From NCBI RefSeq assembly GCF_006345805.1, contig NC_043007.1, positions 63,488,001 to 63,552,000 of the forward strand: a stretch of DNA of 64,000 nucleotides. Reading direction: 5' to 3'. Made by a program: the position numbers and the translations under genes. The notes beneath the pieces are model-generated. The model ran no database searches. It was given only the letters and a program-made list of their open reading frames with translations, and had not been told where the DNA came from. Shown here in pieces: positions 1 to 64,000 of this stretch. Within the stretch, counting starts at the first letter, position 1. Every line of letters starts with the position of its first letter. This DNA comes from Octopus sinensis (Eukaryota).

Positions 1-589
1 TGCAGCCTACTAGCTTGCCAGTCCTCAGTCAAACCATCCAAACCATGCCAACAAGGAAAACAGATGTTAAATGATGACGATAATAATGGTACAGAAAGTA
101 ACAAGAAGTCAAGTAAAAAAAGACAACAAGGCTACCCAAAAGTGCATGCATAATACACAGGATATAACGCAAGAAGACAGAAAAATGAATAGTAAAAGAG
201 CCATAGAGAGGCAAGAAAGCAAAGGTATTTCAGTAATGGTGGCAAATTTTGAGAAGCATGAAATCTTTGAAGGATGCAGAGTTCTGACAGCTAACAAGCA
301 ACACATTATTTTATTCCATGCTTCAGCAATTTTGAATATAAAAGTATGTTTCTGGAAGTCATGAGAACTGCATTGTGATTTTGATTTGATTTGCATGGGT
401 AGTAGAGATATTGAGTGTAACAGGAAGCATCATGACAGTTCAATGACTGAAACTAGTGAAAGAACAAAAGAATATTTTCTCTGCAAATCATTAATCATAA
501 AAATAGTTTCATGAAAGACTTTGTGGTGTCACCTTTATTTTTTTTTTTTTCTTGTATAGAATAGTATATTATTTTATAACATGTTTCAC

Positions 590-800
590 TAATTTGGTGG
601 TGGTGTGTGTGTGGTGGTTGTGATGGTGTGGTGGTTGTGATGGTGTGGTGGTTGTGATGGTGTGGTGGTTGTGGTGGTGGTGGTGGTGGTGGTGGTGGTG
701 GTGGTGGTGGTGGTGGTGGTGGTGGTGGTGGTGGTTGTAGTAGTGGTCTGGTGGTTGTGGTGGTGATGGTGATGGTTGTGGTGGCAGAGGTGATGGTGTA
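590..800. repeat. (GGT)n microsatellite
   Basis: Direct reading; explains the poly-Pro/poly-His ORFs. Confidence 0.97.
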
Positions 801-931
801 AGAAGCAAACAGAATAACTGTAAATGATAAAAGATCAATATGACAGCTATGAAGTTGTTTGACAACATCAAGACATAATTGGACATAATGTAATAAGCAA
901 TATTTTTTTAATGGATTATACTTGATATATA

Positions 932-972
<41 letters not shown>

Positions 973-1545
973 GCACGCACACACGCACATACATACCAAG
1001 GATTTATATACGCATTGTTTGATTATTATAGTCAGAATTATTAATGGTACTCATAATTATTTCATGTTTATGGAGAGGGTTGCTTTGCTTCCTTGTTATT
1101 ATACAATGTGCAGAAACCAATAAATAATGTGTTTTATTCAAGTTCCACATGATTGATTTCACTGAGAATTCGTTCCCCACTTTCTAGAATTTATTTATAT
1201 ATTATATATATATAATCTGTATATTATCAGGTGTGTGGTAAAGTTTTACCAGGTTTTGTTTACATACACACACACACACTTGATTTCAGGTTCAATTTCA
1301 CTGTATGGTACTTCTGGCAAGGATTTTCTGGTATAGCTCCAAGCTAACCCAAGACTTAAAAGTGGTTTTTGGTTGACAGAAGCTGGAAGAAGGCTAGCTA
1401 TGTCTGGGTCATTGCTAAAAATCTTACCTGTTTAAAATTTTACCTAATGAAGGTGGATTGTATATTATAGTGTAATCTTTTATGACTGCATTTCATACAT
1501 AAAATTCTACCAAAACAACTATCTTATGTGTGGCATGTGTGTGTA

Positions 1546-1617
<72 letters not shown>

Positions 1618-1999
1618 AGTGTGTGTTTGTGTGTGTAAATATATTACATGACATAACCATGGCCAACCAGACTATGAGATTTTGTTACACACTGCTAGTT
1701 ACAATGTGCTTTGCAACATTCTACTCTTCAAGTAACACCACCCCAATGACTAAAAGAGCAGACCAACATTTTTCTCTTATAAATACAAATCAATGCAGTT
1801 AGCTGTAACCTAGAAAATAACTTAGACCCACCCTAATATCAGCCCAGATGTTTCATCCCTCCAAACTCATATATATATATATATATAATATACACACACG
1901 ATTAACATCTTGTACACAAGTGTGTGTGTGTGTTTCATTACTGGTTGTGTGTACATGTGTGTAAGACTCTGCAAGCCAAGTGAGACCATAACCTTTGGC

Positions 2000-2580
2000 C
2001 TATGCTAGGGGTGTAACCACCCACTTATGCATACTTTTCCTTCATTGGACACTAAACTCTGCTTACAAAGACCTGTTGAGGCAAGTGAAATCGAAATCAA
2101 AATCGAAATCAAATTCGATGACTGGCATCCATGCTAGTAGAGCGCTAAGAGTCCATCCGAGCGTGATCGTTGTCAGAGCAAAAAACTGGCTTCTGAGCCG
2201 GTGGCACATAAAAAGCACCATTCGAGCATGATCATTACCTGCATCGCCTTACTGGCAATTGTGCTGGTGGTATGGGAAAAAACATTCAAGCAAGGTCATT
2301 GCCAGGGCCGCCGGACTGGCTCCTGTGCAGGTGGCATATAAAAAGCACCATATGAATGTGGCCATTGCCAGTACCACCTGACTGGCCCTCATGCTAGTGG
2401 CACATAAAAGCACCCACTACACTCTCAGAGTGGCTGGCGTTAGGAAGGGCATCCAGCTGTGGAAACTTTGTCAGATCAGATTGGAGCCTGGTGCAGCCAT
2501 CTGGTTCGCCAGACCTCAGTCAAATCGTCCAACCCATGCTAGCATGGAAAGCGGATGTTAAATGATGATGATGATGATGG
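2000..2580 (+). mobile_element. 3' end of RTE-family LINE/derived SINE with (GAT)n tail
   Basis: Reverse-complement match to 52258-52800 and 61413-61905 (ggaagggcatccagc...catgctagcatggaaagcggatgttaaatgatgatg). Further tail fragments at 1-85, 10480-10570 and 32920-33130. Confidence 0.8.
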
Positions 2581-3984
2581 ATTGTGAGCAAGTGTTCAGC
2601 TGATGAAACTCAAATGGAGAATCCCTGTATGTGTTTGCATATATGTATGCATGTCTGTATGCATGCAAGTATATATGTATCTTTTGCTGGTGTACATCAG
2701 TGTCAAAACAGTGCTTTTTGAATGCAGTTCACTGAGTTACAAACACCACCTCGATACTTTTACCACTTAAAATGCAGTGAACTAGTGATTGGATGGTTAG
2801 AAATCTGTAAACAATGATGCTATTATTCCCTAGTTGTGATATAAAATATGTGTATTTCTTTTATCTTTTACTTGGTTGCAGTTCAAATGATTGAAACAAG
2901 TAAAAGATACTGTTTGGAAAGGTTTAGTCAAACGAATCAACTTTGCCAAATCATTAAGTTACAGGAGTGAAGACAAACCGGCACTAGCTGTGCCCCCCAC
3001 CTATTAGTAGGTGGTGAGGAACAAGCACAAGCGCACACACACACACACACTCATACAACATGTTTACCAAATCCATTCCCAAGGTTTTGTCCACCCAGGA
3101 CTATAGTAGACAAAACTTGCCATAAGTACTATGCAATGGGATTGAACCCAGAGCCATGTGGTTGGGAAATCATGAGTTACAAGTACCATAGGTAATGCAG
3201 CCCATAAAATGGCATCTATAATCCACTCAGATGGCTTTCTAGAAGCTACTGCTTTAAGAAGGTGGCATTAATTACTGCTGGCAATGGAGTATTTTTTATA
3301 GTATAAATCATAATTGAGAACATTGAGTCTTGCAAAATAAATGGAATCAAGAACCATGGAAAAATGGTGTATTGCAGATATGACCTGGTCATATTTGCAT
3401 TGATGATTTCAATGATAATGAGAATAATATTATGATGATAATAAAGTGGCCGAAATTGCAATTTATTTTCCATTTGTAAATCCCAAAATTCATGCAGTTA
3501 CTCCTTTTTTTTTTGTCTGTCTGTCTATCTGTCTGCCTATCTCTCTCCCCCTCTCTCTCAGTACACACTCACACATACATATACATATCTATCTGTCTGA
3601 CTGCCTCTCTATCTATCTAGATTGCTAGCTATCGATCTAGATATATCTTTAACTGATTCTCAGTTATTATTCTCAATTCCTCAAATTATTGACCCTGTGC
3701 AGGATTTTCTGAATTTCTGGGCTAAGGTTAGGAGTTGGGGAAAACAAGAGTAAATTATCATCTTAAATTCCCATAAGTACAATCAGAACAGCCTGCACGA
3801 TTTTGCAATATCCATTTACTGAATTCAATATCTCTGAAATTCAATATTTCTGGATTGCATCGATTGAATATCAACTGTCCCAGAAGCAATAAGTAGCAAA
3901 CAAAGAAATTAACTCATTTCATTTTGAATGAAATTTCAGCTGGCAGAGAGTTTTGTTTAGTTTCCATTACCTTGTGGTTATTTG

Positions 3985-4345
3985 TGTTGTGATTGCTGCT
4001 GCTGTTGTAGTTCTTATGATTGTGATTGCCACAGCTTCTGTTGTTATGGTTGTTGTTGCTGCTGTTGTTATTGTTGTTGTTGATGATGTTAATGATGATG
4101 GTGGTGGTGGTGGTGGTGGTGGTGGTAATGGTTGTGGAGAAGGTATAGATAGCGGTAGAAGTGGTAAATATGGTGTTGGTGGTAATGATGGTGATAGTGA
4201 AGATACAGATGGGGGTGAAGCCATCATCGTTATATCCACCAAAACCACCACCGATACACAGATAGTGGTGGCCGTTGTTGTTGTTGTTGGGGGTGGGGTG
4301 GCACTGGTCATAGCAGAAGTCACCATCATGATAGTGATGATGATA
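3985..4345. repeat. Degenerate (GTT/GGT/GAT)n tract
   Basis: Direct reading. Confidence 0.9.
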
Positions 4346-4990
4346 TCTTTGTTGCTCTGCTCCATCATCTAGTTATTGAAAACAATCTCTCGCCCAGAAA
4401 AACAAGTTCTTTACTTTCATTTACCATCTTTTCCTTATTTCTTTTATTGTTACCAATTTGAATGTCATTCTTGTGTTCTTATTTGATCAATGAATTTATA
4501 AACAATAATTTTTTTTCTTTTTCTTTTTTGCTTTTTCCATTCCTTTAAGTTTTATTTTACTGTTATCCTATTACAATTTTATGTGCACATACATAGACGT
4601 AGGCATACCATAGCACAGAAATAGTTGTGTTATTAAGAAGTTTACTTCCCAACTACATGGTTTTGCTTTCAACCCTACTGCATGATCCCTTTGCCAAGTG
4701 TCTTCTCCTATAACCCTATAGCCCTTGGCTGGTGAGCAGATTTGGTTGGTGGAAACCCATCATGTGTATGTAGGTATACAAGTGTGTGTGTGTATATACA
4801 TCTATCATATATATATGTATGTATATATGTATGTATGTATGTATGTATATGTGGGGGTGGAGTGTCTGTCTCCTTGTTTTGATATTGCGTAATGGCTGTA
4901 AAAACTTCTTGTTTTACAAGTAGTATCAGTCATTGAGGCTTCCAATGAAACATATTCAGCCATGGAAACTGTTGTAATCCGAAGTTGAAC

Positions 4991-6420
4991 TGTTATAATG
5001 TCCATTCTGGTATAGCAGTATAGTTTTAGTTAGACAAATAAGACACGACTATCTATGACCAACTACTTGACTGACACCCCCTCAACTTCCTATGTCACAG
5101 TCCTTATAATGACTAACACATACCACTTGTCACGTGAGAGGGGTGTTCCATTATTATTATTATCCCTGTAATATCTCCCCTTTTTAGTTTCATTTTTTCA
5201 TAGGTAATGTAATTTTGTTTTATTAGCAATGATTTTTACATCACTCCATCTCCCTTTTTAGAGTTTTTTTGTTTTTCATACAGTTACCCATTTAATATTT
5301 TTTCATTTGACATCCACTTCCAGGAACTCTATACATTTTCTTTTTCTTTCACTTGTGCATATGGGTTCAATTATTTGTAGTGGCATTGGTACTTGAAAAG
5401 TACCAAATAACCATTCCACTAGTTCTTCCATTCTCTTGGGTTCACTCTCAATGAATCTTTTTTCAGTTGGTTCACGTATCCCTTGTATATGCCTTTTCTT
5501 CCTTTTACCAAGTATAGCATTTTTCCTATGCATTTGGCAACCATACCATCTTCCCAAATTCGTTTTCCATTCTTGCATGCCCTGACAAATACATTTTCAC
5601 CAAGTTTGAAATATCCTGCCACATTATTCATTGCAATTTTTCTTTTCTTACCAGGTAGCAATTTGTTGAAGACTGATTTTATTTTCCTCAGAGACATCAG
5701 CTCCACTGGTGACACACCTGCTGGAATATTTGGTTTTGGTGTCACACAGTATACTCTTAAGCATTGTTGTAGAGATCCCTCATCCATAACTTTCTTATTT
5801 GATTTTCTGAGGACTCTTTTGAACATATTGGCAAAGCATTCTGCTTGTCCGTTAGATCTGGTATGGTATGGCGCTGTAGTTGCGTGTTCTACAGCAAACA
5901 TTTTACAAAACTTTTTAAACTCAAAAGACACGAATTGTGTTCATTGTCGGACACTATTGTGACTGGAATGCCAAATCTCACAAACAACTTATGTAGAAAG
6001 TTTGTTGCAGTTGAAGAGTTTGGCTTTTCACACTTACAAATTTCTAGCCAATTAGAGAAACTATCTGCTACCACTAAGTAGTATGAGCCATTTAAGGGAC
6101 CAGCAAAATTGATATGTAGTCTCGACCACAGAACATCTACTTTTGGCCAAAGTTCACTTTTTATCATCAGTACATCCTCTGCAGCCTTTTACTAAATTTT
6201 CGATTTCTCTATCTATTTTTGGCTAGTACACATAGCTATGCATTAAAGCTTTCATCCTTGAAATATCAGGATGTCCAACATGAAATTCCCTCAACATTTT
6301 CTTTTGCAATGTTTCAAGTATTACTACTTTCTGTGCATCAGTACACCATCACAAATTGAGTATAGGTTCATGTCTTGGTTTCATTTCACACCAATCCTTT
6401 TCCCATTTACTTTCCCTGTC
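4991..6420 (-). mobile_element. Ty3/Gypsy LTR-retrotransposon 3' remnant (integrase pseudogene, PPT, short LTR)
   Basis: HHCC region (HVGHPD...YVYWPKIDREIENLVKGCRGC), core WSRLHINFAGP...FGIPVTIVSDN and TAPYHTRSNGQAE across frameshifted ORFs 5889-6167 and 5419-5931. Polypurine tract AAAAAGGGGAGA near 5174-5185 next to a putative LTR 4991-5173. Confidence 0.88.
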
Positions 6421-6421
6421 C

Positions 6422-6473
<52 letters not shown>

Positions 6474-6675
6474 CGGTGGTGGTGGTGGTGATGGAGGTGA
6501 TGATAATGGTAATGGTGATGATGATGATAATGGTGGTGGTGGTGACGATGAGAATGATGATGATTGCAGTGGCAGTGGTGGTTATGATGAAGATGATGGT
6601 GGTGGTGATGGTGCTGCTGCTGCTGGTGATGATGGTGGTAGTGGTGGTGGTGAAGATGATGATGATTATGATGAT
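6420..6675. repeat. (GAT)n/(GGT)n compound microsatellite
   Basis: Direct reading; abuts the Gypsy remnant. Confidence 0.95.
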
Positions 6676-7005
6676 GCATACAAACACATACCCATACATC
6701 TTCAAATCCACACCCATACTTATGATTCATACAACACATTTTATTTTATGTTTATTTGTCTAATAATTTTCTACAATCTTTGAAACATGTAGAACTGTAA
6801 TATAACATTTGTTTCTGCTTTACCCTTACAGTGAAATCATGAAATGATCATCCAGGATGAAGGATGAAAACTGTTATTTTGTTTCTTCAGACTTGCTGAA
6901 ATAGGCTTAACTATGAGGGTCAAATGAAGCAATAATGCTCTTTCAAAGCTTTTTTCTTCATAACACATGTAAAAATTAATGATTTTATTATTATGACGAT
7001 ATTAA

Positions 7006-8265
<1,260 letters not shown>

Positions 8266-8429
8266 ATTGTTGTTGTTGTTGTTGCTATTATTATCATTGT
8301 TGTTGTTATTGGTAAACTATTAGACTAAATCTGAAAACAAGACTCATGAATTTATTGTTAAAAAGTATTGATACTTATGTAATCAAGGCGCATAACTTAA
8401 ATATTCTTTCCGTGTTACCCTTGTAAATT

Positions 8430-8464
<35 letters not shown>

Positions 8465-10581
8465 AATTATTGTATACAGTGCTCAGGTGTCCATTGAAAA
8501 TAATATATTTGCACAATAGCTTCGGTAATGGCATAAGGTTAAAGTAGATGTACAAAATGAAATGTTTCATGCCTGTTTCAAAATCCCAGTTTGCCTTAAT
8601 GGGGATGGTTGGCATTGCAGTATCTTCAACTGCTCATATTTATGAAAAACAATAGTTAAGCTCAATTACTCATAATAGTTAAGCTCAAAAGAGTGGTAAG
8701 ACTATCAATTAAAATATTATAATCGTGAGGTTTGTTTACCTCTTTACGAATGCCATTTCAATATGATTATTGCAGTTGGTTTAATTTGAAGAGTATTGGA
8801 TCTCAGAAGTATTCCAAATATTGGATTAATCTTAAACATCCAGTTGTTCATAAAAGTTCAATGCATTGTAGTACTGTTGTATATAATGCAATGTGTGGCT
8901 CATGACATTTGCTACCTTACTATTAGATTAATTTAGCACTGACTGCTTGATAGGTTTGCTTTGGCAAAATACGTTCTGACAATGATATAAAGTTGGTAAT
9001 GAAGGCAGGAGAGACCAAACATAAAGTTGACAAACATAAAGCAGACACATCAGATTTATTTAACAATGATTGTAATGCAAGCAGCTGCATTGGTTACAGC
9101 TACAACAGTAGATTCTGCAAATCAAAACTAAACAAAAAAAAGCAATAACAACCACAATAACAAAAATATTAACAATAATAAAAAGAAGGACAATAGTACC
9201 AATAGTTACAGCAACATAAACAACAACTACAATAGCTGCAGAAACAACTGCAATTAGCAGCAAAAACAACAGTAGCAACAACAGTGATTATAAAAAGAAA
9301 TTCAAACCTTTCAGACATTGAAGATAAGGCAGACATGATTTTAAGCCTAATATCTTCTCAAAAAGATAATGCCAATGATACTGCAAATTAGCAATTTGAG
9401 TAGTAAAAAGAAAGACAAAAATTCTAGAATGGTGGTATATTTCTAACTTTCCAAAAGATCAAAATATATCACCTTCACTCTAAACTGAAAGTTGAAAAGA
9501 TTTTCGAGAATTAACTTAACCATAACAGACAACATAATGAAGGAAACCTTATTATATAATAAAGAGTTCATGAAAGCTATACTTAAACGCAAATCACCAA
9601 ATATAGATATTTTCTTGATGATCATAGTAATTTAATTTTAAAAATGTTTAAATCTTTTATTTATTTATTTATTTGGATTTTACTTATCTAGAGTTTACCC
9701 ACTTCAGTGTTCAGTGCCGGGCCCAATGTTGTACCAGTCAGCATGTCACTCCATCTGATATTGGAAGCCTATTACTACTAGCCAGGTACAAAGGCCAGTG
9801 AGGAGGCCAGTGTCAGGAGAAAAAATTTGAATATCATACCACAAAGAAGTGGAATGGATACAGCAAGATTTCTCATCCAGCATTGTGACGGTTCTAATAC
9901 ACAACCTTGACTTTTATTGTCCCTGAAAATATGATAGGAATCAATAAAAATAAAGTACAGAGAGCTGCATAAATGAACATAAGTTGTGTTGACATACATC
10001 TACCATTTTGGCACTCAGTTCTCTTCGTTACTTTCTCCTGCAACTCTAAATGAAAAGAAATTCATATAAAGAGCCTTCCACAAAATCGTGCCTGTGAATG
10101 TATTCACAGGCATGATTTCACAACTCAAAATTTGATTAAAATTCCACTTAAAATTGAGGAAAATAATGGATTTGATCACATAGTGCCAAACATATGAACT
10201 TGTCATGTCTCATTTACATACCACAGACTGATTAAAATGGAGATTGCTACACACACACACAACTGTAAAGCATCCTATACAATGTTCTAACAACTCTGAT
10301 TATTCACCATTTATCAGTCATAGCTTTCATAAAAGAATTCAATGACACAAAAATCTCCACTCAATCAACATATATTTCTCATAATAACTCCAAAGGAGAA
10401 GAGTTCAAGGTTACAAATTTACAGTCATGAAACATTTTTCATTAAAATTTTCAGTTCTCAAAATTGTTTATATATATAGTAGCCTTCTACCTGGCTGGCT
10501 TCTGTCAAACCATCCAATGCAAGCCAGCATGGAAGGCAAATGCTTAATGATGATACTGATGATGCTGATGACAATGATGAT

Positions 10582-10706
10582 GTGTGTATATGTATGTACG
10601 TATGTATGTATGTATGTATGTATGTATGTATGTATGTATGTATGTATGTATGTGTGTGTGTGTATGTATGTATGTATGTATGTATGTATGTATGTATGTA
10701 TGTATG
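10582..10706. repeat. (GTAT)n microsatellite
   Basis: Direct reading. Other long (GT/CA)n tracts at ~1535-1615, 12880-12957 and 14740-14788; (GATA)n/(GA)n at 15421-15495. Confidence 0.95.
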
Positions 10707-11839
10707 CATGCAAGCATGTTTTGTATTTATCAGGCATGGGTATGTACTTAGGAAGCTTGCTTTGCAACCATATGATTCAGTCCCACTGCATGACACACTG
10801 AACAAGTGTCTTGTAGCCTTAAGCTAACCAATGCCATGTGAGTGAATATTGTAGATAGAATCTGCTCTGTGTATGTGTCATTGTGTTTACATTTGTCCCT
10901 CCACTATCACTTGACAACTGGTATTGGCTTGATTAGATTCCTGTGATTTAAAGGTTTGTCAAAATAAATTAATAGAATAAGTACCAGACTTTAAAAATTT
11001 CTACTGAAGTCAATTTTTTGACTAAACCCTTCAAGGCATACTCTAGCAAAGCCACAGTCCAATGAGTGAAATCAATAAAAGGTAAAATAAAAAAGGTTTA
11101 TAAGGTGGCAAATTAACTGAGCAGTTAGAGCACCAAATAAATTGCCTTGTGATAATTGTTTCAGTTCTCTACTCTCTCTTAGTTCAGATACTCCTGAATT
11201 CAACATTTCTTTTCATCCTTTCTGGGTCAATAAATACAGTACAGGTCCTGCTTGGGGCTAATTCTTTTCTTTCTCTTTCTCTATCTGTCTGTCTCTCTGG
11301 AAGTAATCAGCTGTCTAAAAAAAAATATAGTATACTCACGAGAAGGAAGAAAAAGAAATGTTTCCCATCTCTTATATGCATATGTGTGAGCAGGCAAGGA
11401 ATATGTGTGGGAGCTAGCTTTTAAAATAGAGAGAAGTGCTCTTTTTTTTATATACATCCTTACTACATGCATACACTACTTGTTAAAATATGTTGGCTGA
11501 TTTTAAAGATATTTTTGATCCTTCTTGAAACATGTGGTACCAATTATTTATTACATCTGTTTCTTTACATTCTTTCTCCTTTAGCAGTTTTTCCATTTCT
11601 AAATGAGCCTCTTTGCATGCATTTTCATATCAGCTATCACACAAATTAGACACTTTGTGCTCACATGTGCAAATAATTTGCATCTTTCATTCTACATTGC
11701 AATTTATTTCAATTCAAAATTTACATTTTTAAAAAATTCTCTTGAATTTACAATTGCTTTATTTTTCAATGATGCTTCCACCTATAATTCCTCCAAAATG
11801 TTCTCTGCTGTTAAATGCAATCATGTTTTGAGGGCAACA

Positions 11840-12893
11840 GAAACAGATGAATAGTGACAATGAAGAATGGAAGCCAATATTGTCCAGAATGTAGCTCACA
11901 GAAGACTTGAGACTAACAGAGAATGTGAGGTTCACCTTGAACAGAATCTTACTAGACAGATTGCAAATAGGCAATTGAGGATGCTTGATGAACAACAGAC
12001 TTTCCTTAAACAGAAAGCTACCAAACAAGTTGCACATTGACAACTGGAGGCATCTGGTGGATGAATGGCTTAGCTGGAAGACAATTCTACTTCAAAAGCA
12101 TTGAATGCTATGAAACTCCACAATAGTGCTAGGCTGGCAGAAAGCTATAAAAAAAAACAAGACAATTAGAGTCCAGATCACAAGACATACACTCATGAAC
12201 TGTGGAAAAGGTTACTTTCAAAAATGATCTTGGGTATGACTATAGTTCTGAAAAAATAATTCCATTTGACACCATGTCTAAAGTTTGGGACAAGTGCAGA
12301 GTCAAGAAATGCTGACACAATCAAAAAGTTAATCTACCTGTCCTCGCTAATCTACCAAAGACACTAAAGCAGATCCTGAATGACAGCTTCTCATTGCTGC
12401 TATAGATGGATCTGCACATTTTGCTTGCACCCAAATGACTTCCTTTGTGTTACATTAGAACTTATCAAAAAGAACTGATGACAGAGTTTTATATGCATTT
12501 ACAAATGCAATTAATGATGATGTATCAAGAGGAGAGCATTGTGAATCATACATTTTCCCTTCAAGTTTGATTAGCAGTTCTAGTACTTACAAAAATGAAC
12601 ATGGTTTGTGATGATATATGTTCACTAAGACCTCTTCATTACTTTCACCTTCTTCAAATGGAAAGAAGTTCTGGTAGGAGACCTTCCATGTTAAATATAC
12701 ATTTGCAGGCTTCATTTAACTACTTAAAATTCGATAAAAATTCCACTTAAAATTAAGTAAGATGATGGATTTTATTACAAAGTGCCAAATATCTGAACCT
12801 GTTATATGCCATATACATAACATAGAAGATTAGAATAGGAGATTGCCAGACACATGCATGCATGTACTTGCACACACACGCACACACATATGC

Positions 12894-12960
<67 letters not shown>

Positions 12961-14270
12961 AACAAACAAGAAAACACATATACATATGTGCAAATATCAA
13001 ACATATACAGATTGATCTAGTTAAATAAAATTCATTTCTGTTTAATTGATACCACAACATCAACAAAACTTCTAGATCCTGACAGAAACAGAGAGTATTC
13101 ATATATTGTTAAAATCTAGGTAGTTTATGGACCCTATGGTGCTCGTAACAGGAATTCACTTTCCTTGAAAGACGACAAGCAGTAAGCTGTTTCCAAGACT
13201 ATTTGTCACAAAAACCCAAACAGTTGAAGACGACCATTCATTTTATAGAAAATAACAACTAAACAGTGGAGACTTCCAAACTATAGTTGAACATCAATAA
13301 ATTGACTATTGGTAGATAGTTTCCCATCACTCACACCTGATGAACACTTTGCACACATCAATGTTAAGTTCTGCCATTCAATAAAGTTCATCAAAGATGT
13401 CTGAAAATATGTCAGCAAGGGCCCTTGTGCTTCAGTAGTTACTGTTTTGCTGAAAAACATCTGTATCAAAGTTATCTAATTCCATTACACATCACCAGCA
13501 ATGAGACTTTGGTGCATTTTTGCTTTTCCCAATAAGAAGTTGAGTTGCATCGATTTTGCAGTCAACAGCTTGCTGTCTACTTCAAAAATGGCAACAAGTT
13601 TTCTTCACTTTATCAACTACTACTTAGCAAGTACAACTTTCAAAGAACATAATGCTTAAATCCTTTTTCAAGCTGTGTCAACATACTGTGATCTCATTAA
13701 AAAAATATTGCTGTACTATCAGGTTCTTTCCTACTATATATAAGATAATGGGCAATGAAGATGAAAAATGTAAAGTGCTTTTATTGAGGGTCAATCTGTC
13801 AAGATTTGACAATACCATCTGAAGAGTATATGCTACACTCCAACCAATATGAATGCCTTTATTTATTTTATTTTCTTGAGCAATTTCTCCAAGAAGTATG
13901 AAGTCCAAGTTTATTTCAAGATTTTTGAACAGTCAATAGTAAAGTTTACAGCATCTGCAAAGAAGTAGGTTTAGACTAGGATTGCTGTAGAATGATACTC
14001 TGTGAGCTGTAACATTGCAAGAAGCTCCAGTATCTCAAACAGCTAAGATACGTTTTGGTATGTTGTTAACCATCCAATCTACTTCAGTTTGAGCTCGACT
14101 ATTTTGATGACTTTGCTAAAAAGACGTCATGCATAAATTTTAGCTATAATCTTGTACAGAAATAGGGTACACAGAAGAAATCTACAATGCAGTCCTTATT
14201 GACATTAAAAATAAGCTCATAGATTTAAATTGTCAAGAACATTTTGAAATATGGCCTCCTTCAACCAAGC
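11840..14270 (+). mobile_element. Highly degenerate Helitron RepHel remnant (Helitron A)
   Basis: Colinear decayed motifs read by eye: VNLPVLANLPKTL, QMTSF, YIFPSSL, LFITFT..KWKEV, VYGPYGARN, AHINVKFCHSIKFIK..KYVSKG, QLAVYFKNG, FFKLCQ, LGLL*ND. Many stops and frameshifts; interrupted by (CA)n at ~12880-12960. Confidence 0.75.
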
Positions 14271-14737
14271 TCTAAACTGCTTTTTTTTTTTTATATAATT
14301 TCATTTACCATGTTTTATAATTATGATTAAACTGCCTGGCACTTATTCTCTGTCTCTGTATGTATTTAAGCCTTCCTCTTCTTTTTCTCTTTCTTGACAA
14401 ATAAATTCTTAATGCTTTTGCTAAGATCAAATGAAAATCCCACAAAACTATGTCAGTGTATATAACCCAGGTCAGCTATTGAAATACTATACAAAATATG
14501 GAACAAACAAATCCTTCTAACATGTGTGTGGGGCGGTGGGGAATATACAGTGCAAGTATTATGATTTTCATTATTGTTATTTTTTCTTTGCATGTATTTA
14601 TTTTTATATTTATTATTTGTTTTTCATATTTTTATCTTTGTAGCTTGTTTCTTACTTTCTGCTTCTTTGTTAGTAGGGCAAATAAAAATTCGAGAAACTT
14701 GCCTACAAAATACATACCATACATATTTGTTTGTGTA

Positions 14738-14789
<52 letters not shown>

Positions 14790-14949
14790 GAAAATAGCAA
14801 CTGAATCACCTTCAAATTTCACCATACCATCTTAAAAAACAAAATAGTAGACACTGTACTATCTTTAAAAAAATAAGAACTTAATGGGCAATGGTCATGG
14901 TGGGAATCCCTTTGATTATACTTCCATTCAATCAAGGTTGATCTGCTTG

Positions 14950-15400
14950 AGTGGAAGCATGATCTAAGCTACAACAAAATCACAAAATGATATCCTACAG
15001 AATATCACAGAATATTGGAAAACATCTTACTTACAACTTCATTCTGAGTTATGTACATCTGATATCTAGCTTCTTTTCTAACAACACAATATTGTTCCAT
15101 GTTCCCCAATTTCGTCCAATCTTTCCAGTCTATCTCTTAAATTTTATAACTTGATCGACTGTTCCATTCCACCACCATATCTCCTTCTGTCTGACTAGAA
15201 TCTTGCTCCAACCAGATTTGGTCTGCTGTTGCTCTCATAAAAAAATTTCAGTTGTCCTCTATGTTATAGGTTTCTATCTCTTCCTCAGCATAAGTGCCAT
15301 CTAGAGCTTCTCTGAACCTATGCCTGACAGAGACATCTCTCAGCTCCCAAACTTCCATTTTCAAGATTATCTTGTGTCACTGGGGATTAGGTCCAACTAG
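14950..15400 (-). mobile_element. Degenerate RTE LINE ORF fragment
   Basis: Minus-strand VWELRDVSVRHRFREAL...EIWWWNGTVDQVIK resembles the RTE EN-RT linker. Confidence 0.5.
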
Positions 15401-15437
15401 TTCTTACTACAGGAGATATAGATCGATCGATCGATAG

Positions 15438-15492
<55 letters not shown>

Positions 15493-16249
15493 GAGATCAT
15501 ATATACATGTGTAGCAGTGATTCAAAACCAAACCACTAGGTAGCTGGTCAGACATCACAATCAAACCACAGTAGTTTCACAAGATCAATCTATTAAGCAA
15601 TTAATCAACGTCAAGTCATAAAATGATTCAATCTTCCAGAATCTTCTCCTGAGCCCTATAAAAATGCAGTTTTGGGCAGTAATTGCAGAATGTTGAGGCA
15701 GCTGTGCATTATGTTTCTATTCTCGACACATCCAGCCAATCAAGACAGATAGCCAACACTAGACAGGAAATTTCGTTGCCACGAATTTAGTGCCATTATT
15801 TTCTAGATGTGATGGGCCAACCACAATTGCTGTATCAGTAAGCTTGTAAACTCCAAGAAGTATGTCTCTCCCACTATGTTATTATTACTGACAGTATTTT
15901 CAAAAGACCAACGCAGTTAAAACCCTATTTGCAATAATAAAACCTGTTAATTGCGCATGGATGTTATCAGTTATTTCTTCACAGAGTCCAAGAAATATAT
16001 TTTCATTCAGCATCTCTACTAGTCATCATCTCACAACACAATAACCCACAACACAAGATTTTCAGTATTTAAAAGCAAGGGTATAATGGCAAAAATAAAG
16101 GTAATATGGGGATGATTATTAAATCTCTTAGTTGGTACAAGCATCCCAAAGAATGAAACAATATACCAAATTTGAACAGGGCATATCCCCTTGCAAAATA
16201 CATTTTCACTGAGAAAGTTGCTCAGAAAGAGACAGAGATATACAGGGGG

Positions 16250-16650
16250 TAAAGGGTGGCAAGCTGACAGAATTGTTAGCATGCCAAGCAAAATGCTTAG
16301 CGGTATTTCGTCTGCCGTTAGGTTCTGAGTTCAAATTCCGCCAAGGTCGACTTTGCCTTTCATCCTTTAAATACCAGTTGCGCATTGGGGTCGATGTAAT
16401 CGACTTAACCCCTTTGTCTGACCTTGTTTGTCCCCTCTGTGTTTAGCCTCTTGTGGATAGTAAAGAAATAGGTATTTCGTCTGCTGTAACATTCTGAGAT
16501 CAAAGTCTGCCAAGGTCGATTTTGCTTTTCATCCTTTTAGGATTGATTAAATAAGTACCAGTTATGCACTTGGGTCGATGTAATCGACTTAATCTCTTCG
16601 TCTGTCCTTATTTGTTCCTTCTATGTTTAGCCCTCAGTGGGCAATAAAGA
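16250..16650 (+). mobile_element. SINE copy plus partial tandem duplicate
   Basis: Same family as 19876-20110; second partial unit from ~16470. Confidence 0.85.
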
Positions 16651-19338
16651 AATAGATATACATGGAGTAGTGCAGAAAGAGAAAAGTGAAAGGGGCACAG
16701 AAAGAGAGAGGGGACAAAAAGAATGAGATGAAGACAGAGGGAGGAGGACAGAATGAGAGAGAAGGAAACAGAAGAGAGAAAAGAAGAGACAGGAAAGAAG
16801 ATGGGCATAAAGAGAGAGGAGGGTAAAAAGTGAGGGCATTTATATACAATTTCCAGCATTTAATGAGTGAGGGCTTAATTGTAAAAATAAAGATAACATG
16901 TCACAACAATTAAACACTTTGCTGATACAGGCATATATAAATATCTCTGAGAATTGGAGAAATATGCAATATGCATGAGTCATCAAATTTTAACATAACA
17001 TACCTTTCTTCTGAAACGAATTTTCATAGAGGAAGCTGTAAAGAGAGAAAGATGGGTGAGAGATGTGAAGTGATATAGGGAGCAAGGAAGGTAAGAGAAA
17101 CGTAGAATGTTACAGAGAGAAAGGGGGAGAGAGAAGGAGGGGATGCAGGGTGATACAGAAAGAGACAGACGGACAGACAGGCAAAGGTAATACATAAAGA
17201 ACAAAGGTAATACATAAAGGACCACCAAAATTTAAGTATGGCAGATCTCCTTGTAAAATAAATTTTCAGAGAGCAAGTGATTGCTAGAAAGAGAGAAAAA
17301 GAAAGAGAAAAAATACTACACAGGGAAAAACGTAGATAGACAGAGAGAGAAGGTGGAAGAGAGATAGCATACATATACAATTTGAAACATTTAAGGGCAA
17401 GGGTTTAACAGCAAAAATAAATATAGAGTATAGGGATAATAATTAATTGCTTAGTTGATGCAAGCATATTTTGGCCCATTCTTAGAGCCAGCCACTTCAC
17501 AGTGGTTGGCCTGGAGAACTGGGCCAACCCTTTTACAGTGTGTACTGAATATTTCTATTGTACCACTGGCACCAGGGAGATTATCCTATCAGAAAGGGAT
17601 TAAAGATATATATGAGTACCTATGTGGCCTGTATCAGTTGTTATTCAGAGTTACTGACCTCCTAAATAGTTAACTTGTGATGTTTGACATTCTTTCTACA
17701 GTTGAGTGCTGCTCCTGTTGCCAACAACTTTACAAAGTGTACCATGTGTATTTTATTGTGCTACTGACACTAGAGAAGTTGTCGTATGCAAGGGGAACAA
17801 AGTAGGTCTTGTCTGTTCTATATTAGTTCTTATTTAGAATTTAAATGCATAGTCAGTCAATGAGCATTTCAAGAACCCCATTTTGATCATATGCATATGT
17901 CCTTAGCTATCAAGTGTGAGATATTGGGATGGTATGAAGCACCTTGCCTTAAAGAATGTTTCTATTCTGTAGGTAGGAGTATGGAAGTAGGAGTTGTAAG
18001 AGCAGTATGTTGTCAATTCAGTCCTCTATACTTCTCTTCTATGTAGCCTTGTGATCATGTGACAGTCACTGTTATTACAATCTGAATTCAAATCTCATTG
18101 AAGCCAGCTTTGTCTCTCACCCTTTCAAAGTTGATAGAATAAAGTACCTGTTCAAGTACTGAGGTTGATTTAATCTTCTAAATTACTGGTCTTGTACCTA
18201 AATGAGAAACAATTAATTCAATATTAGAGTGATTGGCTGGGCAGTGGATTAGCAGTGTCATTAGAGCACTAGACAAAATGCCTTGCAATGTCTGTTCTGA
18301 CTTTTTACATACTAAACTCAAATATTAAACATTTGCATTTCTTCTGTCTATTGTCAATAAAAAAAAGTACCAATCAATTAAATACTGGGGTCAGCATAAT
18401 CAATTTTTTTCCACTCACCACAGACTTCCGACTTTGTCTAATTTAGAAACAATTATTAGAGTGATAAATCAGCATAAAGCGTCTGACTTAATACTATATC
18501 ACATTTAGTAATACTGTGCCTTAGAACATATCTATAGATTTTAGCCAGCACTGCACGTAATAGACAGATGTAAACATCATGTCTTTATATCAATATTTTC
18601 ATGTCAATGTAAGGCGGCTAGCTGGCAGAATCATTAGCATGCTGGGCAAAATGTTTAGAGACATCATGTTCATCTTTATGTTTGGAGTTCAAATGCTGGG
18701 GTTGGCTTTGCCTTTCATCCTTTCAGGGTCAATAAAATAAGTACCAGTTGATCACTGAGATCATTGTAATCAGCTTGCCTCCAATCCCAAACTTGCTGGC
18801 CTTATGTCAAAATTTGAAATCAATATTTTCATGTCGTTACTTGTTACTTTTTTAAGTGTTAATCCCATTGGTGTTGAATTTGCTTTTCATGTGGGATGTA
18901 GTAGTTATGGATTTAATAGGATTTAATAGTTATATGTTGCAAGTGGTTAAAATTTAATAGGGAAAATGATAACTTTATTTTATAATCACAAGGATATGAA
19001 AGGCTAAGTTGATCAAAGCATGATCTGAACAGCCACTCTGTAGATTCTGAATGGTGCAACCAACAAGTATCAGTAACAATCCTCTTACTTACTTCTCTGT
19101 CAAGTCAATGGCCTCATAAAAACTTAGAAAATATGGCACTGTTTATTTAAGGAGAACAGCTGTCCAAAATTATTTATGTAAATCACAGTAATTTTAGATC
19201 AAGCAATTTATCCAAACAGGTGTCAATATCCATTGAACAGTCGAACTGTTTATTGTGAATAAAATCTGCCTAATTCATATTTCATTTCTACTTCATTTCA
19301 GTTTCTTGGACTATAACTTAGATGTGAGTGGGGAACGG

Positions 19339-19373
<35 letters not shown>

Positions 19374-19875
19374 ACACACACACACACACACTTCCCCACA
19401 TATATATATACATATACATGTATGTATGGCTTATTGCTCAGAGGATGTTTAGATTTTCTAGAATTACTCATTTCAAAGTTCAGCTCTATCAGAGTTATAC
19501 TTACAAATAGTATGAAATCTGATGGGTGAAGTTTAAATACTTGATACTCATTCTCCAATCACATACATTTTATTTATTTACTAGCAATAAAGTAGTAAAT
19601 ATTTAGAGGGTCTAGTTATGTTTCAGTCTACATTACAGCAGTCCAGACCTCAATTGGTAGTGCAAAAATGAATTGGGCATTCCAAAGTTTTATAGAGTTT
19701 TATTTAGATTAAGGTTAGAGTTGACAATGCAATCTAACATCACTAAGTCTATGACAAATAAGTGTTTGTCCGTCCATGTAGTGACTCGCATTGTATACTT
19801 CTGTGTATCACTGCTGCCCAGTGCCATCCGATAATGCAAAGTTGTAGTGTGCATTGCAATGGTGTGTAGAGTTAT

Positions 19876-20110
19876 TTTAAGGCGGCGAGCTGGCAGAAAC
19901 GTTAGCACGTCAGGCGAAATGCTTAGCAGTATTCGTCTGCCGTTACATTGTGAGTTCGAATTCCGCCGAGGTCGACTTTACCTTTCATCCTTTCGGGGTC
20001 GATAAATTAAGTACCAGTTACGCACTGGGGTCGATGTAATCGACTTAATACCTATGTCTGTCCTTGTTTGTCCCCTCTGTGTTTAGCCCCTTGTGGGTAA
20101 TAAAGAAATA
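19876..20110 (+). mobile_element. Full-length young tRNA-derived SINE with 15-bp TSD
   Basis: GGTGTGTAGAGTTAT at 19861-19875 and 20111-20125. Related copies near 18250, 18610 and 57830. Confidence 0.9.
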
Positions 20111-20739
20111 GGTGTGTAGAGTTATATTTGGGTTTATCAGATGTAGACACAGAGATGAATTAAAACATGTATTTCACAAGTGAGCATTTTTGAGGATTGG
20201 GCTGTTTAAACAATTGTTAAGTATGACCGTCACTAAAATGGGAAGAGTGATTGAATGTTGATGAGTTGTCATGACGTATGGGTAGTATCGACATTTAATG
20301 TTTGTCCACACCATTTATGTCGCAGAGTGCCCAAAACTGTCATAGTGAATGCATTCTATGTATCTCTGCCCTTTTCATAAGCCTCTACCAGTTAATTGGC
20401 GTAACATTGCATGGCTCCTTTCTGCTTACACATTGAATGCATTAGAAGCGTATAAGAAAACAATGATCGGTTGAAGTTATGTCCTTAAAGATGCTCGATC
20501 GCCCCTTAAGCCATAGTTGGAGTAATTATCCCTCCTATTTTTTGTAAAAAACCTAAATGCTGCCCTAAGATGGGTGTAACTTAATAGGTTTCTCTTTGTG
20601 AAATGGGCTGACTGTGTGCTGTTAGTTTTAGAGTAAAAGTGGATGTAAAGCCCATTACACACATCTGAGAGGATGATGTCTAAATCAGCTGCTTTGTGAA
20701 GCTGCACATTACCTTTACACAGCGTAAACAGTTATGAAG

Positions 20740-23700
20740 TCTCATCTTAATACCTCTTGGTAGACAATATTTTTCGTTCTACCCTAGTGGGAGTAAATGA
20801 AGAGACTTTCCTTGCTTCCCACCTGGGAACAACCAATATATAGCTGACCATGTGAGAAGCATGATTCATCTAAATAGTGTCTGCCCCTGTGACTTATTGA
20901 TTGACATTGCAAAACATAGTCTAAGCGGGAACTGCAGACGGTGAAAAGCAAAGGGAATATCTGCACCAGATGGAACGAAGGGGATTCTGGGGATGAAAAC
21001 GTCCTCTCCTTTGCCACAGCCAGACAAAATGGTGACCAATTGTAAAGCTTTGGAGGGTCTAAATTCCTCAGCAGCATTACAGGAACTCCGACTTTAACTT
21101 CCAGTGTATGAGGAGGCAGGCCAAGTGGGTCAAGGGAATTAAGAAACTCCACTGGATAGTTCACTGCCTAGTCGTCATTGGGTACAGAATCAATTGACCC
21201 ATACACGTGCAGCCTTCTGGGAAGCGAACGCAGCAGTTTAGCGTTGAGAGCAGCCACTGGAAATCCAATTCATGTCAAGGTAGTTCTTTTGTAGATTTGG
21301 AAAGACATGTGCCTCTAGTTCAGCGGAATTACTGACAGTGGTGCAGAGGTGAGTTAGTGACAGTTCTCTGTTTTCATCGAGCGGAACAACACCGTTTCCG
21401 ATTGACAATATGTCAGATGCAAAATCTGATGCCATCTGGTCATCACGAAGCTGCACTCTCATGTTTGTTTTGAGAGACAATGTTGTAACATTTTGCCACA
21501 GCAGGGGAGGACTTTAGGCAGGCCCTGACTACATCTTCCTTGGTTCCTTTGGGTATTACAGGAAGCGTTTATGGGAAATTGCCTGACAGGAGAAGAGTTA
21601 TACCACCCATTGTAGCAGGACTGTCTCTGATGTCTTGAAGAGTAGTATTTAGAGCTTCGAGGGATCGCTTGTGGGCCATTGTGCATTCATCCCAAACTAT
21701 CAGCTGGTAACTCTGGAGAAGCAAGCCCTTTTCAAATGTTTTGGTGATGTTACAGGAAGGCACTTCGGACCTTGCCAAATCAAATGGTAGCTTAAAGGTT
21801 GAGTGTGCTGTCCTGTCACCGGGCAGTAAAGTTGCTGCAATGCTAGAGGAGGCCACAGCTACGGCTACATCTTTGCAGTGCCTTACTTTAGCAAGGAGAA
21901 GCTGAATAACGAACATTTTGCCTTTCCCTCCAGGTGCATCAAGAAAAAAAATACCCCCTTTTTGTTACTGCATGTGGTCAAAGATGGTACTGTAAGCCCA
22001 CTGTTGCTCAGGCAGAAGTTTGGGCTCATCTTGCTGGATGTATTGATCAAGGGCTTCAGTGTCATAGGATGTTTCTCATATTAACTCAGTTGGTATTGAA
22101 GGTGTCCCATGGCGCAATGGTTGCGGCAGCCCGTATGTAGGTAAGGTATTACCTCCCAGAGAAACAGTTTTGTTCTCTATGTCAAGTAAAGCACAGTTGT
22201 AAATGAAATTATTTTCAGCAGGCAAGTAGGTATGATGCAGTTGGGCCTGGTAATGGAAGTCTTCTGATAGGTCATGTCTGTACTTTAACCACAATGAATG
22301 GGAATCAGAAAGTTGGCAAATGTGCAGGAGTACAGAAAACAGAGCTCTGAGACGTTTCGGTGACTGTGAAACAGCAGCCTCACAAATGTAGCATCCCACT
22401 GTGCACCGTCTTCTAGCAGCTCACGTAGTAAGCAGGCTCTCCACATGTATGGCTATTCATGGTCTTTAATTAGTTGAAGGACTTTTGACCCCTTACCTCA
22501 TGAAGCAGCAATCAGAGGTAGAAGCATTCTTGATGACCCGGGTGAACATGTACACTCTGCCGAGGCAATTATCAAATTTAATCTCAGGGTAACCATCAAC
22601 GGTTCGGCCTGACTTCCTTCACTGCCACTTACACTTACTCCATGTGTAGTATGATGGGACTTGAGGATAAAGCAGATCTTGCGCAAACAGGTCTACCTAG
22701 CAGAGTTTGAAGAAAGCTGTGAGTGTTGTATCTTTTGGTTGCTCAATCAGTTGAGCAGCAGTGGAAGTGGTAAAGTACACATGCTGGCCGTTTTCAAGGT
22801 GCACTGCAAGCTGCTGGATTGGTGGATGCTTTGATGCTGTGGAAACCCAAAAATGTGCCAGAAGGCTTCATTACTACTTATGTACCTGCCTACTTGGTAT
22901 TGCGTTATTTCATCTCAGACTCCGTCTGGTTGCAGGCTAAACACAGTAGCATCAGAGCCTTCGTTGATATACTTGTATACATATTTGATGGACTTTACAG
23001 AATTGCAGAGCTCGACATTTATGTGAGCATCGAATGCCTTCGACAGGATTGGGCAGTAAGGCACTATCCATCTGTTGTCTACTTCATACGGACCAACATG
23101 TGCTGTGAATCCACTGTCCTCTGGTTTCCTTCGCCTGTACAGAGGGTACCCATCGTGCCCGGATTGTGTTTTCTGGAGGAATTGTTTTGGGGATTTCTTG
23201 CTGCAAACTGACCCTTTCATGCAAGGCGATCGAAGGTTGAATCCTCATCTGCAAGGACCATGGATCATGTTAGCCTTCACTGTCTCAAAGAGAGTCCTGT
23301 TGATAGCGGGGTCAGGGAAGTCGGCTGAGATCAAATTGTCACTTGCATTGGATGCAATCCATGTGGACAACCAAATTAGGATATGAGCATGAGCATGAGG
23401 AAGACCCCTTTTCTGGCATTGCAAACAGCAGCTGCAGAGGCTGCATTGCTGGACTGTCGTTGAACATGTTGCTGTTCAGATTCATTAGCTTGCATGGATG
23501 CAGTTGAAGCAGCATTATGTGACTGCTATCATGAATGCTGTTCTTGTGTTTCAGCAGCTCAGGCAGACACTGTTGAGGCTGCATTACTGGCTCATTGTTG
23601 AGCACATTGCTGTTCAGTTTTGGCAGCTCGTATGGAAGCCCTTGATACCGCATAACGTGACCACCGCTGGGAATGCTGTTCTAATGTTTCAGCAGCTCAG

Positions 23701-26131
23701 GCAGACGCTGTTGAGGCTGCGTTGCCAGACCGTTGTTGAGCACGTCGTTGTTCGGGTTTGGCAGCTTGTGTGGGAGCCCTTGCTGCCACATCACGGGACC
23801 AGCATAGTGCTCGTTGACCTTCTGTTGCATTAGCCTGGGCAGTAGCAGTTGCTTTGGCATTTCAAAGCAGACGCAGGCTACACTGTTCTTCCATTTCAGC
23901 AGCGCAGGTGGCAGCATTTCAAGATCTGCGATCAGCATGCTGGTCTTCACTCTCAGACGCTCGAGCAGCAACTTGTGAAGCTGTTTTGCATAGCCGACGG
24001 ACAGTAGGCGCAGGAGTGGCTGTGTGGTAAGTAGCTTGCTTACCAACCACATGGTTCCGGGTTCAGTCCCACTGCGTGGCACCTTGGGCAAGTGTCTTCT
24101 GCTATAGCCTCGGGCCGACCAAAGCCTTGTGAGTGGATTTGGTAGACGGAAACTGAAAGAAGCCCGTCGTATATATGTATATATATGCGTGTGTGTGTTT
24201 GTCTGTGTTTGTCCCCCTAGCATTGCTTGACAACCGATGCTGGTGTGTTTATGTCCCCGTTACTTAGCGGTTCGGCAAAAGAGACCGATAGAATAAGTAC
24301 TGGGCTTACAAAAGAATAAGTCCCGGTGTCGAGTTGCTCGATTAAAGGTGGTGCTCCAGCATGGCCGCAGTCAAATGACTGAAACAAGTAAAAGAGTAAA
24401 AGAGAGTAAGAGTACACCAGTAGTTGAATGGGGACACAGGTGACACCGGTAATGGATGGTTAGTTGTTCTGTCAGGCTGACTGCTTGACCTCCTTCTTGC
24501 TTGTTGAACTGCTTCCAGTGTTCTTTGTCCGACAAAAGGTCTTTTCTTTGGAGGCATTTACCTAGAAAAAGAGTGTAAGAGGGGCAGAAATAATGGAAAG
24601 TCTTAATAAAGCAGAGTTAATGAGCAATTGCGCACAATGGGTAGCAACAGTTTAAACTGTAAAGGGTATATCTTTGCAAAAGGAAAGTAAGCAAAAACTG
24701 AATAGTGGCTATGACCAACTTACCATGAGGGAAGTAGGTGGAAGGCAGAGTAATCGAACGGTTGGATGTGTTTCTGAAATGTGGGATTCACAGCACTATC
24801 CTAACCAGGAGGACTTCTAAGAAAGATTTCAAGAAGGTTGCTTGCTTGTAGGAGCAAATGGACGAGCCATTGCAACAGAGAAATCGATCCTGTAAGTCAA
24901 ATAACCGGGAGGAACACATGAACACGTGCATAAGGGGATGGCCAATTGCCCGAGGTCATGAGATGGGGGGTGGTTATGCAATGGAGATCATATCACAGTC
25001 GAACTGCAATAAGTGGCTAACCCGTCAATGGTAACCCGTTAACGCTGTTCTGCCTTTTCCCACGGTGTGAAATGCATAATTCTGTAGGATAATGTAGACC
25101 AGGGTCTCCTCAAAGAAAAGATAGCAATGAAAGGTAAGACATCCATCGAAAGCTGGAAAGTGGCCTCTCCCTGCTATAGGACGTTTGAGTGTAACATGGG
25201 CGCCGTAGCAGTCACAAATAATGTTGTAGTAGCAGTCTTACTACTGAGTCTAACCTGAAATTGATTATTGGGAGAAGCTACTGGAAATCCCATGAAATGT
25301 CAACCCGACCAATGCCTTGTGAGTGGATTTGGTAGACGGAAACTGAAAGAAGCCTGTCGTATATATGTATATATATATATATATATATATGTGTGGGTAT
25401 ATGTTTGTGTGTCTGTGTTTGTCCCCCCACCATCGCTTGACAACCGATGCTGGTGTGTTTATGTCCCCGTCACTTAGCGGTTCGGCAAAAAGAGGCCGAT
25501 AGAATAAGTACTGGGCTTACAAAGAATAAGTCCCGGGGTCGATTTGCTCGACTAAAGGTGGTGCTCCAGCATGGCCGCAGTCAAATGACTGAAACAAGTA
25601 AAAGAGTAAAAGAGTAATATAAATACTGCAATTTTTTGCTGATTCCATACACAGTGTATCGAGCTAAGTGCAATGTAAATTGGTACATGGGTGGACTGCA
25701 TTAACTGAGTTCAAATATCGCCCTGACTTCAGTCCACTTTGAATGCAGTAAGCAAAAATGCAATATTTTCACTGTCGAAGTTTCAAGGGATTTATGGTAC
25801 TGCAGTCAGTATGTGGGCTTCAAAATCTTGAAGTGTTTTTCAATGCAGAAACGCAGTGATCTCTGTCTAGGAATGAACAGTGTCTAAGAATGGATTTGGG
25901 TGCACAACTTTAAACACTGGACTTGGCAAGAAACTAAAATGCTAGTGCTCCAAATGGTGTAGTTTAGCATTAGTATGTTTGAATAAAAGTTTGGCCATGG
26001 AAGTTTGTAATGTAGTAGTGCACTGAGTATGTGTATAAAATTTGAGGTCAATCAGGCATTGAATGTGGATTTCTATAAAAAACATAAATGTCTACACACA
26101 CACAAACTCAATTTTATATATATATTATAGA
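20740..26131 (-). mobile_element. Helitron B: internally deleted, degenerate RepHel element
   Basis: 5' terminus A|TCTATAATATATATATAAAATT at 26131. ORF start MPPKKR at 24557. HUH motif QKRGLPHAHAHILIWL (~23360-23415), MIHGPC, DGYPLYRRR, DNRWIVPY, AHINVELCNSVKSIKY. PIF1 helicase motifs [52 protein letters not shown]; C-terminus TKNIVYQEVL. 3' hairpin/CTAG not located. Confidence 0.92.
24011..24410 (+). mobile_element. tRNA-head SINE with central (TA/TG)n, inserted in Helitron B
   Basis: ggagtggctgtgtggtaag...ggttcagtccc...ccttgggcaagtgtctt...aagtaaaagagtaaaagag. Near-identical 5'-truncated copy at 25303-25616. Decayed copies near 2880-3170, 4610-4800, 10730-11090, 40480-40620, 41900-42050 and 44360-44705. 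Confidence 0.9.
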
Positions 26132-26539
26132 TTTATCTGTCTTTCTGTGAGTGGGGGGGGGGGCAGGGAGGGAAGAGGCATTCAACTTGGAAGTTATTGG
26201 CCATGTCTAAAAACATGATAGTTCTGAAAAAATACCCCAACATTTGCTACCCGGTTTGCATTCAACTCTACAATACATACACTAGTTAAATCTCCTCTGA
26301 AACTATTCCCTTCCACTTCATCAGGCTCAATACTGAAAGCATCATCTGTCATTTCAAACCATCAAAGCCACTGGCCCTAATAAATTTTTCAAACCATGCA
26401 ACCAAGAGCTTGACTAAATTCTCTCTCTCTCATCTATCAATCTCTCTATCTCAAGCTATCTTAATCTTTTGAAGTGTGTGGTATATCTAATTCCCCAAAA
26501 AGGATAAACCCTCTGACTCCACCAACTATTGTTGTATTG

Positions 26540-27190
26540 CTCTCATTTCCAATATCTGAAAGGTGATGGAAATAGTCATTAACAACCATCTTGTCCAATA
26601 CTTTGAATCCCTCTTTCTCTTAATGTCCACCAGTGTGGCTTTCATAAAATCAAACCCGCCTGTATCACTCACCAGGAGGTCCTCGGCTGAGAAAAATTTG
26701 GTGAATACAGTGCTATTGCACATCAGTAAAACATTTGACCATATCTGACCCATGAATCTTCAAACTAAACTTCTTGTTTATGGGCTTCCTCTATCTCTCA
26801 GTTCTTGATCAGAAGTTTCCTGTCAGATCACAGCACCATAACATGTGCTGATGGAACTCTCTCTCTCTCTCTCTCCCTCTCTCCCCAATCTAAACTTAGT
26901 CAATTCTAGTGTGCTTCAAGGTTGTTTTGAAATCCACATCAATCTTCATATTCATCTATAACTTACATACCCATACCATTACCTCTACCAACACCCACCC
27001 CTATGCAAATAACACTAGTCTTTATTCTTCCCTAATCTTCCATACCTGGGCATCATCCACACTCAACTTCAAACTTACACTAACACCATGAACAGAGACC
27101 ATAAAAACATTCCCTAATGAGGCTGTTCCAATTGTCTCTTTCAACAGCACAAAAACACAATTACTACATCTAAAAATAAAAAATAATTGC
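26540..27190 (+). pseudogene. Decayed CR1/Jockey-type reverse transcriptase fragment
   Basis: VLLHISKTFDHI (LDISKAFD-like), SSVLQGC (GVPQG-like), PYANNT (YADD-like); PSLEYC further on near 28480. Confidence 0.6.
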
Positions 27191-27204
27191 TCCCTATCTT
27201 CAGG

Positions 27205-27735
27205 GCCAGTCCTACAATGTTCACCCCTTTCCTCCAGTCCTACAACATGTGTCCCCTTCTCCCAGGCCTACAATCTACTCAATTTCTTCTAGCTCTTAAA
27301 TGTGCTGCCTCTTCTCCCAGTTCTACAACGTGAGCATTCTTCTCCCAGTCCTACAACAGGAGCTTTCTTCTCCCAGCCCTACAACATGAGCCCTCTTCTC
27401 CCAGCCCTATGATATGAGCCCTCTTCTCCCAGCCCTATGACATGAGTCCTCTTCTCCCAGCCCTACAATATGAGCTTTCTTCTCCCAGCCCTACAATGTG
27501 AGCCCTCTTCTCCAAGCCCTGAAATGTGAGCCCTCTTCTCCCAGCCCTATAATGTAAGCCCTCTTCTCCCAGCCCTACAACATGTGCCTTCTTCTCCCAA
27601 CCCTACAACATGAGTCCTCTTCTCCCAACCCTACAATACGAACTTTCTTCTCCCAGCTCTACAACACGAGCCCTCTTCTCCTAGCCTTACAGTATACACC
27701 TGCTTCTCTCAAACCTACCTTCTCCCAATCCTGCA
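27205..27735. repeat. 28-bp minisatellite, roughly 17-18 imperfect units
   Basis: Consensus CCCTACAACATGAGCCCTCTTCTCCCAG. Confidence 0.92.
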
Positions 27736-27884
27736 TTGTGTGCTCCCTTTAAGAATTTTTTCTTCAAATTCCTCCAGTCATCAATCTTTTTTTTAGGTCA
27801 GCTGAAAAACGCAGTCAAAAAATTGTAACTAACTTGCAAACCAGAAATCTGTTGTTTTATGATTATACATATCACTGAATAAAT

Positions 27885-27947
27885 CTTAACATGACAGTCC
27901 TGTAAGGGAATTACACCACTGCTCCCTTACAGGACTGTCACGTTAAG
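27885..27947. repeat. 63-nt inverted repeat (24/25 bp stem, 13-nt loop)
   Basis: CTTAAC-A-TGACAGTCCTGTAAGGGA / ATTACACCACTGC / TCCCTTACAGGACTGTCA-C-GTTAAG. Confidence 0.9.
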
Positions 27948-29399
27948 TTGACAGTATACAACCACTCTATCGCTCCACCACCGTACATATCTCTATGAGA
28001 TATTTAGAAATTTAATATTTCTGAATAAATCTGTTATCTAGCAAAATTTTAAATGCCTCATTCTAAATTATTTGACAAGTCATAACATCACATGATCCTT
28101 TCATCTTCCCAACTCTATCCCACATTTTTATCTCCACCAGGATTCACTTCATCTGTTCTCTTACTGAGATTTTACGTTTTTACCTCAATTACAAAGTTTT
28201 GTCTAACTTGTTCAGAATTTGTGTAGCACCTCCAGATTTTAGCACCATAAATAATCACCTAATTTTCTTAGGGTATAGTGCCAGTCCTGCCCATCCCTAA
28301 CTAAGCATTAACATGTAAATAGAACCCTCAATATCACTACAAATGCTAGGCCTCACCATCATTGAGGATCTCTGTTGATGAATGCAGATCTATAACATAG
28401 CTAAGACTTGCCTTCCAACTCAGAGTCAGAAAATACTTAAGTCCCCAACAACTACCAAGTCTTTACAAAGCTCATGTAGGACCTAGTTTGGAATATTGCT
28501 AGTAAAAGAAGAAATGGCATATCTTTGCTCCAAAAGCTTTATAAAATATGGATGAACATTACAAAATTGGCATGAGTTCAAGGGATAAGCTGGCAGATGT
28601 GATTCTAATATTAATGTAAAGTATGTGCTACTTGTTGATCTGGACTGTTGTATGGTGATTCTTTAAGTCTATCTTAACCACAATACCTTAATTTATATGT
28701 TCTTTTGTCAAAGTAATAATATATTGCTAATCTTTTTTTTTTTCATTTCATAGGGAAAATTATGATCAACTTGTTCCAAATTACATGTGCTAACAAATAA
28801 ATCCTCTTTATTATTGCTATCATCATCAAAACTACTATCACTATCAATTATGTCTTCATCATAAAGTGAATTTGCCAAGTCATTATGCCACAGATGATAC
28901 TTTAAGCATTGTGGACCCTCTTCAAATATCTTTTGGTTTGGTTGTAGTTTTCATTCTTCTAGGATCAGTGAAACTGAAAACAGTAATATAAGGGTCTCCA
29001 TTCAATCTATTAATAAAAAATACTTGTACTTAAAGGAATGATTAGTAGTTACATATGATCATAAAGTCAGTGATTAGTTGTCCTCATCAGTATAACAACC
29101 GATAAAGCTTTTGTAGCCGCTTTAGAATGTATAAGTGCATATGTTTCGAAGACAAAATATAGTTCTTCAACGAAATAATGAAGACTCCTTTGCGTAGTAA
29201 TAGCAACATGCGATAACCTAGACTCAACCAGTCAACCATAGCTAAAACGCAGAAATAATCGATCCAGAATGGTTTTATTCTAACAATATTTTTCACATTA
29301 CTATATCTGCTTAGATTGCCTCGTGACTGACGAAAAATTGGAAAGAAGACATTAATTTTCTCATAAGTGAGAAGATGATTCATATCTATACTGGCTCGC

Positions 29400-30450
29400 C
29401 GCCTAATGTATCACATGGCTAGCCGTGCAATAAAATTAGAACATCAGGAAGTCTGAGCATTTGTATATAAATAAAGACGATTCACGAAATTTTACACTTT
29501 AATACCAATAATAAATCTAAATTAATCGAATAGTTTCTTTTTCTCTTCATCTATAACACATATACATGAATATAGTTAAAAGATTCTATTAATGTTGAGA
29601 TATTGACGTCTGCTTCCATTCTTTAGAATTCCTACCTCTCTGCGCATGCGTACTTGCTAAAGAACTTCCGTTGGCAAATTTGGAATATTGAATTAGGTAG
29701 AGCGATTTACTTGAGTTTATTTTATCTTTCGTTTTTATATTTTATTTTTATCAACAGAATCATTGCTTAGGATTTCTTGAATTTTGTGAATTAGAACAGG
29801 AGTCTTTGTTTAACATGATTAGTTAATATGCTTTGTTGTTCAGCGCCATTTTCAAAGTCTCGCTTAGCAGCATGCATTCTGAGCGATCAAAACAAAATGA
29901 GTGGAACTTACAATTTTGCCAAATGTTTACTACTGACAAATTTATGTCTACTCACTGGTCTAGAAAATTGTTTCGGATTCATACATTAATTCATTCATTT
30001 AATGCAAACCAACCATAACAATCGTTGATACTTGTAGTCTTTTTTTCTCCCCTGTGTGTGTGTATTTTTTTTTTTTAATAAATATTAAACGAAAATAGAA
30101 GATTCTGAGTAAATCACAATCGAAAGAATTATAATGTTTCTACTATCTTACTCGCGTGTATTTAAACGCCAGAACAAGAGAGGAGCCATCGACTTGCAAA
30201 GAGTAGCTCAGAAGCAATGAATGAACACTTAGAGACAACAAATAAAGCGACTGACTAAAATGAGATCGAACTGAAAAATTGAACTTGTAACCAAGTAGTG
30301 TTGATAAAACAAAGGAATTAGCCTCGGAACGTTTTCCATTCTTTGATTTTTCAGTCATTCTTCTATTAACAATGGAATCGCTGCTAATATCGCTTTTAAA
30401 TAGGCTTTTGGCCTCCTCTGTTAGATTGCGAAAAGCTTGCAAAGAAGAAA
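29400..30450. promoter_or_regulatory. CpG-enriched putative promoter/5' region of the HTH-ARL14EP gene
   Basis: CpG visibly more frequent than in the flanks. NRF1-like TGCGCATGCG (29641-29650), ETS-like ACTTCCG (29664-29670), YY1-like GCGCCATTTT (29843-29852). Motif function is inferred. Confidence 0.55.
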
Positions 30451-30509
30451 ACTACCTGTAAAATGGGACAGACAAAGTAACTATAAGCCGAAGACACTCA
30501 GTTTCTGAA

Positions 30510-30926
30510 ATGCTTGAAGACGAAGAACAAACAACAACGATGGATAAGACCAATAACACATCCAAAAGTTCGAATGATGATAGTGTTCCAGTTTCCCCGA
30601 AATCTGATTACTCCAATAGTAATGATATTGACAAGCAGTGCCAGACAGAAGAGAACACTTTGAGTGTGTCCTCAGACAGTTCGATCGCGAGTGTTAAAGT
30701 AACCCCTCCGAAAAAAACCGGTCGCCAGCTTACAAAAGTGCAAGAAATGGACAGAGAATTAACTGGGTGGATAAATGGTATTCATGCCGATGGTAAACTC
30801 AACGAGCTGACTCGTGAAATGATCATTGAAAAGGGCCGGCTTATTGCCAAAATGAAAAAGATCTTGGATTTTGCTGGAACAACGAATTGGTACACAAGAT
30901 TTTTAAGGCGGAATTTCTCCGAGACT
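30510..30926 (+). CDS. Coding exon 1: acidic/Ser-rich N-terminus plus CENP-B-type (Tc5 transposase) HTH DNA-binding domain
   Basis: EMDRELTGWINGIHADGKLNELTREMIIEKGRLIAKMKKILDFAGTTNWYTRFLRRNF fits the HTH_Tnp_Tc5/CENP-B pattern (LxxW ... reMIxeKAxxla ... FxxSxxWxxRFxxR). A consensus donor GTAAGT lies at 30927, right after the domain. Confidence 0.85.
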
Positions 30927-33900
30927 GTAAGTATCATCTTTCTAGATTGTTTTCCATATACTTCAGAAGAACCACTTATTTAAAATTCATTCATCTGCTC
31001 CGTTTTATTTATTCTTTTCTTCCATATCTCGATGGCTGTAAGATTGCTTTGTCGTGACAATTTTAAAAAATCATCTTTATTAGAATTCTTTATATGCTTG
31101 TACTTAAATTTAAGACAAAATGTGTGCTGCTACATAGGAGTAGAGAAAGAACGAGAAAAGCCAGAGGAGTTATCATTGAGCTGAGATCAGACATTTTCAT
31201 CAGCCACTTTTGCCAGTTACATGTAAATACACATCTTGTTAACACATTGAACTAAATATCTTTCTAAATGATAATTAAGTTATCGTTAACATATTTAAAT
31301 CTAATAAGCTAAAAAATAAATTGAATTAAGAAATACTTAAGCATGGAAGCAAAGGTGTTAGCTCAAGTAGGGGAGACAAATCTAGACAGGTTTCGCTCTA
31401 TTACACCTCCTCCGCAAAGCCTAAACTTTGCCATATTTTCCACAATAGGGTTGAGAACCACTAAACAGACGTGAAAAGATTTTTTTTTAACTCAGAGATG
31501 TCAGAAAGCAATAGTTTGAAGTTGGTGTTAATGTGTTGACACTAACTTACTGCAGTAAGCATCAAAAGTCTAATGAGAAATATTTTACCCGTGGTGAGAA
31601 GGAAAAGACAACATTAGCTCCATTACTGATACTATTTTAATCATTTCAGTAAGCACAAGACAACTGTTAGATATTTTTTTCTGCCCATGTTTATACAAAC
31701 CAAAATATCAAGTAATTAACATCAGTTATATTCACATATAGTTCTAAAACTTCTTTCATTCTCTATTTCTAGACATGTTAAAATAAAAAGATTTTTCCAT
31801 TCATTTTAACTATGTAGTAATAATAAATCAGTAATCAAATCTCTATATATTTAGCTATCATATGTACCATCTGTTTAACTGGCAGTAGAATATATATAGA
31901 GAGTACAGTAAATAGGAAACAAATAAAACTACTGTATATATTTTAGTAACACACTCTCAACATATGTTCACTGTTCATGATGATCTCTCAACCATATCTT
32001 GACACCTTCAGTGATGTGTCCTTTAAATTCAAATGAACATAGGAAAGAACTTTTTTTTTAACCTTCATTTTTATTTTCCTATTCTTAATAATCCATATTC
32101 ATTCTTCCATACACATATGTTGGATGGTTTTGCAAAAGTTGATGGTATGAAGCATTACACAACAAAGAGTAGTAGTGATAAAGTAGGAGGACATATCTAA
32201 GAATTTTGAGTACAACTTGAGATGACTGAAGAGTGAGACACATTAAAAGATGCATCTTTTAATGCATTCTCACACTTGTCTTCAGTTCTTTAGACAGCTT
32301 TTTAATGAATTAATTCTGTCTGTGATAAAGGTCAATGAAATATAACACAAGTCTTTGACAATGGGTTGATAGAATTGTTAGAACAAAGGGAAAAATGCTT
32401 TGTTGTGTATGTCCCAGCTCTTTGCTCTTAGTACCCAGGTAGATGTGTCAAATTTGTATCCGGCTGACAAAATAGTGTTTTGTTTACAAAAAAATTGAAA
32501 GAGAACTTGAAACTACATTTCTATTTTTACATGAAAACTCCATGACATCAGATAGTGCTTGTTGTGGAAGTCACTTGATGTTGTTCACAATGTGATGTCA
32601 GAGAAAGGAAGGTTGCTCTAACACACCACCCAGTTTAACACAATTACTGGTTTAGAGTGTTTAGCACTTAACATTGTCATGGATTTTGACTCCCATTTTA
32701 CTCCACATCTGTTTTTGATGGAGCCATTCTGGTTTGATATGTGATGTGGATACTATTAGGATAGGTTTAGCAATTCATTTTTTGATGTAGAGCAGCAAGT
32801 CATTACCTGGATATTACAATAGAACTCATAACTTTGAGGTTAAAATTATCAAAAAATTTATTTAAAGAAATTGTTTTGTTGCTATTAGATTTTCCTTATG
32901 TTAATCATAAAGTAAGTGCTGATGCCATGTAAAAATACTGGTGATTGTGCCACGTAAAAATACCCTGTACACTCTGTAAAGTAGTTGACATTAGGAAGGG
33001 CATCTAGCTGTAGAAATCAAGCCAAAACAAACTATGAAACCTGGTGCAGCCCCTGTCCTTGCTAGTTCCTATCAAGCCATCCTAACCATGCCGGCAAGGA
33101 AAACGCCTGTTAAATGTTGATGATGGTGATATTGGGGTTGATGTAATCAGTTAGTTTTTACTCTAAATTTGTTGCTTTCTGTTTATGTGACCAAAACATA
33201 ATTATCATTATTTTCATGTACCTCTGAAGTTTGCTAGAGGGAATGTATAACTCCAGTTTTCAGTCTGCTCAGCATGTGTGTTTTCTCATGGACATAATCT
33301 AATCTCTGCAAGCCAATAAATGAAAACACTTGTCTGTTTATAATAATATTGTTATTTAGCTCTAGATCAGTTTTGATTCAACAGGCCTATGATCAAAGTC
33401 ATTCCAACGATGACCATCCATTGTCTTTGTATTCCTAAACTAGATGTTTCCAATATAATTATTTGTAACAGATTGAATAACCTTTTTGGCTCATTACAAT
33501 ATTGTTGTTTATAGCAGTGAATTATGCCATCCTGTTGTATCCACTTGCTTTATTTTTTTATCTAAATTTCCTTCTGCCACTCCCAAATTCTTAACTTTTA
33601 TAGAAACATCTGCAATATAAGCTAATGAGAGTGTCACTGTTTGGTTATTTGACATAGTAGGCAAATCATCGTCCTCAAATCACCACACTCTGTTATCTTA
33701 AATAAGGAAAGGAGACATTAAATAATCTTGCCCTACACACCACTAAAAAGTGTGGGTGGCCATGACTAGAATGCTATTGACCATAGGCCTGCTTAATCAA
33801 AATTGATTTGAGTTTAAATAACACCTGCAACAGCTAAGTTTTTGAATAGGAGCAACCAGTTGAATTATGGATGTAAATGCATGCCTTTTTTGAGATGCAA

Positions 33901-35589
33901 GGTATTGTGCATATAGGAAATGATTTTCAATGGAAACTTCAAAGAAAAAATAAATTACTGTTGAAAGGGAGAAAAAAACCCTTTAAAGAGTTATTTGTTG
34001 TTGTGGGTGCTCATATTGATGGCAGAGGAGGATGAGCATCAATGAAGATGGCTATGGTGAATGGTGTTTGTAAATAGTGAAGTGTTGATAGTGGATATGG
34101 TTGTTGTTTTTTGGTGATGTTAACACAAAATAGCAATTAGGTGATAACTGTGAAAATATGATTGTTTGATGTAGTGGGAACTTATTAGAGTGATAACATC
34201 TGTGAAGGCTAGAAACAATAGATATTAAACAAGTAATTTCTCTCTTATATGTGGTGTTAATATAATGGATATGTGGCTAGCATGCACTAAATGACAGACT
34301 GTAGTTTGTAAAGATAATGTAGATTAAAAAAGAAATTGATTTAAATTAAAGCGAGTTAATAAGTTTAGGGAAAATATATAATTTTCAGTTTTTAAGTAAA
34401 ATCTTTTTATCAAATAATTTATCCTGGAGTTTTCTTAAATGTTTTAATCGGGATTATTTGATACATCTTTAAGATGAATAATTTTACTATACTGCATTCA
34501 CCCCATTAATTTCTGTACTCTAACTTTAAAAGCAAATATTGCATATGTGTGTATTAGGAACAGCTTCTCATTTAGATATGTGCTATTCAAAACAAACTTG
34601 TTTTAGTTTTTATTGCTGCTTTTTTTTTTTATAATTGTACTTGTTTGACCACTTACTACTTGTATGCATGTATAGGAATTTTTAGTGGTTAAAAAATGTA
34701 TACTGATATCAATTTATTGTTCCTACATTTATGATTAAGAATGGAGCAGTCATTTCACCTGGGTCCTTACCTAAAAGTCATATTGCACAAAGCAATTAAT
34801 AGGATTAAATGGATCATTAATGTCTGAAATAGACATTTTAATAATTTGGTACAGGAATAACACGCAAACAAATTTTAACAACAGACGCAACATCTATTAA
34901 AAACAAAAAAGAATCACACAAAGTAAATAAATAGCAGCTAAGCAATTGAATAGCTGAATACATCATTGAAAAGCTTGTTATGTTGAACAGGATACAATAT
35001 GCATTACACTTAATCATAAAGTAATATCAAAAGCTGGAACATTAGAAATCTCCCATCAATAACAAACAGCAAACCTGTTAATAAACTATAAATGGCTAGT
35101 CTTCCAGAACAAAAGATAAGTTAGTCAATACAGCAATAAAGGCTGTAGGTTCAATCTCTGAAAAACAACTCAAGAGAATACCAACTGATACATTCTGTCA
35201 GCAATACATCCAAGATGAGAAAAATAGTTTGAGAAACAAACATTTATAAATCTAATTGTGATAGTAAAACACTATATGAAAAAGCATCTTATTTAAAATA
35301 TCACTACTACCAGTACAAAAAAAGAAAACAAAACATAACAAAAAGGAATAGAAGTTAGTTATAGAATCAATATCTTAATAGCAGTATGTAACTCAAAACT
35401 TAACACTTATATAATACACAATTATAACTTAATGCTACTGGTCAAAAATTTAAAAGCCTGAAGGTGGCTAGTCAGACACATAAAGAGTATTTCCATGGGT
35501 CTCCTAAACATGACAAAAAAAATGTAATACCAACTGCCAGTACAGAAGTTCTCATCCAGAAGGTAACACAGAAGTGTTAAAATGGATCT

Positions 35590-36110
35590 TTGAACATTAT
35601 TGTTGTTGTTGTTGTTGTTATTGAGTGAGAGAGCAGTGCATGCCATCAAAGTGACACTGGGGTAAAATATACGAAGCCCAGTATACCCATCATGACAACC
35701 CGTTTGATAAGGGTACACCAGGCACATTCATCACAACCAAACGTGCACGATATGGTGATCTCATATCAAGATAAACAACGCATGACCTTGCAGGTGGGCC
35801 CCAGTTAGAATTTTCTTCTGGTCGAGTAGCCCATCCCGCTCAAAAGGTCCCTGAATAAGGATTGTTTAAGGATGTTGAACGAACCACCCATGTTTCCAAA
35901 GGTGAATTATCCAAACCTCCAAGAATTCCTTTCAACACACGGCTATGATGCTCCCCCACTACTCCTGCTTGTAGTCAGAGATGCACATATCGTCAGCCAC
36001 TAAGAGACATGGTCAACTGGTTATGGTCAAACAAATGACAAGTAAATCTGTGGTATTGAGCAGAATATTTGCTGTAGCCCATCTTTTATACCAAGACAAA
36101 ACAATGTACA
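35590..36110 (-). mobile_element. Retroposon 3' fragment with (AAC)n tail
   Basis: Higher-GC block ending in a (TTG)n/(TTA)n tract on the plus strand; family not identified. Confidence 0.45.
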
Positions 36111-36111
36111 T

Positions 36112-39100
36112 GCAACTGTAAAAGAACAGAGAAGTATTACAACAGAGAAAAGCAACACAATGGAGAACATACAATCACTCAATAGTCGAATAGAGAACAA
36201 AATTGTAACTGCCTACTCCTCAAACAGAAATAATGTGGAAAATACTATGATAACTGATATCAACACAGAAAATAACAACTCCAACAACATGGAACAGAGA
36301 AGCTTAACAGAATGAATAGCGACAACAAAAATATTGATGAGAACACAGCCAATACCAATGTCAACACCAGCAACAGAGAGGCAGGTGTATTTGGAAGTAA
36401 CAATAGTAGTAACCATGTGAACAATTCCACCACCACCATCAACAGGGAGAGCAGAACAAGTAGATTTGCAGCAGCATCTGCAAAATGACAACAAAAGCGA
36501 TGTTAGCCCTGGCCCGCAAACTCATAAAAAGAGAAAAAAACCTAGGCAAACCTTGCAATCCCAGCCAAAGTGGAGGTAGAAATTGAGAAGAGGACAGTAA
36601 AGTATAGGTGTATCTCGGCAGAGATGGCAGAGATCAGAGAGGATGTCGAATGCATTCAAAGAGACTGAAGTTTTGGTACCATCTTGGTCCTTTTTAAAAC
36701 AGAAGATCTGGCCATGAAGCATTCGGTGGGAGCCTGTAAAAGTGACCAGCTTATAATGTACCAATCGTACATGGGCAAAAGAACAATGAAAGTTTGAGTT
36801 CACAGAATAACACCAGATATCAACATATGGCGGCTTGTGGGATGCACGATCGCAGAGGGCAGCAGCACTCTCCTCTTAGAAGTCCTGGATAAAAACCACA
36901 AGACTTGGAGAACATCCCAGACCATGTCTGCCTCAAGAATGGGATGAAATTACCCTTGATCACTGAGGGCAGAAGGCCTCATTGCTTTGCTTGTGGTGAA
37001 GCAATACACCTACAAGCGCACTGTCCTCAGCGAAAAGGTACAAGTGCCTGTAGACATCCGTTGACACCAATACCAGGGCTTGGAAAACAAAAAACAGCAC
37101 CAGCTGTAGAGAGATCACCACCAACAACAGGGAAAGCAGCAAAAATAGCAACAATGGTGGCAGCAGTGGGAGGCGTAACAACAACACCAGCAGGAAAACT
37201 GTTGGAGAGGTCAACCACGAAAACTAACTCCTTGCAACCAAGCTCAACAACCCCACCTCTCACAAACAAGGATGCAGGAAAAGATACACATACAAACACA
37301 AATTCACTTCCACACAGAGAGGAGGAGGTTGTAGCAGACATTGGTTCAACCACATTAAAAAGTGATGATGAGGGGAAACAGAGTAAATCCAAAAAACTGA
37401 AAAGAAGTCACAGAGGCGAGACATCTTGTCCTACACCAAAACAAGATAACAAAGAAACTACACATACACCCACAACAAATGCAGACACTTAGACAACTCC
37501 TGCAGCACCACAGTCATCAACTAAAGCACCACAAACACCAAAATCCCGAAAGGAAACTCACACCACAAATGCAACAAGAACAGCAAAAAACAGTGATGCA
37601 GATTTGTGCGGAATTTCAGCAGCACTTTGCTGAACTGTACAGGGCACATGGTGGTGAACTTCACTTCCTACCTTTCAGCCAGGGATGTGGAGTTCTGCAA
37701 AATGCTGATAACAGCTGAAGATATATGTGACACGTTGGCTAGTTGCACGAGGGGGCAATCTCCAGGATTAGATGGTCTGCCCTTCAAGCTTTATATTCAT
37801 ATGTCAGACTTGTTTGGTGAGCTCTTGCAGTGTTTTCTGCAACTGGCAGCAGAACGGGAAAATCCCCAGATCTGTGAGCCATGATGTGGTGGTACTACTG
37901 AGAAAGGATCTGAACAAGGGGCACATTGTTGATAACTGTAGGCCTGTAACTCTGCTAAATGCAGATTACAAAATTTTGGCCAAGGTGTTAGCAAAGAGGT
38001 TGGCGCTTGTCATTGACAGACTGGTGGGTGATGAACAGACTTGCACTATCTTCAACCGATCTATCGACGACAATCTCTACCTCACGCGATACATCATAGA
38101 GAGGTGTTGGTAAAGAACCTGGCATAGGTGGGGCCCTAATCAATTTGGATCAATCGAAAGGTTTTGATAGGATTGACCATCAGTATTTGGAGGCTGTCCT
38201 TAAGGTGGCTGGTTTCGGTCCTGTTTTCAGAGGTTGGATCACTGCAATGTACAGTGACATCTGTTCGTTGGTCAAAGTAAATAGCCACCTGTTGGAATCG
38301 TTTAGCATCGCATGTTCAGTCCGTCAAGGATGCCCACTCTCATCTTTTCTCTATGTACTGATATTCAAGCCATTTCTATGGAAGCTGGATGTTTTGAGGG
38401 GCATCACAAGTGAACTAAGATGCGAAAGATTTGTGTCGGCATATGCAGACGAAGTCACTGTGATAGTGTTGGATGTCTCGGAAATTGAGATGGTTGGCAC
38501 TACCCTAAGGGAATACAAAGTGGTGACAGAAGCAATGATTAAACAGAAGTCAGTCGGTCTGCAGCTTGGCCCCTGGAGAGGCAGATCCTTGCCAACCAAC
38601 AGCTTTGTTGGGTGCTGGATGGAAGGACTGGTTAAGTTCCTCAGGGTCTGGTTCAGTCTGGACCTCCAAGTGGACAAGAACTGGGGTAAGGTGACAAACA
38701 GGATGGCCAATCTCACCCAGAAATGGGCCGAGAGGAAGCTGTCCTTGAAAGGTCAGGTGGAGGTGGTGAATGCATACATCCCATCCATCATGTACTACTG
38801 CCTGACTTCATGGCTGAACAGGCTGGTGCGCTTCCTGTGGAAGGGACAGGTACCACTTGTCAGACAGTCCATTTGCTATCAGCACTCATTGCGTGGAGGA
38901 CTGGGCATGCATGGTTGACATGCACTGAGGCTGCAACATCTCTGGTAATACCTTAACAGTGAGCAAGTATGGCTACTGTTCGTTGAAAGTGCTTTTCCTT
39001 AGCTCATCTCCTTGACATGTCTACAGTCCTGGATCAGGCATAGACCAAGGCAGGGCACTTGGCACCTAGAGTGTCTCCAAGTGCTCACGGCCCTTGTCCA

Positions 39101-39940
39101 GTCAGGCAGTGTGGTCGGTGGAAGTTCTATCTTGGAGTTCTGTGGAGGACAAGAGTGATGATGTTCTCAGAGAGGTTCTGAACATTGGGCGGGATCAACT
39201 GGCTGGCCTCTTCCGGAGGACTTTCAGGCTGGGGCCTATGGATAACTTTCAGAAATCCCTGGCTTGGAAGTGCTACCAGAGGGCTCTGTCAGTTCGCAAT
39301 AAGCTTTACAGGCATAGGTATGCAGTCAGACGGGCTTGTCTGAGATGCATGCAGAGTAATGAAACTGTTCTGCATGCTCTCATACAGTGTCCACACATTG
39401 CTGCCTTGTGGAGCTTTGTTGAACAGTTATTGTCACATGTAGGATGGATCCAGCTATCGTCCAAGTCCATTGTGAAGATCATCCTGCCTCCTTCCTTTGG
39501 CTGGGAAGGACAAGCAGTTTTTCTCTGTTTGGTGGCTATGGCAAAAGCCTCATTGACTTTTTCAGGTTCCACCTGAAAAGGAAAGTGAGGCTGGAGAGAG
39601 AGGTGCTGTCACCCAGTCAGTTTGTTGAAAGGTGGATGAATGTGGCAAGAATGGCCCATGTGAATGGGCCTACTCTAAGTGTGCGCCTGTAGACCAGATG
39701 GAATGAAGAAGAGAGGTGTGCCTACCTTAGGGGCCTTTGGTGTTAGGGTATCGAAAGTGTGTGAGCTCACCTCTCAGTGGAACTCCCCCCTATTGGGGAA
39801 GTACATTGTTGGTTTAATCTCCTTGTTAATTTTTTTTTTTTTTGTTTACACGTTTAACGCCACTGTCCCTCATCTGTGTATCATCTTTTATGTTTTGTGT
39901 TTGGCCCTGGTGGCCAATAAAGAAAGTATTATTATTATTC
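36112..39940 (+). mobile_element. Tx1-like (L1 clade) LINE, degenerate, endonuclease domain apparently missing
   Basis: ORF1 zinc knuckle CFACGEAIHLQAHC. RT motifs PGLDGLP, RPVTLLNADYKILAKVLAKRL, DQSKGFDRIDH, SVRQGCPLS, AYADEVTV. C-terminal CLRC...ETVLHALIQCP; AATAAA and (ATT)n tail at ~39917-39940. Confidence 0.92.
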
Positions 39941-41120
39941 AAAATGAAACCTAACACTAATAAGATATTGTGATAAAACAAACTGAAATTGGATGGTAGT
40001 GGTGTTTTCAGACAAGACATATCCCTTCCTAGACATGTCTTAATATCATGAAATTGTCATGTTCATTGCTTTCTTATACAAAGTTTTGAGGGATAAGCAA
40101 AATGAAAAATAAAATCAGGAGAGTTAGGAGTTCAAAAGTGGATTATGACTTCGCATGATAGCAGTAACCATTCTACTTTCTAAAACTGACTGTGATGCCA
40201 TTTTGTTTTGGCATTTATACATTTCCCAAGGATACTAACATTGTAAATGAAATGAGACATTTTTTTATTATATTGCAGACTCGCTTAACCAAATGTAACT
40301 ACTGCACTTCAGCAACTGTACCTTATCTGAAAAATTTTAAAGCTGCACCATTTTAACTGTGTGTCAAGCTAAATTTTCAACATGAAGAATGAATATTACC
40401 AGACCATGCTTCCAAGTTCAAAAAGTAAAAATTAATAAATTAGTTCTGTACAGAGGAAGGTGTGACTGTATGGGTAAGAAATTCTCTTCCCAACCTGGTT
40501 TAGGGATTCAGTCCCACTCTGTAGCACTCTGGGTGTCTTCTACTATAGCTCCTGGTTGGCCAAAGCCTTATGAGTGTATTTGGTAGACAGAAACTGAAAG
40601 AAAACTGTCATATATACACATCTATAAAATGTGTGCATGTTTGTTTACATTTTGCTCACTTCTATGAAAGTTGTTACATATGTGCAATGTTGTCAGTTCT
40701 CTTGTCAACACATCATTTGCTTGCTTTACTCTTTTGAAGCCATGTGGAATAAAAGGACCCTTGCTTGAAAAACAGGTAAGGGTCAGCAACAGGAAGGACA
40801 TTTGACTATAAAGCAGTGCCTCAAAAACAAATTCATCTAACCCATGCATGCATAGACAAATGGATGTAAAAACGAATGATAAAAATAAACGAACAATTTA
40901 GATTAAACAATATTAATCAATGTCCTCTCTCTGTTTTTAGTACTAATGCTACTATAATTCTCTCTATGCAGCTCTATCTAAATACTGCCTGTGTCCCTAG
41001 CTTTCCTTCTTCAGTCATCCTTACTGTAGCCATAGTGGATGTAATAGTTACTATATGGAGTATTTTCTTGTAGAGGGATTGATAGGTGCAGTTAACCCAA
41101 GCAGGATTTGAACTCGAAGG

Positions 41121-41548
41121 AACTTAGCTATTATTCTTCTGCCGATGGTATCTTAATAATTCATTCCCTAAAATAGCTGTTTTATGGTATTTAGAGTTAA
41201 GTTCAAATTCAGTCCAAGTCAAAAGACTCATATGCATAAAATATGAACAAATCATTATTTACTGGAGTTGACATTGTACCTACATAGAAGAGTGGTAAGT
41301 AGATATGGGAAAGCATTGAACCTTGCAGTAACTACCTTTACTGCAAGGTTCAATGCTTTCCCATATCTACTTACCACTCTTCTATGTAGGTACAATGTCA
41401 ACTCCAGTAAATAATGATTTGTTCATATTTTATGAATATGAGTCTTTTTACTTGGACTGAATTTGAACTTAACACTAAATACCATAAAACAGCTATTTTA
41501 GGGAATGAATTATTAAGATACCATCGGCAGAAGAATAATAGCTAAGTT
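41121..41548. repeat. 428-bp palindrome (211-bp arms, 6-nt loop, 3 mismatches)
   Basis: 41121-41331 is the reverse complement of 41338-41548; loop CTACCT. Confidence 0.97.
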
Positions 41549-43446
41549 AGTGTGAGTTTTATTTCAGGCTTTCTAAACCTCATCAGTAAAATGTAAATTT
41601 CTCTATACTTGTTAAAGTAGTGATAAGACAATTACTAAATAGATGTACAATATTATACTTGTGTTCATTTGTTTTTACATCCCTTTTCCATGCTAGCATG
41701 TGTTAGGCATATTCAGCATCCAACAGTTGTATGCTATTTCTGTGTTAACCTTTGCTTGTTTTTCAAGTAAAGGATCTCTTATTTCACACATCTTTGAAGG
41801 TGTGAATTGAGTGGGAAATTTGTTGTCAGTAGAAGTAACAGCAGCAACACTGCTTGTAGCAAGCGTCTTTCATAAAGCACAAATATAAACATACACACAC
41901 ACACACACATAATGGGCTTCTTTCAGTTTCTGTCTACCAAATTTACTCAAGACTTTGGTTTGTCTGGGTACAAAACATTTATCCAAGGTGCTGCACTGTG
42001 GGACTGAACCCGAAACCATATGGTTGCGAAGCTAATTTCTAAACCATACAACTATACCAACACTTTGAGAGAAAATTAGCACTTTTATTCAGGAACACCA
42101 TCAGTATTAAAAAGTAGTTAAGTTAATGATCACTGCTTTGACAAGTTTATGCTTTGCTGAGCAGGTATAAGACCAAAACATGTCTAGAGTTATCTCCTGT
42201 ACATACTGGAATAATATACTATAATATATAATTATTATTATTATTGGTGATAATAATGATGATAACTGTCAAGAATTGCCATGCGGGTGGTAAGCTCCTG
42301 GCAAACTATATTATGCAAGTCAGCTTTGACTCTTGTCTTAGGTATTTCACCTATTCTACTAATACTTATCAGAAAAGGCACAAACATCACAACTACAATC
42401 CTTTCACTCTGTACAACAATAGTGCTGATCTTTTATCGCAAACACATAAAGATCTAGCAGTTAACTTAATGTGGAATAAATATTTTATCTATTATAGTTG
42501 TAGTGGCATAAGATCTTGTAGTTTATTTAAATCATTAAACAGTATAAAAATAGGAAGGTAATCAAAGTAGCCTAACAATGCCAAGTTAGAGAAAAATGAT
42601 CTGTTCAATATTTCATTATCATCATCATCATTTTAATGCCCACTTTTCCATGTTTGGATGGATCAGATAGAATTTGTTGAAGTAAATTTCCTACCACTGG
42701 ATGCCCTCCTTGTCACCAACTTTCACTTGTTCCCAAATAAGATATTTTCTCTATGGTTAGACATGTTATGCGAAAGATTGGAAACAAACAAGTTTGTATG
42801 ATAGTGTTGCTTGTTGACAACTATTGTGCAATGTCTAGACAAGGAGACACTAGCACTCCTACACACACACACTGTCTGCTGGATCTATTCACAAAATTTT
42901 GGTAAGCTCTGCGTTATACTAGAAGACACTTACCGAAGGTGCCATGTGAATCACATGGTTAAGAAACAAACTTCTTTACTGCAAATTTAATATTCCAGCT
43001 TCTTTTTACTTTAAAAAAAAAACCCTAATCACTAACTAGAAATTTTGCATTGAGAGCTAAAGTGTTTACAATACTACACATGTCAAAGATGCACAAAGAT
43101 GAGTAGATAGCAATATTAATACAATAAACTATTAATAAATAGTCAAGATGATGGTGACTGTTAATCAGCGGTTAATCTGTGTTGATAGAATGCCTTTTAG
43201 ACAAGTCTGTCATGTTTCTGAGCTCTAATGAATATAAGAAATGTGTAAATGTTGCAGCCTATGTAAAATATGTTGCATTTTTTGCTATCTTTTATAGTTA
43301 AGGTAGCATAGGATTTTGTTTATTTCAATAGAGCATGCTATAAACTCTAAAGTGCTTGGTTGTTTGCCACTGTGTGCCCAAGGTGCCATACAGTGGGGCT
43401 GAACGAGCTTCTTATCCACACTGCCATGACTGTTTTTTTTTACATC

Positions 43447-43477
<31 letters not shown>

Positions 43478-43521
43478 CATACATACTAGAAATTATTGTT
43501 ATGTTGTACTCTTTTAAATAG

Positions 43522-43643
43522 GATGTTGGCAAGCATTTGAAAATGCTTTCTCCAATCAATTCTGTGAAATTTATGGAAGATTTTGATCCAGAAAAAAGTA
43601 GCAGAGAAATGCGTAAAATGAACCGAAGAATTTATCGAGAGAA
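43522..43643 (+). CDS. ARL14EP: Coding exon 2 of the ARL14EP-like gene
   Basis: DVGKHLKMLSPINSVKFMEDFDPEKSSREMRKMNRRIYRE. FDPEKSSREMRK resembles the FxPExxxRexRxL motif that precedes the Cys-rich domain in ARL14EP. Canonical AG/GT; phases match both neighbouring exons. Too short for the ORF track. Confidence 0.85.
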
Positions 43644-45307
43644 GTACGTTTTCTGTATTTTTCATTCTTGAATGTATTTTATTTCTCAATATTGTGGCCA
43701 TTAATCAAATTTGCTTTTGTGACTTTATTTCTGAAGAATAGATTGACTATAATTTTATATATTGGTATTATGTTGTGTTGAAGTTGACCAATGAAAATCT
43801 CAATTTATCATTCTTGTTTTAAGATTTAATTTTAATATGTGCACTTGGAGGCACATAGTCTTATGTGGGTTGATATTAAAAGGGCTAAACAGTTTTTGTT
43901 CAGTTTGAGTTTTAGGAAATATCTTTGTTGTGTCACTAACTTGGTGGGAATTTAAGAAGGAACCTTTTAGTTTTTTTAACATCACACAAACTTCTGTTAG
44001 CATTTCTTTGTCTTTATTTTATTTTTATGGTCTGGCAGCATATTTTAAAATAGAGAAAACAAAACATTCTTTGATACAAATAACATCTTTCTTTTCCTTT
44101 CTATCCATATTCATTACCAGAAAATGCTGCTGTATGGTGGGACTTATCTTAGCTTTTATAACATTGAATAGTTGAGAGACATACCTCTCGTTTTAGGACT
44201 CTTGAGGGCTAAGACTCTTACCAAGTAGGATGTTAATGAAGATTATCTGGTACCCAGGGAGATGAAAACTGAAAAGTGTATTGTCTAAATACATATAAAA
44301 TCTCAATATTAAATATTAAGTGTATAAATATCTGAAATAAATTATTGTTAGTAGGTTTCAATTTTTTTATGTGGTAAGAAGTTTGCTTTTGCACCACATA
44401 GTTCTGGGTTCAGTCCCACTGCATGACACCTTGGGCAAGTGCCTTCAACTCTAACCCTGGGCAACCAAAGTCTTGTAAGTGAATTTGATAGACAGAAATA
44501 AAAGAAGCTTGTCATGTGTGTCCCCCATGCCACCATTTGACAACCAGTGTTGATTTGTTTCAGTCCTTATAGCTTAGTAGTTCTGCAAATGAGATTAGAA
44601 TAAAAGTTCCAGGTTTTAAAAACAAAGTATTGGAGTTGACTCATTCAAAGTAGAGCCTCCACATGACCACAGTAGAATGATTGAAACAAGTAAAAGATAG
44701 AAGATATTAACCTTGTATTTAGAGATGAAATTTTTAAAATTTTTTACTGATGTGCTGTTTCATTCAGAGTGACTGCTTGTCATCCTGGGAGTGCAAATTA
44801 GTACCAGACTGAATTTGAAACAAGCCATTTGAAATATGATGAAGATGTGAATATTAAAATTGCTTTCATATCTAAAGATAAGGTTAATATTGTGTGTATA
44901 ATATAATGTATATACAAAAGTGAATCAGCACTAGCTGTATTATTTTGTTTCAGTGAAACTGCTTAGAGATTTATTTGTTAAAAATATAAGGCTTTCTTCA
45001 GAATGCTAGTGGATCACCAGATTCACTGTTTCAACCTGATTTGATCTCCTCAGTAACAAATACTACAGATGTTCTGAGCCAAACCAAAAATGCTTGTTCT
45101 AATATAGAAATTTATAAGCAAAACATTTACTGATTTGTGCAAAAGCTGGCCAGGCAGAAACTAAATTAATATATGCACTTGAAACAGTTACAGGTTCAAG
45201 TGTCTGTGTGTATAACATTTATGTTTATACAAATGTGGAACAGAACCAGCTATAATATTTTACTTTAGAGAATTATTTTAAAATTTAATCTATGAAATAA
45301 GTTTATA

Positions 45308-48291
45308 TCTCTATATCTATATACAGCAAAATGTCTGTGTGTCCTTTATACAAATCCACAGTTTTTCATATAAAAAGCTCGCATTTTCTATGGGCTTTCA
45401 AAACTGTCTGAAGTTGGTCGTGAAGATCTTTTCATTTCCCCAGTCACCCCAGAAAGCCATTAAAAAAATTGATTAACCGACCCCTTATGCCCATAAGTTA
45501 TGGGCATATCCATATAAAATTGCTAAAACATAGATATTTGTACACAGTGCATGTGTACAGCTAGATACGCCAATAGACTTCCAGCTGTTTTTTGATTGGA
45601 CAGAGATAATTTTACCCTTGACAGTTGAATGCGCATGTGCATTTGCAGACAATCTGTATGACTCAGCACATTTATGTGTTTTGCGAAGACGTGTTATCAT
45701 ATGTTTTGGCTTTCAAACGTGCAAGCTTTTTTGATTTGAGAAATGCAGGGAATAATTAACGAGTTAGACCAAGTGAATGACAAGAGAGTGGGATTTTCAC
45801 GAAAGACCAAATATGCTTGATATGCTATCATTCCTTAAGTATGCCATAAAAGAGTTGGAGCCTATTCAATGAATCTATTTAGGAAGGGCTTTACTTTTAT
45901 GCTTTCGGTTGATTTAAGTTATCCAGCAAGAGCCCAGGATGTTTTATTCAAGTAGGATTAAAAATGAAAAATGGGTAAGTTGACCCCCACCAAGGGATAT
46001 TCATAAAAAACATTTATTTTTATTTGCATTCAGCCTAAGATCGAGTCATTTGCTACCTACACAGCAGGGACATAGGATTATCAAGGTGATCCTTTTGGTG
46101 CAAAAAATCTTAATTTGATTCAAGTTTACCAAAATTGCCAATCAATCAATGGAAACTCAATAAAACTATTCCTTGAGGATTTCCGCATTGAAATTGACTG
46201 CAACCTTTTCTTTTAGCCCTAACTTGAGGTACGAATGACCTAAGATACAAAGAGTTTCTTAAGCGAAATTTCATGCTTTTGTGTTTTGAGATACGAGTGA
46301 AAATTGAGATGCTAATTAATTTCCAGTCACATTTTTCCGCTTGCTAGGAAATTGGATAACTTTGTCAGACCTGTTTATTCATTTCATTTTATTGGTGAAG
46401 GTTTGCTTTCATGGTGGTCTTTATCAATTTTCTAACATGCTCCCCCATCACCTTCAACAAAGCCACTAAATTTGCGATGATTAATTACCCAGTGCAGCTG
46501 CACCTCTGGATGGGCTCAGTCAAACGCGTTAAAAAACATATGTGATGGAAAGGCAAGCATAATTTCCGAAAACAAAGAAAGGGATTTAGCTCAAAATGAA
46601 GTAATCTTTATCTGTAAAAAGCCTAACCAAACAGAAGCACACCAGTACCTAAGACAATTCAAGGCTAGAACTCACGAGTCATACAGTGTTTCTGCACTAC
46701 CTTGATTAAGTAAAAACTTTTTATTGAAACACCAGAAACGAACAAGCACATGATATGAAGCTTTCAGTTAGCGGGACTGTGCACATGTCATAATCGGTCA
46801 AAAAAAAAGGAAGAAGAAAGCAAAAAACTCGAATTTGACTGCACCACAGCATGATTTTGAAAATACACATAACCATCGTTTGTTGAGTTCGCATTCAGCC
46901 TGAGGTCAAATCATTCGCTATCTACATAGCATGTGACAAGGGTACTCAGGTTATTACTTATGGTGTGTGAAATCTTAATTTGATTAGAGTTGGCTCATAA
47001 CAATCCCTTACAGGCTTCCTCATTCAAATTGAATTACAATGTTTTCTTTTAGCCTTAACTTCCACATAATAAGCTCTTTGTTTGCTACTGCAAATTGATT
47101 GGGTTTTTACACTTCACAAATGCCCTATGTTTTTCTAACTTGAATCCACTTTCCACTAATTAATTAACCCGTGTATCAAACACCACAAAGAGCGTTTTCC
47201 CACATAGACACTTAGTCATCATGTGCGTGAGCATGGCACTTCGTATGACCTTGAACATGCGCGTGTACTGGCCAATGCTGCTGAGGGACATATGTAAACG
47301 TTTGACCTTAGATGCGCAGCCTTGGATTTGTGTGTACTAGATCATTATCCAATAAGATTCAATGCGCTAATTAAGCATGAGGTTGCATGCTTTGGCGCCC
47401 AGACTCAAACACTTTTCACAATTATGCTTCATGACTCAGTTTCCGTTACTGACCACAAGCTTTGTTCATAAAATTCCACTTTACCTATCACTTTTACTTG
47501 GGTCTGCCAGGCCATATTTTTGCCTAGCAACTAATCAATTAACACTTAAAGCATCTGCTGCAGTTTGACCCCAATTTTTTTGCGTAAAAATAACCTTTTT
47601 TTGCTTGATATCAGTTCACATTTTGATTATTGCTTCTTTTGATTAACCAAAGTGTTAATTAGGGAATTTGCCATAATTCGGCATCATTTTTTTGAATAAA
47701 AATAGACGTTTTCGTGTTTGATCTCACTTTTTGATTACTGCTTCTTTTGAGCAGCCAATGTTTTCACCAACCTACGAGCACAGTAAACAGTTTTTGTTCT
47801 TGAAACCTGTCTACGATTTCTTTACTGTTTTTAAATAGCCCTTTGTTTTCCATTTGGGTACCGCTTCTGCCATTATCGTTTTGATTATTGCTTTGCCATT
47901 ACTTAAAATCGTGTGCTTATCGGTTGCCCCAAGCTATCTCACTTAGTCCACAAAAACTAAATCCATTTAAAGTTCACTAATTTCAATAAATTGCCAAAAT
48001 GCCCCCAAAGAAGAGAGCTTGCATTGGAAGAAAGACGGCTGATTCAGAAGCTAAGAGGGCCAGAAGGGCCAATGAGGCGCCCCTAGACAGAGCTACTCGA
48101 TTAGCTTGGAATGCCACTGCCACAGACAAAACAAGGGCAGTCGAAACCGCAGAACAAACATAGGCCTGCCATTCTCGAGATGCCGCTGCCACGGCCAGCG
48201 CAAGGGCAGCCGAAACCGCAGAACAAACACAAGCCCGTCGTTCTTGAGATGCACTAGCACTAGACCCGGCAACGCCGGGTCATAGTGATAG
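45308..48291 (+). mobile_element. Helitron C: ~3-kb non-autonomous Helitron
   Basis: Inserted between A and T. 5' TCTCTATATCTATATA; 3' GC hairpin GACCCGGC-AAC-GCCGGGTC (48263-48281) followed by ATAGTGATAG (CTAG variant). RepHel N-terminus MPPKKRACIGRKT...ETAEQT starts near 47999. Confidence 0.82.
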
Positions 48292-48547
48292 TATTCTATA
48301 TAATAGGTACGTTGTTCTTTTAAACATTTGAGATATAAATAGATAATTGATAAATAGTTTATCTGATATTTTTACCTTCTGAAATCAAATATACACTAAA
48401 TTTCGGTTAAAGAAACCCAAGATTAGGTTACAAACAATATGATACAGAGTAATAGGATATTACGTATAACCTTTCAGTTATACACCTTGTCTACTGTGTA
48501 CTCTTGAAACAATAATTTTTGCCTATACACACACACATGCACACATA

Positions 48548-50019
48548 CAGGGTGCAGTGAATATATTGTCTAAATTACACTAAAATGAAAATAACACTGA
48601 CATCTCATTTTAACATATATTTACCAAAATTACATAAAAAATAAAATCACTATTGACTTCAACCACAGCCTCCAGACGATTTCGGAATCTTATGCAACTG
48701 TTTTGGACAGTCTCCTTGTTTAAGTTGGTGAATACTGCCATAATCCTTGCCTTCAGTTCATCTTTGGTGTTACAAGGAGTTTTCTTGGTTTCTCACTCAA
48801 CTGTGCCCCACACATAATAATCAAGGGAGTTGCAGTCTGGGGAGTTAGGTGGCCAGATGTTAAAGGTGGTGTGGTTTCAGAAATTATCTGACAGCCATGA
48901 CTGGGTTCTTCTGTTTGTATGGCATAGTGCAGAGTCCTGTTGCTAGACATAGGGTCTTCCAGCAGCCACCCTCTTGACCCAGGGCAGCAGCACCTCCTCC
49001 AGGCACTTTATGTAGGCTTCCATATTGAGTCTGAGGCTGTGTGGGAAGATGAATGAAGGCATCACTCACCAAATCCTTTGTGAGCCGCTCTCCGGCTATC
49101 TATCTGCGGCTTTATATAGCTATGGTAAGACCTCACCTGGAATTTGCATCACCGGTCTGGAACCCCTATCTTGCCCAGGATATCAATCATCTGGAAGCTA
49201 TTCAGCGACGTGCAACCAAAAGAATACCCTCCATCAGGCATTTGCCATATCCTGAACGCCTTACTTCCCTGGGCATGGACACATTGAAACTCCGACGTCT
49301 GGCAGCTGACTTGGCAGACACCCATAAAATTATCAACCATCGTACAAACAATAACTCTGAGCACCTTTTCAAACTCCACCCATCTAACACCCGTGGACAT
49401 ATTTACAAAGTAAGAAAACAGCACAGCTCCCATGACTTCAGGAAACATTTTTTCACACTGAGAGTTGCTGAAGCATGGAACAAACTGCCAGCATCAGTTG
49501 TTAGTTGTCGGAGCACTGCATCCTTCAAAACTTCCATGCTTCCTGAGATTCACCAACACTACACTTGATTTTCTCCCCTCCATACACACACAAGCATGTA
49601 TCTGACTCATACATTGTTCGCTTTCCTGACATTTCTACATTACTGCATGTACTTTATATGCACTTTCTGACAAGTTGTGGTGCACCTGAGCACTGTATAC
49701 AATAATTTCATTATTATTACTATTATTTTATTATAATGTCGCCATCACTAGCGATCACTTCAACCCCCATGATGTTGATTGTATGTTTGATTTTTATCAC
49801 TCTTGGTACATCTGTTCGTACTGGAGCTTCCAGCGTGAATGCCAAGCAGTACAGCATGTCGTTTCCAAATTTCTGGCAGAGTGAATTGCATCATGGTGTT
49901 GTTTTTCTCACAGACTGTGCCCAACTGGCCCTACCATACTGTGTAGTTGACAAAATCAAAAACAAGCAGTGCACGGAATTAAAAATATAAAATGGCGACA
50001 ATTTACCCATTGCACCCTG
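48548..50019 (-). mobile_element. Mariner-like (probably maT/DD37D-type) deletion derivative
   Basis: TA-flanked imperfect TIRs CAGGGTGCA.TG..TA.ATTGTC. Minus-strand QQDSALCH...WPPNSPDCNSLDYYVWG. Interrupted by a CR1-like insertion. Confidence 0.88.
49063..49734 (+). mobile_element. 5'-truncated CR1/L2-type LINE nested in the mariner element
   Basis: RPHLEFASPVWNPY...LEAIQRRATKRI...RRLAADL...TRGHIYK...FFTLRVAEAWNKLP (ORF 49053-49568), 3' UTR and (ATT)n tail; removing it restores the mariner reading DGDIM|PSFIF. Tail fragment of the same family at ~8440-8495 (-). Confidence 0.92.
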
Positions 50020-50231
50020 TATTTATGCATATACTAAATGCACACACGTACATTTATATACATATATATATAAAGAGAGTGCAATACAACAAATATGTTT
50101 GAATATATTGTAATTTTATTTATTTCAAGTTTCAATTACCAAAGTATATTTCTGTAAAAATATATTTCTTGAAAGCTATTCAAATATGATTTGAAATAAT
50201 ATTTTCTTTATTTCTTTTTTTTTAATATCAG

Positions 50232-50454
50232 CATGAAAACCAACCAAATGTATGACGAAACTGGTCGACTTCTTGACAACAGCAAAGATGTTTGTGATTG
50301 TTTGGATGAGGACTGTCCAGGATGCCATTTTCCATGTAACAAATGTGGTTCTGAAAAGTGTGGCACTGAGTGTCGATGTAATCGGAAGTGGGTATATGAA
50401 GTTGTGGAAATTGAAGGCTCAAACCTAGTGATTAGAAATGTTTCTGTAGCATAA
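50232..50454 (+). CDS. ARL14EP: Terminal coding exon: ARL14EP (ARF7EP_C) cysteine-rich domain
   Basis: YDETGRLLDNSKDVCDCLDEDCPGCHFPCNKCGSEKCGTECRCNRKWVYEVVEIEG matches the ARL14EP C-terminus (YDxxGxL...CDCLDEDCxGCxxxCxxCGSxKCGxECRCxRKWxYExxEIEG), all nine Cys present. Strong polypyrimidine acceptor; AATAAA at 50791. Confidence 0.95.
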
Positions 50455-52257
50455 AATCTTCATCTAGTGAATTCAGGGAGAATAGTCCATTCAAATTTTC
50501 TCCTGCACACAAAGATTGTCAACTTGCCTTTCATATCCTTTACTTTTTGTTCTACTTCTGCTTTACATATCACATAATCTGCCATATATAATGAAAACTC
50601 ATTACATTTTTTTTTCCATTTCATTGCAAACCAATGACCATTGATCAACTAACATCAATCAACATCCGCCCTGAACTTCATTTCATTTCACATTACAATA
50701 TGGACTTATGTTGTTATACTTGCCAGTATTGTCATTGTTGTTGTTGCTGTTAGTTAGCTACAATCATGTGTGATAGAGAAGATTCATGGCAATAAAAGAA
50801 CCAACTGATTAATTAAGTTAGTATGGGACAAATTCAAGATGTCAGGTATGCAGTTTTATTGTCCCTTGTTCCTAGTAAATTACAAGTAACTATGGTAACT
50901 ATTTTATGACCCTGCCATACATGCAGAAGAAACAGCTTATTCAATTGTAGCAAGATATTAACTTACCAGAAATTTTCTAAACAGCATATTAGTTTACATT
51001 ATTATAATCACAACTTTAAATTCAGTGAGTTGGATTGTTTGATATTGTTACTGTGGTTTGTTTGCTACCATACCTTCCTCTTCATAACAGTTGGTAAAAT
51101 GAGAACGTTTTACCTTTTTTTTTTTTTTTTTTTACAATGCAATGATAGCACCACTACCTCAGTCATATTTCGATCAGTGCCACTCAATTTTACATTTTAT
51201 TAATTTATTTTCATTTTATCAAATTTTGAAGTGCATTGTTATAGTATGTGTGACAATTGTTCATCTTTGCAAAGTTCAGAACCCCACAAATCACAAGATA
51301 AGATATTTAATGGAATAATATTGTCTGATATATAGTATTGTAAATGCTTTCAAATGTAACACTAAATCCCTTTGTTTTGTCATTTATCTTCAAACTAGTT
51401 GACTGAATTGGTAGAGCGTTAAATTTATAACATCAAACTATAAAATGATTCAGTTTACTGGGAGGCTGGAGTTAATAGAAAAAGAACAAGTAATATGTGA
51501 CATAATGCTACTAAAGCAAATATTTTCTGGATCCCTCAGTTCAAATGGGCTAGCGTTTAAATCAAATTGCTAGAATATGAAGCAGATGAGAAATATAAAT
51601 AACACTATTAGATAAAATTCTGAGCTATGACAAATAGCTCTATTCATGGAAATATTTTAGCTCAACACTGCATAGCCAATGGAACACTCATTAATTTGAT
51701 TATACTGATGCTACTTATAGAATTTGGGTAGCTAAATTGAGACAGTTTTCAAAATGTTATATCTGAATAAGTACCTTAGTATATATCAAGTCTAAGATAT
51801 TAATTTAATGCTTTATATGACAGATTGTGATGATTGTGCTAGAATTGTAGAGTCACTGCAACAAAATACTTTTGGTGAAATGAGCTGCACCTGTTGTAGC
51901 TCACATTCATTATTACCAATAACAGATTCTGTAAAAGTAACAGTTTAACATACTCTAGCTTAGCTAAGACTACATGAGATGTTCTGCATTCATTTGATGA
52001 TACCTGTTGCAATCACAAATATACCAACACCATTCCTTTTGGTTGATTTAAAGTAAAGCCATCACCAGCTTAACCAAGCTTGCTAAAAATCATGGTGTGA
52101 GTAGGAAGACAATAGCTAGGATTGTTAATAATTACTTAGGTATAAAGTCATATATTTGTAGATGGTAAAGTATTCTCACAGCCTAATCTAAAGCTAGTAA
52201 GGCTTAGATAGCCCCAAAATTTCTCAGCTATCTAATGTAAATGATGGGAAAGTTAGA

Positions 52258-54110
52258 ATCATCATCATCATCATCATTTAGCGTCTGCTTTCCATGCTAG
52301 CATGGGTTGGACGGTTCAACTGGGGTCTGGGAAGCCAGAAGGCTGCACCAGGCCCAGTTTGATCTGGCAATGTTTCTACGGCTGGATGCCCTTCCTAACG
52401 CCAACCACTCCATGAGTGTAGTGGGTGCTTTTTACGTGCCAGACGAGTCTGGCAAACGGCCACGATCGGATGGTGCTTTTTATGTGCCACTGGCACGGGG
52501 CCAGGCAAGGCTGGCAACAGCCACGAACGGATGGTGCTTTTTATGTGCCACCGGCACGAGGCCAGTCAGGGAGGCGCTGGCAACGGCCACGAACGGACGG
52601 TGCTTTTTACATGCCACCGGCACGAGGCCAGTCGGGGTGGCGTTGGCAACGGCCACGTTCGGATGGTTCTCTTACGTGCCACTGGCACTGGTAACTCAGC
52701 TGCAATTTCCATTGATCGATTTTGATTCTGATTCTCACTTGCCTCAACAGGTCTTCACAAGTGGAGTTTTGTGTCCCAAGAAGGGAAGGTATGCATAAGT
52801 GGACTGGCTACATCCCTTGTAGAAGGCCACGGGTTATGGTCTCACTTGTCCTGCCGGGTCTTCTCACGCACAGCATACTTCCAGAGGTCTCGGTCTCTAG
52901 TCATTTCCTCAGTGAGACCTAAAGTTCGAAGGTCGTGCTTCACCACTTCGTCCCAGGTTTTCCTGGGTCTGCCTCTTCCACAGGTTCCTCAACCGCTAGG
53001 GTGTGGCACTTTTTCACACAACTATCTTCATCCATTCTCGCCACATGTCCACACCAGCGCAAACGTCTCTCTTGCACACCACATCTGATGCTTCTTAGGT
53101 CTAGCTTTTCTCTCAAGGTACTTTGACATTACACATCCATCGGCGCATACTGGCTTCATTTCTTGCGAGCTTATGCATATCCTCAGCAGTCACGGCCCAT
53201 GTTTCACTGCCATGTAGCATGGCTGTTCGTACACACGCGTCATACAGTCTGCCTTTTACTCTGAGCGAGAGGCCTTTTGTCACCAGCAGAGGTAAGAGCT
53301 CTCTGAACTTTGCCCAAGCTATTCTTACTCTAGCAGTTACACTTTCAGCACACCCGCCCCCGCTGCTGACTTGGTCACCTAGATAACGGAAGCTATTAAC
53401 TATTTCTAGTTTTTCTCCCTGGAAAGTGACAGAAGTTGGTCTCAGAGCATTTTCAGTGTTTATTGCTCCTGAGCATCTGCCACATAAAAAAACTATCTTC
53501 CTAGTTAGCCTTCCTTTGACATTGCTGCACCTCTTATGTGTCCATAGCTTACACTTGGTGCATCTTATAGAGTTTCTACCTACACCTTTTCTACAGATCG
53601 AGCAGGGCCATCTACATGAAGGCGTTTGTGATTTGTCTACCTTCCTACTTATTAGGACTTTGGTTTTAGCTAGATTGACTCTAAGGCCCTTCGATTCTAA
53701 TCCTTGCTTCTACACCTGAAACTTCTCCTCCAGTTCTGATAGTGACTCAGCAATTAGAGCAAGGTCATCAGCATAGAGGAGCTCCCAAGGGCATCCTGTC
53801 TTGAATTCCTCCATTATTGCCTGGAGGACTATGATAAATAGGAGGGGGCTGAGGACTGAGCCTTGGTGAACCCCTACCTCTACCCGGAATTCTTCACTGT
53901 ATTCATTGCCAACCCTCACCTTACTAGCAGCGTCCCTGTACATGGCTCGCACAGCTCTCTCTAACCATTCATCTATCCCTAGTTTCCTCATTGACCACCA
54001 GATAAGGGATCGGGGGACCCTGTCGAAGGCTTTCTCCATGTCAACAAAAGCCAGGTACAGGGGCTTATCTTTGGCTAGGTATTTCTCCTTCAGTTCAACC
54101 TGCATAACAC
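52258..54110 (-). mobile_element. 5'-truncated RTE-clade LINE (RT, PHD-like finger, tandem-repeat 3' UTR, (GAT)n tail)
   Basis: AFVDMEKAFDRVPR, GVHQGSVLSPLLF, LLYADDL; premature TAG at 53710-53712; reading continues through SFRYLGD and AMLHGSETW. Confidence 0.94.
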
Positions 54111-57100
54111 TAGCCTTTCATATTTTGCACTGTATGGACATTACCTTACATAGGTCGAGACTAGGGGTAGGGATGGTGAAAGAGCATTTGCAGTCTTCAT
54201 GGGAAGCAACCCCGAGATGGCAAAGAATAGGAACTTCCGGCATGTGTGAAGGGGGTGGGAGGGCGGGTGCACCATAAACTAGGAAGAGGTTCTGTTCATC
54301 GTGTGAGCAAGAAAGTAGGTTTGAAAAATCTGAGAAAGTGAAATTTTTAGGGGAAAGATAGGTAGCTATGAACCGGGAGCAACAGGGAGACAAGACTAAA
54401 TGAAAAACATATTTGAGCTAGACAGTAATGAGAGAGTACTGAAAGAATAATATAATGAGAGAGTAATCGAAGAATAATGAAAGAATAATGATGATACGTG
54501 CAAAGATAGAAGGTAGAGGAAAGCGAGGTTGAAAGAAGAATTTCTTAACTTTAACCGTTCATGAGCTGTGCGTATTTCTTCGTTAGGGATTTGGAAGCGA
54601 GTGGGGTTACCGATTATGCGTTCGCTCATTTATATATGGCGATGGTAGTTATGGAAAGAGGGGGACATAGAGAAACAGACTTTTATTGTTGACCACATCA
54701 TCAATTGTCACAACTGCATGGTTATTGCATTCAAGCTTTCCAATGTTCCTGCTGTCATGCAAAGTAAGAATCCAACCTTGATTATGGTGTTTGAAGCTCT
54801 TGCAAAAGACAGACATGTAGTTCAACCTCATGTCAGCAAAGTAGGTCTTAACAACACAGCTGGGTATTGAAACATCCTTGATAAATTTCTGATGCCATGG
54901 ATTATTAAACATTATGATTCAAATGAGATTAACACCAGCACTGAGTTCAAAATTATTTCAAGATGAAACTTCCACTGTTTATTCCTAAAGAAATCGAACC
55001 TTTTAACTCATCAAATCTGAATCCATCTGTCTTTTGGATCTGATGAGGAAGAGATATCATTAACACATTAAACTGCCACTGCCTGTTACTGGAACTTACT
55101 GGCAATGCCATGTATTTCATGCAGTCACACTGCATATTGTTTATTTACAAGAAAATGTATTTTTTGGCATTTTTACAATATTTCATAATTAAACTTTAAT
55201 ATTTAGCATGCATGTTATTTAAATACCCTTGAAACAATGTCAATATACAGAAAATATCTTCTCAAATTATGAAGATGTACCACCAGTGATGCATATGGCA
55301 GTTGTGTGAAGCTTGCAATGGACTATCAGTGGATGGCAGTTAATGTTTTAAGGACAAGTCCAATATAACACCTCTTTATGTTGAAGTCTGCTTTTACAAG
55401 GCATTCAGGTTTTTAAATGTGGATCAGACAAAGAGACTTCTGCATCCATTTCCAATCAGTTATAACTGTTAATGATGGATTTAATAATATCTTGTCTTAT
55501 GTTATGACAAACATACAAAGTTTCATGCTTTAATCTTTTAATTTATCGTAGTTACAGGCTTTGAAACCTCTCAAGATAAAGTCTTGCTTCAGCTGACCAA
55601 TCCTCTGTATCACCCTAGAGGTAGACGGACTCAGACATTGAAAGCTGTCTTGGTTATTTCAGTGCTGGTCACAGGATAAGAATTACTGCTTTCTTTGTTG
55701 TCCAGTGCTCTATCACCTAAGCCATTTGTTTTATTGATTATGCATAAATGAAAAGCAAAATATACCTTATGTAGGATTTAAATGGCCTTAACCATTGAAG
55801 TACCATCTAATTTGGTTCATTGCTTCTGAACTATTGTCTTGTTAATATATAAATTTTGTCCTTGTGCATATCCTCATCCATCTCTTTCCATATATACAGC
55901 TATACATTTGGAAATAATTTAGTAGTACAAACTTAGACTATGATGCTTCTGTTTTCAAATTAGTATATGTAAAAGCTGAAGTAACTGAACTCTCATCACT
56001 GTTTTTATGGCAAACATTCAACCCTTACATCATCAGCATACACTAACAGTGACTTTGTAACTGCTGCATTTTATATACAAAACATGAGACTTGTTTCAGT
56101 CTTCATTCCTACCTCTAAGTCTTGTATGAAGTATTAATAAACATAAACCCAATCTTTTTCATATCTTCAGTTTTGTCTTAAGGATTTCATAAATTTGACA
56201 TACCAGCATTTTGGAAATATATTTAAAATCTCTTTCATTTGTGTGGATGACAGAAAAAATAAGAAATACTCCTGTTAATCTCTTCAAAATAAAATAGTTT
56301 CACTTGAGAATATAAATTGCTGGGTAGGAGTGCAGGGAGCTAACAACTTCCTGATGAGGCAAATGTCACAGTCTTCTTTATAATCAGTATGATGTTGATT
56401 CATTTTGATTAGGCCTAAGTCAGATTTTTACAAGAGAAAACTAGTGGGTGGAATCAGCATCAGTATATTACAGGTATTGTTATGGTCTTTATAGATTGGA
56501 AAGGAAAATCATTTTGCCATGGATTGACTGCAGAAGCTTGAAGAATCAAAGTTGATTCTATAAGCTGTCTAAACTATCTGTGATAAATTATTCTTCCAAC
56601 AATAATAGCTTGTAAGACCTATGAAAAGTCCATGGTTTATAATGTTAAAGATTTCAATTCTGTTTTTAACTTTATTCTATACTTGTTAAAAGCATAACAC
56701 TCAAATATGTTGCAACAAGTGGAATAATAAATGTAATCAGCTCTTAACTTAAACTCAAGGTTAAACATTTTACAGGAAGCATGTACTTGGTTTAATCAAA
56801 TGTTAGAATTAACTTTATTTGTTTTTTTTTTCCTTGGAAGGATGAAAGACAAGGTCAATTCCAGTAAGATTTGAACTTGCAATGTAAAGGGATGTAATTA
56901 ACACTGTAAGGCATTTAATCCAACATTGTTAGGTTTTTATTATGCTGTGGCTTTAATATTTATAATAGTAATAATAGGGGTAAGATTCTAGTTTGCAGGG
57001 TGCTGGATTTTATTCGCAATTGTAACCATTTCACTCCTGTCCTTTAAAATATGAAAACATCACCATTTCATGTCCACCTTCCATACTTTCTCCAGACCAA

Positions 57101-58620
57101 GTCATTAAAAAAAACTGCTTTATTTAATGTGTTCCAACTCCTTTTGTTTTGAGACAAAAGGGTATAATCTGAAGCTGATTTTGCTGCTATTTCCATGTAT
57201 TTATTATTACTGTTATTTTTAATGACTTGGTTCTGAGGAAGCGATATGCTCATGATCATTGCAAGCTCTTTATTTGACATGGAAAATAATTGATAAAGAA
57301 AAGGTCTTAATTTCAAACAATTCTCTTGTTGAATCAAAATCTCCCTCTCTCCCTTTTTCTTTTTAAGCCATATGTATGTCAGTAGTTTAGAAGTGCAATG
57401 AAGATGAATTTTTTTTATAATCTAAAAATTCTGTAACTTAAGTTTTTTCCCTCTGCTATTTTAAATGCAAAACAAAATTTTCATTGGGCCATCTTTGACA
57501 TATTTCATAATTGAGAACTTTATGGTGCAACCTTTATTTTGTAAATGATTTTCCTGGTTTGACTGAACTGATTGTCAAATTTGGTGGTGCTTTGAGGTAC
57601 AAGTAAATTCTTCCCAATTGTTGTTTTGTATACAATATTCATATTTTAGTCAGAGGAATGAGAAAAAAACTAAAGTTCAACTCACAAAACTGTATTTCAT
57701 GATGTACTGCTGTTTCCATATTTATGGATTGAAGTTACATGCTTTCTCAAGGAAGTTAAAACTTTGCACTTGATCAACGATTTCATCTTCAAGGCCACTG
57801 TCCTATGGACCATTTTATCAGGTTTACAGCGGTGAGCTGCCAGAATCGTTAGCACGCTGGATGAAATGCTTAGCGGTATTTCGCCTGTCACTTTGTTCTC
57901 AGTTCAAATTCCAAGGTCAATTTTGCCTTTCATCCTTTTGGGTCAGTAAAATAAGTACCAGTGAAACACTGGGATCACTGTAATCAACTAGTCCTCTCCC
58001 CCAAAATTTCAGGCCTTGTACTTATAGTAGAATGGATTTGGTCTGAGGTTAAAATTAGGAATGAGTGCTATGGAGGAAATAATTGGCTTCTGGCAGGCTG
58101 AGGATTCAACTCCAAAAGTGAAAAGGGAGAGGGATTTGTGCTGATCATATCATTTGTAGGGTATAAATATAATGATATAAATACAACTGAGAATCAAGAC
58201 CAAATACACACAACCTTCTGGGAGGTTTCTTTGTTCTATTTGGTGATTACAACAAATGAAAATAGTTCTTCACGTAAAAATGTTATTAACAAAATCTCAT
58301 CTTTAAATTATTGACATCATCTGAAACTTTTCTACATCTAAAATTATTACAATAAAAAAAATTTTAAATATAGGATTAAATTTATTTTCAGTGTTGTTTG
58401 TTTGAAATAAGTGTGATTGAGACAGAAAATGCATTACAATATTTAGTTTTATCTTTTAAGTGTTCTGAGTTCAGTCCCACTAAAAATTACTTTCATTACT
58501 TTAGTATCATTGAATATCAGTGATATACTGAGCGAATCTGTTTTATCAACTGCAAAAATAATTGACCTTACATTTGTATGAAAATCAATTTTGTGTTGAT
58601 CCTGCCTGTATTTCTATGAT

Positions 58621-58945
58621 GTGAGGGCGCGTGGCTTAGTGGTTAGGGCATTCGGCTCATGATCGTAAGGTTGTGAGTTCGATTCCCGGCGACGCGTTGT
58701 GTCCTTGAGCAAGACACTTTATTTCACGTTGCTCCAGTCCACTCAGCTGGCAAAAATGAGTTGTGCTTGTATTTCAAAGGGTCAGCCTTGTCACTCTCTG
58801 TGTCACGCTGATTTTCCCCGAGAACTACGTTAAGGGTACACGTGTCTGTGGAATGCTCAGCCATTTGCACGTTAATTTCACGAGCAAGCTGTTCCGTTGA
58901 TCGTATCAGCTGGGACCCTCGTCGTCGTAACCGGCGGAGTCTTTA
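58621..58945 (+). mobile_element. tRNA-derived SINE, distinct family
   Basis: A box TGGCTTAGTGG and B box GTTCGATTCC, followed by the non-tRNA body GTGTCCTTGAGCAAGACACTT. Confidence 0.85.
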
Positions 58946-60026
58946 AGAGAAATTTCTATGATACAAACTTCTTGTTTAAAGTGATCTAAATTATAACCTT
59001 CCTTCAAAATTTCATGTGAACTTATGTTCCAAACATCAGCTAAATAATGACAAAGCCATTTCATTAAACTCTTCATTTTTCAAAATTAAAACAAAGGCAG
59101 TATGTATTTCAACAAATATGATAAAGGGATTAAATTTTTAGAAAATGGTGGGATAAAGTTAATTAACTCTGATACTTGTCTTGTATTTGCTTGATCAACC
59201 CCAGAGAGATCAAAGGTTAAGTCAATCCAAACAAGATTTGAACTCTAATAATATGTATGACTAATATGATTCTGCCACAATAAATCTAAATTTCAGATCA
59301 AATTTTGTTAGTCATCTGGTAAAACAAGCTTTAAAAAAACTACAAAGGAGAATGGTTCCAAATTTATTGCTTCTCAAAATAATATTAGTCCAAGGGTCGT
59401 AATAGATAATTCATGTTATAAGAAAATACTTAATTACCTCCCCTGAACTTTTTTCTTCCTATTTTGTTGCAATAACTTTCAATTATAAAATTTTCTTGAA
59501 ACTGGTTCCAGTTCAAAATTAGGGCTGACACACAATTCTGTGGCTTCAAACATTGCTGTCCTCAAATAAAAGTGTGACATATACCATCTATGTCAAGATT
59601 TCAGTTCATCGACCATACATTCTGTAACACTTGTGTCCTAGATGCATAACAGTAACTACTATTATTTGATAGCTGTGTTAAGATGTTGAATACTTTATTT
59701 CACATCTATTTTCCTGCCAGAAGTGAAAAATGTTCAAAGAAAGATTCACTGTTATGTGAGGTTTGATCTAGCTTCAAATGCACTCATGGCACATAAAATT
59801 AAAATCTAGCTTTTCTTCTCTTCAACTATTTACACCTCAGAGCATTGAGAAATCACTTTTCCTTACTTTAAAAACATTACGATGGAAAGAAAGAAATCTG
59901 TAGAGATGGAAAGGACAGCTGTTTTATTTTTATTTCAGTTAAGAAACTCCTGAAGTCATTGCTCTCTGATTCTCTAAATATTTCTACCATAAATGTGTGT
60001 ATGTCTGTAATTCTTAGGTTTACATA

Positions 60027-60583
60027 CACTTGCGTCGGAAATTAATTAGCACTTCTCAAATTTCTACATTTTCTTAATTTAATTAACTTATTATCAGAAA
60101 CGAACTCGTTTTTAATCAAAAATTTATTAAAACATATCCCAGCACACCACATAATTGTTATTAATCGTGAAATTTAGTCAATATCTTGTTGCTCCTCCTT
60201 TGGCAGCAATAACAGCTGTTACGCGGGTCGGCATGCTGTCTATGAGTGCCTGCAGGTACTGTGCAGGGATGGCCCCTCATGCAGCAAGAAGTGCCCCAAA
60301 CAGCTCGTGTCGGTTCCTGTATTGCTGCACATTCAAATCCCTACCCAATCGACTCCAGAGGTTCTCAATAGGGTTCAGGTCAGGTGACTGGCCAGCACGT
60401 ACTCCTCGCCACCAAAGAGGTATCCCGTACTATCTCAACGTACTTTGCTGCGTTGATGTTGCCTTCGACGGCATAGAGCCGCCCAACACCACTGTAGCTG
60501 AACGCCCCTCACACCATCAGACCACCCCCACCATGCTTCATGGTGAGCAAATCAAGGGTGCTAATAAATTTCTGACGGTAGTG
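60027..60583 (-). mobile_element. Internally deleted Tc1 (DD34E) element, 557 bp
   Basis: TA-flanked ~26-bp TIRs CACT..CGTC.GAAATT.ATTAGCAC. Transposase C-terminus QSPDLNPIENLW...SMPTRVTAVIAAKGGATRY*. Confidence 0.92.
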
Positions 60584-61211
60584 TATGAACCCTCTTTATA
60601 CCTTATATAATGTATGACGTTACTCTTCTCGTAGTTGTGTGGGTCTTTCATCATTCTTAGACATCACCTTCGATATATTACATTCCATATTTATTTTAGG
60701 GATCTCTTATCGAATTGCTAAGCTACATTTTAGATTAAGAGGCTACAATTTGCAACATAAAACACAAGAAACTTCTACAGAATTCATTCACAAGGCATTG
60801 TGTAAAGGCCAATTATCTTATACAGTAGCTGTAGTCCGAAACTACAGTAGAAAACATTCAACCAAAGTGCTGTACCCTGGAATCGAACCCAGAACAACAT
60901 AGTTGGGAAATGAACGTCTTAACCAAATAGCCCTGCTTTGCGTCTTAACGAACCTGCAATGTTTTTGTTGTGGGTGTTTGCAGAAATTTGATTGTGTGCA
61001 ATGCAAAGTATGTGCTCATCAATGCAAATAACCATCATATTTCTCCCATTTAAAAAACAAAAATCAGAAATTTATCTTTGAAACCTTTGGTATATACATT
61101 TTTTCCCCTTCTAATTGTAGCAGGCAAGAAACCGTCCATATGTATGTTCCAACTAGTGACTTGGAAAAAAGCCCAGAAGAATACTTGATAAATTAACACA
61201 AGCATTCCATG

Positions 61212-62395
61212 CTAATGCAGTTTCGAACCTCTCCTTAAAAGATGCATTTTTTCGGTTTCCTACGTTTTAGATGTCCAAGATAACGAATATAAAAAAAAAA
61301 TTTTAACACCTCGCAACCCCCCCCCCTCTTAAAATTTTGAACTTTTTCGAAATTTTTCTTTCCCTATGTTAAGAAACCATGTTTTCAAAATTTTAAATTC
61401 AATAAGCATATAGATCATCATCATCGTTTAGCGTCCGTTTTCCATGCTAGCATGGGTTGGACGGTTCTACTGGGGTCTGTGAAGCCAGAAGGCTTCATCA
61501 GGCCCAGTCAAATCTGGCAGTGTTTCTACGGCTGGATGCCCTTCCTAACGCCAACCACTCCGTGAGTGTAGTGGGTGCTTTTTACGTGCCACCCGCACTG
61601 GTGCCAGACAGAGCTGGCAAACGGCCACGAACGGATGGTGCTTTTTACGTGCCACCGGCACGAGGGCCAGGCGAGGCTGGCAACGGACACGAAACGGGGC
61701 GGTGCTGGCAACGGTCGCGAAACGGAAAGTTCTCTTACATGCCACCGGCACTGGTAACACATCTGCAATTTCCATTGATCGATTTCGATTCTGATCGTCA
61801 CTTACCTCAACGGGTCTACACAAGCAGAGTTTTGACATGCCACCGGCACTGGTAGCACATCCGCAATTTCCATTGATCGATTTCGATTCTGATCCTCACT
61901 TGCCTCATGTGTATAAAGAGATAGATATGTCTTCCTGGGGCTAAAAACAACAGTAACACCTTTTGGACCGCCACATTTAGTTGACAGATGTATTTTATGA
62001 ATAATTGGACGGATAAATAAATGGATGAAAAATTTTAAATTGGGGAGAGGGTGAAATTTGAGCCCCTTATTAAACTTTATAACACTAATTATTAAGCATG
62101 AATGTTTGTTTCTCATAAAATGATGTAGATTTAATTAACATTAAGTTATTTAAGGCAAACAAGTAAAACGCTAATTCTTTTCACTTTAATCTTTTTGTCT
62201 ATTTAATTTCTATTTGCATATGTTCGTTACGATCTCTTTGAAGGAAAACAAAATCAAAAATTTAATTGGGGGAGGGGGTGAATTTTTTTTTTTTTTTTTG
62301 CATTTTCGTAATCTCCGATATCTAAAACGTAGGAATCCGAAAATAATTTTTTATAAAAAATGCATTTTTCAAGAAGAGGTGCGAACCTGCATTAG
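61212..62395. mobile_element. Foldback/MITE-like element with ~130-bp imperfect inverted arms
   Basis: 61212-61345 vs reverse complement of 62260-62395 (ctaatgcag.ttcg.acctct.ctt.aaa.atgcatttt...tcctacgttttagat). Confidence 0.65.
61413..61905 (-). mobile_element. RTE 3'-end copy nested in the foldback element
   Basis: High similarity to 52258-52750; (CAT)n tail; ~65-nt internal duplication at 61737-61905. Confidence 0.9.
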
Positions 62396-63745
62396 TCCCC
62401 CACCCACCAACTATGAGTACTTGGTAAATTAACACAATCATTCCATATGTAGTAACCAAAAAAAAAGTTTATTAAAAAATATATCCTTAATGAAGAGACT
62501 AATTTCTGTCAAAAGCAGGGCAAATAAATTTTAACGAAATATAGAAAACCAGTGGGAAAATAACATCGAACATCACGATTTGGTCAAAGAAGCAAACAGA
62601 GCGACGCTTTCTTTAGAAGGCTTCCCCGTGCTGAGATGAATAATTTATGAGGTTGCTGCTTCCCTTGAATTGGAAAACTGATCCCCCATTACGTATTTCT
62701 TTACTACCCACAAGGAGCTACGACAGGGCACTTAGACCACCGATAGTCGGTAAGGCGAACTATCGTGTGAAAGCTGATAGATTCCAGCCCCTGCGATCGT
62801 ATCGCTAGTTATTCAATCACCAAAATCGAAGGATCCGAAGCGGCACGCCGGTGTCAAAAGTTCCCCATACCTACCATCATCCGAAATGGATTCACGTATC
62901 CTTTTGCTCTATCTATTACCACTACCACAATTACTACTACTTTTTTTTCACAACCGTCACTACTGCTATCACCACAGTATCACAATAACTTGATTCCGCG
63001 GGGATAAAATGCAAGGGATGATTAGAATTCGTAGAGGTGTAATTACCATCAAGTTACATTAGTTTGGTACCCTATCGGCTATTTTAACTTTCTTTAAAAT
63101 GTATACTCTTAGTGAAATTTTGCAGGCACGTCGTCGATGTTACATTACGAAGCTTTTGTTTAAGTTGTCGTACAACGTAAACAAATGTTCGCCGGAATCC
63201 CTCAATGCAAAACGGAGGACAACATAAAAGCATACTGGAAGATCTAAAATATTTCCTAACGGTTCGCTCAATCGAATTGCTTTCATTTTGTACCAGGTCA
63301 TTGTTTACCAATTGTGTCGGGACATTCCGGACCCTCGCTCCCAACATTTTCCTATGAAAAGTAACATCGTAATCCAAAAGAAGCACCCAGCCAGAGGTAA
63401 AATAAGGATTTCATCTTACATCCAAAAAATCTTAATTTCTATATACCGAGACCAAGTGTTATCGCGTTGAAGGGACGTTTGCCGTAACTTACTAACCCGA
63501 TCCCAATAATTAAATCCGGATATTGGGGCCAGAGTTCGAACTCGTGGGGGCGGGTGTAAACTAACAACGCTAAAGTATTTTTTCCCCAGTGATTAATTAG
63601 TTCACTTTTGGTACTTTCCAGATGAGACTAGCTGCTGCAATGTGTCAAAAACTACAACCTAAGAATCAGAATAATACATGAAAACGCTTATAAATTAACA
63701 CGAAGCACATTTATCGACTCGAGAGATGACATATGACATTTTGTA

Positions 63746-63761
63746 GGCCCTGAAAAGGGCC
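63746..63761 (-). terminator. Histone mRNA 3' stem-loop
   Basis: Minus strand GGCCCTTTTCAGGGCC, about 35 nt after the H2B stop; canonical 16-nt replication-dependent histone hairpin. Confidence 0.95.
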
Positions 63762-63795
63762 GTTGCTTTCACCTAAAACAGGCATTAGTAACTTT

Positions 63796-64000
<205 letters not shown>

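What the first reader, a model, noticed from the sequence alone, without database searches (positions are those of the whole stretch)
30510..50454. Chimeric gene: transposase-type CENP-B HTH exon spliced in frame to ARL14EP
Seen: three exons with canonical splice sites whose phases fit exactly (0/0, then AA+C), giving a 253-aa ORF with an N-terminal Tc5/CENP-B HTH and the ARL14EP FxPE motif plus Cys-rich domain. The ORF track shows only two apparently unrelated ORFs 20 kb apart; the 122-nt linking exon is invisible to it. Established: human ARL14EP and nematode ARLE-14 are not known to me to carry a CENP-B-type HTH, and host-transposase fusion genes (SETMAR, KRAB-transposase fusions) arise by exon capture. 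Inference: a lineage-specific host-transposase fusion replacing the usual ARL14EP N-terminus. I cannot confirm it is undescribed.
Basis: partly seen in the sequence, partly recalled or inferred. Interest (0 to 1): 0.92.

Follow-up and report, generated by a model that had tools for sequence, protein, structure and literature searches.

The report
Octopus ARL14EP gene with transposase-type DNA-binding exon
This is a real three-exon octopus gene, already in RefSeq as 'ARL14 effector protein-like', whose first exon encodes an unannotated CENP-B/pogo-transposase-type DNA-binding helix bundle joined to the domain that in humans and worms binds the heterochromatin enzyme SETDB1; cuttlefish and a second octopus gene carry the same fusion, so it is old.

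Summary
Exons 30510-30926, 43522-43643 and 50232-50454 (+) have GT-AG introns and splice in frame to 253 aa.

- **Annotation.** The identical protein is an NCBI model, 'ARL14 effector protein-like [Octopus vulgaris]'.
- **ARF7EP_C.** Residues 143-240 match it strongly (E=5e-34).
- **HTH in the window protein.** Residues ~70-137 form a basic three-helix domain. It scores below Pfam's HTH_Tnp_Tc5 cut-off (18.6 vs 22.2 bits).
- **HTH support from elsewhere.** The cuttlefish orthologue passes the cut-off (25.7 bits). A profile search of 1.84 billion proteins returns almost only proteins that carry Tc5/CENP-B HTH domains. The predicted fold's top PDB match is the CENP-B DNA-binding domain.
- **Age.** The same three-exon layout occurs in Argonauta, in a second octopus paralogue (C22) and in Sepia esculenta mRNA contigs, so the fusion predates the octopus-cuttlefish split.
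- **Selection.** The HTH is under strong purifying selection (dN/dS about 0.05).
- **Exon swapping.** Scallop has a THAP exon and abalone a disordered exon at the same phase-0 intron, so N-terminal exons were swapped there.
- **Donor.** No donor transposon can be identified.
- **Function (inferred).** A DNA-tethered SETDB1 cofactor.
- **Literature.** No paper found describes the architecture.

The parts
29298..29914 (+). Two upstream blocks (29298-29397 and 29597-29914) conserved with Argonauta. They are candidate promoter or 5'UTR sequence; this is not verified.
   Evidence: blastn of the Argonauta locus L029 against the window gives 72% identity over 107 nt and 67% over 326 nt. These are the only non-exon alignments of that size.
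30510..30926 (+). Exon 1 (417 nt, aa 1-139, ends in phase 0). It begins at the ATG at 30510 and ends at donor GTAAGT.
   Evidence: It is 100% identical to NCBI protein P0001. Exon 1 of the C22 paralogue ends at the same residue position, with donor GTATGT.
30510..30704 (+). Acidic, Ser/Asn-rich, disordered N-terminal tail (aa 1-65).
   Evidence: pLDDT is below 50 for aa 1-70 in the full-length model. pI is 4.05. It evolves fast: 42% aa identity to Argonauta and dN/dS 0.28.
30705..30926 (+). CENP-B/Tc5-type helix-turn-helix domain (aa 66-139; Pfam match aa 79-135, which is nt 30744-30914). It is basic, with three helices.
   Evidence: - Pfam PF03221 hits the same profile span (3-60/66) in all four cephalopod proteins. 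Sepia scores 25.7 bits, above the 22.2 cut-off.
- A profile search of 1.84e9 proteins gives 14 hits at E<=0.001, 12 of them non-self. Of the 12 non-self hits scanned, 10 carry PF03221 above cut-off.
- The AF2 model has pLDDT 81. The top Foldseek PDB hit is 1HLV_A, the CENP-B DNA-binding domain (prob 0.99, TMq 0.72, rmsd 0.9 A over 57 columns).
- pI is 10.1.
- dN/dS is 0.048 against Argonauta.
30927..43521 (+). Intron 1 (12,595 nt, GT-AG, phase 0), enlarged by repeats.
   Evidence: The Argonauta intron 1 is only about 3.2 kb.
36893..39576 (+). Decayed non-LTR retrotransposon inside intron 1. It is a passenger, not part of the gene product.
   Evidence: RVT_1 is split over two frames (37772-38113 and 38100-38918), and zf-RVT lies at 39070-39576.
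43522..43643 (+). Exon 2 (122 nt, aa 140-179 plus 2 nt). It starts the ARF7EP_C domain and contains the F-M-E-D-F-D-P-E motif.
   Evidence: A 122-nt exon with the same phases occurs in Argonauta, the C22 paralogue and scallop.
43644..50231 (+). Intron 2 (6,588 nt, GT-AG, phase 2).
50232..50454 (+). Exon 3 (223 nt including the TAA stop; aa 180-253). It encodes the Cys-rich cluster C201-C229 (nt 50293-50379) and the C-R-C-N-R-K-W motif.
   Evidence: The invariant residues in 31 ARF7EP_C proteins are C201, C203, C208, C211, C215, C218, C223, C227, R228 and R231.

Best explanation
The window holds one of two octopus paralogues of ARL14EP (C11orf46 / ARLE-14).

**What the gene encodes.** The protein has three parts:
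- an acidic disordered tail;
- one basic CENP-B/pogo-Tc5-type helix-turn-helix domain, encoded entirely by exon 1;
- the ARF7EP_C domain, encoded by exons 2 and 3.

**How it arose (inferred).** The HTH exon was joined to the two ARF7EP_C exons at a phase-0 intron that is conserved across molluscs. This happened before octopuses and cuttlefish diverged. The fused gene later duplicated at the DNA level, with its introns kept.

**How it most likely works (inferred).**
- The ARF7EP_C Cys-rich domain binds the SETDB1 H3K9-methyltransferase complex, as shown for human C11orf46.
- The family strengthens the enzyme's association with chromatin, as shown for worm ARLE-14.
- In coleoid cephalopods the added HTH would give this cofactor direct DNA contact. 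That would tether or direct SETDB1 to DNA, in a way analogous to KRAB-domain fusions.

**Shown versus inferred.**
- Shown: the gene structure, both domain identities, conservation, purifying selection and age.
- Inferred: DNA binding, SETDB1 binding in cephalopods, the targets, and a transposase as the ultimate donor.
For: **Gene model.**
- Searches give the exons, splice sites and frame.
- The identical protein is in NCBI.
- Argonauta has the same exons.
- The exons are the only conserved islands between Octopus and Argonauta.

**Fusion transcribed as one mRNA.** The 297-aa HTH+ARF7EP_C ORF lies on RNA-seq contigs of 2 kb or less from 118 runs. One of those runs, SRR31864757, is a Sepia esculenta transcriptome (PMC11917092).

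**Paralogue.** The C22 copy has the same three exons and phases.

**HTH homology.**

**Selection.** Against Argonauta, dN/dS is 0.048 for the HTH, 0.045 for ARF7EP_C and 0.28 for the tail. Against a closer octopus contig the HTH gives 0.083.

**Conserved phase-0 intron with different first exons.**
- Scallop exon 1 (330 nt) encodes a THAP domain and exon 2 is 122 nt.
- Abalone exon 1 is disordered.

**Function of ARF7EP_C.**
- The human Cys-rich domain (aa 209-237) is needed for SETDB1/MCAF1/KAP1 binding, and R236H abolishes it (PMC6739341).
- ARLE-14 binds MET-2 and is required for robust MET-2 chromatin association and repeat silencing (PMC6105299).
- The Cys pattern and both Arg of the CRCxRKW motif are invariant in 31 proteins.

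**HTH charge.** The HTH has pI about 10.
Against: - I have no junction-spanning reads for this paralogue itself. Support is the NCBI model, conservation and the orthologous Sepia mRNA.
- The window protein's own Pfam HTH score is below threshold.
- A sequence-only search of PDB did not find CENP-B, and the Foldseek E-value is weak (0.71) despite prob 0.99.
- Only the second of CENP-B's two HTHs is present, so sequence-specific DNA binding is uncertain.
- No donor transposon or transposon remnant was found.
- The full-length AF2 model is poor (pLDDT 62).
Confidence: 0.6

Rival explanations
1. The fusion was host-to-host exon shuffling, not transposase capture. The HTH exon would come from a cellular multi-HTH (Brinker/psq + Tc5-type) gene of molluscs rather than directly from a pogo/Tc5 transposon.
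For: - Several best non-self profile hits are DDE-less arrays of BrkDBD/CENP-B_N + HTH_Tnp_Tc5 domains. The named ones are from Magallana gigas, Lottia gigantea and Saccostrea echinata.
- tblastn with a pogo-like copy from the same genome finds no DDE or other transposon remnant in the window.
- The genome's pogo-like copies are only 27-33% identical to the HTH.
Against: - PF03221 is the DNA-binding domain of pogo/Tc5 transposases.
- DDE-bearing transposases are also among the hits, for example the Pseudonaja cluster with DDE_1.
- After roughly 250 million years or more, a donor remnant would not be expected to survive.
- The DDE-less arrays are themselves probably domesticated transposase domains (inference).
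Confidence: 0.3
2. The HTH is retained as a protein-protein or structural module and does not bind DNA. The gene would then act as an ordinary ARL14EP, a non-targeting SETDB1 cofactor or a cytoplasmic ARL14 effector.
For: - Only one HTH is present, where CENP-B and pogo use two (no CENP-B_N or psq match).
- ARLE-14 is not needed for MET-2 targeting in worms.
- Human C11orf46 reaches chromatin through histone H3.
Against: - The domain is basic (pI about 10), preceded by a K/R-rich arm, and ends in a basic third helix, TRFLRRNF.
- The fold superposes on DNA-bound CENP-B at 0.9 A.
- dN/dS of 0.05 shows the domain is constrained. This does not distinguish between binding partners.
Confidence: 0.25
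3. The model is a gene-prediction artefact. Exon 1 would belong to a separate HTH-only transcript, or be a decaying duplicate, and would not be joined to the ARL14EP exons at this locus.
For: - No RNA-derived contig encoding exactly the 253-aa protein was retrievable.
- Sepia clusters include HTH-only read-through products of 189-201 aa.
Against: - The orthologous junction lies within single mRNA contigs in Sepia.
- Exon sizes and phases are identical in Argonauta and in the C22 paralogue.
- dN/dS is 0.05-0.10 over the Octopus-Argonauta distance, with dS about 1.1-1.4.
- Exon 1 has no in-frame stop before a consensus GTAAGT donor.
- An independent NCBI model gives the same protein.
Confidence: 0.04

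Closest known systems
ARL14EP / C11orf46 (human, mouse) and ARLE-14 (C. elegans), cofactors of SETDB1/MET-2
   Same: - The C-terminal ARF7EP_C domain scores 117 bits.
- It has the FxxDFxPE motif, the invariant Cys cluster and the CRCxRKW motif.
- In humans the Cys-rich part binds SETDB1-MCAF1-KAP1. In worms the family strengthens MET-2 chromatin association.
   Different: - The N-terminus is a CENP-B/Tc5-type HTH, which the papers read here do not report for the human or worm proteins.
- The window gene is the faster-evolving of two octopus paralogues. The stem branch in the tree is 0.23, and it reads SPINSVKF where most relatives, including the C22 paralogue, read NPGKF.
Host-transposase fusion genes with pogo/Tigger-derived domains (CENP-B, TIGD/JRK, POGZ, and POGK = KRAB + pogo transposase), and SETMAR
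   Same: - A pogo/Tc5-type DNA-binding domain sits in a cellular protein under purifying selection.
- As in POGK, it is joined to a module that recruits the KAP1/SETDB1 silencing machinery. The POGK comparison rests on my own knowledge and was not tested here.
   Different: - Only one 60-70 aa HTH is kept. There is no CENP-B_N/psq HTH and no DDE domain.
- The partner is ARF7EP_C, not KRAB or SET.
- The lineage is coleoid cephalopods.
- The donor element cannot be identified.
THAP + ARF7EP_C 'ARL14 effector protein-like' isoforms of scallops and oysters
   Same: - The layout is the same: a first exon encoding one DNA-binding domain of a transposase-related type, ending in phase 0, followed by a 122-nt exon and the last exon.
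   Different: - The DNA-binding fold is different (THAP zinc finger versus HTH), so this is an independent event.
- These are alternative isoforms in bivalves, judging by the NCBI isoform names.

Membership tests
ARL14EP family (Pfam ARF7EP_C, PF14949) | Match to PF14949 above the curated cut-off (27 bits) | tested here: met
   117.4 bits, E=5.3e-34, aa 143-240 covering profile positions 2-102 of 103.
ARL14EP family (Pfam ARF7EP_C, PF14949) | Conserved FxxDFxPE motif and the Cys cluster with the CRCxRKW motif (the Cys-rich domain that binds SETDB1 in humans) | tested here: met
   - C201, C203, C208, C211, C215, C218, C223, C227, R228 and R231 are invariant in 31 proteins.
- F156, F160, P162 and E163 are conserved in at least 90%.
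- Equivalence of R228 or R231 to human R236 was not tested directly, because no human sequence was in the alignment.
ARL14EP family (Pfam ARF7EP_C, PF14949) | Physical binding to SETDB1/MET-2 | not testable with these tools
   Known for human and worm only.
CENP-B/Tc5-type HTH (Pfam HTH_Tnp_Tc5, PF03221) | Match to PF03221 above the curated cut-off (22.2 bits) | tested here: inconclusive
   - Window protein: 18.6 bits (not met).
- Argonauta: 18.7 bits.
- C22 paralogue: 20.5 bits.
- Sepia orthologue: 25.7 bits (met).
- All four match the same profile span, 3-60 of 66.
CENP-B/Tc5-type HTH (Pfam HTH_Tnp_Tc5, PF03221) | Reciprocal homology: an unbiased profile search returns family members | tested here: met
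   A profile of four cephalopod HTHs searched against 1.84e9 proteins gave 14 hits at E<=0.001 (best non-self 2.8e-26 and 4.2e-11), 12 of them non-self. Of the 12 non-self hits scanned, 10 carry PF03221 above cut-off.
CENP-B/Tc5-type HTH (Pfam HTH_Tnp_Tc5, PF03221) | Three-helix HTH fold like CENP-B domain 2 | tested here: met
   - The AF2 model has pLDDT 81 and three helices.
- The top Foldseek PDB hit is 1HLV_A, with prob 0.99, TMq 0.72, rmsd 0.9 A and 28% identity. The next hits have prob 0.23 or lower.
- The Foldseek E-value is only 0.71, because the domain is short.
CENP-B/Tc5-type HTH (Pfam HTH_Tnp_Tc5, PF03221) | DNA binding | not testable with these tools
   Only indirect evidence: pI about 10.
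Host-transposase fusion gene (transposase domain captured by a host gene) | A transposase-derived domain joined by splicing to host exons in one transcript | tested here: met
   - The spliced ORF is shown.
- Single mRNA contigs in Sepia carry the joined ORF.
- The domain family is that of pogo/Tc5 transposases.
Host-transposase fusion gene (transposase domain captured by a host gene) | An identifiable donor transposon family or a remnant (TIRs, DDE) at the locus | tested here: not met
   - tblastn with a pogo-like copy from the same genome finds nothing in the window.
- The closest genomic pogo-like copies are 27-33% identical.
- Several best hits are DDE-less host-like arrays.

The most novel reading that the evidence does not exclude
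ARF7EP_C may be a portable SETDB1-recruiting repressor module. In lophotrochozoans it would have been fused repeatedly, at one conserved phase-0 intron, to DNA-binding domains of transposase type: Tc5/CENP-B HTH in coleoid cephalopods and THAP in scallops and oysters. The products would be sequence-directed H3K9-methylation factors, an invertebrate counterpart of KRAB-domain fusions, possibly aimed at the transposon families the domains came from.
Probability: 0.25. Interest if true: 0.8.

Novelty: new variant of a known kind. Interest (0 to 1): 0.55.

Why it matters
How SETDB1 is brought to particular DNA in animals that lack KRAB zinc-finger proteins is an open question.

Here a conserved SETDB1 cofactor carries its own DNA-binding domain of transposase type. 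That domain has been kept under strong selection since before octopuses and cuttlefish split, and scallops and oysters have a parallel THAP version. Together these give a concrete, testable candidate for a targeting adaptor.

The case also shows a domain missed by routine annotation. The octopus RefSeq models list only ARF7EP_C, because the HTH scores just under Pfam's threshold.

If the HTH turns out not to bind DNA, this is simply a lineage-specific domain gain in a known family.

Tried and rejected
- **Sequence-only PDB search.** A search with the HTH profile found nothing meaningful. Only the fold comparison found CENP-B.
- **Donor transposon.** In the octopus genome there is one paralogue, and otherwise only weak matches (E of 0.008 or worse). 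Some of these are real pogo-like copies (L004, L006, L008). Others (L003, L005, L012) are noise with no coherent ORF. tblastn of a pogo-like copy against the window found no remnant.
- **Dating the A/B duplication.** A tree of the ARF7EP_C region is unresolved. It gives (OctB,(OctA,ArgonautaA)) at 80/21 with Sepia in a polytomy. dS between paralogues is saturated.
- **Other cephalopods.** A second word-indexed search restricted to the HTH found only the five proteins already known. Squid and Nautilus could not be assessed.
- **Lingula intron mapping.** My exact-match splice mapper found no solution for P0006/L032.
- **Full-length AF2 model.** It was too poor (pLDDT 62, pTM 0.27) for a fold search.
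- **Pseudogene reading.** Rejected on dN/dS.
- **Human ARL14EP N-terminus.** I did not compare it, because I did not want to type that sequence from memory.

Full report
**1. The observation**

- Exon 1 is 30510-30926 (417 nt, phase 0), with donor ACT|GTAAGT.
- Exon 2 is 43522-43643 (122 nt), with acceptor TAG| and donor GAA|GTACGT.
- Exon 3 is 50232-50454, with acceptor CAG|. AA+C makes Asn180 and the stop is TAA.
- The product is 253 aa.
- No + strand ORF of 60 aa or more covers exon 2.

Pfam places ARF7EP_C at aa 143-240 (E=5.3e-34, 117 bits). It places HTH_Tnp_Tc5 at aa 79-135, but only at E=0.0019 and 18.6 bits, under the 22.2-bit cut-off. So the ARL14EP half is certain from the sequence alone. 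The HTH half needed more evidence.

**2. The gene model is real and already annotated**

A search of about 5.8 billion protein clusters returned an identical 253-aa entry, 'ARL14 effector protein-like [Octopus vulgaris]', also listed in UniRef for two Octopus taxa.

The window is G000:C11:63488001-63552000. Contig C22 has the length (30,097,204) of the contig that carries Octopus sinensis LOC115223330. The genome is therefore most likely O. sinensis (inference). The O. vulgaris locus is 98-99% identical to the window.

Argonauta hians has a 245-aa orthologue. Its exons are 393, 122 and 223 nt, with the same phases, and its introns are much shorter at 3.2 and 0.7 kb.

A blastn of the Argonauta locus against the whole window aligns only the three exons plus two blocks 0.6-1.2 kb upstream of the ATG. 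The exon set is therefore exactly the set of conserved islands.

**3. The fusion is transcribed as one mRNA in a cuttlefish, and it is old**

Protein P0003 (297 aa) has the same HTH block followed by ARF7EP_C. It is encoded whole on contigs of 2 kb or less from 118 sequencing-run assemblies. One of those runs, SRR31864757, is listed as a Sepia esculenta transcriptome in PMC11917092. These contigs are therefore spliced mRNAs.

In the octopus genome the HTH exon has exactly one other good match, at C22:26701275 (68% identity). It belongs to a paralogue (LOC115223330, 317 aa) with the same three-exon layout: exon 1 ends ...NFSDA in phase 0 with donor GTATGT, and exon 2 is again 122 nt.

So the fusion predates both the A/B duplication and the octopus-cuttlefish split. 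From general knowledge, not tested here, that split is roughly 250-300 million years old.

The order of duplication and split is unresolved. The window gene is the faster-evolving copy. It reads SPINSVKF where most relatives, including the C22 paralogue, read NPGKF.

**4. The HTH is a genuine CENP-B/Tc5-type domain**

Four independent lines agree.
- **Pfam.** PF03221 hits the same profile span (3-60 of 66) in all four cephalopod proteins, and the Sepia protein passes the cut-off at 25.7 bits.
- **Profile search.** A profile of the four 72-aa domains searched against 1.84 billion representative proteins gave only 14 hits at E<=0.001, 12 of them non-self. Of the 12 non-self hits scanned, 10 carry PF03221 above cut-off. 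For example, P0070 (E=4e-11) matches at 367-428 and its Pfam domain lies at 369-430.
- **Fold.** The AF2 model (pLDDT 81, three helices) has as its only confident PDB match 1HLV_A, the CENP-B DNA-binding domain on DNA. The values are prob 0.99, TMq 0.72, rmsd 0.9 A over 57 columns and 28% identity.
- **Own genome.** Some of the weak matches are pogo-like transposase ORFs with the F-x-G-S-x-G-W-x-x-x-F-K-K-R-N signature. This aligns with F-A-G-T-T-N-W-Y-T-R-F-L-R-R-N here.

Caveats:
- The sequence-only PDB search was negative.
- The Foldseek E-value is weak (0.71).
- Only the second of CENP-B's two HTHs is present. Residues 1-65 are acidic, Ser-rich and predicted disordered.

**5. Selection**

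| Comparison | Region | dN | dS | dN/dS |
|---|---|---|---|---|
| Window vs Argonauta | HTH | 0.069 | 1.44 | 0.048 |
| Window vs Argonauta | ARF7EP_C | – | – | 0.045 |
| Window vs Argonauta | N-terminal tail | – | – | 0.28 |
| Window vs closer octopus contig (L030) | HTH | – | – | 0.083 |
| Window vs closer octopus contig (L030) | N-terminal tail | – | – | 0.54 |

The HTH is as constrained as the ancestral domain.

**6. How the fusion arose**

| Species | Exon 1 | Exon 2 |
|---|---|---|
| Abalone | 174 nt, disordered, ends in phase 0 | begins GVSKELKML... |
| Scallop | 330 nt, a whole THAP domain, ends in phase 0 | 122 nt, begins TVTKQLRML... |
| Cephalopods | the HTH, ends in phase 0 | 122 nt |

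The two ARF7EP_C exons, and the phase-0 intron in front of them, are thus conserved across molluscs, while the first exon has been exchanged.

Whether the cephalopod exon came straight from a pogo/Tc5 element cannot be shown.
- No transposon remnant lies in the window.
- Extant pogo-like copies are at most 33% identical.
- Several top profile hits are DDE-less tandem arrays of Brinker/psq + Tc5 HTHs; the named ones are from oysters and limpets. One hit cluster includes a classical HTH+DDE_1 transposase.

I rate a host-gene donor at about 0.3.

**7. Likely function**

From the literature read here:
- Human C11orf46/ARL14EP is a nuclear protein. Its Cys-rich domain (aa 209-237) is required for binding SETDB1, MCAF1 and KAP1, and R236H abolishes that binding (PMC6739341).
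- C. elegans ARLE-14 binds MET-2/SETDB1. It is needed for robust MET-2 chromatin association, full H3K9me2 and repeat silencing. It is not needed for choosing MET-2's genomic targets (PMC6105299).

In the octopus protein the Cys pattern and both arginines of the C-R-C-N-R-K-W motif are invariant across 31 family members.

The HTH is basic (pI about 10), has a K/R-rich N-terminal arm, and superposes on DNA-bound CENP-B.

My inference is that coleoid ARL14EP proteins contact DNA directly and so tether or direct the SETDB1 complex. This is functionally analogous to KRAB fusions such as POGK (an analogy from my own knowledge). DNA binding, SETDB1 binding and the targets are all untested. A non-DNA-binding role for the lone HTH remains a serious rival (about 0.25).

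**8. Novelty**

The gene model is public. The octopus entries list only PF14949, because the HTH is sub-threshold.

Full-text searches found no paper describing either the HTH+ARF7EP_C or the THAP+ARF7EP_C architecture. The terms were ARF7EP_C/PF14949, ARL14EP+transposase, ARL14EP+THAP and host-transposase fusion+cephalopod.

I classify this as a new variant of known kinds: the ARL14EP family, and domesticated pogo-type DNA-binding domains.

The interest lies in the recurrent pairing of transposase-type DNA-binding exons with a SETDB1-binding module.

**9. Limits**

- I have no junction reads for this paralogue.
- Squid, Nautilus and most other lophotrochozoan genomes could not be searched.
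- The A/B duplication is not dated.
- The donor is not identified.

Noticed in passing
G000:C11:63561796-63562026 (+), about 9.8 kb beyond the window's 3' end (locus L014:1471-1656): There is a second copy of exon 3, 90% identical at protein level. Its frame closes prematurely after ...GSEKCGTEC. The genome has no extra copies of exons 1 or 2, so this looks like a partial tandem duplicate or pseudo-exon.
   Followed up: partly
G000:C3:59646042-59646305 (-) and G000:C2:153352266-153352529 (-) (L016, L017): Two identically scoring intronless 265-aa ORFs span the exon 2/3 junction of ARF7EP_C at 64% identity. They resemble O. bimaculoides LOC106870970, which has the Cys-rich part only, with no FxxDFxPE motif and no HTH. 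They are probably retrocopies, and the pair may be a recent duplicate or an assembly duplicate.
   Followed up: no
window 36893-39576 (+), inside intron 1: A decayed non-LTR retrotransposon lies here: a Cys/His-containing ORF without Pfam match, RVT_1 split over two frames, and zf-RVT. O. vulgaris shares it. Such insertions account for introns of 12.6 and 6.6 kb here against 3.2 and 0.7 kb in Argonauta.
   Followed up: partly
window 53113-53709 (-): A 198-aa ORF contains a PHD finger (24.6 bits). It is likely the tail of another retroelement downstream of the gene.
   Followed up: no
window 29298-29397 and 29597-29914: These are the only non-coding blocks that align with the Argonauta locus, and they lie 0.6-1.2 kb upstream of the ATG. 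They are candidate promoter or 5'UTR sequence.
   Followed up: no
window 30927-30960 (start of intron 1), compared with Sepia read-through product P0083: Read-through after the exon 1 donor gives SET|VSIIFLDCF in octopus and SDS|VRRSIIFLNFS in Sepia. The first bases of intron 1 therefore look conserved over a very long distance, which might indicate a splicing-regulatory element. Sepia runs also contain several HTH-only read-through ORFs of 189-201 aa.
   Followed up: no
window 5419-5940 (-): A 173-aa ORF contains wording typical of a retroviral-type integrase core (…YHTRSNGQAE…), but it had no Pfam hit at E<=0.01.
   Followed up: partly
Loci L031 (Mizuhopecten) and L033 (Haliotis): The exon preceding the ARF7EP_C exons encodes a complete THAP domain in scallop and a disordered segment in abalone. 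The phase-0 boundary and the 122-nt (scallop) or 131-nt (abalone) second exon are the same as in cephalopods.
   Followed up: yes

What the first reader, a model, noticed from the sequence alone, without database searches (positions are those of the whole stretch)
43522..50454. Intact SETDB1-partner module suggests a KRAB-ZFP-like targeted silencing system
Seen: all nine Cys, the RKW.YE motif and the FDPE motif are retained. Established: ARL14EP/C11orf46 associates with the SETDB1-ATF7IP H3K9 methyltransferase complex through its Cys-rich domain, and C. elegans ARLE-14 acts with MET-2/LIN-65. Inference: adding a transposase-type HTH could tether SETDB1 to pogo/Tigger terminal repeats or satellite motifs. 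That would be a DNA-sequence-guided H3K9me route analogous to KRAB-ZFP/TRIM28 in a lineage lacking that system, or to fission yeast CENP-B homologues that silence Tf2 retrotransposons.
Basis: inference. Interest (0 to 1): 0.8.

Follow-up and report, generated by a model that had tools for sequence, protein, structure and literature searches.

The report
Octopus SETDB1-partner gene with transposase-type HTH
A real, conserved three-exon octopus gene joins a CENP-B/transposase-type DNA-binding fold to the cysteine-rich module through which ARL14EP binds the H3K9 methyltransferase SETDB1, so DNA-guided silencing is plausible, but a KRAB-ZFP-like anti-transposon role is not shown.

Summary
Window 43522-50454 contains the last two exons of an ARL14EP-like gene. 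All nine Cys, FDPE and RKWVYE are present, as are the equivalents of the human disease residues G218 and R236. The third exon alone matches Pfam ARF7EP_C at E=1.6e-26. The modelled Cys-rich domain superposes on the crystal structure of the C11orf46 Cys-rich domain bound to the SETDB2 MBD (8HFP, rmsd 1.7 Å).

The HTH lies outside the given coordinates, in exon 1 (30510-30926). Joining the three exons gives a 253-aa protein identical to the RefSeq 'ARL14 effector protein-like' of Octopus vulgaris/sinensis. The HTH is a divergent CENP-B/Tc5-type domain 2. Pfam scores it just below cut-off here, but an orthologue passes. A reciprocal profile search finds molluscan CENPB-type HTH proteins. CENP-B is the top structural match, though at a non-significant E-value (0.61).

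The fusion occurs in two octopus paralogues, in Argonauta, and in uninterrupted ~2-kb contigs (taken as mRNA) of another organism, probably a cephalopod. The HTH is under strong purifying selection (dN/dS about 0.05). Bivalve homologues carry a THAP domain instead.

Tethering SETDB1 to DNA is therefore a reasonable mechanism. The slow evolution, the two HTH-bearing copies and the lack of a cognate transposon argue against a KRAB-ZFP-like arms-race system. Targets and SETDB1 binding remain untested.

The parts
30510..30926 (+). Exon 1 (CDS start ATG 30510; donor ACT|gtaagt, phase 0). Residues 1-139: a disordered Ser/Asn/Asp-rich tail (1-65), then a basic arm plus the HTH (66-139).
   Evidence: The spliced product is 100% identical to P0001, RefSeq 'ARL14 effector protein-like'. 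In the AF2 model residues 1-70 have pLDDT <55.
30744..30914 (+). CENP-B/Tc5-type helix-turn-helix (domain-2 type), residues 79-135. The three helices are 70-93, 102-120 and 125-136. The recognition helix reads NWYTRFLRRN.
   Evidence: Pfam HTH_Tnp_Tc5 E=0.001-0.002, 18.6-19.5 bits against a cut-off of 22.2; orthologue P0003 scores 25.7 bits. Reciprocal profile hits are CENPB-type HTH proteins. HTH-only AF2 model has pLDDT 86; its top PDB match is CENP-B-DNA 1HLV, rmsd 1.0 Å over 56 columns but E=0.61.
30927..43521 (+). Intron 1 (12,595 nt). It holds a decayed LINE ORF2 on the same strand at about 36.9-39.6 kb.
   Evidence: RVT_1, zf-RVT.
43522..43643 (+). Exon 2 (122 nt), residues 140-180 (the last codon is split). 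This is the N-terminal half of ARF7EP_C, with FDPE (43582-43593) and the basic helix REMRKMNRRIYRE.
   Evidence: The exon is 122 nt in all four genomic copies examined.
43644..50231 (+). Intron 2 (6,588 nt). It holds an STPR-like 69-bp repeat (48111-48252) and a reverse-transcriptase-tail-like ORF with no Pfam hit (49053-49568).
50232..50454 (+). Exon 3 (223 nt; stop TAA 50452-50454), residues 180-253. This is the Cys-rich domain of ARF7EP_C.
   Evidence: Pfam E=1.6e-26. PDB 8hfp_A matches by sequence at E=8.4e-23 and by Foldseek at E=1.9e-7, TM 0.81, rmsd 1.7 Å.
50293..50379 (+). Nine-Cys core (C201...C229), equivalent to the human Cys-rich domain 209-237. It includes G210 (human G218) and R228 (human R236).
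   Evidence: Human domain limits and mutations are from PMC6739341.
50383..50400 (+). RKWVYE motif (residues 231-236).
   Evidence: R231 is invariant and W233 is present in at least 90% of sequences.

Best explanation
This is a functional cephalopod ARL14EP-family gene (paralogue A, Octopus sinensis chromosome CM016869.1). Its first exon supplies a single CENP-B/Tc5-type HTH and its last two exons supply the complete ARF7EP_C module.

Proposed mechanism, in three steps. (1) Inferred from homology: the Cys-rich domain docks on the non-canonical MBD of SETDB1, as human C11orf46 does. (2) Inferred from fold, a basic recognition helix and strong constraint: the HTH, together with the basic arm before it, contacts DNA. 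(3) Inferred: the protein thereby anchors or stabilises the SETDB1-ATF7IP complex at particular, evolutionarily stable genomic sequences and promotes H3K9 methylation and repression.

In design it is a host gene fused to a transposase-type DNA-binding domain, encoded in a separate exon. It is a slowly evolving adaptor or transcription-factor-like protein, not an arms-race family. The architecture, its conservation and its selective constraint are shown here. Expression as one mRNA is indicated for paralogue B by uninterrupted contigs. The three mechanistic steps are inference.
For: Gene model: three exons with canonical, phase-compatible splice sites. The product is identical to a RefSeq protein found in both O. 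sinensis and O. vulgaris.

Conservation of the fusion: the same three-exon structure (exon 2 = 122 nt, exon 3 = 223 nt) occurs in the O. vulgaris orthologue, in Argonauta hians and in paralogue B on another chromosome. The paralogue-B orthologue P0003 is one uninterrupted 894-nt ORF on 1.8-2.0-kb contigs listed in 118 Logan blocks. I read these as one mRNA encoding both the HTH and the Cys-rich domain.

Constraint: Octopus versus Argonauta dN/dS is 0.048 for the HTH, 0.045 for ARF7EP_C and 0.28 for the N-terminal tail. O. sinensis versus O. vulgaris shows one synonymous and no nonsynonymous change in 762 nt. Flanking and intronic DNA differs by about 1.2%, which predicts about 9 changes (Poisson P about 1e-3, my arithmetic).

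Cys-rich domain: ARF7EP_C E=5e-34. Sequence and modelled fold match 8HFP, the C11orf46 Cys-rich domain in complex with the SETDB2 MBD. The equivalents of G218 and R236 are invariant, and R236H abolishes SETDB1 binding in human cells.

HTH: Pfam Tc5 hits at the same profile positions in all five cephalopod proteins. Reciprocal hits go to CENPB-type HTH proteins. The fold matches CENP-B domain 2.

[quoted passage not shown] DNA-tethered C11orf46 represses a promoter. Bivalve homologues carry THAP in place of the HTH.
Against: There is no direct evidence for DNA binding, SETDB1 binding or repression in any cephalopod.

The HTH of this protein scores below Pfam's cut-off (18.6-19.5 against 22.2 bits). 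A cephalopod-only profile does not reach CENP-B directly. The Foldseek E-value for 1HLV is 0.61.

Only domain 2 of the bipartite CENP-B/pogo DNA-binding domain is present. A single HTH normally gives low sequence specificity.

No assembled transcript was recovered that encodes exactly paralogue A. The Logan contigs taken as transcripts belong to paralogue B.

Most ARL14EP homologues (about 60 of 68) have no recognisable DNA-binding domain, so a DNA-binding domain is not needed for the family's basic role.
Confidence: 0.55

Rival explanations
1. The HTH recognises pogo/Tigger terminal inverted repeats, MITEs or satellite motifs. The protein is then a KRAB-ZFP/TRIM28-like system, or a fission-yeast CENP-B-homologue-like system, dedicated to transposon silencing through SETDB1.
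For: The HTH belongs to the family used by pogo/Tc5 transposases and by CENP-B/Abp1. The SETDB1-binding module is intact. From established knowledge, S. pombe CENP-B homologues silence Tf2 elements and KRAB-transposase fusions act as repressors; the latter is in bioRxiv 10.1101/2020.05.07.082677.
Against: Of 1.84 billion representative proteins only 14 match the HTH profile at E<=0.001. Among those scanned, the relatives are multi-HTH host-type proteins and none has a DDE transposase domain. A word-based search found no further relatives. There is no Tc5-type HTH or pogo remnant elsewhere in the window or in three related loci. The fusion is old and the HTH evolves slowly (dN/dS 0.05). Only two HTH-bearing paralogues exist, which is the opposite of KRAB-ZFP dynamics. 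Any cognate transposon would probably be long extinct.
Confidence: 0.15
2. This is an ordinary ARL14EP cofactor. The HTH no longer binds DNA in a sequence-specific way. It serves instead as a protein-interaction, nucleosome/histone or non-specific nucleic-acid contact. It would play the role of the histone-H3-binding N-terminal part of human C11orf46 and simply help SETDB1 stay on chromatin genome-wide, as ARLE-14 does.
For: Human C11orf46 binds histone H3 through regions outside the Cys-rich domain. In arle-14 mutants the distribution of H3K9me2 is normal although its level falls. Only one HTH of the usual pair is present. The Pfam score is sub-threshold.
Against: The recognition helix keeps its basic residues (TRFLRRN, compare CENP-B DRFRRRR). 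The domain carries a net charge of about +6 by my count and is preceded by a conserved basic arm, [KR][KR]xxRQLT[KR]V. It is as strongly constrained as the Cys-rich domain. An independent THAP fusion in bivalves points to DNA binding as the selected property.
Confidence: 0.22
3. The protein is a cytoplasmic ARL14/ARF7 effector that links vesicles to the actin-myosin system, as the family name implies, and has no chromatin role.
For: The family was named for this function. Mutlu et al. note that it was the only published vertebrate function before 2018.
Against: An HTH with a basic arm, and the conserved residues implicated in SETDB binding (the G218 and R236 equivalents), both point to the nucleus. 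The nuclear role is documented in human, mouse and worm.
Confidence: 0.05
4. The gene model is an artefact. The HTH exon belongs to a separate gene or transposon relic and is not spliced to the ARL14EP exons.
For: The HTH exon lies 12.6 kb upstream across an intron full of transposon debris. No transcript contig encoding exactly this paralogue was recovered.
Against: Exon phases match exactly. The same architecture is found in four genomic loci and in intronless ~2-kb contigs listed in 118 Logan blocks for paralogue B. The HTH is under purifying selection. No HTH-only protein was found apart from an intron read-through ORF, P0005.
Confidence: 0.03

Closest known systems
Human/mouse C11orf46 (ARL14EP)
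   Same: The C-terminal ARF7EP_C module is shared: FDPE-type motif, nine-Cys domain and RKW.YE. There is 56% identity over the crystallised Cys-rich domain (8HFP). The G218 and R236 equivalents are retained.
   Different: In the literature read here, the N-terminal part of the mammalian protein is described as binding histone H3, not DNA. The octopus protein instead has a disordered tail followed by a CENP-B/Tc5-type HTH.
C. elegans ARLE-14 (MET-2/LIN-65 partner)
   Same: It belongs to the same family and has the same proposed job, promoting chromatin association of the SETDB1 orthologue.
   Different: No DNA-binding domain is reported for ARLE-14. Its loss lowers H3K9me2 levels without changing their distribution.
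CENP-B DNA-binding domain (1HLV) and S. pombe Abp1 (1IUF)
   Same: The HTH matches domain 2 of the CENP-B DNA-binding region. A profile that includes relatives gives E=3.5e-11 to 1HLV residues 67-130. The fold matches at rmsd 1.0 Å over 56 columns. Abp1 matches at E=0.0097.
   Different: Domain 1 (CENP-B_N/psq-type HTH) is absent, as are the DDE-derived and dimerisation domains. The sequence link to CENP-B is only transitive.
Host-transposase fusion genes of tetrapods (KRAB-transposase fusions such as KRABINER; SETMAR)
   Same: A transposase-type DNA-binding domain, encoded in its own exon, is joined by splicing to a host regulatory domain that recruits a repressive chromatin machinery.
   Different: The host domain here is the ARL14EP Cys-rich domain, a direct SETDB1 ligand, not KRAB, which acts through TRIM28. 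The DNA-binding domain is N-terminal. The lineage is a mollusc. No cognate transposon can be identified.
Bivalve THAP-ARF7EP_C isoforms (Crassostrea virginica P0008, Mizuhopecten yessoensis P0010, JGI P0029)
   Same: The ARF7EP_C module is the same, with an N-terminal DNA-binding domain of transposase ancestry (THAP E=1.7e-12 and 9.6e-8).
   Different: The DNA-binding fold is different (a zinc-coordinating THAP), so the acquisition was independent. These proteins are annotated as one isoform among several.

Membership tests
ARL14EP / ARF7EP_C (Pfam PF14949) | Profile score above Pfam's gathering threshold over the whole domain | tested here: met
   117.4 bits against a cut-off of 27, E=5.3e-34, profile positions 2-102 of 103.
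ARL14EP / ARF7EP_C (Pfam PF14949) | Nine-Cys domain with conserved spacing, plus the FDPE and RKW.YE motifs | tested here: met
   C201, 203, 208, 211, 215, 218, 223, 227 and 229 are present, as are FDPE 160-163 and RKWVYE 231-236. Eight Cys are invariant across 15 homologues.
ARL14EP / ARF7EP_C (Pfam PF14949) | Fold of the Cys-rich domain as in the solved C11orf46-SETDB2 MBD complex | tested here: met
   The AF2 model has pLDDT 84-92 in this region. Foldseek to 8hfp_A gives E=1.9e-7, TM 0.81, rmsd 1.7 Å over 66 columns. This is a prediction, not an experiment.
ARL14EP / ARF7EP_C (Pfam PF14949) | Residues known to be required for SETDB1 binding (human R236; disease residue G218) | tested here: met
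   R228 and G210 are invariant in the alignment. The human data are in PMC6739341.
ARL14EP / ARF7EP_C (Pfam PF14949) | Physical association with SETDB1/ATF7IP | not testable with these tools
   Needs co-IP or pull-down with octopus SETDB1.
CENP-B/Tc5-type HTH (Pfam PF03221 HTH_Tnp_Tc5; PROSITE HTH CENPB-type) | Profile score above Pfam's gathering threshold | tested here: inconclusive
   This protein scores 18.6-19.5 bits against a cut-off of 22.2. Orthologue P0003 scores 25.7 bits and passes. All five cephalopod proteins align to profile positions 3-60.
CENP-B/Tc5-type HTH (Pfam PF03221 HTH_Tnp_Tc5; PROSITE HTH CENPB-type) | Reciprocal search retrieves bona fide family members at the matching segment | tested here: met
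   Of the 12 hits outside the ARL14EP group, 10 were scanned against Pfam and 8 of those carry strong HTH_Tnp_Tc5 domains. Where the best stretches can be compared, they coincide with the matched segment. Four of the hits are named 'HTH CENPB-type domain-containing protein' by UniProt.
CENP-B/Tc5-type HTH (Pfam PF03221 HTH_Tnp_Tc5; PROSITE HTH CENPB-type) | Three-helix fold superposable on CENP-B domain 2 | tested here: met
   The HTH-only AF2 model has pLDDT 86. 1HLV_A is the top PDB match, with rmsd 1.0 Å, TMq 0.69 and 28% identity, but E=0.61.
CENP-B/Tc5-type HTH (Pfam PF03221 HTH_Tnp_Tc5; PROSITE HTH CENPB-type) | Bipartite DNA-binding domain with a preceding psq/CENP-B_N HTH | tested here: not met
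   Residues 1-70 are disordered and give no Pfam hit. Only the second HTH is present.
CENP-B/Tc5-type HTH (Pfam PF03221 HTH_Tnp_Tc5; PROSITE HTH CENPB-type) | Sequence-specific DNA binding | not testable with these tools
   Needs EMSA, SELEX or DAP-seq.
Host-transposase fusion gene (sensu Cosby et al.) | Transposase-type domain encoded by an exon separate from the host domains and joined by splicing | tested here: met
   The HTH lies wholly in exon 1 and ARF7EP_C in exons 2-3. The boundary falls at the same place in four loci.
Host-transposase fusion gene (sensu Cosby et al.) | An identifiable cognate transposon family as the source of the domain | tested here: not met
   No DDE domain was found in the ten close relatives scanned. 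No further relatives appeared in the word search. No remnant lies near the gene.
KRAB-ZFP/TRIM28-like transposon-targeting system (functional analogy) | A large, rapidly diversifying family of DNA-binding domains tracking transposon families | tested here: not met
   Two HTH-bearing paralogues were found per octopus genome. HTH dN/dS is 0.048. Only five related proteins exist in 5.8 billion clusters.
KRAB-ZFP/TRIM28-like transposon-targeting system (functional analogy) | DNA-binding-domain-dependent recruitment of SETDB1 and H3K9me3 to bound sites | not testable with these tools
   Needs CUT&Tag or ChIP and tethering assays.

The most novel reading that the evidence does not exclude
The ARL14EP Cys-rich module is a portable, direct SETDB1-recruiting repression domain. 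In lophotrochozoans it has been joined at least twice, independently, to transposase-derived DNA-binding domains: a CENP-B/Tc5 HTH in cephalopods and THAP in bivalves. This would create a DNA-sequence-guided route to H3K9 methylation that bypasses KRAB/TRIM28. The two octopus paralogues differ in the recognition helix (FLRRN versus FLGRN) and may read different sites.
Probability: 0.3. Interest if true: 0.75.

Novelty: new variant of a known kind. Interest (0 to 1): 0.5.

Why it matters
How SETDB1 is aimed at particular DNA outside vertebrates is largely open. Vertebrates use KRAB-ZFP/TRIM28, and flies and worms use small-RNA pathways and poorly defined cofactors. ARL14EP is a direct ligand of the SETDB1 MBD, and its own means of engaging chromatin is unclear.

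A natural fusion of that ligand to a DNA-binding fold offers a simple, testable model for DNA-guided SETDB1 recruitment in molluscs. The fusion is conserved across octopods and present in intronless contigs of another, probably cephalopod, species, and bivalves have a parallel THAP fusion. It also hints that ARL14EP in general acts as the chromatin-anchoring subunit of the complex.

In addition, it extends the 'transposase DNA-binding domain captured by a host repressor domain' principle, so far documented in tetrapods, to an invertebrate lineage and to a new effector domain.

If the HTH turns out not to bind DNA, the gene is just an ordinary, already annotated ARL14EP-like paralogue.

Tried and rejected
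1. A cephalopod-only HTH profile against PDB sequences found no CENP-B hit. The link to CENP-B is transitive only.
2. Foldseek with the full-length model recovered only the Cys-rich domain. The HTH had to be modelled alone.
3. I looked for more HTH-ARL14EP proteins, to date the fusion and to name the species behind P0003. A region-restricted search returned only the same five proteins. The SRA run numbers are not in the paper library. The species of P0003 stays unknown. It is inferred to be more distant from Octopus than Argonauta is, because dS is saturated.
4. I searched for long (417-1328 aa) proteins carrying ARF7EP_C, to test for widespread fusion to other DNA-binding domains. The only hit was a Pinctada MFS-transporter chimera, probably a gene-model fusion.
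5. An ML tree of the ARF7EP_C domain, built to place the duplication, was unresolved. It shows only that paralogue A (Octopus plus Argonauta, support 99/99) sits on a longer stem, while paralogue B has very short branches.
6. I searched the window and three related loci for other Tc5-type HTHs or pogo remnants and found none.
7. The Structure 2024 paper on the MBD-Cys-rich-domain complex is not held, so interface residues could not be checked one by one.
8. Literature searches for ARL14EP/C11orf46 together with THAP or transposase returned nothing on such fusions.
9. The gene-model-artefact reading was rejected on conserved exon structure, intronless contigs and constraint. A purely cytoplasmic ARL14-effector role was considered unlikely.

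Full report
**What is at the coordinates**

The window is eukaryotic, AT-rich and full of transposon debris. The interval 43522-50454 runs from the acceptor site of one coding exon to the stop codon of the next.

- Exon 2 (43522-43643) reads DVGKHLKMLSPINSVKFMEDFDPEKSSREMRKMNRRIYRE.
- Exon 3 (50232-50454) reads (N)MKTNQMYDETGRLLDNSKDVCDCLDEDCPGCHFPCNKCGSEKCGTECRCNRKWVYEVVEIEGSNLVIRNVSVA*.
- The junctions are canonical and share a phase-2 codon.
- The nine Cys, FDPE and RKWVYE are all present.
- Exon 3 alone matches Pfam ARF7EP_C at E=1.6e-26.

**The whole gene**

An ORF at 30510-30983 gives a sub-threshold Pfam HTH_Tnp_Tc5 hit. It has a gtaagt donor after 30926, in phase 0. Joining 30510-30926, 43522-43643 and 50232-50454 gives a 253-aa protein with no stop read through.

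This protein is 100% identical over its full length to P0001, 'ARL14 effector protein-like [Octopus vulgaris]'. The 19,945-nt gene is an exact substring of Octopus sinensis CM016869.1, so the window comes from that genome. O. vulgaris encodes the same protein.

**Is the fusion real and maintained?**

There are four genomic copies:
- O. sinensis paralogue A (this gene);
- O. vulgaris paralogue A;
- Argonauta hians paralogue A (P0002);
- a second O. sinensis paralogue, B, on another chromosome (P0004).

All four have the same three-exon plan. Exon 1 varies in length and ends just after the HTH. Exon 2 is 122 nt and exon 3 is 223 nt.

A paralogue-B orthologue from an unidentified organism, probably a cephalopod (P0003), is a single uninterrupted 894-nt ORF. 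It sits on 1.8-2.0-kb contigs listed in 118 Logan blocks. I read these as mRNA, which would put the HTH and the Cys-rich domain in one transcript.

Between Octopus and Argonauta, dN/dS differs by region:

| Region | dN/dS |
|---|---|
| HTH | 0.048 |
| ARF7EP_C | 0.045 |
| Disordered N-terminal tail | 0.28 |

dS is about 1.1, close to saturation, so these values are approximate.

Between O. sinensis and O. vulgaris the CDS has one synonymous difference and no nonsynonymous one. The surrounding non-coding DNA differs by about 1.2%. About nine differences would be expected in 762 nt.

One caveat applies. No assembled transcript encoding exactly paralogue A was recovered.

**The C-terminal module**

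The full protein scores 117 bits on ARF7EP_C. Eight Cys are invariant in a 15-sequence alignment that includes molluscs, a brachiopod, an insect and a bird. G210 and R228 are also invariant.

Taking the chain sequence of PDB 8HFP and the published limits of the human Cys-rich domain (209-237), these residues correspond to human G218 and R236. In human cells R236H abolishes the C11orf46-SETDB1 interaction, and deleting the Cys-rich domain weakens it (PMC6739341).

The AF2 model of this region has pLDDT 84-92. It superposes on 8HFP chain A, the C11orf46 Cys-rich domain crystallised with the MBD of SETDB2, with TM 0.81 and rmsd 1.7 Å. A 2026 review states that this domain contacts the non-canonical MBD of SETDB1/2 (PMC13108219).

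They include ARLE-14 acting with MET-2 and LIN-65 and promoting MET-2's association with chromatin (PMC6105299).

**The HTH**

The evidence is consistent but individually modest.

- Pfam HTH_Tnp_Tc5 aligns to the same profile positions (3-60) in all five cephalopod proteins. Only P0003 passes the curated cut-off (25.7 bits). This protein scores 18.6-19.5 bits against 22.2.
- A profile of the four cephalopod HTHs was searched against 1.84 billion representative proteins. It found only 14 hits at E<=0.001.
- Two of those 14 are the ARL14EP relatives themselves. Ten of the other twelve were scanned against Pfam, and eight carry strong HTH_Tnp_Tc5 domains.
- Most of these are molluscan proteins with arrays of Brinker/psq plus Tc5 HTH pairs. 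Named examples are Magallana gigas A0A8W8HXK3, Lottia LOTGIDRAFT_158851 and a Saccostrea protein. Several are labelled 'HTH CENPB-type' by UniProt. None of those scanned has a DDE transposase domain.
- Modelled alone with these relatives, the domain is a confident three-helix bundle (pLDDT 86).
- Its best PDB match is CENP-B(1-129) bound to the CENP-B box, at rmsd 1.0 Å over 56 columns and 28% identity. The Foldseek E-value is only 0.61.
- The extended profile hits CENP-B residues 67-130 (E=3.5e-11) and S. pombe Abp1 (E=0.0097). The cephalopod-only profile does not.

I conclude that it is a divergent CENP-B/Tc5 domain-2 HTH. It keeps the conserved Trp/Phe core and a basic recognition helix (NWYTRFLRRN), and a conserved basic arm precedes it. 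The partner HTH (domain 1) is absent. Residues 1-70 are disordered.

**Comparative context**

Among 68 homologues of 139-443 aa:
- 67 have ARF7EP_C;
- 5 have the Tc5 HTH, forming one closely related group (three named cephalopod proteins and two unnamed Logan sequences);
- 3 have a THAP domain: Crassostrea virginica isoform X3, Mizuhopecten isoform X1 and one JGI transcript-sized contig.

The same SETDB1-ligand module has therefore been joined to two unrelated DNA-binding folds of transposase ancestry in two molluscan classes. Most homologues have no recognisable DNA-binding domain.

A search for longer ARF7EP_C proteins found only a probable gene-model chimera. Recurrent capture is thus limited to these cases, within the sensitivity of that word-based search.

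Paralogue B keeps a near-ancestral ARF7EP_C sequence. Paralogue A, the window gene, sits on a longer branch. The two differ in the recognition helix, FLRRN against FLGRN (alignment).

**Mechanism**

The best-supported reading has three inferred steps.
1. The Cys-rich domain binds the SETDB1 MBD.
2. The HTH with its basic arm contacts DNA.
3. The protein anchors SETDB1-ATF7IP at stable genomic sequences.

One precedent is that C11orf46 tethered to a promoter by dCas9-SunTag represses it, with R236H tested as the comparison construct. The design also parallels tetrapod host-transposase fusions, where transposase DNA-binding domains in separate exons are spliced to KRAB and yield repressors (bioRxiv 10.1101/2020.05.07.082677).

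**What is not supported**

Targeting of pogo/Tigger TIRs or satellites has no support, and neither does a KRAB-ZFP-like arms race.
- No cognate transposon or close DDE-bearing relative was found.
- The HTH evolves as slowly as the Cys-rich domain.
- Only two HTH-bearing paralogues were found.

That KRAB-ZFP/TRIM28 is restricted to vertebrates is established knowledge and was not tested here.

**Novelty and verdict**

The gene is already annotated by RefSeq as ARL14 effector protein-like. The HTH is not reflected in its name. I found no paper describing HTH or THAP fusions of ARL14EP.

It is a new variant of a known kind: an ARL14EP family member with a transposase-type DNA-binding domain. Interest is moderate (0.5). 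The architecture is solid and suggests a clean experiment on SETDB1 targeting in invertebrates. Every functional step is still inference.

Noticed in passing
window 47999-48285 (+), inside intron 2: A short ORF (MPPKKRACIGRK...) matches the STPR DNA-binding repeat family (PF21107, E=1.1e-5, 26.2 bits against a cut-off of 27). It lies over a 69-bp x 2.1 tandem repeat at 48111-48252, which corresponds to 23-aa units. Probably a relic of a transposon or a decayed gene.
   Followed up: partly
window 36905-39576 (+), inside intron 1: A decayed LINE ORF2 on the same strand as the gene. RVT_1 E=5.6e-10, zf-RVT E=4.2e-8, and further RT fragments at 37772-38113. Octopus introns here are much larger than in Argonauta (gene 19.9 kb against 4.6 kb).
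   Followed up: partly
window 49053-49568 (+), inside intron 2: A 171-aa ORF that looks like the C-terminal tail of a LINE reverse transcriptase (...VRPHLEFASPVWNP...). It has no Pfam hit.
   Followed up: no
window 20784-22399 (-): Fragments of a PIF1-like helicase (PF05970 E=1.7e-25; Pif1 2B domain E=1.9e-12). Likely a Helitron-type element remnant upstream of the gene.
   Followed up: partly
window 5419-6167 (-) and 53710-54105 (-): An integrase core (rve, E=2.2e-6, below cut-off) and an RVT_1 fragment (E=2.5e-17). More retroelement debris.
   Followed up: no
window 52307-52798 and 61457-61855 (+); also L009 about 19000-19210: A dispersed repeat that translates to 'MDGSTGV.EARRLHQAQ...FLRLDALPNANHS...'. 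It recurs within the window and in the paralogue's locus on another chromosome. No Pfam hit.
   Followed up: no
P0058 (Octopus bimaculoides LOC106870970; not in the window): A third, divergent cephalopod paralogue. It has the Cys-rich domain only, with no HTH and no FDPE segment, and a KKKKRKRKK patch before the Cys-rich domain. It sits on a very long branch in the tree.
   Followed up: partly
L009 10001-22636 (O. sinensis CM016880.1), paralogue B: Paralogue B (P0004, 317 aa) keeps the near-ancestral ARF7EP_C sequence (SFANPGKFMEDFDPERSA). The window's paralogue A has SPINSVKFMEDFDPEKSS. The two differ in the HTH recognition helix (FLGRN in B, FLRRN in A), which may mean a different DNA preference.
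   Followed up: partly
P0008, P0010, P0029 (bivalve and JGI homologues): THAP-ARF7EP_C architecture in oyster and scallop isoforms. Pecten's annotated protein, which has an identical C-terminal domain, lacks the THAP. This suggests that isoforms with and without the DNA-binding domain coexist.
   Followed up: partly
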